Below, in pieces: positions 1 through 34,967 of a DNA stretch of 34,967 nucleotides. How positions within the stretch are numbered: the first letter of the stretch is position 1; every line of letters starts with the position of its first letter. Under the pieces are notes generated by a model that was given only the letters and a program-made list of their open reading frames with translations, was not told where the DNA came from and made no database searches. Source of the stretch: an uncultured Iamiaceae bacterium (GTDB lineage: Bacteria; Actinomycetota; Acidimicrobiia; Acidimicrobiales; DATDAH01); contig CAYTJS010000002.1 of the NCBI GenBank assembly GCA_964438115.1, positions 1 through 34,967 of the forward strand, in the 5' to 3' direction. A program made the translations under genes and the position numbers.

Positions 1-76
1 GGACGCAGCGTGACCGCCGTCAAGTCGTCGCTGCGCTTCTAGGATCGTGCGTAGGACGGGCAATCAGGAGAGCGCC

Positions 77-895
77 ATGGTGAACATCGGTCAGCGGTTG
101 CCAACGGTGTTCATCCCGCACGGCGGAGGCCCGTGCTTCTTCATGGACTGGACGATGGGCCCGGCCGACACCTGGGATGACCTGGCCGACTTCCTGCGCA
201 CGTTCGACGTGGTGATGGGAACGCGACCGAAAGCCATCGTGGTGGTGTCGGGACATCACGAGTCGGCGGTCGTCGAGATCACGTCGTCGCCGGCGCCGCC
301 GATGCTCTACGACTACTACGGGTTCCCGCCCGACACCTACCGGCTCAGCTACCCGGCGCCGGGGTCGCCGGTGCTGGCGGAGGTGATCGGCCAGCTCCTC
401 GCCGCGGCCCGCATCCCGTGGCGCCTCGACCCCGAACGCGGCTTCGATCACGGCGTGTTCGTGCCGATGCTGCTGATGTACCCGAACGCAGAGATCCCGG
501 TGGTGCAGGTGTCACTGCGTTCCGACCTCGACGCCGAGTTCCACCTCGCTCTCGGCGAAGCGATCGCGCCGCTCCGCGACCAGGGTGTGTTGATCGTCGG
601 CAGCGGAATGAGCTACCACAACATGGGACGCTTCGGCAGCCCTGAAGCGCACGCCGACTCGATCGCCTTCGATGATTGGCTGACCTCAGCCTGCACCGCC
701 GAACCGGCGCGTCGGCGTGCTGCCTTGGCCCGCTGGATGGACGCGCCCGCCGCCCGGGCGGCGCACCCCCGTGAGGAGCACCTGCTGCCGCTCATGGTCG
801 CCGCCGGCGCCTCCGGTGAGCGCGGCACGCGACTGTTCACCGACGAGGTGCTCGGCGCCCGCATCTCGGCCTACCAGTTCGGTCCCGGTGGCTGA
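77..895 (+). CDS. Class III extradiol ring-cleavage dioxygenase, LigB/YgiD (4,5-DOPA-dioxygenase-like) family
   Basis: ORF track 47..895. The internal ATG at 77 lies 6 nt after AGGAG (66-70). The N-terminal PTVFIPHGGGP and VVSGHH patterns and the ~272 aa size fit LigB-type subunit B enzymes. GC3 is high. Confidence 0.72.
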   Translation: MVNIGQRLPTVFIPHGGGPCFFMDWTMGPADTWDDLADFLRTFDVVMGTRPKAIVVVSGHHESAVVEITSSPAPPMLYDYYGFPPDTYRLSYPAPGSPVLAEVIGQLLAAARIPWRLDPERGFDHGVFVPMLLMYPNAEIPVVQVSLRSDLDAEFHLALGEAIAPLRDQGVLIVGSGMSYHNMGRFGSPEAHADSIAFDDWLTSACTAEPARRRAALARWMDAPAARAAHPREEHLLPLMVAAGASGERGTRLFTDEVLGARISAYQFGPGG

Positions 896-1520
896 GCTCG
901 CCTTCCGTCTCGACGGGCATCCCGCCGCCGAACGGCTCCTCGTCATGCTCCACGGCTACGGGGCGACGCAGCACGACCTGGCGGCGGCCGCCTCGACGGT
1001 CGACCCTGACGGCCGGTGGTTGGTGCTGTGCCCACGCGGCCCGATCGCTCTGGATGGCGCTGGCGCCAGCTGGTACGAGTTCGACGAGTCATGGCGAGCC
1101 GACCCGGCCTCGTTCGCCGATTCGTTGGCCGCGCTCGACGCCCTCGTGGGCGACATCTGCACCAGGTTCGGGATCAGCCGTCACCACAGCGTGGTCGGCG
1201 GGTTCTCCCAAGGCGCCGGCCTGGCGGCTTGGCTCGCCTACGCCACGTCCGAGAGCTCGCGACCCGCAGGGCTGTGGTGCTGCGGCACCATCGTCGAGGT
1301 CGATGACCGCCCTCTGGACCTCGCCGCCGCGCGGGGCACCCAGGTGCTCGTGCTCGCCGGGCGGAGCGACCCGAACGTCCCGCTGCGACGGAACCTTCAC
1401 CAGGCCCAACAACTGCGCGCCGCGGGCGCCGAGGTCACCCTCAGCGAACACGACGGCGGCCACGCGCTGAGCGCCCCGATGCTCGACGACTTCGCCGCCT
1501 GGCTCCGGGCGTTCACCTGA
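888..1520 (+). CDS. Phospholipase/carboxylesterase-family alpha/beta hydrolase
   Basis: Lies within ORF 717..1520. The GTG at 888 overlaps the upstream stop (893-895). Motifs: LVMLHGYG oxyanion region, GFSQGA nucleophile elbow (GxSxG), C-terminal DGGH. About 210 aa. Confidence 0.68.
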   Translation: MAELAFRLDGHPAAERLLVMLHGYGATQHDLAAAASTVDPDGRWLVLCPRGPIALDGAGASWYEFDESWRADPASFADSLAALDALVGDICTRFGISRHHSVVGGFSQGAGLAAWLAYATSESSRPAGLWCCGTIVEVDDRPLDLAAARGTQVLVLAGRSDPNVPLRRNLHQAQQLRAAGAEVTLSEHDGGHALSAPMLDDFAAWLRAFT

Positions 1521-1535
1521 GCGCCTCATCGGCGC
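1521..1535 (+). terminator. Short GC hairpin immediately after stop codon (GCGCC-tcatc-GGCGC)
   Basis: Perfect 5-bp inverted repeat with a 5-nt loop, read directly. There is no U-tract, so its function as a terminator is uncertain. Confidence 0.15.
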
Positions 1536-1570
1536 GACCCGGTGGCCGTTCCTGCGACTTGCCAGTGGCG

Positions 1571-1593
1571 TCGGGCACTCGGGCACTCGGGCG
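1571..1593. repeat. Tandem 8-bp repeat TCGGGCAC x ~2.8
   Basis: tcgggcac tcgggcac tcgggcg, read directly in the convergent intergenic gap between the esterase and P450-1. Confidence 0.7.
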
Positions 1594-1622
1594 CGGAGCG
1601 CCGGGGAGCTCGGTGGCGTCGG

Positions 1623-2873
1623 TCAGAAGGTGATGGGCACCGAGCGTGGACCCCGCACCTGGCCTCCGGTCCAGGTGACGGCATCGGGATCGGCCAACTC
1701 GAAGGTCGGGACCCGCTCGAGGAACGTCTCGACCGCAACCCTGATCTCCATGCGGGCCAGGTTGGAGCCGAGGCAACGGTGGATGCCCGAGCCGAAGGCG
1801 AAGTGCCGGTTCCGCTCCCGGTCGATCACGAACCGGTCGGCGTCCTCGAACATCTCGGGGTCGTGGTTGCCGGCCGGAAACGCCATGAGGATCTTGTCGC
1901 CCTCGCGCATCGGACAACCGTTGAAATCGGTGTCGGTGGTGACGTAGCGAGCCATCGTCACCGGGCTGTAGAAGCGGAGGAACTCCTCCACCGCGACCGG
2001 CATGAGCTCGGGTTCGTCGCGCAACCGCTGCTGGTCGTGGGGGTTCGTGGCGAGGTGCAGCAGCGCCGAGCCGATGTTGCTCCAGGTCGTGTCGATGCCG
2101 GCGACGAGCAACAGGAAGCAGGTGCCCAGAAGGTGCTGGTCCGAGATCGGCTCTTCGGTCTCGGCCTCGATCAGCAGGGTGATGATGTCGTCCGGGCGGG
2201 TTCCGGGTTCCATGGCGCGCCGTTCGGCGACGGCGTCGACGAAGTACATGGTCATCTCGCCGATGGCGTCCATGGCGCCGGCGATGTTCTGGAAACCGTC
2301 CTGCAGGGTGCGCACCACCCACCCGGTGAACTGGTCCTCGTCATCGACCGGTACGCCGAGCATCTGCGCGATGACGCGCACCGGGATGTGACGGGCGTAG
2401 TCCGCGGCAGCGTCGCCGTGGCCGTCGACGAAGTGCTCGTCGATGAGGCGGTGGGCCAACGCTCTCGTGATCGGCGTCATGTCGTCGATCGCCGTCGGCC
2501 CGAACGCCGGCAGCAGGAGGCGACGGGCCCAGGTGTGCTCCGGCGGATCCGAGCTGATGGGCGGCACGGGCAGGAGGTCGTTGATGGGCTGGTCGAAAGG
2601 CGACACCACGACGATGTCCCGCGAGGAGAATCGGTCCGGATCATGGGCGATCTCCGAGATGTCGGCGTAGCGGACCGGGAGCCAGGTGCGCTGCCGACGC
2701 TCGGTGAACGCGATCGGGCATTCGGCCCGCTGCTCGGCCCACCGCCGCTCGGGGCGGACCACGTAGTCCTTGTCCATCAGGTCGAAGTCCGTGGCCCAGT
2801 CGGTCACCGGCCCGTAGTCCTCCCGGACATCGGTGCGGAGTTGCAGGCCCAGATCCGGTGTCGAGTCGGTCAT
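1623..2873 (-). CDS. Cytochrome P450 monooxygenase (paralog 1)
   Basis: ORF 1623..2873, 416 aa. Motifs: heme-thiolate loop FGSGIHRCLG, I-helix LLLVAGIDTTW, ExxR (EEFLR). An AGGGGGA Shine-Dalgarno (SD) sequence lies upstream of the ATG at 2873. Confidence 0.93.
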   Translation of the reverse strand: MTDSTPDLGLQLRTDVREDYGPVTDWATDFDLMDKDYVVRPERRWAEQRAECPIAFTERRQRTWLPVRYADISEIAHDPDRFSSRDIVVVSPFDQPINDLLPVPPISSDPPEHTWARRLLLPAFGPTAIDDMTPITRALAHRLIDEHFVDGHGDAAADYARHIPVRVIAQMLGVPVDDEDQFTGWVVRTLQDGFQNIAGAMDAIGEMTMYFVDAVAERRAMEPGTRPDDIITLLIEAETEEPISDQHLLGTCFLLLVAGIDTTWSNIGSALLHLATNPHDQQRLRDEPELMPVAVEEFLRFYSPVTMARYVTTDTDFNGCPMREGDKILMAFPAGNHDPEMFEDADRFVIDRERNRHFAFGSGIHRCLGSNLARMEIRVAVETFLERVPTFELADPDAVTWTGGQVRGPRSVPITF

Positions 2874-3047
2874 CGTCCATCCCCCTGCTGCGTGTCGTGT
2901 TGAGACATCTTACGCGGACCATCTCTCGGACTGCCGGTGCGCGCGGCGCAGGGGCGAGCGGGACAACACATGAACCGGCCGACGATCAATGTCACAAGTC
3001 CGGTCCGACCCGTCCTAGGGTTCCAGGATCGAGGCGAGAGGAGCGCG

Positions 3048-4211
3048 ATGGACTTCGACCTGCCGGACGCCGACCACCCGTACCGCAGCGCGATCACCGA
3101 CTGGCTCGACGCGCACCCGCAGCCCTCGGGTCGGGAGTTGGCCGAAGCGGGCCTCGTCGCCCCGCACTGGCCCACACCCTGGGGCCTGGATGCGGACCCG
3201 GTCCAACAGCTGGTCATCGATGACGAGATGAAACGGGCCGGGATCCGCCGCCCGATGAACCCGATCGGGATCGGTTGGGCCGGTCCCACGATCGTGCACG
3301 CCGGCACCCAGGAGCAGAAGGACCGGTACCTCGTGCCGCTGCTCGCGGGCGAGGAGGTGTGGTGCCAGCTGTTCTCGGAGCCGGGAGCCGGGTCCGACCT
3401 GGCCAACCTCGGCACGAGCGCCGTCCGCGACGGCGACGAGTACGTGGTGACCGGCCAGAAGATCTGGACGTCGCTCGCCCAGTTCTCCACGTACGGCATC
3501 CTCATCGCCCGAACCGATCCCGACCAGCCCAAGCACAAGGGTGTGTCGTACTTCATCTGCCCCATGGACGCCCCCGGCATCGAGGTCCGCCCGATCATCG
3601 ATATGACGGGTGGTCACACGTTCAACGAGGTCTTCTTCACCGATGTGCGGATCCCGGCCGAGAACCTCGTCGGCGAGGAGAACCACGGCTGGTCGCTGGC
3701 CAAGGTGACCCTCGGCAACGAGCGTGTCTCGCTGTCGTCCGGTGGGGCGCTCTGGGGCATGGGGCCCGTCGCCGGCGACCTGCTCGACGTCGTGCGGGAC
3801 CGTGGCGGGACCCACGATCCCCTGCTGCGCCAGCGGCTGGCGCAGTTGCACGTCGAGTCGGAACTCCTGCGGCTGATCCGGCTCCGAACCGTGACCGCCG
3901 CGATCAGGGGGGAGCCGCCAGGGCCGGAGGCGTCGATCCGCAAGGTCTTGGCCGACGAGCACGGCCAGCACATCATGGAGCTGGCCAAGGACCTCGCCGG
4001 GACCGCGGGCGTGCTCGCCGACGTCGGCCCCTTCGGCGGCGATCCGGGGCTGTGGGCCCACGGGTTCCTGTTCGCTCCCGCCCTCACGGTCGGCGGAGGC
4101 ACCGGCATGGTGCAACGCAACATCATCGGCGAGCGGGTGCTGGGCCTTCCACACGATGTCGACGTCGAGCAGGGTCGCTCCTGGGCCCAGACCAGGCGGA
4201 GCGGGGGGTGA
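3048..4211 (+). CDS. Acyl-CoA dehydrogenase (ACAD paralog 1)
   Basis: Lies within ORF 2937..4211. The ATG at 3048 is preceded by GAGAGGAG (3036-3043). Motifs: CQLFSEPGAGSDLA, GQKIWTS, C-terminal QRNIIGERVLGLP. 387 aa. Confidence 0.9.
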   Translation: MDFDLPDADHPYRSAITDWLDAHPQPSGRELAEAGLVAPHWPTPWGLDADPVQQLVIDDEMKRAGIRRPMNPIGIGWAGPTIVHAGTQEQKDRYLVPLLAGEEVWCQLFSEPGAGSDLANLGTSAVRDGDEYVVTGQKIWTSLAQFSTYGILIARTDPDQPKHKGVSYFICPMDAPGIEVRPIIDMTGGHTFNEVFFTDVRIPAENLVGEENHGWSLAKVTLGNERVSLSSGGALWGMGPVAGDLLDVVRDRGGTHDPLLRQRLAQLHVESELLRLIRLRTVTAAIRGEPPGPEASIRKVLADEHGQHIMELAKDLAGTAGVLADVGPFGGDPGLWAHGFLFAPALTVGGGTGMVQRNIIGERVLGLPHDVDVEQGRSWAQTRRSGG

Positions 4212-5830
4212 GCGAGCCCGACCTGGACGTGGTCATCGTCGGCGCCGGCTTCGCCGGCCTGTACCAGCTGCACCACCTTCGGCGACTCGGCCTTCGGGTG
4301 AAGCTGCTCGAGGCGGGCGGCGGACTCGGCGGGATCTGGCACTGGAACTGCTACCCGGGCGCCAGGGTCGACTCCCACGTCCCGTTGTACGAGTACTCTG
4401 ACGAGGCAATCTGGCGCGATTGGTACTGGGACGAGCGCTTCCCGGACTGGCGGGCCCTTCGCCGCTACTTCGAGCACGTCGACACGGTGTGGGACCTGAG
4501 CAGGGACATCCAGTTCCGAACGCGACTGAACGGTGGCGCCTGGCACGAGGGGCGTCGGTGCTGGGAGTTGGTCACCGACGCGGGCGACGTCCTTCACACC
4601 CGATTCGTCGTCTTGTGCACGGGCTTCGCGGCCAAGGCCCACCTCCCGGACATCCCCGGCCTTTCGACGTTTGACGGACAGTGGTCCCACACCGCCCACT
4701 GGCCTCAGGAGGGCGTGGACCTCGAGGGCCGATCGGTAGCCGTGATCGGCACCGGCGCCAGTGGCGTGCAGGTGATCCAGGAGGCCGCCCGCGTGGCCGA
4801 GCACGTCACGGTGTTCCAGCGGACGCCGATCATGGCCCTGGCCATGCAGCAGCAGAGGTTGACCCACGAGCAGCAGGACGAGGCCAAGGCCGAGTACCCG
4901 GCCATCTTCGGGCGGCGCGCCCGGACCAACAGCGGCTTCGCCTACCCGGAGCGGGGGGTCGCCACCTTCGACGTGTCCGCGTCCGTGCGGCGGCAGACCT
5001 ACGAACGGCTCTGGCAGGAGGGCGGCTTCGCGTTCTGGGCCGGCGGCTTCTCGGACCTGCTCGTGAACGAGGAGGCCAACCGAACCGCGTACGACTTCTG
5101 GCGATCCAAGGTCCGGGAGCGGGTTCGCGACCCCGAGGTCGCCGACGTCCTCGCGCCCGTCGAGCCGCCGCACCCCTTCGGGGTGAAGCGTCCGTCGCTC
5201 GAGCAGTGGTACTACGACGCGTTCAACCAGGACAACGTCGACCTGGTCGACCTGCGCACGACGCCCATCGAGGCGATCACGCCGCACGGGGTCCGGACCA
5301 GCGGCGGCGAGCACCCGTGCGACCTCCTGGTGCTGGCCACCGGCTTCGACGCGGTGACGGGCGGGCTCGTGAGCATCGACCTGCGGGGCACCGGCGCCCG
5401 GACGCTGGCCGAGCACTGGGCCGACGGGGTGAGGACGCACCTCGGCCTGGCGAGCCACGGCTTCCCGAACCTCATGTTCCTGTACGGGCCCCAGAGCCCA
5501 TCGGGGTTCTGCAACGGTCCGACCTGCGCCGAGGTCCAGGGATCGTGGGTGGTCGATCTGCTCACCCACCTGCGGGACACCGGGACGACCCGTATCGAGG
5601 CCACCCCCGACGCCGAGGAGCAGTGGCGGAGCATGGTTCACGGCATCGCCGACATGACCCTCTTCCCCCGAGCCGACTCGTGGTACATGGGCGCCAACAT
5701 CCCGGGCAAGCGGCGCGAGATGCTGAACTGGCCGGGCGGCCTGCAGCTCTACCTGAGCTCGTGCCGGGAGGTGGCCGACGCGGGCTATCGGGGCTTCGCG
5801 CTCGGCCCGGCGAGCGACGGACGCCGGTAG
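4208..5830 (+). CDS. Type I Baeyer-Villiger (flavin, NADPH) monooxygenase
   Basis: Lies within ORF 3275..5830. The GTG at 4208 overlaps the ACAD stop (GTGA). Motifs: FAD Rossmann VIVGAGFAG, BVMO fingerprint FDGQWSHTAHWP (FxGxxxHxxxWP), second Rossmann VIGTGASG. 540 aa. Confidence 0.9.
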   Translation: MSEPDLDVVIVGAGFAGLYQLHHLRRLGLRVKLLEAGGGLGGIWHWNCYPGARVDSHVPLYEYSDEAIWRDWYWDERFPDWRALRRYFEHVDTVWDLSRDIQFRTRLNGGAWHEGRRCWELVTDAGDVLHTRFVVLCTGFAAKAHLPDIPGLSTFDGQWSHTAHWPQEGVDLEGRSVAVIGTGASGVQVIQEAARVAEHVTVFQRTPIMALAMQQQRLTHEQQDEAKAEYPAIFGRRARTNSGFAYPERGVATFDVSASVRRQTYERLWQEGGFAFWAGGFSDLLVNEEANRTAYDFWRSKVRERVRDPEVADVLAPVEPPHPFGVKRPSLEQWYYDAFNQDNVDLVDLRTTPIEAITPHGVRTSGGEHPCDLLVLATGFDAVTGGLVSIDLRGTGARTLAEHWADGVRTHLGLASHGFPNLMFLYGPQSPSGFCNGPTCAEVQGSWVVDLLTHLRDTGTTRIEATPDAEEQWRSMVHGIADMTLFPRADSWYMGANIPGKRREMLNWPGGLQLYLSSCREVADAGYRGFALGPASDGRR

Positions 5831-5868
5831 TCGCTCCCCCGGCTGATCCCACCGATGTGATGCTCGTG

Positions 5869-5887
5869 ACAATCTTTGTTATTGTCT
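5869..5887. promoter_or_regulatory. AT-rich inverted repeat GACAAT-N7-ATTGTC upstream of the SDR operon (candidate operator)
   Basis: Perfect 6-bp arms read directly in an unusually AT-rich patch, ~95 nt upstream of the ATG at 5982. It overlaps a TTGTCT hexamer (5883-5888) that recurs in other intergenic regions. Confidence 0.3.
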
Positions 5888-5981
5888 CACGCGGCGTTGA
5901 AGCCGTTCCATCGACCTCGAAGGTTCGCGAGGCCGTTGAGCGAGCCGAGCGCGAGCTCGTGACACGAGGAGGAACTGGGAC

Positions 5982-6881
5982 ATGACCGGGATCTGCGAGG
6001 GACGCGTCGTCATCGTGACCGGGGCGGGACGAGGCATCGGCCGATCACACGCCCTGTTGTTCGCCGCCGAAGGGGCCAAGGTCGTCGTCAACGATCTCGG
6101 CGGCGAGGTGGACGGCAGCGGCCGATCGTCCGGACCCGCCCAGGACGTCGTCGACGAGATCCAGGCGATGGGGGGCCAAGCGGTCGCCAACGCCGACAAC
6201 GTCGCCGACTGGGACGGGGCGCGGAGCCTCATCGGCACCGCGGTCGAGACCTTCGGCGGGCTCGACGTCCTCGTCAACAACGCTGGCATCCTGCGGGACC
6301 GGATGCTGGCCAACATGACCGAGGACGAGTGGGATTCGGTCATCAACGTCCACCTGAAGGGGACCTTCGCCCCGGCCCGCTGGGCCGCAGCCCACTGGCG
6401 GGACCGGGCCAAGGCCGGCGAGGAGAACGATGCCCGCATCATCAACACCAGCTCCGCGTCAGGTCTGTACGGCAACCCCGGGCAGACGAACTACGGCGCG
6501 GCGAAGGCCGGGATCGCCTCGTTCACGGTCATCGCGTCCCGTGAGCTCGACCGCTACGGCGTCACGGTCAACGCCATCGCCCCGGGTGCCAGGACTCGCA
6601 TGACGGCGCCCCTCGGTTTCGGCGGCGAGCCGGAGGCTGGCTCGTTCGACGCGTTCGCCCCGGAGAACATCTCCCCGCTGGTGGTGTGCCTCGGGAGCAG
6701 CCAGTGCCGGACCGTGACCGGGCGGGTCTTCGACGTCGCCGGCGGAAAGGTGAGCGTGGCCGAAGGCTGGAGCCACGGCCCATCGGTCGACAAGGGCGAT
6801 CGCTGGGAGCCGGCCGAGCTCCTCCAGGTGGTTCCCGATCTCGTGGCCAAAGCGGCCCCGCCGGCCTCGATCTTCGACTGA
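5982..6881 (+). CDS. MFE-2/HSD17B4-type short-chain dehydrogenase, probable (3R)-hydroxyacyl-CoA dehydrogenase
   Basis: ORF 5982..6881. GAGGAGGA lies 9 nt upstream. Motifs: TGAGRGIG, VVVNDLGG...DGSG...VVDEI..GG.AVAN, NNAGILRD, SSASG, YGAAK. This is near-colinear with my recollection of the N-terminal dehydrogenase domain of peroxisomal MFE-2. Confidence 0.85.
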   Translation: MTGICEGRVVIVTGAGRGIGRSHALLFAAEGAKVVVNDLGGEVDGSGRSSGPAQDVVDEIQAMGGQAVANADNVADWDGARSLIGTAVETFGGLDVLVNNAGILRDRMLANMTEDEWDSVINVHLKGTFAPARWAAAHWRDRAKAGEENDARIINTSSASGLYGNPGQTNYGAAKAGIASFTVIASRELDRYGVTVNAIAPGARTRMTAPLGFGGEPEAGSFDAFAPENISPLVVCLGSSQCRTVTGRVFDVAGGKVSVAEGWSHGPSVDKGDRWEPAELLQVVPDLVAKAAPPASIFD

Positions 6882-6914
6882 GGAGCTCCGAAGCCGATTC
6901 GGCGCCGGAGGCCC

Positions 6915-8003
6915 ATGGACGCGACCGCGCTGGTGCTGGAGGGTCCCCGAGCACTCCGGGAGCGGGTCATTCCGCTTCCGGTGATCGGCGACGACGACGC
7001 GCTGCTGCGAGTCGAGGCGTGCGGCCTGTGCGGTACCGACCACGAGCAGTACAGCGGTCAACTCCATCCCGGCTACCCGTTCATCCCCGGCCATGAGGCC
7101 GTTGGCGTCATCGAGCGCATCGGGTCGGCGGCCGCTGAGCGCTGGGGCGTCGTGCCGGGCCAACGTGTGGCGGTCGAGGTGTTCCGGTCCTGTCGGGCGT
7201 GCGCTGCGTGCCGGGCGGGCCGGTACCGGCGATGCGAGCGCAACGGGCTGGCCACCATGTACGGCTTCGTCTCGGTCGAGACCGGCCCGGGCCTGTGGGG
7301 CGGCTACGCGACCCATCAGTACCTGGCCCCGGATTCGATGGTCCTGCCCGTGCCCGAGACCCTCACCCCAGCAGTGGCGACGCTCTTCAACCCCCTGGGG
7401 GCCGGCATCCGTTGGGGCGCCACCGTTCCTGCCACGGGGCCGGGCGACGCGGTCGCCGTCCTCGGCTGCGGCGTGCGAGGGCTGTCGGCCGCCGCGGCCG
7501 CCAAGGAGGCCGGTGCCGACTTCGTGATGGTCACCGGCGCCGGTGACCGCGACCGGCCCCGTCTCGAGGCAGCACCGGCCTTCGGCGCGGACCTGGTCGT
7601 CGACGTCACCGCTGTGGACCCGATCGAGGCGTTCCGCGGCGCCACCGGACGTCCGGGCGCCGAGGTCGTGGTCGATGTCACCGCCAAGGCTCCAGCGGTG
7701 GTGGCCCAGGCCGTGCAGTTGGCCGCCCCCGGCGGACGCGTCGTCATCGCCGGCACTCGGGGAGGCGGCGGCGCACCGGGCTTCGAGCCCGACCTGGTCG
7801 TGTACAAGGAGCTGCGCATCGAGGGAGCCCTCGGCGTGGACGTGGTGGCGTACCGGGCCGCGCTCGACCTGCTCGCCTCCGGCCGCTACCCGTTCGCCGA
7901 GCTCGACCGGCTCACGGTGGGCCTCGATGGCGTCGAGGGCCTGCTTCGCACCATGGCCGGGGAGGGGGACACACCACCCATCCACGGCGTCGTAGCCCCC
8001 TGA
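6915..8003 (+). CDS. Zinc-dependent alcohol dehydrogenase (MDR family)
   Basis: ORF 6915..8003. Motifs: catalytic Zn CGLCGTDHE and GHEAVG, structural Zn cluster CRACAACRAGRYRRC, NAD(P) Rossmann VLGCGVRG. Confidence 0.88.
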   Translation: MDATALVLEGPRALRERVIPLPVIGDDDALLRVEACGLCGTDHEQYSGQLHPGYPFIPGHEAVGVIERIGSAAAERWGVVPGQRVAVEVFRSCRACAACRAGRYRRCERNGLATMYGFVSVETGPGLWGGYATHQYLAPDSMVLPVPETLTPAVATLFNPLGAGIRWGATVPATGPGDAVAVLGCGVRGLSAAAAAKEAGADFVMVTGAGDRDRPRLEAAPAFGADLVVDVTAVDPIEAFRGATGRPGAEVVVDVTAKAPAVVAQAVQLAAPGGRVVIAGTRGGGGAPGFEPDLVVYKELRIEGALGVDVVAYRAALDLLASGRYPFAELDRLTVGLDGVEGLLRTMAGEGDTPPIHGVVAP

Positions 8004-8134
8004 CCCGTCGTGGGGACCCCGTGGCCTCGGGGGAGCTCGAGCAGCCGAGCTATGGCGTCCGAGACGATATGTGTGTTATGTTTCGTCGACTCGGGAGTCC
8101 GACTGCCCACGCCCGAACGAGAGGACGCCAGACC

Positions 8135-9310
8135 GTGACCAGCCAGCTCCGTGGTGCAGCGGCGATCGTCGGCGCGGTGGACGCCGTCTCACCCACCGGT
8201 CAGCTCGACCGCACCGACGCCCAGCTCGAGGTCGAGATGGTCCGGGACGCCCTGGATGACGCCGGGTTGTGCATCGATGACGTCGACTGCGTGATGTCGA
8301 CCAGCGGGATGATGGCGTCGCTGGACCTCGGCGAACGCCTCGGCGTGCGGGGACGGTTCACCGATTCGACCATGACCGGCGGCTCGAGCTTCGAGGTGCA
8401 CGTGGAGCACGCGGCCGCAGCCATCGCCGCGGGTCTGTGCGAGGTGGCGGTCATCGTGTACGCGGCGACGCCGAGAAGCGGCAAGAACCCCTTCGCCGGA
8501 GGCGGTCCCGGCATGGGTGCGATGGACTCGGCACTCTTCCAGTGGGACCTGCCCTACGGGTTGGGCCTTCCGGCGGCGAGCTACAGCCTCGCGGCCCGAC
8601 GCCACATGCACGACTACGGCACGACGAGCGAGCACCTGGCGCAGATCGCGGTGTCGTTCCGGCAGTGGGCGGCGAAGAACGCGAACGCGTACCACCAGGA
8701 GCCGATCACCGTCGAGGATGTCCTCGCGTCGCCGATGGTGGCTGAGCCGCTCCACAAGCTCGACTGCTGCCTCGTCACCGACGGGGCGGGGGCGCTGGTC
8801 GTCACCTCGGCGCAGCGAGCCGCCGACCTGGCCCGACCACCCGTGTACGTGCTCGGCGCCGGCACCGCCCACACCCATGGGATGTCGATCTCCCAGATGG
8901 GTGACCTCACCACGACTGGTGCCGCGGTGTCGGGCCCCCGAGCCATGGCCATGGCGGGCATCACGCCCGCCGACGTCGACGTGGTCGAGTTGTACGACAG
9001 CTTCACGATCACCGCCCTCATGACCCTCGAGGACCTCGGCTTCTGCCAGAAGGGCGAGGGAGGCGAGTTCGTCGCCGACGGTCGGCTCGGGCCGGGTGGC
9101 GCGCTGCCCACGAACACCAACGGCGGCGGGCTGGCATACACCCATCCCGGCATGTACGGGATGTTCATCCTCGTGGAGGCGGTTCGCCAGCTCCGAGGCG
9201 ACGGTGGGGACCGGCAGGTCCCGGGAGCCGAGATCGCCCTCGCCAACGGCTGCGGGGGCGTGCTCTCCTGCACCTCCACCATCGTCCTCGGCACCGAGGC
9301 AACCCGTTAG
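8135..9310 (+). CDS. Thiolase-superfamily lipid-transfer-protein (Ltp/SCP2-thiolase-like) protein, DUF35 partner
   Basis: Lies within ORF 8021..9310. The GTG at 8135 is ~10 nt after GAGAGGA. Thiolase-fold N and C halves are present (AAIVGAVD..., ELYDSF, NTNGGGLAYTHPG). 391 aa. A DUF35 gene follows directly. Confidence 0.82.
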   Translation: MTSQLRGAAAIVGAVDAVSPTGQLDRTDAQLEVEMVRDALDDAGLCIDDVDCVMSTSGMMASLDLGERLGVRGRFTDSTMTGGSSFEVHVEHAAAAIAAGLCEVAVIVYAATPRSGKNPFAGGGPGMGAMDSALFQWDLPYGLGLPAASYSLAARRHMHDYGTTSEHLAQIAVSFRQWAAKNANAYHQEPITVEDVLASPMVAEPLHKLDCCLVTDGAGALVVTSAQRAADLARPPVYVLGAGTAHTHGMSISQMGDLTTTGAAVSGPRAMAMAGITPADVDVVELYDSFTITALMTLEDLGFCQKGEGGEFVADGRLGPGGALPTNTNGGGLAYTHPGMYGMFILVEAVRQLRGDGGDRQVPGAEIALANGCGGVLSCTSTIVLGTEATR

Positions 9311-9318
9311 GAGCGAGC

Positions 9319-9723
9319 ATGCCGCGCATCGATCCGCCAGTGACCCCCCTGGCCGAGCCGTTCTGGGAGGCCACACGACGCAAGGAGCTCGTCGCGCAGC
9401 GGTGCGACACCTGCGACCGCTTCGTGTGGTACCCGCGCGAGGCGTGTCCGGGTTGCCTCTCGGGTCAGCTCCGGTGGGCGCCGCTCTCCGGAGCGGGGAC
9501 GATCTACACGTTCAACGTGATGCACAAGCCGGGCAACCCCATGATGGCCGACGAGGTGCCCTACGCCATTGCGCTGATCGATCTCGACGAGGGCCTGCGG
9601 ATGACCAGCAACGTCGTCGGCGCCGAGCTCGAGACGCTGCGCTGCGGCCAGCGGGTGACCGTCGACTGGTCGGTGCCGATCGCCGACGGTCGGAACCTGC
9701 CGGTGTTCCGCCTCACCGACTGA
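9319..9723 (+). CDS. DUF35 OB-fold/Zn-ribbon protein (thiolase-associated)
   Basis: ORF 9319..9723. AGGAG lies 5 nt upstream. It has a CxxC...CxxC ribbon (CDTCDRFVWYPREACPGC) followed by an OB-like C-terminus. 134 aa. Confidence 0.85.
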   Translation: MPRIDPPVTPLAEPFWEATRRKELVAQRCDTCDRFVWYPREACPGCLSGQLRWAPLSGAGTIYTFNVMHKPGNPMMADEVPYAIALIDLDEGLRMTSNVVGAELETLRCGQRVTVDWSVPIADGRNLPVFRLTD

Positions 9724-9750
9724 TCGCAACGACGAAACGGGGGAATCGAG

Positions 9751-11295
9751 ATGTACCCAGGCCTTCATGCCACCACCACGCCGGACAAGGCTGCCATCAT
9801 CATGGGCGAGAGCGGGGAGGTGGTCACCTACCGCCAGCTCGACGAGCGATCGAACCAGCTCGCTCGCCTGTGGCGAGACCATGGCCTTCAGCCGGGTGAT
9901 CACGTCGCCCTCTTCAGCGAGAACCAGTCCCGCTACCTCGAGGTCATGTGGGCGGCGCTCCGGTCCGGGCTCTACATCACGACCGTCAACAGCTACCTGT
10001 CCGCTGAGGAGGTCTCGTACATCCTCGAAGACTCCGGCAGCCGGTCGCTGGTCACGACCACGGCCAAGGCCGATGTCGCCGCCGACGCGCTGCGAGACGT
10101 CACGTCGGTCACCCTGCCGCTGCTCATCGGCGACGAGGACGACCGTTTCGAGTCCTACCTCGACGCCGTCGCGACCATGCCCTCGGACCGACTGGACGAG
10201 GAGCCGGCTGGCGAGATGATGCTGTACTCGTCGGGCACGACCGGGCGACCCAAGGGCATCAAGCGCGAGCTGTCGGGTCAGCCGATCGACGGGGGCATGA
10301 TGATCGGGGCGCTGTTGGGCGGCGTCTTCGGCATGGACGCCGAGTCGGTGTACCTCTCGCCGGCACCCCTCTACCACTCGGCGCCGATCGGCTTCAACCT
10401 CGGGGTGCAGGCGCTCGGCGGCACCACGGTCGTGATGGAGAGGTTCGACCCCGTCGAGGCGCTCCGTCTCATCGAGGAGCACCGAGCCACCCACTCCCAA
10501 TGGGTGCCGACCATGTTCGTCCGGATGCTCAAGCTCCCCGAGGACGCCCGTGCCGCCTCCGACGTCTCCTCGATGCAGGTCGCCGTCCATGCTGCCGCGC
10601 CTTGCCCCGTCGAGGTCAAGCGGCAGATGATGGACTGGTGGGGTCCCGTACTGTGGGAGTACTACGCCGGCACCGAGTTGAACGGCTTCTGCCTGGTGAA
10701 GCCCGACGAGTGGCTCCAACGCCCGGGCACCGTCGGCAAGCCACTCATCGGTGAGATCCACATCCTCGACGCGGCGGGCGATGAGGTCCCTGCCGGCGAG
10801 GCCGGCACCGTGTACTTCGGTGGCGGTCCCGCCTACGAGTACCACAATGCTCCGGAGAAGACGGCGGCGTCGAAGGACCCGAATGGCCATGGCTGGACGA
10901 CCCTGGGCGACGTCGGGTACCTGGACGACGACGGATGGCTGTTCCTGACGGACCGGAAGGCCTTCATGATCATCTCGGGCGGGGTGAACATCTACCCCCA
11001 GGAGGTCGAGGACTGCCTCGTCATGCACCCCAAGGTGGCCGATGTGGCGGTCTTCGGGATCCCCGACGACGAGATGGGTGAGCAGGTCATGGCGGTGGTG
11101 CAGCCGGCCCCGGGCGTCGAAGCCGGCAGGGAGCTGGAGGGCGAGCTGCTGTCCTTCACCCGGGAGCACATCGCGCACTACAAGTGCCCCAAGAAGGTCG
11201 AGTTCCTCGACGAGCTGCCCCGGTTGCCCACCGGCAAGCTGTACAAGCGCAAGCTGCGCGACGAGTACTGGCAGGGCCACGGCACCCGCATCTGA
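9751..11295 (+). CDS. Acyl-CoA synthetase (AMP-forming, FadD-like) 1
   Basis: ORF 9751..11295, 514 aa. Motifs: AMP-binding YSSGTTGRPKG, YYAGTE, GDVGYLDDDGWLFLTDRK, C-terminal PTGKLYKR. Confidence 0.9.
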   Translation: MYPGLHATTTPDKAAIIMGESGEVVTYRQLDERSNQLARLWRDHGLQPGDHVALFSENQSRYLEVMWAALRSGLYITTVNSYLSAEEVSYILEDSGSRSLVTTTAKADVAADALRDVTSVTLPLLIGDEDDRFESYLDAVATMPSDRLDEEPAGEMMLYSSGTTGRPKGIKRELSGQPIDGGMMIGALLGGVFGMDAESVYLSPAPLYHSAPIGFNLGVQALGGTTVVMERFDPVEALRLIEEHRATHSQWVPTMFVRMLKLPEDARAASDVSSMQVAVHAAAPCPVEVKRQMMDWWGPVLWEYYAGTELNGFCLVKPDEWLQRPGTVGKPLIGEIHILDAAGDEVPAGEAGTVYFGGGPAYEYHNAPEKTAASKDPNGHGWTTLGDVGYLDDDGWLFLTDRKAFMIISGGVNIYPQEVEDCLVMHPKVADVAVFGIPDDEMGEQVMAVVQPAPGVEAGRELEGELLSFTREHIAHYKCPKKVEFLDELPRLPTGKLYKRKLRDEYWQGHGTRI

Positions 11296-11317
11296 CCCGC
11301 CGTGGCGTCAGGGAACC

Positions 11318-11923
11318 TCAGGCGGGCTCGTTGACCGCCCCACCGTCGGCTCTCTCGGGAACGGCGCCGTCCGGTGGCCACGGCTCGACGCCGTCTTCGA
11401 GGGGGACCTCGAGGGACCGGAGCAGCTGCGCGAACATCGACCAGTTGCCGATGGCGATGACCACCTCGACGCGGGCCCGCTCGTCGGGCACGCACACCTC
11501 CAGCTCGGCCCACGTCTCGGCACTGATCGCTCCCTCGCCGAGGGTCTCGTCGGTGGCGGCGAGCACGGCACGATCGGCCCGGTCGAGGCGATCGCTGCCC
11601 TGCCAGTCTCGAACGGCGAGGAGGTCGTCGGCCGGGATCTCCAGCAACCGCGCCACCCGCCAGTGCTGGGTCCACTCGTACACCGAGCCCTGACGCCAGC
11701 CGATGCGCATGATGATGAGCTCCCGCAGGCGGGTGTCGAGGGCGCCCTCCCACAACAGCTGGTGCAGGAGGCCGTTGACGCGAGCCGCCAGGTCCTCATG
11801 GCGGAGGAGCACCCTGAACACCGAGAGGTCGGCCATGCCCTTCGACACGCCGACCCGCTCCGCCGCGGCTCGGGCGACATCGCTGGCGAGCATCGGGATC
11901 CGGGCATCGGGCGGCGAGGTCAT
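11318..11923 (-). CDS. Carboxymuconolactone decarboxylase (AhpD-like) family protein
   Basis: Lies within ORF 11318..12055. The ATG at 11923 is preceded by GGGAGGG. The RELIIMRIGWRQGSVYEWTQHWRVA pattern is typical of the CMD family. 201 aa. Confidence 0.7.
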   Translation of the reverse strand: MTSPPDARIPMLASDVARAAAERVGVSKGMADLSVFRVLLRHEDLAARVNGLLHQLLWEGALDTRLRELIIMRIGWRQGSVYEWTQHWRVARLLEIPADDLLAVRDWQGSDRLDRADRAVLAATDETLGEGAISAETWAELEVCVPDERARVEVVIAIGNWSMFAQLLRSLEVPLEDGVEPWPPDGAVPERADGGAVNEPA

Positions 11924-12026
11924 CGGCGCCTGCCCTCCCGCACGTCGGAGCGAGGATCGGTGGCGGTCATGTTCCTCCACGGTGGCTGGGGTGTCGAGCG
12001 GCGATCGGTGACACAGTACCGCCAGG

Positions 12027-12055
12027 TTGTCTTGCCGGGGAACACATGACAGCAT
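12027..12055 (+). promoter_or_regulatory. Putative promoter: TTGTCT (-35) N14 TGA CAGCAT (extended -10)
   Basis: Read directly. The spacer is 17 nt and TGn precedes an ANNNT-type hexamer. The same bipartite TTGTCT-N14-TGACAG architecture recurs at 18962-18990. It lies ~95 nt upstream of the NMO-family gene. Confidence 0.35.
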
Positions 12056-12149
12056 TCGTCTCGTCTACCGGCCGGGAGGTGCACCGCACCATGATCCGGC
12101 CCTCACGTCCACAGATCGAGGAGACCGGCGCCCCGGCGCCGAATCACGG

Positions 12150-13133
12150 ATGATCCAGACCAGGCTGACCGACCTGCTCGAGTGCGAGCACCCGGTGATG
12201 CTCGCCGGGATGGGCGGCGTGTCCTATGCCGAGCTCGTGGCGGCGGTCAGCGACGCCGGCGGCTTCGGCACGTTGGGTGCAGCTCCGATGGGCCTCGACC
12301 GCATGAAGGCCGAGATGGCGGAGGTGCGGGAACGGACCGACCGACCCTTCGGCGTCGACCTGCTCACCGCGCTGCCCGGGGGCATGGAGGAACAGGTGGC
12401 CGCCATCATCGCCGGCGGCGCCTCTGTCTTCGTCGCCGGCCTGGGCGTCCCCCGGGACGTGGTCGAGCAGTGCCACCGGTCCGGCGTGCTGGTGGTGAAC
12501 ATGTGCGGCAAGGTCCGCCACGCGGTGGCGGCCGTGGAGGCAGGCTGCGACATCGTCGTCGCGCAGGGCACCGAAGCGGGTGGCCACACCGGCACCGTGG
12601 CCACCCTGCCCCTCGTCCCCCAGATCGTCGACGCCATCGGCGACCGCGTTCCCGTCGTCGCCGCCGGCGGCATCGTCGACGGCCGCGGGCTGGCTGCCGC
12701 CTTGGCCCTCGGCGCCGACGGGATCTGGGTGGGCACGCGCTTCATCGCCACACCCGAAGCTCACGTCGTAGCCGGGTACCGCGAGGCGGTGATCGCGGGA
12801 CGCGACGAGGACACGGTGATCACGCGGGCCTACACGGGCAAGACCTTGCGCGCCGTTCGCAACACCTACACCCGGCACTTCGAGGACCACCCAGAGGAGC
12901 TGCAGCGGTTCCCCGACCAGATCGGTCGGTCCCTGGCCGACGGCGCCATGCACCTCGGCGCGGCGCCCGACACCGACGGCATCGATCCCGACCGGGAGTG
13001 CTACGCGGCCGGCCAGGGCATCGGCGGAATCGACGACGTGGTGCCCGCCGGCGAGGTCGTTCGTCAGATCATGGAAGAGGCCGAGCGCGAGCTCAACCGC
13101 CTTGGCGCCCTGCCATCGGTGGCTGAGTCATGA
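12150..13133 (+). CDS. Nitronate monooxygenase (2-nitropropane dioxygenase) family FMN oxidoreductase, possibly an enoyl-(CoA) reductase
   Basis: Lies within ORF 12027..13133, ATG at 12150. Motifs: EHPVMLAGMGGVS, VVAQGTEAGGHTG, VVAAGGIVDGRG. 327 aa. Confidence 0.85.
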   Translation: MIQTRLTDLLECEHPVMLAGMGGVSYAELVAAVSDAGGFGTLGAAPMGLDRMKAEMAEVRERTDRPFGVDLLTALPGGMEEQVAAIIAGGASVFVAGLGVPRDVVEQCHRSGVLVVNMCGKVRHAVAAVEAGCDIVVAQGTEAGGHTGTVATLPLVPQIVDAIGDRVPVVAAGGIVDGRGLAAALALGADGIWVGTRFIATPEAHVVAGYREAVIAGRDEDTVITRAYTGKTLRAVRNTYTRHFEDHPEELQRFPDQIGRSLADGAMHLGAAPDTDGIDPDRECYAAGQGIGGIDDVVPAGEVVRQIMEEAERELNRLGALPSVAES

Positions 13134-13205
13134 CGGACACCTCCCGATCCCCCGTCGCCGGGGCAACCCGTCTACGCCTGCCCGCCGGCTGAGAGCGATC
13201 CAACC

Positions 13206-14459
13206 ATGACCAGCGCCGACGAGGCCGAGTTCGACGTCGAGGAGTGGCTCGACGAGTCGTGGGATCCGGAGCTCACCGTCGCGGCGTGGTGGCGGCGCCT
13301 CGCCGATGCCCGTCTCGCGCACCCCATGCTGCCCAGCCCGTGGGGTAGGGACTGGTCCCGGTCCGAAGCTGCCGACCTGGCCCGTGCGATGGTGAAGCGG
13401 AACGCGCTCGGTCCGCCCTCGGGCCTGGGCATGATGCTGGCGGCGCCGACCATCATCGCCCATGCCGACGCGGACCTCCAGCGCAGGCTGGTACCCCGAA
13501 TCCTCGACGGTCAGCATGGGTGGTGCCAGCTGTTCTCCGAGCCGGGCGCCGGCTCCGATCTGGCCGGGCTCCAGACGCGAGCAGAGCGCGACGGGGACGA
13601 GTGGGTGGTCACGGGCCAGAAGGTCTGGACCTCGCTCGGGCAGTGGGCCGACTACGGCATCCTGATCGCGCGCACCGACCCCGATGCCCCGAAGCACCGA
13701 GGCATCACCTACTTCGCGTTCCCGATGCTCCAGGACGGCGTCGAGGTCCGACCACTCCGGGAGATGACCGGGCGGGCGCTGTTCAACGAGGTCTTCATCG
13801 ACGAGGCTCGCGTCCCTCACGCCAACGTGATCGGTGAGGTCGGTGACGGGTGGCGGGTGGCGAACACCACGCTGATGGTCGAGCGCAGCGGCATCGGCGG
13901 CAACAACGTGGTCGCACCGAGTGCCGCCCTGCCCGGAACGGTGGCGCGCCATCTCGATCGACCAGCTGGCTCCTTCGAGGACGACGAACCGTCTCTCGGA
14001 GAAGGCGGGGTGGGTCCGGGCCGGGTGTCCTCGTTCATCTCGCTGGCCGAGCAGCAGGGCAGGCTCCGCGACGCCTCCATACGCCAGGACCTGATGCGCC
14101 TGCACACGATGGTCGAGATCACGGGCTGGCACCTCGGCCGCATGAAGAGCGGCGATGCGTCCACCGGCGGCGAAGGCAACCTGGCCAAGCTGCGCAACAG
14201 CGACACGATCCGGCTGGCACGCGACCTGGGCTGTCGGATCCTCGGGGCCGCGGCGACGGTCGTGGGCGACGACGCACCCTCAGGAGGTGCCGTCCAAGCA
14301 CTGACGGCGTTCTCGCCGGCGCCCTCGATCTACGGAGGCAGCGACCAGGTCCAGCGCAACATCATCGGCGAACGAGTGCTCGGCCTGCCGAAGGAACCTG
14401 GTCCCGCGAAGGAGACGCCGTTCCGGGACCTTCCCAAGAACACCTCACCGTCCGGCTGA
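13206..14459 (+). CDS. Acyl-CoA dehydrogenase (ACAD paralog 2)
   Basis: ORF 13206..14459, 417 aa. Motifs: CQLFSEPGAGSDLAGLQTRAERDGDEWVVTGQKVWTS, C-terminal IYGGSDQVQRNIIGERVLGLP. Confidence 0.9.
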   Translation: MTSADEAEFDVEEWLDESWDPELTVAAWWRRLADARLAHPMLPSPWGRDWSRSEAADLARAMVKRNALGPPSGLGMMLAAPTIIAHADADLQRRLVPRILDGQHGWCQLFSEPGAGSDLAGLQTRAERDGDEWVVTGQKVWTSLGQWADYGILIARTDPDAPKHRGITYFAFPMLQDGVEVRPLREMTGRALFNEVFIDEARVPHANVIGEVGDGWRVANTTLMVERSGIGGNNVVAPSAALPGTVARHLDRPAGSFEDDEPSLGEGGVGPGRVSSFISLAEQQGRLRDASIRQDLMRLHTMVEITGWHLGRMKSGDASTGGEGNLAKLRNSDTIRLARDLGCRILGAAATVVGDDAPSGGAVQALTAFSPAPSIYGGSDQVQRNIIGERVLGLPKEPGPAKETPFRDLPKNTSPSG

Positions 14460-14597
14460 GGTCCGAGCGAGAGGCGAGTGGGCACGAGCCCTGCGGGTGG
14501 CGGCGCCCGGCACCGCCAGGGAGACGCGGGCGGCAACCGCTTCTCCGAAGGCGGGACTCCGAGCAGGCTGCCTTCGAGACCCGCTCGACGCCCCGAG

Positions 14598-15267
14598 TCA
14601 GGTCCCCGCCCCGACCACGGCGCCGCTCACCCGGTACTGGCTGAGATCGACGGCCGCCATGACCTGACGGAAGTGGTCGATGCTCCATGGCCACGCGGCC
14701 GGGATGCCCCGGTCATCGAGGTACCAGCTCCGGCAACCGGTGACCCAGACGGTCTTCTTGGTCGCCTCGACCCGGACCTGCTCGAAGGCCCGGGCTGCCT
14801 CCACGGTCGGCTCGACGGCCTCGGCCCCGGCTCGGAGGAGCGCCAGGAGCTCGATCGTGTAGTCCGGGCGCTGGGACGCTGCGCCCAGACGTCGTCCAGA
14901 CGAAGACCATCCCTCCCCCGCACCTCGGCCTGCCGCAGGAACCGATCAGCTCGGAAGCCGGTGGCCAGCACGAGCACGTCCACGTCGTGAAGTTCGCCGT
15001 CGGCCGTACGGACCCCTGATGGCTCGATGCCCGTGATCGCCTCGGTGACGAGTGAGGCGTTGGGGCGCTCGATGGCGTCGTAGAAGTCGTCGGAGGCGAT
15101 CGGGCGCTTGCATGCTGCCCGGTAGTCGGGTCGAAGCTTCACATGCCTCCGACGTCGTCGGCCTTCTCGAAGACGACGACATCCTCGATGCCGGCGTCAC
15201 GCAGCTTGATGACGCTGGCGATGCCGGCCATCCCGGCACCGATGACGGCGACATGCAGGTCTCGCAC
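14598..15267 (-). pseudogene. Relic of a flavin-containing/Baeyer-Villiger-type monooxygenase (two internal deletions plus frame changes)
   Basis: Reading the minus strand gives three fragments in different frames. (1) From the GTG at 15267, with AAGGA upstream: VRDLHVAVIGAGMAGIASVIKLRDAGIEDVVVFEKADDVGGM, then a stop. (2) ORF 14627..15142: KLRPDYRAACKRP...DVLVLATGFRADRF...WAQRPSA. (3) ORF 14598..14804: ...KKTVWVTGCRSWYLDDRGIPAAWPW. Confidence 0.7.
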
Positions 15268-15297
15268 TCTGATTCCTTCGGTGAGGGGCCCGGGCTG

Positions 15298-16562
15298 TCA
15301 GGCGGGAGCCGGTTGCGGACCGCGCACCAAGCGTCCGGGCAGAGCGCCCGTCGGCTCACCGTCGCGGTAGGTCTCGGCGCCGGCCACCACGGTGTGGAGG
15401 TAGCCCTCGGCCCGCTGGACGAGCCGCCGGCCGCGGGGAGATCACCGCGCACCTCCGGCCGTCGGACGCGGAGATCGTCGAAGTCGACGACGTTGAGGTC
15501 TGCCCGGTACCCCGGGGCGAGCACACCCCGGTCCTCGATGCCGACGGCGCGGGCCGTGTCCCGGCACTGCTGCCGAACCAGGTACGGGAGCTCGAAGCGG
15601 CCGTGGTCCCGGTCACGGCCCCAGAGCGTCAACAGCGTGGTCGGGAAGCTGCCGTCGCAGATCGTGTCGACGTGGGCACCGCCGTCCCCCAGGCCGGGCA
15701 AGGTGTGGGGGTGGGCGAGCATCTCGCCGACCGCGTCGAGCGTCCTGCCGGCGAAGTTCAGCGCCGGCAGGTACAAGAGGGTTCGTCCCTCGTCGGCGAT
15801 GAGCAGGTCGTACACGAAGTCCTCGACCGCCCGTCCCTCCCGGGTCGCCCGCGCCGAGATGGTCTGCGAGCCGTCAGGCTCGTAGTCCGGTGGGTCCTCC
15901 AACTCGTACATCGCCTCGAAGTGGCTGATGAGGCCGCCGCCGAGCTTGCGGACCTTGTCGCCGGCCGCCGCCTCCAGCACACGGGCCTTGAAGCCCTCGT
16001 CGGCCATGATCCTCGCGTGCTCGTGCACGGGCCGGCCGGCGATCTGCGTGAAGACGGGGTTGTTGAGAAACGGGTGCAGCGTGCACTGCAGTCCGAAGAG
16101 CAGCCCGACAGCTCGGGTACCCACCTGCGCGGTGATGGGCAGGCCGTCGGCCCGAGCGGCGTCGATCCGCTCCAGCACCTGCCGGTGGCTGTCGGGGTCG
16201 AACGGGTTCTGCACGAGCGAGAACGAAAGTGGACGACCAGACTCCGCGACCATTCGACGGAAGATGGCGAACTCCTCGTCGGAGGTCACGTGGTCCGAGA
16301 CGACCTGCAGCACGCCGCGCCCGAGACCCCCCAGGGCCCGGGCGATGCCGACCAACTCGTCGGCCGACGCCGTGAGCGTCGGGGTGGGCTCGCCGCGGCT
16401 GGTGCGATGGTTCATGGTGCGCGAGGTGCTGAAACCGAGCGCGCCGGCCGCGACGCCCTCGGCGGCGAGGACCGCCATCCGGTCGATCTCGTCGGTCCCC
16501 GCTGGCTCACGCCGTGCACCGCGCTCGCCCATGACGTGCAAGCGCACGGCGCCATGTGGCAC
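15298..16562 (-). pseudogene. N-acyl-D-amino-acid deacylase/D-aminoacylase-family amidohydrolase, 5'-truncated and frameshifted
   Basis: Part of ORF 14946..16562. The product starts mid-family (VRLHVMGERG...GALGFSTS...), so the N-terminal metal-binding part is absent. Near 15424-15436 the family-typical C-terminus (GGRRLVQRAEGYLHTVVAGAETYRDGEPTGALPGRLVRG, stop at 15298) continues in another frame. Confidence 0.65.
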
Positions 16563-17044
16563 CTGCGAGCGGCGCCAAGAGCGCTCGGAGCGATGAGGTC
16601 CGGGCGGTGATCCTGTGCGGCGCCCGCGCGGGGCTGGCTCGCTGGGACTTTGCCATCAGCGTCGAGGACGTGGCTGTTGCGGCTGGGGTCAGCCGCCGCA
16701 CCGTCTTTCGGTACTTCCACACCCGGGAGGCACTGCTCGCGGCAGCGATCGAGGACTCGATGCTCAGCTATGGCGACCACGTCCCCCGACCCGGACCGGA
16801 TGCCGACCTGGACGGGTGGCTGGCCGACGCACTTGTCGCAGCCCACCGGATGAACGCCCAATACGGCCGCGTCTACTTCGAGCTCGCTTCGGGAGCCGCT
16901 CCGGACGGGGTGATCGGCGACATCGCACGAGCCCGTCGGACCGCTCGTCGGGAGCTGGTGCGGCGGTTCACGGCGACCGCGTGGCGCCTTGCCCACGGGA
17001 CCGGCGATCCGCCGGACTGGGTGCAGGACGCTGTCGCCGTGTAG
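16556..17044 (+). CDS. TetR/AcrR-family transcriptional regulator, terminated early by an in-frame TAG
   Basis: ORF 16556..17044 (GTG start). HTH: ISVEDVAVAAGVSRRTVFRYFHTREALL. It encodes only 162 aa. The same frame stays open and coding-like after the TAG at 17042-17044. Confidence 0.75.
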   Translation: MAPASGAKSARSDEVRAVILCGARAGLARWDFAISVEDVAVAAGVSRRTVFRYFHTREALLAAAIEDSMLSYGDHVPRPGPDADLDGWLADALVAAHRMNAQYGRVYFELASGAAPDGVIGDIARARRTARRELVRRFTATAWRLAHGTGDPPDWVQDAVAV

Positions 17045-17206
17045 CTCTCCGCCTTCGCAACCGAGGCCCTCGGCCCCGACTTCGGCCGGGATCCCGACTC
17101 GGTCGGACGCTCGCTCGCCCGGGCTCTGGCGCATGCCGTACGGGGCGCCGCAGCCGAGGCGGTCCACGAGATCCAGGGGACGACCCGGCCGACGCCCTCC
17201 GCGTAG
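17045..17206 (+). pseudogene. In-frame, coding-like continuation of the TetR gene beyond the TAG (53 codons, high GC3)
   Basis: Translates as LSAFATEALGPDFGRDPDSVGRSLARALAHAVRGAAAEAVHEIQGTTRPTPSA and ends at TAG 17204-17206. Joined to the upstream part it gives ~216 aa, a normal TetR length. Confidence 0.55.
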
Positions 17207-17306
17207 GCTGCACCGTCGAACCTCGTCCGCTCCTCATCGCGCGGCGGCAGCGACGGTTCGATCGGGCGCACGGCGCGCCCTCGTCACGACACGATCGGAG
17301 GACCAC

Positions 17307-18902
17307 ATGCCCGGGTGGACATTTGCCGAGCTCTGGGAAGCTGCCGCCGACCACCTTCCCACCGCGCCCTTCGCCGTCCAGGGGGACCGCGTCGTCACCT
17401 GGGGCGAAGCGGATGGGAGAGCCGACGGGATCGCTCGGACCCTCCTCGACCGTGGCGCCATCAAGCAGGACAAGGTCGCTCAGCTCCTCTACAACTCGCC
17501 CGAGTACGTCGAGACCCTGTTCGCCTGCTTCAAGGCGTCGTTCGTGCCGGTGAACACGAACTACCGCTACACCGAGGACGAGCTCGTCTACCTCTGGGGC
17601 AACGCCGACGCCGTCGCGGTGGTGTTCCATGGCTGCTTCGTCGACACCATCGAGGCCATCCGCGACCGCGTGCCCTCGGTGACGACCTGGTTGTGGGTCG
17701 ACGACGGCTCCGCGCCGTGCCCCGACTGGGCGATGCGCTACGAGGCGGCAGCGTCCTGCGAGACCGACCGGGTGGTGCCCGACCATGGGCGTGACGGCGA
17801 CGATCTCTACCTGCTCTACACGGGCGGCACCACCGGCTTGCCCAAGGGCGTGATGTGGCGCCAGGACGACTTGGTCGTCACTCTGTGTCGCACGCTCGGC
17901 GGCGGGATCCCGACCGAACCCGACCCGAAGTTCGTGGAGGAGTCCTTCCTGCAACCGGGGCCGGTGGGCCTGCCAGCCTGCCCGCTCATGCACGGGACCG
18001 GCGCCTTCACGACCTTCGCCATCCTGTCCTCCGGCGGGTGCGTGGTGCTGCTCCCGTCGCGGCACTTCGACCCGGAGGAGCTGCTCGACGAGGTCGAGGC
18101 CAAGGGCGTGAACGCGATCGCCATCGTGGGCGACGCGTTCGCCAAGCCCATCCTCGGGTCCCTCGATGCGCACGAGGGTCGATGGGACCTGTCCTCGCTC
18201 ACCGCCATTACCTCCTCAGGTGTCATGTGGAGCGAGGAGACCAAGCAAGGCCTGCTGCGCCACAGCCCGAACACGGTGCTGATGGACGCGTTCTCCTCAT
18301 CCGAGGCGCTGGGGATGGGCCAGTCGATCTCCGGCGGCGGGGCTGCGGCCAAGACGGCCCGGTTCGAGCCCGGCCAGCACACCATCGTCGTCGACGACAG
18401 CGGTCGACGGATCACCGAGCCCGGCGTCATGGGTCGTTTGGCGGTGGGCGGCCGCCAGCCGATCGGCTACTACAAGGACGAGGAGAAGTCGGCCCGCACG
18501 TTCATCACCGTCGACGGGGCGAGGTACTCCTGCCCTGGCGACTACGCCACCCTGGAGGCCGACGGCACCATCAGCGTGCTGGGTCGCGGTTCGGTGTGCA
18601 TCAACACGGGAGGCGAGAAGGTCTTCCCCGAAGAGGTCGAAGAGGCGATCAAGACCCATGTCGAGGTGCGAGACGCCGTGGTGGTCGGGGTGCCCCACGA
18701 GCGGTTCGGCGAGATGGTCGTGGCGGTCGTGGAGCCCGACGGCGCACCACCGGCGGAGCAGGTCATCATCGGGCACGTGCGACAGCGGCTCGCCGCCTAC
18801 AAGGCGCCGCGACGGGTGCTCACCGTCGACACGATCGGGCGAGCAGCGAACGGGAAGGTCGACTACGGGCGCCTGCGCGACCTCGCCACCGCCATGATCT
18901 GA
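17307..18902 (+). CDS. Acyl-CoA synthetase (AMP-forming, FadD-like) 2
   Basis: Lies within ORF 16989..18902. The ATG at 17307 is 5 nt after GGAGG. Motifs: YTGGTTGLPKG, INTGGEKVFPEEVE, C-terminal NGKVDY. 531 aa. Confidence 0.88.
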   Translation: MPGWTFAELWEAAADHLPTAPFAVQGDRVVTWGEADGRADGIARTLLDRGAIKQDKVAQLLYNSPEYVETLFACFKASFVPVNTNYRYTEDELVYLWGNADAVAVVFHGCFVDTIEAIRDRVPSVTTWLWVDDGSAPCPDWAMRYEAAASCETDRVVPDHGRDGDDLYLLYTGGTTGLPKGVMWRQDDLVVTLCRTLGGGIPTEPDPKFVEESFLQPGPVGLPACPLMHGTGAFTTFAILSSGGCVVLLPSRHFDPEELLDEVEAKGVNAIAIVGDAFAKPILGSLDAHEGRWDLSSLTAITSSGVMWSEETKQGLLRHSPNTVLMDAFSSSEALGMGQSISGGGAAAKTARFEPGQHTIVVDDSGRRITEPGVMGRLAVGGRQPIGYYKDEEKSARTFITVDGARYSCPGDYATLEADGTISVLGRGSVCINTGGEKVFPEEVEEAIKTHVEVRDAVVVGVPHERFGEMVVAVVEPDGAPPAEQVIIGHVRQRLAAYKAPRRVLTVDTIGRAANGKVDYGRLRDLATAMI

Positions 18903-18907
18903 ACGCC

Positions 18908-18923
18908 GCGTCGAGATCGACGC
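18908..18923 (+). terminator. Stop-proximal palindrome GCGTCGA-ga-TCGACGC
   Basis: Perfect 7-bp arms, 5 nt after the FadD-2 stop. There is no U-tract. It could be an RNA hairpin or a protein-binding site. Confidence 0.15.
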
Positions 18924-18961
18924 CTCGCGAGTCCAGGATGACGGACCGAGGATCCGTGGAA

Positions 18962-18990
18962 TTGTCTCTTGGCGAAGCACCTGACAGGAT
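18962..18990 (+). promoter_or_regulatory. Putative promoter: TTGTCT (-35) N14 TGA CAGGAT (extended -10)
   Basis: Same bipartite architecture and spacing as 12027-12055, and the flanks also partly align. It lies ~35 nt upstream of the ATG at 19025. Confidence 0.35.
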
Positions 18991-19005
18991 CTGTGTCGTC
19001 CTGTC
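18983..19005. promoter_or_regulatory. Inverted repeat GACAGGA-N9-TCCTGTC overlapping the putative -10 (candidate operator)
   Basis: Perfect 7-bp arms read directly. It lies between the putative -10 and the SD of the second Ltp-like gene. Confidence 0.3.
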
Positions 19006-19024
19006 CCGTGCACTCGGAGGGTTC

Positions 19025-20227
19025 ATGCCACGCGCAGGCGCACCGGCGGGTCAGGGGCCGTGGGGCTCGTCCGCCATCGTGGGGATCGGCGAGACGGACT
19101 ACGTCCGCGGCACCGACGAGCACGTCTGCGATCTCATCCTCGATGCTTCGATGGAGGCGATCCGTGACGCCGGCTTGACTCCCGCCGACATCGATGGCGT
19201 CATCCCACCGCCGGGGTTCATGAGCACCGAGGAGATCGCAGCCAACCTGGGGATCCCCGACGTCGCCTACCACGTGAGCGTGCTGATGGGGGGCGCATCG
19301 CCGACCGCGTCGCTGCAGACCGCGGCCACCGCAGTCAGCGCCGGCCTCGCTCGGGCCGTGTTGGTCACGTTCGGCTGGAACGGGTACTCGGCGCTACGGC
19401 CGAAGCCCGACGCACGACGCACGAGTCGAACGATGAACCTCGGCCCGATGGGTGAGGCCGTTCGCAACTTCTTCGCTCCCTACGGGCTCATGTCCGCAGC
19501 GCAGCACTACAGCCTGTACCTGCGCCGTTACGTCGAGGTCCATGGCGTTCCCGAGGACGCCGCCGCCGAGGTGGCGCTGACGTGCCGAGCACACGCCCAG
19601 AACAACGAGAAGGCGCTGATGCGAGGCCGGCCGCTGACGCGAAGCGAGTACGACGCCTCGCCGTTCATCGCCGAACCGCTGCGAAAGTTCGATTGCTGCC
19701 TGGAGACCGACTGCGCTGCCGCTGTGGTCGTGACGTCGCTGGAGCGGGCACGCGACCTCGCCCACCCGCCCGTCGTCTACCTCGGCGGCGCCGAGGGACA
19801 CCCCCAGCCGGCCGACGAGATCATCGGTCGGGCCGACCTGCTCGAGCTCGGCATCCACCGCGCCGCTCCCCGAGCGTTCGGTCGGGCCGGCGTGAAGCCG
19901 CACGACATCGATGTGCTCCAGATCTACGACTGCTTCACCTATGTGGTGTTGCTGCAGTTGGAAGCCCTCGGCTACGCGGAGGCGGGTGGTGCCGCCGACT
20001 TCGTGGCCGGGGGGACCATCGCCATGTCGGGTCGGTTCCCCATGAACACCCACGGCGGACTGCTCGCCCAAGGACACTGCTGGGGTCTCAACCACCTCGT
20101 GGAGGCGACCCGGCAGCTGCGCGACGACGCCGGGCCTGCCCAGGTCGACGGCGCGGAGCTGGTGCTGGTCACGGGCTACGGCGACCTGGGTGACGGAAGT
20201 GTCGCCATCCTGGCGGTGGACCGATGA
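19025..20227 (+). CDS. Thiolase-superfamily Ltp/SCP2-thiolase-like protein, DUF35 partner (second pair)
   Basis: Lies within ORF 17855..20227. The ATG at 19025 follows GGAGGG. Motifs: SSAIVGIGETDY, QIYDCF, NTHGGLLAQGH. 400 aa. The stop overlaps the DUF35 start (ATGA). Confidence 0.8.
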   Translation: MPRAGAPAGQGPWGSSAIVGIGETDYVRGTDEHVCDLILDASMEAIRDAGLTPADIDGVIPPPGFMSTEEIAANLGIPDVAYHVSVLMGGASPTASLQTAATAVSAGLARAVLVTFGWNGYSALRPKPDARRTSRTMNLGPMGEAVRNFFAPYGLMSAAQHYSLYLRRYVEVHGVPEDAAAEVALTCRAHAQNNEKALMRGRPLTRSEYDASPFIAEPLRKFDCCLETDCAAAVVVTSLERARDLAHPPVVYLGGAEGHPQPADEIIGRADLLELGIHRAAPRAFGRAGVKPHDIDVLQIYDCFTYVVLLQLEALGYAEAGGAADFVAGGTIAMSGRFPMNTHGGLLAQGHCWGLNHLVEATRQLRDDAGPAQVDGAELVLVTGYGDLGDGSVAILAVDR

Positions 20228-20631
20228 GCAGCGGCACGTACGTCCCCAAACCGGAGTGGCTCGCGCTCGACTGGCACCACGCCTGCCTGGCTGCCGGGGC
20301 CCTCACGATCCAACGATGCTCGGCCTGCGGACGCTGGCGCCACCAGCCGCGCCGGTTCTGCCCGGCCTGCGCCAGTCGCGAGGCATCGTTCGAGCCGGTG
20401 GCGGGCAGCGGGGTCGTCTGCTCGCTCGCCGTCAGCCACCGGAGCATGGACCCCGGCTGGCAGGAACAGGCACCCTACGCGACCCTCGTGGTCGAGCTCA
20501 CCGAAGGCCCGCGGGTGCTCGCCGCCACGCACGCCGCCCCCGACGAGGTGGGCATCGGCACCGCTGTGCATTGCACCCCCGAGCGTCGCTCCGACGACTT
20601 CGTGATGCTCTGGGCCGAGCCCACCGCCTGA
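20224..20631 (+). CDS. DUF35 OB-fold/Zn-ribbon protein (second pair)
   Basis: ORF 20224..20631, 135 aa. CxxC...CxxC ribbon: RCSACGRWRHQPRRFCPAC. Confidence 0.82.
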   Translation: MSSGTYVPKPEWLALDWHHACLAAGALTIQRCSACGRWRHQPRRFCPACASREASFEPVAGSGVVCSLAVSHRSMDPGWQEQAPYATLVVELTEGPRVLAATHAAPDEVGIGTAVHCTPERRSDDFVMLWAEPTA

Positions 20632-20633
20632 CC

Positions 20634-20649
20634 GCGCCGGACCCGGCGC
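20634..20649 (+). terminator. Stop-proximal palindrome GCGCCGG-ac-CCGGCGC
   Basis: Perfect 7-bp arms, 2 nt after the DUF35-2 stop. There is no U-tract. Confidence 0.15.
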
Positions 20650-20738
20650 CCAAGCCGCGATGCTCGGGGCTCCAACGTGAAGCAGTAGACAGTTGGAGTG
20701 TAGTGTGTCTTCGGGGTCGCACCATCCCGGGGGAAGAC

Positions 20739-22733
20739 GTGCTCGAGATCGAAGCCGCCGTCAGCGGAATCTTCACCGGTGGCAGTTACGCGCTCATGGG
20801 TGTTGCCATCACCCTCATGTTCCGCTCGACAGGGGTGCTGTCCTTTGCTCATGCCGCCTTCGCGGCGGTGGCCGCGTACCTGTATGTCGACTTCTCTCAG
20901 CGGGGATGGGCACTGCCCCTCGCGGCGGCGGTGGCCGTAGCGATTGCCACGGCCTACGGACTCGTCGTCGAGCGCATCGCCGTGCGTCCTCTGGTCGGGG
21001 CCAACCCTGCCACTCGGCTCATCGCCACGCTCGGCGTCTTGACGACCACGTCGGGTCTGTTGCTGTGGCACTACGGATTCGCTCCCATGATAGCCGAACC
21101 GCTGCTGCCGGAGGGGTCGATCTCCGTCGTCGACGTCCAGGTGTCCTACCAGAAGATGGGAGTGCTGATCGCCGCCGCGGCCACGGCCGCGTCGATGGCC
21201 TGGTTCCTCGCCCGCACCCGCTTCGGAACGGGGCTACGAGCCGTCGCCCAGGATCCCGAGGTGGCTCGGCTCCATGGCGTCTCGCTGGGCGCGGTCGCCC
21301 GCTTCAACTGGGGCCTCGGCGCGTTCCTGTCCGCCGTCGCGGGGATCCTCGTGGCGCCGCTGCAGACCGTGAACGTCGGTACCTTCACGCTGCTGCTCAT
21401 CAGTTCGTTGGCCGGCACCCTGGTCGGCGGCTTGTACTCACTGCCGCTCACCTTCGTCGGCGGCCTGCTGGTCGGCGTGGTCGAAGCCGTCGCCGCCGTG
21501 CGGTTCGACCAGCCCGGCATGGTCGAGGTCGCCGTGCTCGCCCTCGTGCTCGTCGTGCTGGTCGCCCGCCGCACCTGGCCCGCCGCGCCCTCAGCGTTCA
21601 CCGGCGACAGCCCTCCCCGTACTCGGCTTCGTCTCCCGGTGCCCGGTGAGCTGCGCTACGTGGCCTTCGCCGCGATCGGCGCCGGTGCGGTGCTCGCGGT
21701 CATGGTTCCGGCCGGCTCCACGTACTGGTCCTTCGTCGGCGCTCGCACGCTGTTCTTCGTCATCGAGACACTCGGCTTGGTGATGCTCGTCGGATGGGGT
21801 GGCCAGGTCAGCCTCATGCAGGGTGCCTACGTGGGGGTCGGCGCACTCGGAACCGGCTATCTGGTCGTCGAGCGCGGGCTGCCGCTCGGGGCCGCCCTGC
21901 TCCTGAGCGCCCTGGCGGGCACGGCGCTCGGCGCCGTGGCCGGGCTGCCGGCACTGCGACTCTCGGGCCTGCAGTTCGCCGTGGCCTCGCTCGCCTTCTC
22001 CGCCGCTGCGGCCGCATGGCTGTTCGAACGCCCCGAGATCCCCTCGTCGATGCCGCGCTCCGACCTGTTCGGCGTAGACCTGTCCAGCGACACCTCGGTG
22101 TACTTCGTGATGCTCGCGCTGACGGTGCTGCTGCTGGTCGCTGCGTCCAACCTGCGCCGCTCGGTGCAGGGTCGGTTCCTGATCGCCGCGCGCGACGCCC
22201 CGGAGGCCGTGGAGCACCTCGGGGCCTCGGCGACTCGCATCCGGATGGGTGTCTTCCTCGTCGCGGCGTTCACCGCGACGCTCGGCGGAGGTCTCTACGC
22301 CGTGCTGATCACCGGCCTCTCCCCGACGGACTTCGCAGCAACCCTGTCGCTGTCGCTGCTCGTCTACACGGTGGTCGGTGGCAGCACGTCCGTCGCCGGC
22401 CCGGTGCTCGCCGGGCTCGTGTTCGGGCTCCTCCCCCAGGTCACCCAGGAGAGTGCCGGCGGCGCGGCCGACGCCGTGCCCGACATCATCGCCGGCGCCG
22501 CGTTGCTGCTGGTGCTGGCGGTCCGTCCCGAGGGTCTAGCCTCGTTCCTGCCCCGGGTCTCCTCGCTCGGCTCGCCGCCGGTGAGCCCCCCGGCGCCCGT
22601 CATCGCCTCGGCGGTCAGGACCCGCCTGCGCGAGGCCCGACCGCCCAGCGCCGGAGCCATCCGGGTCGCCGCGCGCTCACATCGCTATCAGCAGTCCAAC
22701 CCTGGAGATGCCCATGTCCCAAGATCTCGCTGA
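20739..22733 (+). CDS. Branched-chain-amino-acid-type (HAAT family) ABC permease, LivH-LivM fused in one polypeptide
   Basis: Lies within ORF 20190..22733. The GTG at 20739 follows GGGGGAAG. The N half is LivH-like (GGSYALMGVAITLMFRSTGVLSFAH...). The C half is LivM-like (LVGWGGQVSLMQGAYVGVGA...). No stop separates the halves. ~664 aa. Confidence 0.8.
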   Translation: MLEIEAAVSGIFTGGSYALMGVAITLMFRSTGVLSFAHAAFAAVAAYLYVDFSQRGWALPLAAAVAVAIATAYGLVVERIAVRPLVGANPATRLIATLGVLTTTSGLLLWHYGFAPMIAEPLLPEGSISVVDVQVSYQKMGVLIAAAATAASMAWFLARTRFGTGLRAVAQDPEVARLHGVSLGAVARFNWGLGAFLSAVAGILVAPLQTVNVGTFTLLLISSLAGTLVGGLYSLPLTFVGGLLVGVVEAVAAVRFDQPGMVEVAVLALVLVVLVARRTWPAAPSAFTGDSPPRTRLRLPVPGELRYVAFAAIGAGAVLAVMVPAGSTYWSFVGARTLFFVIETLGLVMLVGWGGQVSLMQGAYVGVGALGTGYLVVERGLPLGAALLLSALAGTALGAVAGLPALRLSGLQFAVASLAFSAAAAAWLFERPEIPSSMPRSDLFGVDLSSDTSVYFVMLALTVLLLVAASNLRRSVQGRFLIAARDAPEAVEHLGASATRIRMGVFLVAAFTATLGGGLYAVLITGLSPTDFAATLSLSLLVYTVVGGSTSVAGPVLAGLVFGLLPQVTQESAGGAADAVPDIIAGAALLLVLAVRPEGLASFLPRVSSLGSPPVSPPAPVIASAVRTRLREARPPSAGAIRVAARSHRYQQSNPGDAHVPRSR

Positions 22734-23097
22734 GCACCCGTTGCGCGACCGAGACCATCACAGCCGCTCGGGCCGGCTCTCCGGGTTCGCGTCCCCGATC
22801 GCCCTCGCGCTCGCCGGCACTGCGCTGCTCGCCGCCGGGTACTGGGGGGCGTCTGACACCGTCAGTCCCGGCGACCAGATCCCCTACCTCGCGTCAGGCA
22901 CGATCCCAGGCGCAACGATGGTGATCACCGCCGCCGTGCTGCTGCTCCGGATCGAATCCCGACGCGCCCGCGACGAGGCAGCCGGCGTCGCCGCACGCCT
23001 CGACGCCCTCGTCGAGTGGCTCGTCGGCGCGAGCGACGCACCCGAGGAGCCAGAGGAAGACCGCACGACCGGGACCGACGCACCCCTGCGCTCGTGA
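22714..23097 (+). CDS. Small hypothetical membrane protein (2 predicted TM helices) inside the Liv operon
   Basis: ORF 22708..23097. The ATG at 22714 has GGAG 6 nt upstream, and 22708 is an alternative start. GC3 is high. The hydrophobic stretches are FASPIALALAGTALLAAGYWG and IPGATMVITAAVLLLRI, followed by an acidic tail. It overlaps the permease end and the LivG start (GTGA). Confidence 0.5.
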   Translation: MSQDLAEHPLRDRDHHSRSGRLSGFASPIALALAGTALLAAGYWGASDTVSPGDQIPYLASGTIPGATMVITAAVLLLRIESRRARDEAAGVAARLDALVEWLVGASDAPEEPEEDRTTGTDAPLRS

Positions 23098-23870
23098 CGA
23101 CCGTCGAACCGTTGCTGTCCGTGCGCGACATCACCGTGCGCTTCGGGGGCCTCGTCGCCAACGACCGCGTCACCCTCGACGTGGCGCCGGGCGAGGTCAG
23201 CGCCATCATCGGCCCGAACGGGGCCGGCAAGACGACACTGTTCAACGTCCTCACCGGTGCCCAGCCATCGACGTCGGGGCGCGTCGTCTACGAAGGAACG
23301 GACATCACCCACCTGTCGCCGAGGCGCCGGGCGCACCTCGGGATCGCCCGCACGTTCCAGAACCTCGCCCTGGTCCCGACCCTGACCGTGCTCGAGAACG
23401 TCTCCATCGGACTCGGACGGTACCGGCGCACCGGCGTGCTCGGCGCCCTCCTGCGCAGTCCACGCACGCGGGCGGAGGATGCCGTGGTCGACCAGATCGC
23501 GTACGGCGCCCTTGCCCTCACCGGCCTCGCCCGCGACGCCCACGTTCCTGCGGGGGCGCTGTCGTACGGCGGCCGCCGTCGGGTCGAGTTCGCTCGGGCG
23601 CTGGCCATGCGTCCTCGCCTGCTGCTGCTCGACGAGCCTTCGGCGGGCATGGGCGAGGCCGAGACGGAGGCGTTCGTCGACGCACTTCGCCGCGCCGCCG
23701 ACGCACTCGATCTCACCGTGTTGGTGGTCGAGCACGACATGACCTTCGTCCGGTCCATCGCCACCCGCACCGCCGTGCTGGACTTCGGCTCCGTGGTGAC
23801 ATCCGGCCCCACCGCAGAGGTGCTCTCCGACGCCCGGGTCGCCGAGGCGTACCTGGGGAGCCAGGCATGA
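23094..23870 (+). CDS. livG: ABC transporter ATP-binding protein, LivG type
   Basis: Lies within ORF 23016..23870, GTG at 23094. Motifs: RFGGLVANDRV, Walker A GPNGAGKTT, signature LSYGGRRRVE, Walker B LLLLDEPSAG. 258 aa. Confidence 0.88.
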   Translation: MTTVEPLLSVRDITVRFGGLVANDRVTLDVAPGEVSAIIGPNGAGKTTLFNVLTGAQPSTSGRVVYEGTDITHLSPRRRAHLGIARTFQNLALVPTLTVLENVSIGLGRYRRTGVLGALLRSPRTRAEDAVVDQIAYGALALTGLARDAHVPAGALSYGGRRRVEFARALAMRPRLLLLDEPSAGMGEAETEAFVDALRRAADALDLTVLVVEHDMTFVRSIATRTAVLDFGSVVTSGPTAEVLSDARVAEAYLGSQA

Positions 23871-24595
23871 TCCTCGAGGTCGACTCCCTCGTGGTGCGCT
23901 ACGGCGATGTCACCGCAGTGCGCGGCGTCGACCTGTCGATCGACGCCGGCAAGGCGTTGGCGGTGCTGGGTCGGAACGGCGCCGGCAAGTCCTCCACCCT
24001 GCGAGGCATCGCCGGGGCGGCCGTGCCGTCGGAGGGCTGCGTGCACATCGACGGCGTCGACGTGGCCGCCATGCGGGCCGATGACCGGGTTCGACACGGC
24101 ATTGTCCTCGTCCCGGAGGGCCGCCGTCTGTTCCCCCAGATGTCGGTCCGGGAGAACCTCTGCGTCGGTGCCTACCTCCGCAAGCTCCGTCCTGCTGCCC
24201 TCGACGCCGAGATCGAGCGGGTCACCGAGCACCTGCCCCGAGTGCGGGAGCGCCTCGACCAGCGGGCGGACAGCCTGTCGGGCGGCGAGCAGCAGCTCGT
24301 GGCGATCGCGCGTGGCCTGATGGCCCGCCCACGCGTCCTGATGGCCGACGAGCCCTCGCTCGGACTGGCCCCCACCGTCGTCGACAGCATGTACGAGCTG
24401 TTCCGCTCGCTGCTCGCCGAGGGACTCACCCTCGTCGTCGTGGAGCAGTACGTCGGTGTCGCCCTCGCCCTGGCCGATCGCGCTGTCGTGATCGATCAGG
24501 GCCAAGTCGCCCTGTCCGGGTCTGCGGCCGAACTGGCCGAGTCGCCCGAGATCTGGCGTGTCTACCTGTCCGGCTCCGAGGAGGATCCCACATGA
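23867..24595 (+). CDS. livF: ABC transporter ATP-binding protein, LivF type
   Basis: ORF 23867..24595, with an ATGA overlap. Motifs: Walker A GRNGAGKSS, signature LSGGEQQ, Walker B VLMADEPSLG. Confidence 0.88.
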   Translation: MILEVDSLVVRYGDVTAVRGVDLSIDAGKALAVLGRNGAGKSSTLRGIAGAAVPSEGCVHIDGVDVAAMRADDRVRHGIVLVPEGRRLFPQMSVRENLCVGAYLRKLRPAALDAEIERVTEHLPRVRERLDQRADSLSGGEQQLVAIARGLMARPRVLMADEPSLGLAPTVVDSMYELFRSLLAEGLTLVVVEQYVGVALALADRAVVIDQGQVALSGSAAELAESPEIWRVYLSGSEEDPT

Positions 24596-25917
24596 ACCGA
24601 CGGCACCTGGCACTCATCATGGGCGCCGCGCTCGTCGTCGCGGCCTGCGGCGCCCGCGGCGACGACGCGGCGCCCCAGCCGACCGACACGTCCGCCGGAG
24701 AGGAGGGTCCGACCGAGTCCGATCCCGGCGTCACCGACACCGAGATCCTGGTCGGCGCCTCCGTCACCCTGTCGGGCGTGACCGGCTTCCTCGGCGAGGA
24801 GATCGTGGCCGGCATCGACTCGGTCTTCCAGTCGGTCAACGCGGCCGGCGGCATCCAGGGGCGGGAGTTGCGGCTGATCACCTACGATCAGGGCGACGAC
24901 TCCAGCCAGCAACTGGCGAACATCCGCAGGCTCACCGAAGAGGACCAGGTGGTCGCGCTGGTCACGGGGATCGGCGACGGTGCCCTCGACTACGCGACCC
25001 AGCACGAGGTGCCCACGATCTCCTTCGGCGTCACGCCGGCGGCGTTCTCCTCGAGGTACCCGACCGTCTACCCCGTGGTCGGCAATGCGCTGTTGTGGAC
25101 CCAGGAGATCATCGCCGGCCTCGATGAGAACGGTGTCATCGAGCAGGGCGTCAGGGTCGCGATCCCCTACGACACCGGCCTGATCGACATCAGCCCGTAT
25201 CTGGATGCCATCACCGAGTCGTGGGAGAACTACGGCGCCGAGGTCGTCAGCACCGACGCCCTCTCCCTGGATTCGGGCACCTGCGAGCCGCAAGTGCTCA
25301 AGTGGCGGGACCTGGACGTGGACTGGGTCGACTTCCAGTCGGCGGGGTGGTTCCTCTGCGTCCAGGCCGCCGCCGACCAGGGGTGGAGGCCGGACAACGG
25401 CATGGGCGGCTGGCCGGCCAGCGTGCCCACGACCGCCTCACTCGCAGGTCCCTTCGTCGAGGGCGTGTGGGCCGGCTCCAACGGGGACCAACCCGACGGT
25501 TCTCCTCGGGAGCTCACCGACGCCCACCGGGAGTTCACCGCTGCTCTCGAGCAGTACTACCCGGAGATGCTCGGTGCCCAGCACCTGGACTCGCCGGCGC
25601 TGCTCGGCTACTACGCGGGCGCGGAGCTGCTGGTGGCCGCCATCGAGGCCCAGGGGGAGGTCATCACCCGCGCCGGGCTGAACGAGTGGATCCAGGGCGT
25701 CGAGGACTTCGACACCGGGATCACCCCTCCGATCAGGTCGATGGCGCCGGACTGCAAGACCGGATCGGAAGAGGTGTGGATCGGCCCCTGGACCTACGAC
25801 ACCGAGACTGCGACAGCAAGCCGCGAGCCGGTGGGCGGGTACTTCACCAGCCCCCAGAAGGAGGAGTTCGGCGGAGATTGCTTCCTCACCGAGCTGGCGG
25901 ACGAGATCTTGGGGTGA
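24592..25917 (+). CDS. Liv-type (type I periplasmic-binding-fold) substrate-binding lipoprotein
   Basis: ORF 24592..25917, with an ATGA overlap. Signal peptide with lipobox: LALIMGAALVVAAC. LivK-like core: ILVGASVTLSG...GGIQGRELRL..YDQGDD. Confidence 0.8.
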   Translation: MNRRHLALIMGAALVVAACGARGDDAAPQPTDTSAGEEGPTESDPGVTDTEILVGASVTLSGVTGFLGEEIVAGIDSVFQSVNAAGGIQGRELRLITYDQGDDSSQQLANIRRLTEEDQVVALVTGIGDGALDYATQHEVPTISFGVTPAAFSSRYPTVYPVVGNALLWTQEIIAGLDENGVIEQGVRVAIPYDTGLIDISPYLDAITESWENYGAEVVSTDALSLDSGTCEPQVLKWRDLDVDWVDFQSAGWFLCVQAAADQGWRPDNGMGGWPASVPTTASLAGPFVEGVWAGSNGDQPDGSPRELTDAHREFTAALEQYYPEMLGAQHLDSPALLGYYAGAELLVAAIEAQGEVITRAGLNEWIQGVEDFDTGITPPIRSMAPDCKTGSEEVWIGPWTYDTETATASREPVGGYFTSPQKEEFGGDCFLTELADEILG

Positions 25918-25980
25918 CCACGAGGCGTCGTCCTCGGGTCCTGTGGCCGCGGGTCGACGGACGAGCTCGGCCACGCGGTT

Positions 25981-25998
25981 GACGCCCCCGTCGGCGTC
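25981..25998. terminator. Hairpin GACGCC-cccgtc-GGCGTC between convergent genes
   Basis: Perfect 6-bp stem with a 6-nt loop, in the 126-nt gap between the binding-protein gene (+) and ACAD-3 (-). There is no U-tract. Confidence 0.2.
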
Positions 25999-26043
25999 GG
26001 GCACAACGGCCCGGGATGGACCCTGGGGCTGGCCTCAGTTCGT

Positions 26044-27303
26044 TCAGGTCTGCCTGCTCACCGCGAGGTCCCGGAACGGCACGTCCTTGTCGGCTCGAGG
26101 CTCGCGTGGCAGTCCGAGCACCCGCTCGCCGATGATGTTGCGCTGGATCTGGTCGGTGCCGCCACCGATGGAGATGAGGTAGCTGGAGAGCCCGACCGCA
26201 TGAACCCTCCCCCCGAAGGGGGCATCGCCGGCCCAGAGGGTGGCAGCGGGACCGCACAGGCGGAACAACGTGTCGCGCATGGTGCGCAGCAGATGCGAGG
26301 CGGCGAGCTTGCCGACCGACACCTCCGGACCGGGGCGCCGACCCCGTTCAACGGCGGCTCTCGCCCGCAGGTCGGTGTACCGGGCGATCTCGATCAGGCT
26401 GTAGATGACCGCCAACTCCTGACGCGCGATCGGGTCGTCGGCGCCGCCGTAGCGCTCGAGCACCGCGAACAACAGGTCGGCGGCTCCAGAGCCGCCGGCC
26501 CGCTCCGCGGGGCGCTCGTCTCGCACGAGGTCACCGGCCGGGACGTCGAGGTCGATCTGGCGGATCGCCGCGCTGGAACCTGAAGTCCCGAACGATCCAG
26601 CCCCGAGCATGGTCCGCTCGTTGGCCAGCGTGGTCAACGCCACCGACCAGCCCTCACCCAGACCGCCGATCTGGTTCGCGGCGGGGACGCGAGCATCGGT
26701 GAGGAAGACCTCGTTGAAGATCGACCGCCCGGTCATCTCCCGGATCGGCCGTACCTCGATGCCGGGCTGGTCCATGGCGATGACGAAGTAGCTCAGGCCG
26801 GCGTGCTTGGGCACATTGGGGTCGGTACGAGCAACCAGGATCCCGTACCGGGCGATGTGGGCACCCGACGTCCAGACCTTCTGGCCGTTGACCACCCACT
26901 CGTCACCGTCGCGCTCCGCCCTCGTCTGGAGTCCCGCCAGGTCGGAGCCCGCGCCCGGCTCGGAGAAGAGCTGGCACCAGATCTCTCCGGTGACGATCCC
27001 CGGGAGGAACCGGTCCTGCTGCTCTCGCGTGCCGTGGGCGACGATCGTCGGCCCGGCCAGGTTCTGGGCGATTCCGGCTGGCGGCGGCGCTACCCGTGCA
27101 TCACGTCGAGCGTCGGCCACCGCTCGGGCCGCGTCGACCGCCAGGCCCCGCCCATAGGTCCCTTCCGGCCACGTCGGGAACCCCCATCCCGACTCGGCGA
27201 GCCGCTCCCACCAGATCCGAAGCGGGAGGTTCGGATCCCAGTGCTCGTCGAACCACGCCTTGGCCTCGGCGTACACCGCGTCGACGGGAGCTCGCCTGGT
27301 CAT
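26044..27303 (-). CDS. Acyl-CoA dehydrogenase (ACAD paralog 3)
   Basis: ORF 26044..27303, 419 aa. Motifs: CQLFSEPGAGSDLAGLQTRAERDGDEWVVNGQKVWTS, C-terminal GGGTDQIQRNIIGERVLGLP. It closely parallels ACAD-2. Confidence 0.9.
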   Translation of the reverse strand: MTRRAPVDAVYAEAKAWFDEHWDPNLPLRIWWERLAESGWGFPTWPEGTYGRGLAVDAARAVADARRDARVAPPPAGIAQNLAGPTIVAHGTREQQDRFLPGIVTGEIWCQLFSEPGAGSDLAGLQTRAERDGDEWVVNGQKVWTSGAHIARYGILVARTDPNVPKHAGLSYFVIAMDQPGIEVRPIREMTGRSIFNEVFLTDARVPAANQIGGLGEGWSVALTTLANERTMLGAGSFGTSGSSAAIRQIDLDVPAGDLVRDERPAERAGGSGAADLLFAVLERYGGADDPIARQELAVIYSLIEIARYTDLRARAAVERGRRPGPEVSVGKLAASHLLRTMRDTLFRLCGPAATLWAGDAPFGGRVHAVGLSSYLISIGGGTDQIQRNIIGERVLGLPREPRADKDVPFRDLAVSRQT

Positions 27304-27535
27304 CGCTCGACGCGGTGAGCGCTCGGGCCCGGGCGAGAAGCAGCTCGCTCGGTACGCGCTCCGGGATCCCAGGAAATGCCGGAGGTCGGGGCCGGATCGA
27401 CGTGCGAGTCATCCGGGGGCGAGCCTGTCATCTTCGATCGTGTCAGCAACGTTGGCTCCAAAGTGCGGCACGTCCGCATGCCGGGACCACGGCAAGGTGG
27501 CGAGTAGCTGGACACAGTACACGCTCCGTCGCAAG

Positions 27536-27544
27536 TGCTATCAT
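27536..27544 (+). promoter_or_regulatory. Putative extended -10 promoter element TGc TATCAT for P450-2
   Basis: The TATCAT (TANNNT) hexamer at 27539-27544 is preceded by TGn, ~55 nt upstream of the ATG at 27599, in a locally AT-richer patch. Confidence 0.35.
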
Positions 27545-27598
27545 GAACCGCGCGGTACCGAGTGTGTACGACGCGAGATCGATCAACGGGGGGACCGG

Positions 27599-28816
27599 AT
27601 GACGACTGCTCAGGAAGTCCTCGACTGGGCGCGTGACTTCGACATCTTCGACCTTGGCTACATCGCCGAGCCGGAGCGCATGTGGCAGGAGCAGCGCGAA
27701 CGGTGCCCGATCGCGTTCACCGAGCGCCGTTCCCGTACCTGGCTCCCGGTCCGCTACGACGACATCGCCGACATCGCCCACGACGTCGAGCGCTTCTCGT
27801 CCAGCGACGTGGCCGTCGTGACCATCACCCCGCCCGAAGAGCGGGCCCTCACCGCCGGCGTCCCGCCGATCAGCTCCGACCCTCCGGTGCACACCTGGGC
27901 CCGCCGGTTGCTGCTCCCGGCATTCGGACCGTCGGCCGTCGCGGCGATGTCGCCGATCACGCAGCGCCTCGCCAACGAGCTGATCGATGACTTCGCACAC
28001 GTCGGCCGAGCCGATGCAGCCGTCGACTATGCCCAGCACATCCCGGTGCGGATCATCGCCACCATGCTGGGGATCCCGTTGGAGGACGAAGGTCGCTTCA
28101 CGGAATGGGTCGTCAGGACCCTACAGGAAGGCTTCCACAACATCCACGGCGCCCGCGAAGCGATCGACGAGCTGATCGTCTACTTCGCAGAACGTGTGGC
28201 CGAACACCGAGACACGCCCGAGGGCGAGCGACCGGACGACCTGCTGACCTTGCTGATCGAGTCCGAAATCGACGGCGAGCCGATCGAGGACATGCATCTC
28301 CTCGGCACCTGCTTCCTGCTCCTGGTTGCGGGCATCGACACGACCTGGAGCGCCATCGGATCGGGCCTCTGGCACCTCGCCGCCAATCCCGACGACCAGC
28401 ATCGCCTGCGCGAGGATCCGTCGTTGATGGACACCGCCGTCGAAGAGGTGCTGCGAATGTACAGCCCCGTGACCATGGCCCGGGCAGTCACCGAGGACAT
28501 CGAGTACAACGGCTGCCCGATGAAGGCCGGCGACAAGGTGCTCATGGCTTTCCCCGCCGGCAATCGCGACCCCGCGCAGTTCGAGCGAGCCGACGAGTTC
28601 GTCATCGACCGGAAGCAGAACCGCCACTTCGCATTCGGCTCCGGCATCCACCGATGCCTGGGTTCCAACCTCGCCCGCATGGAGCTGAAGGTGGCGCTCG
28701 AGGTCTTTCTCGAGCGGGTGCCGTTCTTCGAGCTCGAGGATCCCGAGAGGGTCACCTGGGTCGGTGGGCAGGTCCGAGGGCCGCGGAGCATCCCCATCGT
28801 CTTCAGCCCTGCCTGA
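27599..28816 (+). CDS. Cytochrome P450 monooxygenase (paralog 2)
   Basis: Lies within ORF 27260..28816. The ATG at 27599 follows GGGGGGA. Motifs: FGSGIHRCLG, LLLVAGIDTTW, EEVLR. By eye it is about two-thirds identical to P450-1. 405 aa. Confidence 0.92.
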   Translation: MTTAQEVLDWARDFDIFDLGYIAEPERMWQEQRERCPIAFTERRSRTWLPVRYDDIADIAHDVERFSSSDVAVVTITPPEERALTAGVPPISSDPPVHTWARRLLLPAFGPSAVAAMSPITQRLANELIDDFAHVGRADAAVDYAQHIPVRIIATMLGIPLEDEGRFTEWVVRTLQEGFHNIHGAREAIDELIVYFAERVAEHRDTPEGERPDDLLTLLIESEIDGEPIEDMHLLGTCFLLLVAGIDTTWSAIGSGLWHLAANPDDQHRLREDPSLMDTAVEEVLRMYSPVTMARAVTEDIEYNGCPMKAGDKVLMAFPAGNRDPAQFERADEFVIDRKQNRHFAFGSGIHRCLGSNLARMELKVALEVFLERVPFFELEDPERVTWVGGQVRGPRSIPIVFSPA

Positions 28817-28909
28817 ACGCCCCCCGCTGACGAGCTCGACCCCACCCAGGACGCCGGACGAGGCAGTCGCCGCGGGTCGTCGTCCGCTTCGTCGCCAGGA
28901 CCTCCGACA

Positions 28910-30058
28910 TCAGGCTCGCTGCAGGATGTGCACGACGCACACGGAGCCTGCGCCGGCCATGTGGCAGAGGCCGGTCCGCGCCTCGTCGACCTGCCGCCGT
29001 CCGGCCTGGCCCCGTAGCTGGTGGACCGTCTCATGGATCTGCGCAAGGCCCGTCGGTCCGCCCGGGTGGCCTCTCGCTGTGAGTCCGCCGTCGGTGCTGA
29101 AGGGGATCCGGCCACCGATGCTGGTCTCCCCGGCGGCGACCAGCGCGTCGCCCTCGCCGTCGTCGCAGATCCCGAGGAGCTCGTAGTACACCAGCTCCTC
29201 GACCGGAAAGGCGTCGTGGACCTGGACCAAGTCGAGATCCTCCGGCCCGACCCCGGCCTGTTCGTAGGCGGCGGCCGACGTGTCGCGTGTCATCTGCGCA
29301 GGGCCGATGACGGCGCCGAGGAACACATGACCCTCGGTGTAGGTCTCGGACCTCTGCTGTGAGGCCAGGACCTCGATCATCGGGCCGGCGAGCCGCCGGG
29401 CGACTTCTTCGCTGGCGACGATGGCCGCTGCGGCGCCGCCTCCGGCGGCGCACGCCATCTTCGAGGTGTGCGGGTGGGAGATCATCGTCGAGGCGAGGAC
29501 CTCTTCGACCGTCACCTCGTGGTCGGCGCGGCGCTGGGCCATCGGGTTGTGCCGGGCGTGGTTCCAGTTCTTTGCGGCGATGGCGGCGAAGGTCTCCGCG
29601 GTGGTACCGATGTCATGCATGCGCCGGGTGGCCCACATGGCGAAGAAGGCGGCCGGGAGCATGACGTCCTCAGCACCGAGCCCGCGGCGGCGTGACCGGC
29701 CGAGCCCACCCATGCGGTTCATGTCGTCGAAGCCGAGCGCCATCGCCACGTCGGTCCGCCCTCCGGCGACGGCGTGCACCGCCTCCCCGAACGCGCACGA
29801 ACCGGTGGCCGACGCGTTCTCGACGTGGGTGACCGGCAGGCCGGTGAGCCCGAACTCCTTGGCGATGTGCACGCCGGTGGTGATCCCGCCGCCGAGGTAG
29901 CCGTTGTAGAGCGCGCCGACCTCTGGGAACTCGATGCCGGCATCCTCGAGGGCGGCCATGCCGGCCACGTCGGCCATGTCGGCCACCGGGATGCCGTTGT
30001 CGTTGAACGGGTGCATCCCGACGCCGATCACATACACCGCCCGGCCGGGCAGGCTCAT
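28910..30058 (-). CDS. SCP2-thiolase-like (Ltp-type) thiolase-superfamily protein (third pair)
   Basis: ORF 28910..30058, 382 aa. Motifs: VYVIGVGMHPF, VENASATGS (Ser where SCPx has the nucleophilic Cys), HDAF, GGLTARGHPGG. Confidence 0.82.
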   Translation of the reverse strand: MSLPGRAVYVIGVGMHPFNDNGIPVADMADVAGMAALEDAGIEFPEVGALYNGYLGGGITTGVHIAKEFGLTGLPVTHVENASATGSCAFGEAVHAVAGGRTDVAMALGFDDMNRMGGLGRSRRRGLGAEDVMLPAAFFAMWATRRMHDIGTTAETFAAIAAKNWNHARHNPMAQRRADHEVTVEEVLASTMISHPHTSKMACAAGGGAAAAIVASEEVARRLAGPMIEVLASQQRSETYTEGHVFLGAVIGPAQMTRDTSAAAYEQAGVGPEDLDLVQVHDAFPVEELVYYELLGICDDGEGDALVAAGETSIGGRIPFSTDGGLTARGHPGGPTGLAQIHETVHQLRGQAGRRQVDEARTGLCHMAGAGSVCVVHILQRA

Positions 30059-30462
30059 CGGACCGACTCGAACCGGAACGTGACCAGCTCATTGCCCTCG
30101 TCGTCGATGCCGACGGGGAACAAGGTGAGCCCCATCTCCTCGCCGACGGACCAGTCGCCCGGGCTTCCCATCAGGGGGGCCTGGATCCGCACACCCTCCG
30201 GCAGGTCGACCTGCCCGACGGCATAGCCGCCGCCGTCGCCGAAGGAGACCCTTCCCATGCGGGGCACGTGCAGGAACGTCCATGCGTACAGCATTCCGAC
30301 CGGGCTGAGCTCGACATCCTCGACCGCCGTCCGGGTCACCGGGCAGCGCTTGCGGCGGGGCCAGAAGTGGAGCTCGGACGCCGGCGCATGGGAACCCAGC
30401 AGCCGTGGCCGCTCTTCGTCCTGCTCCGGCAGGCGGAACAGGTGCGGATCGGTGGCGATCAT
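30055..30462 (-). CDS. DUF35-like OB-fold protein with degenerate Zn-ribbon (third pair)
   Basis: ORF 30055..30465 begins at TTG, and the ATG at 30462 is the likelier start. GAGGAGGAG lies upstream. The OB-like C-terminus is retained, but only one Cys remains where the CxxC...CxxC ribbon sits in the other two DUF35 proteins. The stop overlaps the thiolase start. Confidence 0.65.
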   Translation of the reverse strand: MIATDPHLFRLPEQDEERPRLLGSHAPASELHFWPRRKRCPVTRTAVEDVELSPVGMLYAWTFLHVPRMGRVSFGDGGGYAVGQVDLPEGVRIQAPLMGSPGDWSVGEEMGLTLFPVGIDDEGNELVTFRFESVR

Positions 30463-30585
30463 CAACTGGTCTACTCCTCCTCGACGTGTCGACGAGCTCC
30501 GGCGCCTGTCGTCGGGTCGCCAGGCACGATACAGGTATCATCTCTTGTCTTGCGCAGGCGGGGGTGGCTGGTTCAGACTGCCGGC

Positions 30586-31425
30586 ATGTCGACACCGCTC
30601 TCGCCTGATCTGGTCGGCCTCGAGCTGCCGCCCGTCGCCACCTCCTGGGACGACAAGGACGTGATGCTCTATGCCCTGGGAGTGGGAGCCCGCCCGCCCG
30701 AGGACCTCGACCACGTGTACGAGGGCCGGGGACCTGTGGTGCTGCCCACCTACGGGGTGATCCCTGGCCTCATGGCCATGGGGTCCCTCGTCGGGCAGGT
30801 CGACATCGACCCAACGATGATCCTCCACGGCGAGCAGTCCATCGCCTGCCACCGCACCATCCCGCCGAAGGCGAACGTCGTCATCGCGGGGCGGATCAAC
30901 GAGGTGTGGGACAAGGGGAAGGCCGCCGTCATCGGTTTCGAGAGCACCGCACGCGATGACGACGGCGACCTGTTCACCGCGGCAGCCACGTTGTTCATCC
31001 GCGGCGCAGGAGGCTTCGGCGGTGACCGAGGACCATCGACCGCCGGCAGGAACGAGCCACCTGACCGCGAGCCCGACGTGGTCGTGCGGTACGAGACGCG
31101 GCCGGAGCAGGCAGCCATCTACCGACTGTCCGGCGATCGCAACCCGCTCCACATCGATCCGGCGTTCGCCGAGATGGCGGGCTTCGACGCTCCGTTCAAC
31201 CATGGCCTGTGCACGTTCGGCTTCGTCGGTCGGGCCGTGCTCGCCGGGGTCTTCGACGGTGACGTGGACCGGTTCGGCGCGCTCGAGGGCCGCTTCGCCG
31301 ACCAGGTCTGGCCTGAGGACGAGATCATCACGAAGATCTGGCGCGACGGCGCTGATGCGCTCGTCGAGGCCTCGACGCAGAAGGGGAACGTCGTGTTGAG
31401 CCAAGCCCGAGCGACACACCGGTGA
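30586..31425 (+). CDS. MaoC-like double hot-dog (R)-specific enoyl-CoA hydratase (hydratase-2 type)
   Basis: Lies within ORF 30268..31425, ATG at 30586. The hydratase-2 motif YRLSGDRNPLHIDPAFA is in the C-terminal half. 279 aa. No SD is visible, so the transcript may be leaderless. Confidence 0.82.
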   Translation: MSTPLSPDLVGLELPPVATSWDDKDVMLYALGVGARPPEDLDHVYEGRGPVVLPTYGVIPGLMAMGSLVGQVDIDPTMILHGEQSIACHRTIPPKANVVIAGRINEVWDKGKAAVIGFESTARDDDGDLFTAAATLFIRGAGGFGGDRGPSTAGRNEPPDREPDVVVRYETRPEQAAIYRLSGDRNPLHIDPAFAEMAGFDAPFNHGLCTFGFVGRAVLAGVFDGDVDRFGALEGRFADQVWPEDEIITKIWRDGADALVEASTQKGNVVLSQARATHR

Positions 31426-32912
31426 GCGTGCACCCCCGGACGCCGGTCCTGGTGGGCGTCGGGCAGGTCACGAACCGCAGCGAAGCGATGGTCGACCCGA
31501 TCACCCTCGCGGCCGAGGCCACCCGAGCGGCGATGGCCGACGCGAGCGGGCGGATCCAGCCGGACACGATCGCGATGCCCGGGACCCTGGCTCCTCGCAC
31601 CCAGAACCCGGCACGGCACCTGGCGGTCGAGCTCGGCCTCGAGGTGAGGCGTCATCTGTCCTCGACTATCGGCGGGAACACCCCGCAATGGCTCGTCGGG
31701 GTGCTCGGCGCCGACATCGTCGCCGGCCGGTGCGACGCTGCGGTTATCGCGGGGGCGGAAGCGGGCGCATCGGCCCGGCGGGCTCGGGAGCAGGGCGTCG
31801 AGTTCCTGACGCCGGGCGCCGTGGAGGGTGAGGACACCGAGATCGGCGACCAACGGTTCGGGGCGTCGCCGCTGGAGTTGGCCGCGGGGCTCGCGCCTCC
31901 GCCGTTCCTGTACCCGATCCTCGAGTCCGCCGTGGCCCACCAGGCGGGGCGCACGCTGGACCAGCAGCGACAGTTCCTTGGCACCTTCATGGCCCCGGCC
32001 ACCCGGGTGGCCGCGTCGCATCCGGACCTGGCCTGGTTCCCTGCCGCCGCCTCTGCGGAGGAGCTGGCCGAGCCGAGTGCGGGCAACCGGATGATCGCCG
32101 AGCCCTACACGAAACGCATGAACGCGATCATTGAGGTCGACCAGGCCGCAGCGTTGATCCTCTGCTCGGCGGAGGCCGCCGATCGGGCCGGAGTCCCCCG
32201 GGAACGGTGGGTCTTCCCGCTCGGTGTCGCCGACCTCAACGACGTCTTCTATCCCGTTCAGCGTCCGGAGCTGCACCGCTCGCCCGCCATCGAAGCCGCA
32301 GGCCGCGCGCTGTTCGAGGGCGTGGGCATCGGAGTCGACGACATCTCCCGCTTCGACCTCTACTCCTGCTTCCCGGTCGCCGTCGAGGTGTCCGCCACCG
32401 CGCTGGGCATCGATCTCGCCGACGAGCGGCCGTTCTCCGTGACGGGCGGGCACGCGTACTTCGGCGGACCCGGGAACAACTACACCACCCACAGCATTGC
32501 GATGCTGGCAACTCAGCTGCGGGAAGACCCGGGGGCCATCGGGCTGACCACGGGCTTGGGCTGGTACGTCACCAAACACTCGATCGGCCTGTGGAGCACT
32601 CGGCCTCCGGCCCGTGGGTTCGTCACGCCGGACCTGGCCGGGGCGCAGGAGCGCATCGACGCCACCTCCCTGGCGCTGGACACCATCCCCACCGAGGGCG
32701 ACGCCATCGTCGACGGGTGGACCATCCTGCACGGGCGCGAGCACGGCCCGGAAGCCATCGTCGCGTATGTGCAGACCGCCGATCGCCGACGCCTCGTGGT
32801 CCGCAATGACGACGCCTCGACCGCCCGGGACCTGTCAGGCGGCACGCTGATCGGCACCACGGTGCGCGTCGTCCCGCAGGCGGATGGCCCCCCGAGCTTC
32901 CGCCTCACGTGA
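31422..32912 (+). CDS. Thiolase-like protein with extra C-terminal beta-barrel-like domain (TLP1-like architecture)
   Basis: ORF 31422..32912 (GTG, with a GTGA overlap to the hydratase), 496 aa. It has a thiolase-fold core (VLVGVGQV..., GGHAYFGGPGNNY) plus a ~95-aa tail ending GTTVRVVPQADGPPSFRL, which resembles the DUF35 OB halves in this window. Confidence 0.65.
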   Translation: MSVHPRTPVLVGVGQVTNRSEAMVDPITLAAEATRAAMADASGRIQPDTIAMPGTLAPRTQNPARHLAVELGLEVRRHLSSTIGGNTPQWLVGVLGADIVAGRCDAAVIAGAEAGASARRAREQGVEFLTPGAVEGEDTEIGDQRFGASPLELAAGLAPPPFLYPILESAVAHQAGRTLDQQRQFLGTFMAPATRVAASHPDLAWFPAAASAEELAEPSAGNRMIAEPYTKRMNAIIEVDQAAALILCSAEAADRAGVPRERWVFPLGVADLNDVFYPVQRPELHRSPAIEAAGRALFEGVGIGVDDISRFDLYSCFPVAVEVSATALGIDLADERPFSVTGGHAYFGGPGNNYTTHSIAMLATQLREDPGAIGLTTGLGWYVTKHSIGLWSTRPPARGFVTPDLAGAQERIDATSLALDTIPTEGDAIVDGWTILHGREHGPEAIVAYVQTADRRRLVVRNDDASTARDLSGGTLIGTTVRVVPQADGPPSFRLT

Positions 32913-32985
32913 GCAACGCACGCAGGTGGCGGCCGTTGTCACCGTCGGGGAAGTCGGGTGGAGCCGCCGCCGAGCGGTCCGAAAC

Positions 32986-33840
32986 ATGACGGCCGTCTCC
33001 GCCCGGATCAGCGTTCATGGGCAGGACGGCGTCGAGTTGGTCGGCGATCGACGGGGAGACCAGTCCGGCCCAGCCGTGCTGCTCCTCCACGGCGCCGGAC
33101 AGACGCGGCACGCCTGGCGCCGCACGACCGACCGCCTCGCCACCGCTGGGTTCTGCACCCTCGCCCTCGATCTGCGCGGCCACGGTGACAGCGACTGGGC
33201 CCTCGACGGCGACTACCGCCGCCAGGCGTTCGCCGACGACCTCGTCGAGGTCCACCGACAGCTCGGTCCGTTCGACGCGATCGTCGGTGCATCGCTCGGA
33301 GGGCTCAGCGCCCTGCTGGCGCACGACCAGCAACCCGGCGGCATCACGGCCAAGCTCGTGCTCGTCGACGTCGCGCCGAGGATCGAAGCCACGGGAGCTG
33401 ACCGGGTCCTCGCGTTCATGGCCGCGCGCCCCGAGGGGTTCGAGACTCTCGAGGAAGCCGCCGAGGCGGTGGCTCGCTACAACCCTCACCGGCCACCGCC
33501 TCGTGATCTCGAGGGCCTGCGCCGCAACCTCCGACAGGGTGCGGACGGCCGCCATCGGTGGCACTGGGACCCTCGCCTGATCGACGGACCGACGAGCCTC
33601 ACCACCGCACGGGACCCTGATGCCCTGCACCGCGCCGCCAGCCGGCTCACCGTCCCCTGCCTGTTGGTGCGGGGCCGCAACAGCGACCTGCTGACGGAGG
33701 ACGGCGTGCGGGAGTTCCTGGCCGCCGCCCCCCACGCCGCCTACGTGGACATCGCCGGCGCCGGCCACATGGTCGCGGGGGACACCAACGATCCGTTCAT
33801 CGACGCCATCGTCGACTTCCTCTCGTCCAACGATCGGTAG
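32986..33840 (+). CDS. Alpha/beta-fold hydrolase
   Basis: Lies within ORF 32884..33840, ATG at 32986. Motifs: LLLHGAGQTRHAW, nucleophile elbow GASLGG, C-terminal GAGHMV. Confidence 0.82.
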   Translation: MTAVSARISVHGQDGVELVGDRRGDQSGPAVLLLHGAGQTRHAWRRTTDRLATAGFCTLALDLRGHGDSDWALDGDYRRQAFADDLVEVHRQLGPFDAIVGASLGGLSALLAHDQQPGGITAKLVLVDVAPRIEATGADRVLAFMAARPEGFETLEEAAEAVARYNPHRPPPRDLEGLRRNLRQGADGRHRWHWDPRLIDGPTSLTTARDPDALHRAASRLTVPCLLVRGRNSDLLTEDGVREFLAAAPHAAYVDIAGAGHMVAGDTNDPFIDAIVDFLSSNDR

Positions 33841-34083
33841 CGACTCCGGGACCCGACCCGCAGACCGGGTCGACGGGGTTCAGGTCTGCGGGCGAGGAGC
33901 CGACGGACGTTGCCCCCCATCACCAGGTCGCGATCGGCCTCGGTCGAACCAGCCAGCAGCTCATTTCGGCAGCGAGGACCCCGATGCCGAGTTCCTCGGG
34001 GAGCTCGGCTTCGACGGGGTGAAGTCCGAGACCGAGCTCATGCGGCTCCTGTGGAAGGCGGCGTTCTCGCCGCGGTTCCACTG

Positions 34084-34578
34084 ATGTTCCTCATGGCAAG
34101 ACTCAAGTCGAACGTCGTGACGCCATCGTGGGGTCGCCGGGCCGTGGGGATCGGGTGGATGGCCGTCATCGTGAGCTTGCTCGCGGTGGTGCCGGTCATC
34201 GCGTGGCTCGCCGTCGTGTTCGGCGTCGGGGTCGGGGGCTACCAGCTCTCGAGCCTGCTGCAGTTCACGGGTGAGCACCGCTGCCTGGCAGAGGCCCCGC
34301 CCGGTGTCCGCCGGTCCGTGGCCTTGTCCCACGGTCGCTTCTGCAGCGAGGCGCCGCCCGCCAAGGGTGGCCTCTGGCCGTGGACGCGGTGGACGGTGCG
34401 GATGCTGAGTTGGCAGCGAGCCAACTACGTCCGCAGCGAACTCATCGCGAGCGGCAAGGACAAGGGCATGGTTGGGACCGGTGTGGTGTCGTCTGACCCG
34501 CGACTCCATTGGCTCACTGCCTTCAATAGGACTTGTCGACGACGCCCACCGGACCCGATCGGTCCCGGAGCACGCTGA
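34084..34578 (+). CDS. Hypothetical membrane protein (orphan)
   Basis: Lies within ORF 33910..34578, with ATGs at 34084 and 34093. The hydrophobic stretch is GIGWMAVIVSLLAVVPVIAWLAVVFGVGVGG. GC3 is high in the first ~130 codons and lower near the end. I recognise no family. Confidence 0.3.
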   Translation: MFLMARLKSNVVTPSWGRRAVGIGWMAVIVSLLAVVPVIAWLAVVFGVGVGGYQLSSLLQFTGEHRCLAEAPPGVRRSVALSHGRFCSEAPPAKGGLWPWTRWTVRMLSWQRANYVRSELIASGKDKGMVGTGVVSSDPRLHWLTAFNRTCRRRPPDPIGPGAR

Positions 34579-34698
34579 CCTGATCAGGAGCTTGACCGTC
34601 CCCGCATCACGGCTGCGAGGGCGTGTCCCATCACAGATCTGCCGCAGCCCCGAGATCGACCGGACCCGCAACGCCACCCGATCAAGGAGAGCAGCGTC

Positions 34699-34967
34699 AT
34701 GTCCACCCTCGCGGACAGCGTCGATGTCGTCATCGGTGTCGACCCGCACAAGCACACCCACACCGCCGCGGTCATCGCCGCCGCCACTGGCAACCACCAC
34801 GGAAGCCGCACCATCAGCGCCGATCCCACCGGGTTCACCGAGATGCTCGCCTTCGCCGGCGACCACGAGGGCAGCCGCTGCTGGGTCATCGAGGGCACCC
34901 AGCCGCAACGACGTGCCGGCCAACTCGGTGCGCAGTACGGCCTTGGCCTTGCGCATCCGACCCTTCA
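34699..34967 (+). mobile_element. IS110-family transposase gene, 5' portion (runs off window; possibly disrupted after ~34896)
   Basis: This ORF is not in the ORF track because it is open to the window end. The ATG at 34699 is 9 nt after AAGGAG. The product MSTLADSVDVVIGVDPHKHTHTAAVI...FAGDHEGSRCWVIEG matches the DEDD N-terminus typical of IS110-family transposases. The sequence after VIEG no longer looks family-typical in this frame. Confidence 0.55.

Follow-up and report, generated by a model that had tools for sequence, protein, structure and literature searches.

A TLP1-family thiolase-like protein coupled to an enoyl-CoA hydratase as a candidate retro-aldolase

The type 1 thiolase-like protein (TLP1) has been known from a crystal structure since 2012 and remains an orphan in function; the searchable literature yielded nothing on it after that date. 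The Mycobacterium smegmatis protein (MsTLP1, PDB 4EGV) is a monomer without thiolase activity, with a large CoA-lined groove and Gly102 in place of Cys89 (PMC3406046); its inactivity as a thiolase is the one biochemical result for the family. NCBI family models label TLP1 members acetyl-CoA acetyltransferase, though a thiolase role is impossible for them. Thiolase-fold proteins whose genes adjoin one for a MaoC-type hydratase are found in the Sal-Shy system of Comamonas and the Ltp2-ChsH1-ChsH2 system of Actinobacteria, where a DUF35 unit (zinc ribbon plus OB domain) is carried on the hydratase and binds the dimeric aldolase in trans. CtSal has Gly at the nucleophilic-Cys position, and Tyr302 and Cys304 of its Y302-D-C304-Y motif are essential, the Y302F, C304A and C304S changes each abolishing activity (PMC12329534); the second acid is Cys304 in Sal and Tyr344 in Ltp2. 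On the same residue logic the Trypanosoma SCP2-thiolase-like protein TbSLP (5AB4-5AB7), a eukaryotic protein with the motif YDCF and neither a nucleophilic Cys nor a DUF35 or OB domain, was proposed as an aldolase in 2025 (PMC12329534). The archaeal acetoacetyl-CoA thiolase/HMGCS complex (6ESQ/6ET9), BbsAB (7PXP) and PhlBC have DUF35 in trans, and their thiolases are dimers that keep the catalytic cysteines.

The locus described here combines elements of these systems. It lies in a stretch of 34,967 nucleotides, the whole of which was analysed and is called the window; the features that concern us are as follows.

5982..13133, plus strand (CMD gene on the minus strand): distant block assigned to the same pathway, with SDR, Zn-ADH, thiolase-like, DUF35, FadD, CMD and NMO genes (Pfam; operons of loci L163 and L002)
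5982-6881, plus strand: Hsd4A-like SDR, similar to the MFE-2 dehydrogenase
6915-8003, plus strand: Zn-ADH
8156-9310, plus strand: thiolase-like protein
9319-9723, plus strand: DUF35 partner of the preceding protein
28910..30058, minus strand: SCP2-thiolase-like Ltp partner of the next DUF35 (PDB 6HSJ, SCP2-thiolase, E 1e-58)
30055..30465, minus strand: stand-alone DUF35 protein, OB only, zinc-binding cysteines lost (Pfam), divergent from the hydratase gene
30586..31425, plus strand: MFE-2/Hsd4B-type (R)-specific enoyl-CoA hydratase 2 (Pfam, PDB matches, motif)
31422..31425, plus strand: GTGA overlap of the TLP1 start (GTG) with the hydratase stop (TGA), read in the window sequence
31422 (GTG) to 32912, plus strand: TLP1 open reading frame, 496 aa (ORF reading, Pfam, phmmer)
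31422..32621, plus strand: TLP1 thiolase-fold domain, residues 1 to ~400 (4EGV match, AF2, Foldseek)
31671..31676, plus strand: Gly84-Gly85, Gly85 at the thiolase nucleophilic-Cys position (HMM alignment to 6ESQ)
32361..32375, plus strand: Y314-S-C316-F-P motif, proposed catalytic Tyr/Cys dyad (alignment)
32634..32909, plus strand: linker helix (residues ~406-413) and C-terminal OB barrel (~415-496), TLP1_add_C (Pfam, AF2, profiles)
32986..33840, plus strand: alpha/beta hydrolase, possibly co-transcribed with TLP1 (Pfam Abhydrolase_6/1)

By its database matches the 496-aa protein is clearly a TLP1 family member, and the TLP1 architecture assigned to it in the preliminary description is borne out. 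It aligns over its full length with MsTLP1 (phmmer E 4e-61, about 30% identity), matches Pfam TLP1_add_C (PF18313) over residues 412-484 with 29-33 bits (cut-off 26.1), and gives an AF2 model of the thiolase domain (pLDDT 90.8) that Foldseek superposes on 4EGV with TM 0.84-0.92. Behind 4EGV come thiolase folds of the DUF35-associated or SCP2 type (6ET9, TbSLP at E about 3e-20, 7YVY, 4U4E and BbsB), those of the archaeal complex, BbsAB and PhlBC being nearest to the TLP1 core. Clustered at 50% identity, the family numbers at least 856 groups (representatives at E<=1e-30), spread over Actinomycetota, Alphaproteobacteria, Chloroflexota and others, and on sequence grounds it is a clade separate from Sal and Ltp2. 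Window TLP1 and MsTLP1 share Gly at the nucleophile position (Cys89 becoming G85), YSCF for NEAF (Y314-S-C-F), GG-x for GHP (G348-G-P) and a C-terminal six-stranded barrel; in an alignment of 234 TLP1-family sequences G348 and G349 are 100% invariant and P350 is kept in 210. The two proteins nevertheless belong to different subclades. The NGG that MsTLP1 has in place of CxG (Asn395) is absent from the window protein, which reads G378-L-G-W there, and the Asn395-equivalent position is Leu in 140/234 sequences and Asn in 44/234, so that NGG versus GLGW is best read as a subclade difference, not a family-wide trait; likewise His437 of the window barrel is invariant but is another residue in MsTLP1. 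Membership of the family gives no mechanism, because MsTLP1 has no assigned function.

The active site is more informative. Gly85 lies opposite the Cys of CASGS in the HMM alignment to 6ESQ, so that the lack of a nucleophilic Cys noted beforehand holds on proper alignment, and both G84 and G85 are invariant (234/234). An ordinary thiolase is thereby rejected; with Gly85 in place of the nucleophilic Cys, TLP1 cannot form an acyl-enzyme. The Y314-S-C316-F-P motif is also 100% invariant in the 234 sequences, and its YSCF aligns to LYDCFP of TbSLP, HDCF of 6ESQ and HDAF of 7YVY; TbSLP shares with TLP1 the lack of a nucleophilic Cys. By this route, via TbSLP and the SCP2 thiolases, Tyr314 and Cys316 would be equivalent to the Tyr302/Cys304 dyad of CtSal, Cys316 being the proposed second acid. 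The correspondence is transitive only, because the PDB, searched with the TLP1 profile at E<=1, yielded neither Sal (the CtSal entry) nor Ltp2 (6OK1), and it leaves out Gln161, Gln347 and Gln352 of Sal and Tyr344 of Ltp2. The motif itself differs from the YDCY or YDHF of the Sal and Ltp2 systems, having Ser in the middle where Sal has Asp. About 20 polar residues of the active-site region are invariant among TLP1 sequences that are only 35-50% identical.

The C-terminal barrel had been described beforehand as a DUF35-like OB domain without its Zn ribbon. Sequence profiles favour this; the fold search does not single out DUF35 among OB folds. The peptides cited for the likeness are both present, GDAIVDGWTILHG...PPSFRL in TLP1 residues 426-495 and GAGTIYTFNVMH...LPVFRL in the stand-alone DUF35 at 9319-9723. 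The barrel matches TLP1_add_C (E 6e-8) and is modelled with beta-barrel topology (pLDDT 93.7). Pfam OB_ChsH2_C (PF01796) gives no match at E<=10 to the window protein's own tail; it matches 10 of 30 TLP1-family tails in the same register (best E 5e-6), those inspected scoring 15-21 bits, all under the Pfam cut-off of 27.1, and is the only model among 24,736 to recur in the 30 tails besides TLP1_add_C. Profile-profile comparison by hhalign of the TLP1 tail with DUF35, that of the stand-alone pairs, gave a probability of 85.5%, E 5.7e-6 and a score of 34.6, as against a best score of 20.7 in 30 column shuffles, and the global alignment puts the rubredoxin-like four-Cys zinc ribbon that precedes the OB in DUF35 (PF12172) in a 24-residue gap of TLP1. 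There is no zf-ChsH2 match in TLP1 and no CxxC pair in residues 400-430, nor is there a ribbon-bearing transitional form among the longer members P0262, P0269, P0305 and P0337, whose extra length lies elsewhere. Foldseek of the isolated barrel returned the 4EGV C-terminal domain first and then generic OB folds (telomere, SSB, tRNA-synthetase and ligase), reaching a DUF35 only with BbsA (rank 44, E 0.3); as proof of DUF35 ancestry the fold search is uninformative beyond "OB fold". Through homologs and profiles, then, the barrel appears to be related to the OB domain of DUF35, minus the zinc ribbon, and most probably does for TLP1 structurally what DUF35 does for Ltp2 and Sal. As it sits on TLP1 itself it is not a tether for the hydratase, and the "re-wired" hydratase/aldolase complex suggested at first is not implied.

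The partner gene runs from ATG 30586 to TGA 31425 and encodes 279 aa, a complete double hot-dog with an N-terminal non-catalytic and a C-terminal catalytic domain (Pfam MFE-2_hydrat-2_N, PF22622, E 8e-27; MaoC_dehydratas, PF01575, E 3e-25). It matches human MFE-2 hydratase 2 (1S9C, E 9e-54) and 3KHP (E 1.5e-48), and the hydratase-2 motif with its catalytic Asp and His, YRLSGDRNPLHIDPAFA, is legible. Pfam finds the two hot-dog domains only, with no DUF35 domain. The arrangement shares with the Sal and Ltp2 systems a MaoC-type hydratase gene beside a thiolase fold with Gly, a Tyr-x-Cys/His motif and an OB domain of apparent DUF35 type, but the OB is ribbonless and fused in cis to TLP1, and its hydratase has nothing beyond the double hot-dog; and where the Ltp2/Sal aldolase is dimeric, MsTLP1 (not the window protein) is known as a monomer. 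Nor does TLP1 have the catalytic cysteines or the DUF35 in trans of the DUF35-paired thiolases. The hydratase and TLP1 genes do overlap at GTGA, as first described, which by its form is translational coupling. The public gene call for this protein (P0001, 486 aa) sets the start 10 codons too late: the conserved N-terminus PRTPVLVGVGQ requires GTG 31422 or GTG 31428, two codons on, and 31422 is favoured because a 4-nt overlap is conserved in orthologs, being GTGA in L081-L085, ATGA in L002 and, by called gene coordinates, 4 nt long in L163 (seven loci in all).

Synteny was surveyed in 163 TLP1 loci, MaoC genes being scored within 3 kb. Such a gene was present in 13, and about 150 of the loci lack it; MaoC-TLP1 synteny as a family-wide trait is therefore rejected and is instead clade-specific. 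Within the clade it is conserved. All five close orthologs (L081-L085) keep the overlap, with hydratases 82-88% identical to that of the window, although the flanking genes of the two annotated loci, L081 and L082, differ from the window's and from one another, and Ltp, DUF35 or hydrolase genes like those of the window are absent within 5-8 kb in all five. Two operons at 51% identity, L002 and L163, retain the overlap as well, and L136 has a MaoC gene 172 nt upstream of a TLP1 that is 37% identical. Three of the close relatives (L083-L085) were the only ones found in a metagenome scan, the remainder being about 40% identical. Elsewhere another hydratase fold takes the place of MaoC. L162 reads ACAD, crotonase ECH, TLP1; in eight loci a crotonase gene is directly downstream of TLP1, making nine with an adjoining crotonase-type hydratase; and four distinct protein clusters have TLP1 fused to such a hydratase, as TLP1-ECH or as SRPBCC-TLP1-ECH, in Actinoplanes aureus among others. 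The two fusions that were read (P0273 and P0281) keep both catalytic Glu in the hydratase domain and, in the TLP1 domain, Gly at the nucleophile position and Y-x-C-F. Clade-conserved coupling, crotonase replacement and crotonase fusion together make the functional link between TLP1 and enoyl-CoA hydratases stronger than the first description could show. No hydratase neighbour is present in about 140 of the 163 loci, and many TLP1 genes have housekeeping genes for neighbours (in Alphaproteobacteria glnA/glnB, nnr and tig; in Ilumatobacteraceae glyA and rpiB).

The stand-alone DUF35 at 30055..30465 matches OB_ChsH2_C (E 1.5e-7) and the NCBIfam BbsA-like model (E 1.5e-10), has one Cys in the ribbon region and gives no zf-ChsH2 match in Pfam; its Ltp partner lacks both catalytic cysteines of 6HSJ (NASATGS for NNCSTGS, with Ser at the nucleophile position, and HDAF for HDCF). 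There are three such stand-alone DUF35 and thiolase-fold pairs in the window, all three without a nucleophilic Cys, and no thiolase-fold protein with one was found there. The hydrolase reading frame, directly downstream of TLP1, could begin as early as 32884, overlapping the end of TLP1, and a promoter/terminator scan of 30000-34300 found nothing, no terminator-like site included; in 14 mycobacterial loci a homolog (44-48% identical) is found ~1.3 kb from TLP1, and in L035 the distance is 4.2 kb. The block at 5982..13133 is assigned to the same pathway because its genes follow TLP1 in L163 and L002, each a single operon in the order DUF35-Ltp-MaoC-TLP1-ADH-CMD-FadD-Thl-DUF35-NMO. In about 20 loci a Zn-ADH gene directly follows TLP1 and is coupled to it, the TLP1-coupled ADHs of other genomes being 59-70% identical to that of the window; aldehyde dehydrogenase and FMO-type genes are near TLP1 in L081 and L162, and an MFE-2-dehydrogenase-like SDR gene ~2.4 kb upstream in L081 and L002. 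Genes for a PaaI thioesterase and a CMD-family protein also recur near TLP1.

Taken together, the order of the genes, the fusions and the residues of the active site suggest retro-aldol cleavage rather than a thiolase role. We infer, with a probability of about one half, that TLP1 is a Sal-like, self-contained retro-aldolase that takes its 3-hydroxyacyl-CoA from the hydratase; the chemistry, the substrate and any hydratase-TLP1 complex are all part of that inference. The two proteins would form a two-step module of acyl-CoA catabolism, in which the MFE-2/Hsd4B-type hydratase would make the 3-hydroxyacyl-CoA and TLP1 would cleave it as the steroid aldolase Sal does, Tyr314 deprotonating the beta-hydroxyl and Cys316 protonating the enolate. 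This would release an aldehyde or ketone together with acetyl- or propionyl-CoA, the carbonyl product being processed by the nearby Zn-ADH, aldehyde dehydrogenase, Baeyer-Villiger-type monooxygenase and esterase. More tentatively, the whole family may consist of monomeric, self-contained Sal-type retro-aldolases that captured a DUF35 OB domain in cis, losing its zinc ribbon, and use interchangeable hydratases (MaoC or crotonase, sometimes fused).

Linkage to a hydratase fixes neither reaction nor direction, and TLP1 might work with enoyl-CoA hydratases in other chemistry: decarboxylation of a beta-carboxy (malonyl-type) CoA ester, thioester hydrolysis, isomerisation, or the reverse, aldol condensation, which would feed the hydratase in the biosynthetic direction. 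TbSLP, with YDCF, has very low malonyl-CoA decarboxylase activity (PMC12329534), the N-terminal SRPBCC/polyketide-cyclase-like domain of some fusions would suit biosynthesis or lipid binding, and the recurrent thioesterase and CMD-family genes point the same way; the housekeeping neighbours and the lack of a hydratase at most loci count against the main reading, suiting some other reaction or a small, common substrate more than a specialised cleavage of lipids. We nonetheless consider such chemistry rather unlikely, since the only thiolase folds of known reaction with Gly and Tyr-x-Cys/His, Ltp2 and Sal, are both retro-aldolases, the fusions of TLP1 with crotonase have no dehydrogenase domain, which points to the 3-hydroxyacyl-CoA being used directly, and the recurrent ADH and aldehyde dehydrogenase neighbours suit a carbonyl product.

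It is less probable still that the overlap serves co-expression only. The Hsd4A-like SDR (5982-6881), in the same pathway, could take the hydratase product instead, the two forming a split MFE-2 in (R)-specific beta-oxidation while TLP1 acts elsewhere in the pathway. A similar SDR gene lies upstream of TLP1 in L081 and L002, most TLP1 loci lack MaoC, and adjacency in an operon of ten genes such as that of L163 is weak evidence of step order. Yet the MaoC-TLP1 junction is the sole part kept where the flanks change, the independent replacement by crotonase and the fusions argue for direct partnership, and we found in the window no thiolase fold with a nucleophilic Cys to complete a normal cycle. 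That the barrel is a generic OB fold without DUF35 descent, and TLP1 a non-catalytic binding or scaffold protein, seems very improbable. The Foldseek ranking, the sub-threshold or missing OB_ChsH2_C matches and the inactivity of MsTLP1 as a thiolase are in its favour, but the recurrence of that one model in one register, an hhalign score far above those of shuffles, and a thiolase domain whose nearest structural relatives are DUF35 partners speak for descent, and the invariant polar residues would be unexpected in a scaffold.

If the retro-aldolase reading is true, thiolase-fold aldolases (Ltp2 and Sal), recently defined and of interest as biocatalysts, would extend beyond steroid catabolism; the extra barrel of TLP1 would be explained as a DUF35 captured in cis; and hydratase-aldolase modules would have come together repeatedly, with hydratases of different folds. 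Acyl-CoAs would then be shortened to an aldehyde or ketone and acetyl-CoA by a route free of both dehydrogenase and thiolysis.

The MaoC hydratase and TLP1 (thiolase-like protein type 1) genes lie in a window of about 70% G+C, whose homologs, from Acidimicrobiales and Actinomycetota MAGs and from Iamia sp., hint at an Acidimicrobiia-like actinobacterial origin. They are listed here together with the gene downstream.

30586-31425, forward strand (ATG 30586 to TGA 31425): MFE-2-type hydratase 2, 279 aa, with Pfam domains MFE-2_hydrat-2_N and MaoC_dehydratas
31422-32912, forward strand (start GTG 31422): TLP1, 496 aa, with Pfam domain TLP1_add_C at residues 412-484
32884-33840, downstream of TLP1: alpha/beta hydrolase

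The closest solved relative of the hydratase is human MFE-2 hydratase 2 (1S9C, E 9e-54); the hydratase-2 motif YRLSGDRNPLHIDPAFA is read intact in the 279-aa protein, and its stop codon is overlapped by the TLP1 start in the tetranucleotide GTGA. The 496-aa protein matches 4EGV, the crystal structure of M. smegmatis TLP1 (MsTLP1), over its full length (E 4e-61), and its AlphaFold model (pLDDT 90.8) and 4EGV superpose at TM 0.84-0.92. Together with the TLP1_add_C match, these results bear out the TLP1 architecture proposed in the preliminary description, whose statements on the sequence were therefore all correct: a bona fide TLP1 member stands beside a bona fide MFE-2-type hydratase 2. The public gene call, P0001 (486 aa), begins 10 codons 3' of the conserved N-terminus (window 31422-31452), so that annotation misses the 4-nt overlap between the two genes.

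Profile alignment to solved structures places Gly85 of TLP1 opposite the nucleophilic Cys of archaeal thiolase, and Y314-S-C316-F opposite YDCF of TbSLP, HDCF of SCP2-type thiolase and HDAF of 7YVY. The structure-based alignment of MsTLP1, a protein with no thiolase activity, agrees, having Gly102 for Cys89, YSCF for NEAF and GGL for GHP (PMC3406046). TLP1 does lack the nucleophilic Cys, as had been suspected: Gly85 is invariant in 234/234 family sequences (to ~35% identity), as are G84, Y-S-C-F-P, Y164, W205, N222, R223, P228, Y229, R281, Y354 and R367. Gly also occupies the nucleophile position of the bile-acid aldolase Sal (2025), whose catalytic dyad, Tyr302 and Cys304, lies in the equivalent motif, YDCY; by the same residue logic its authors proposed TbSLP as an aldolase, TLP1 being outside the scope of their study (PMC12329534). 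Through an alignment of TLP1 to Sal that is transitive only, this logic would apply to TLP1, with Ser replacing Asp. One family representative, P0305, has Y-A-Y-F for Y-S-C-F, a Cys to Tyr change reminiscent of the paired tyrosines of Ltp2.

The C-terminal barrel had been described as a DUF35-like OB domain without the zinc ribbon. The ribbon is indeed absent from the window TLP1; the kinship to DUF35 is supported by sequence profiles. Residues 405-496 modelled alone form a confident barrel (pLDDT 93.7) with a helix in front, for which Foldseek returns the 4EGV C-terminal domain at the top, generic OB folds next and the first DUF35 protein, BbsA (7PXP_E), only at rank 44; the structure by itself thus points to an OB fold without narrowing it further. 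When 30 TLP1 tails were scanned against all 24,736 Pfam models, the DUF35 OB family OB_ChsH2_C (PF01796) was the sole recurring family besides TLP1_add_C (10/30 tails, best E 5e-6); the inspected matches are sub-threshold and in one constant register, which pairs tail residues ~19-80 with model positions 3-63 of 65, and the window's own tail gave no direct PF01796 match. Comparison by hhalign of a 198-sequence tail profile with a 75-sequence DUF35 profile spans the whole OB domain (probability 85.5%, E 5.7e-6, score 34.6; 9 for the reversed profile and 20.7 for the best of 30 column shuffles), and in a global alignment, suggestive only, the linker helix pairs with the DUF35 N-terminal helix and the zinc ribbon becomes a 24-residue gap. 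After 4EGV, the folds nearest to the TLP1 core are the DUF35-partner thiolase folds 6ET9/6ESQ, 7YVY, 4U4E and BbsB, plus TbSLP, consistent with a DUF35 having been captured in cis. From the profiles we consider homology of the barrel with the DUF35 OB domain likely. Our literature search found no publication giving TLP1 a function or tying its barrel to DUF35.

We examined 163 loci carrying TLP1 homologs (80 in GTDB genomes, 79 in metagenome contigs, 4 from exact look-ups). Conserved MaoC-TLP1 synteny, looked for on the strength of the preliminary description, fails across the family, since MaoC lies within 3 kb of TLP1 in only 13/163 loci and coupling is thus no family trait; it holds in close orthologs, all five of those with upstream DNA having MaoC directly 5' of TLP1 with the GTGA overlap kept (TLP1 71-75%, MaoC 82-88% identical). 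Their flanks differ, with a divergent Mce operon in L082 and DUF445 and MFS genes in L081 (Iamia sp. SCSIO 61187), and L083 and L085 have none of the window's neighbour genes within 5 kb. In L002 and L163, where TLP1 is only 51% identical, overlapping genes form the operon DUF35-Ltp-MaoC-TLP1-ADH-CMD-FadD-thiolase-like-DUF35-NMO, a gene set present in the window as two blocks, 5982-13133 and 28910-33840. An SDR gene is also contiguous in both operons; in the window ~16 kb separates the two blocks and one pair is inverted, which indicates operon rearrangement.

In some other loci the hydratase neighbour has another fold. L162 (TLP1 57% identical) has the order acyl-CoA dehydrogenase, crotonase-type enoyl-CoA hydratase, TLP1, and in eight further loci TLP1 is followed, at 42-278 nt, by a related crotonase gene of the same strand. 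Among 1.84 billion representatives searched exhaustively, 856 were family members at E<=1e-30, the best 150 of which include fusions: TLP1-ECH (774 aa) and SRPBCC-TLP1-ECH (~990 aa, in three separate clusters), with one SRPBCC-TLP1-ECH protein from cultured Actinoplanes aureus. P0273 and P0281, the two fusions whose sequences were read, retain Gly at the nucleophile position together with Y-x-C-F in the TLP1 domain, and both catalytic glutamates in the crotonase domain. The SRPBCC-TLP1-crotonase, TLP1-crotonase and SRPBCC-TLP1 fusions comprise P0273 (A. aureus WP_196419043.1), P0266, P0277, P0281 and P0270; one is named "type II toxin-antitoxin system Rv0910 family toxin" in the database, apparently because of its SRPBCC domain. 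That the hydratase can be replaced by a non-orthologous one, or be fused to TLP1, argues strongly for joint action of TLP1 and an enoyl-CoA hydratase.

Other neighbours recur. A Zn-ADH, 59-70% identical to the window ADH (6915-8003), is coupled directly 3' of TLP1 in ~20 loci; 14 mycobacterial loci (L006-L020, L027) have a homolog of the alpha/beta hydrolase (44-48% identical) at ~1.3 kb from TLP1, along with a PaaI-type hot-dog thioesterase and a TetR regulator, and some of them also a P450. Among housekeeping genes, named here by eye, alphaproteobacterial TLP1 lies between glnA/glnB and histidine phosphatase, nnr and tig, and Ilumatobacteraceae TLP1 adjoins glyA and rpiB.

The window holds four thiolase-fold genes, none with the nucleophilic Cys, and no canonical thiolase was recognised in it. 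The three besides TLP1 are:

28910-30465, reverse strand: Ltp/DUF35 pair, divergent from MaoC-TLP1
~19085-20631 including DUF35, forward strand: thiolase-fold protein, nucleophile site GG, motif IYDCF (Sal/SLP type)
8156-9723 including DUF35, forward strand: third thiolase-like protein, nucleophile site GGSS, motif LYDSF

The divergent pair looks catalytically unusual: in its SCP2-thiolase-like protein Ser stands at the nucleophilic-Cys position and HDAF replaces HDCF, so that both catalytic cysteines are missing, and the zinc-binding cysteines are gone from the DUF35 partner, yet despite these losses both are 71-85% conserved in L001 and L002. The IYDCF gene overlaps, via ATGA, a canonical zinc-ribbon DUF35 (20224-20631) and may encode a Sal-type aldolase that has its DUF35 in trans; another canonical DUF35 (9319-9723) follows the GGSS/LYDSF gene. 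A catabolic island fills the rest (1-5830 and 14946-27408), with a LigB-type dioxygenase, a carboxylesterase, three acyl-CoA dehydrogenases, an FMO/BVMO-type monooxygenase, an amidohydrolase, a second acyl-CoA synthetase and a closely related P450 pair (1623-2870 and 27611-28816). By eye, genes at ~20700-25917 resemble those of a branched-chain-amino-acid-type ABC transporter, and a truncated forward ORF at the window end (34579-34965) looks like an IS110-family transposase in its N-terminal part (VVIGVDPHKHTHTAAV).

Against a hydratase-aldolase pair counts the majority of the family, found in housekeeping contexts without a hydratase neighbour. TLP1 might perform a different hydratase-linked chemistry, which the hydratase linkage would also accommodate, or hydratase and TLP1 might be co-expressed with their steps not consecutive; an Hsd4A-like SDR is present and could compete for the hydratase product. 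A further alternative makes the barrel an unrelated OB fold, as the Foldseek ranking would allow, and TLP1 a scaffold protein; the residues invariant in all 234 sequences read instead as an enzyme signature.

A hydratase-aldolase pair would work like the steroid side-chain complexes Sal-Shy and Ltp2-ChsH without being a member of their group: the OB domain sits in cis on TLP1 without a zinc ribbon, DUF35 is absent from the hydratase, and TLP1 forms a separate clade, MsTLP1 being a monomer. Being fused to TLP1, the barrel cannot tether the hydratase; it probably plays for TLP1 the structural role that DUF35 plays for Ltp2 and Sal. Membership of the TLP1 family, the gene linkage and the residue equivalences are demonstrated; chemistry, substrate and any MaoC-TLP1 complex are inferred. 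In the proposed mechanism the hydratase would yield a 3-hydroxyacyl-CoA, which TLP1 would cleave by retro-aldol reaction, Tyr314 serving as base and Cys316 as acid, to give an aldehyde or ketone and acetyl- or propionyl-CoA; the carbonyl product would then be processed by the products of the nearby ADH, aldehyde dehydrogenase, BVMO and esterase genes.
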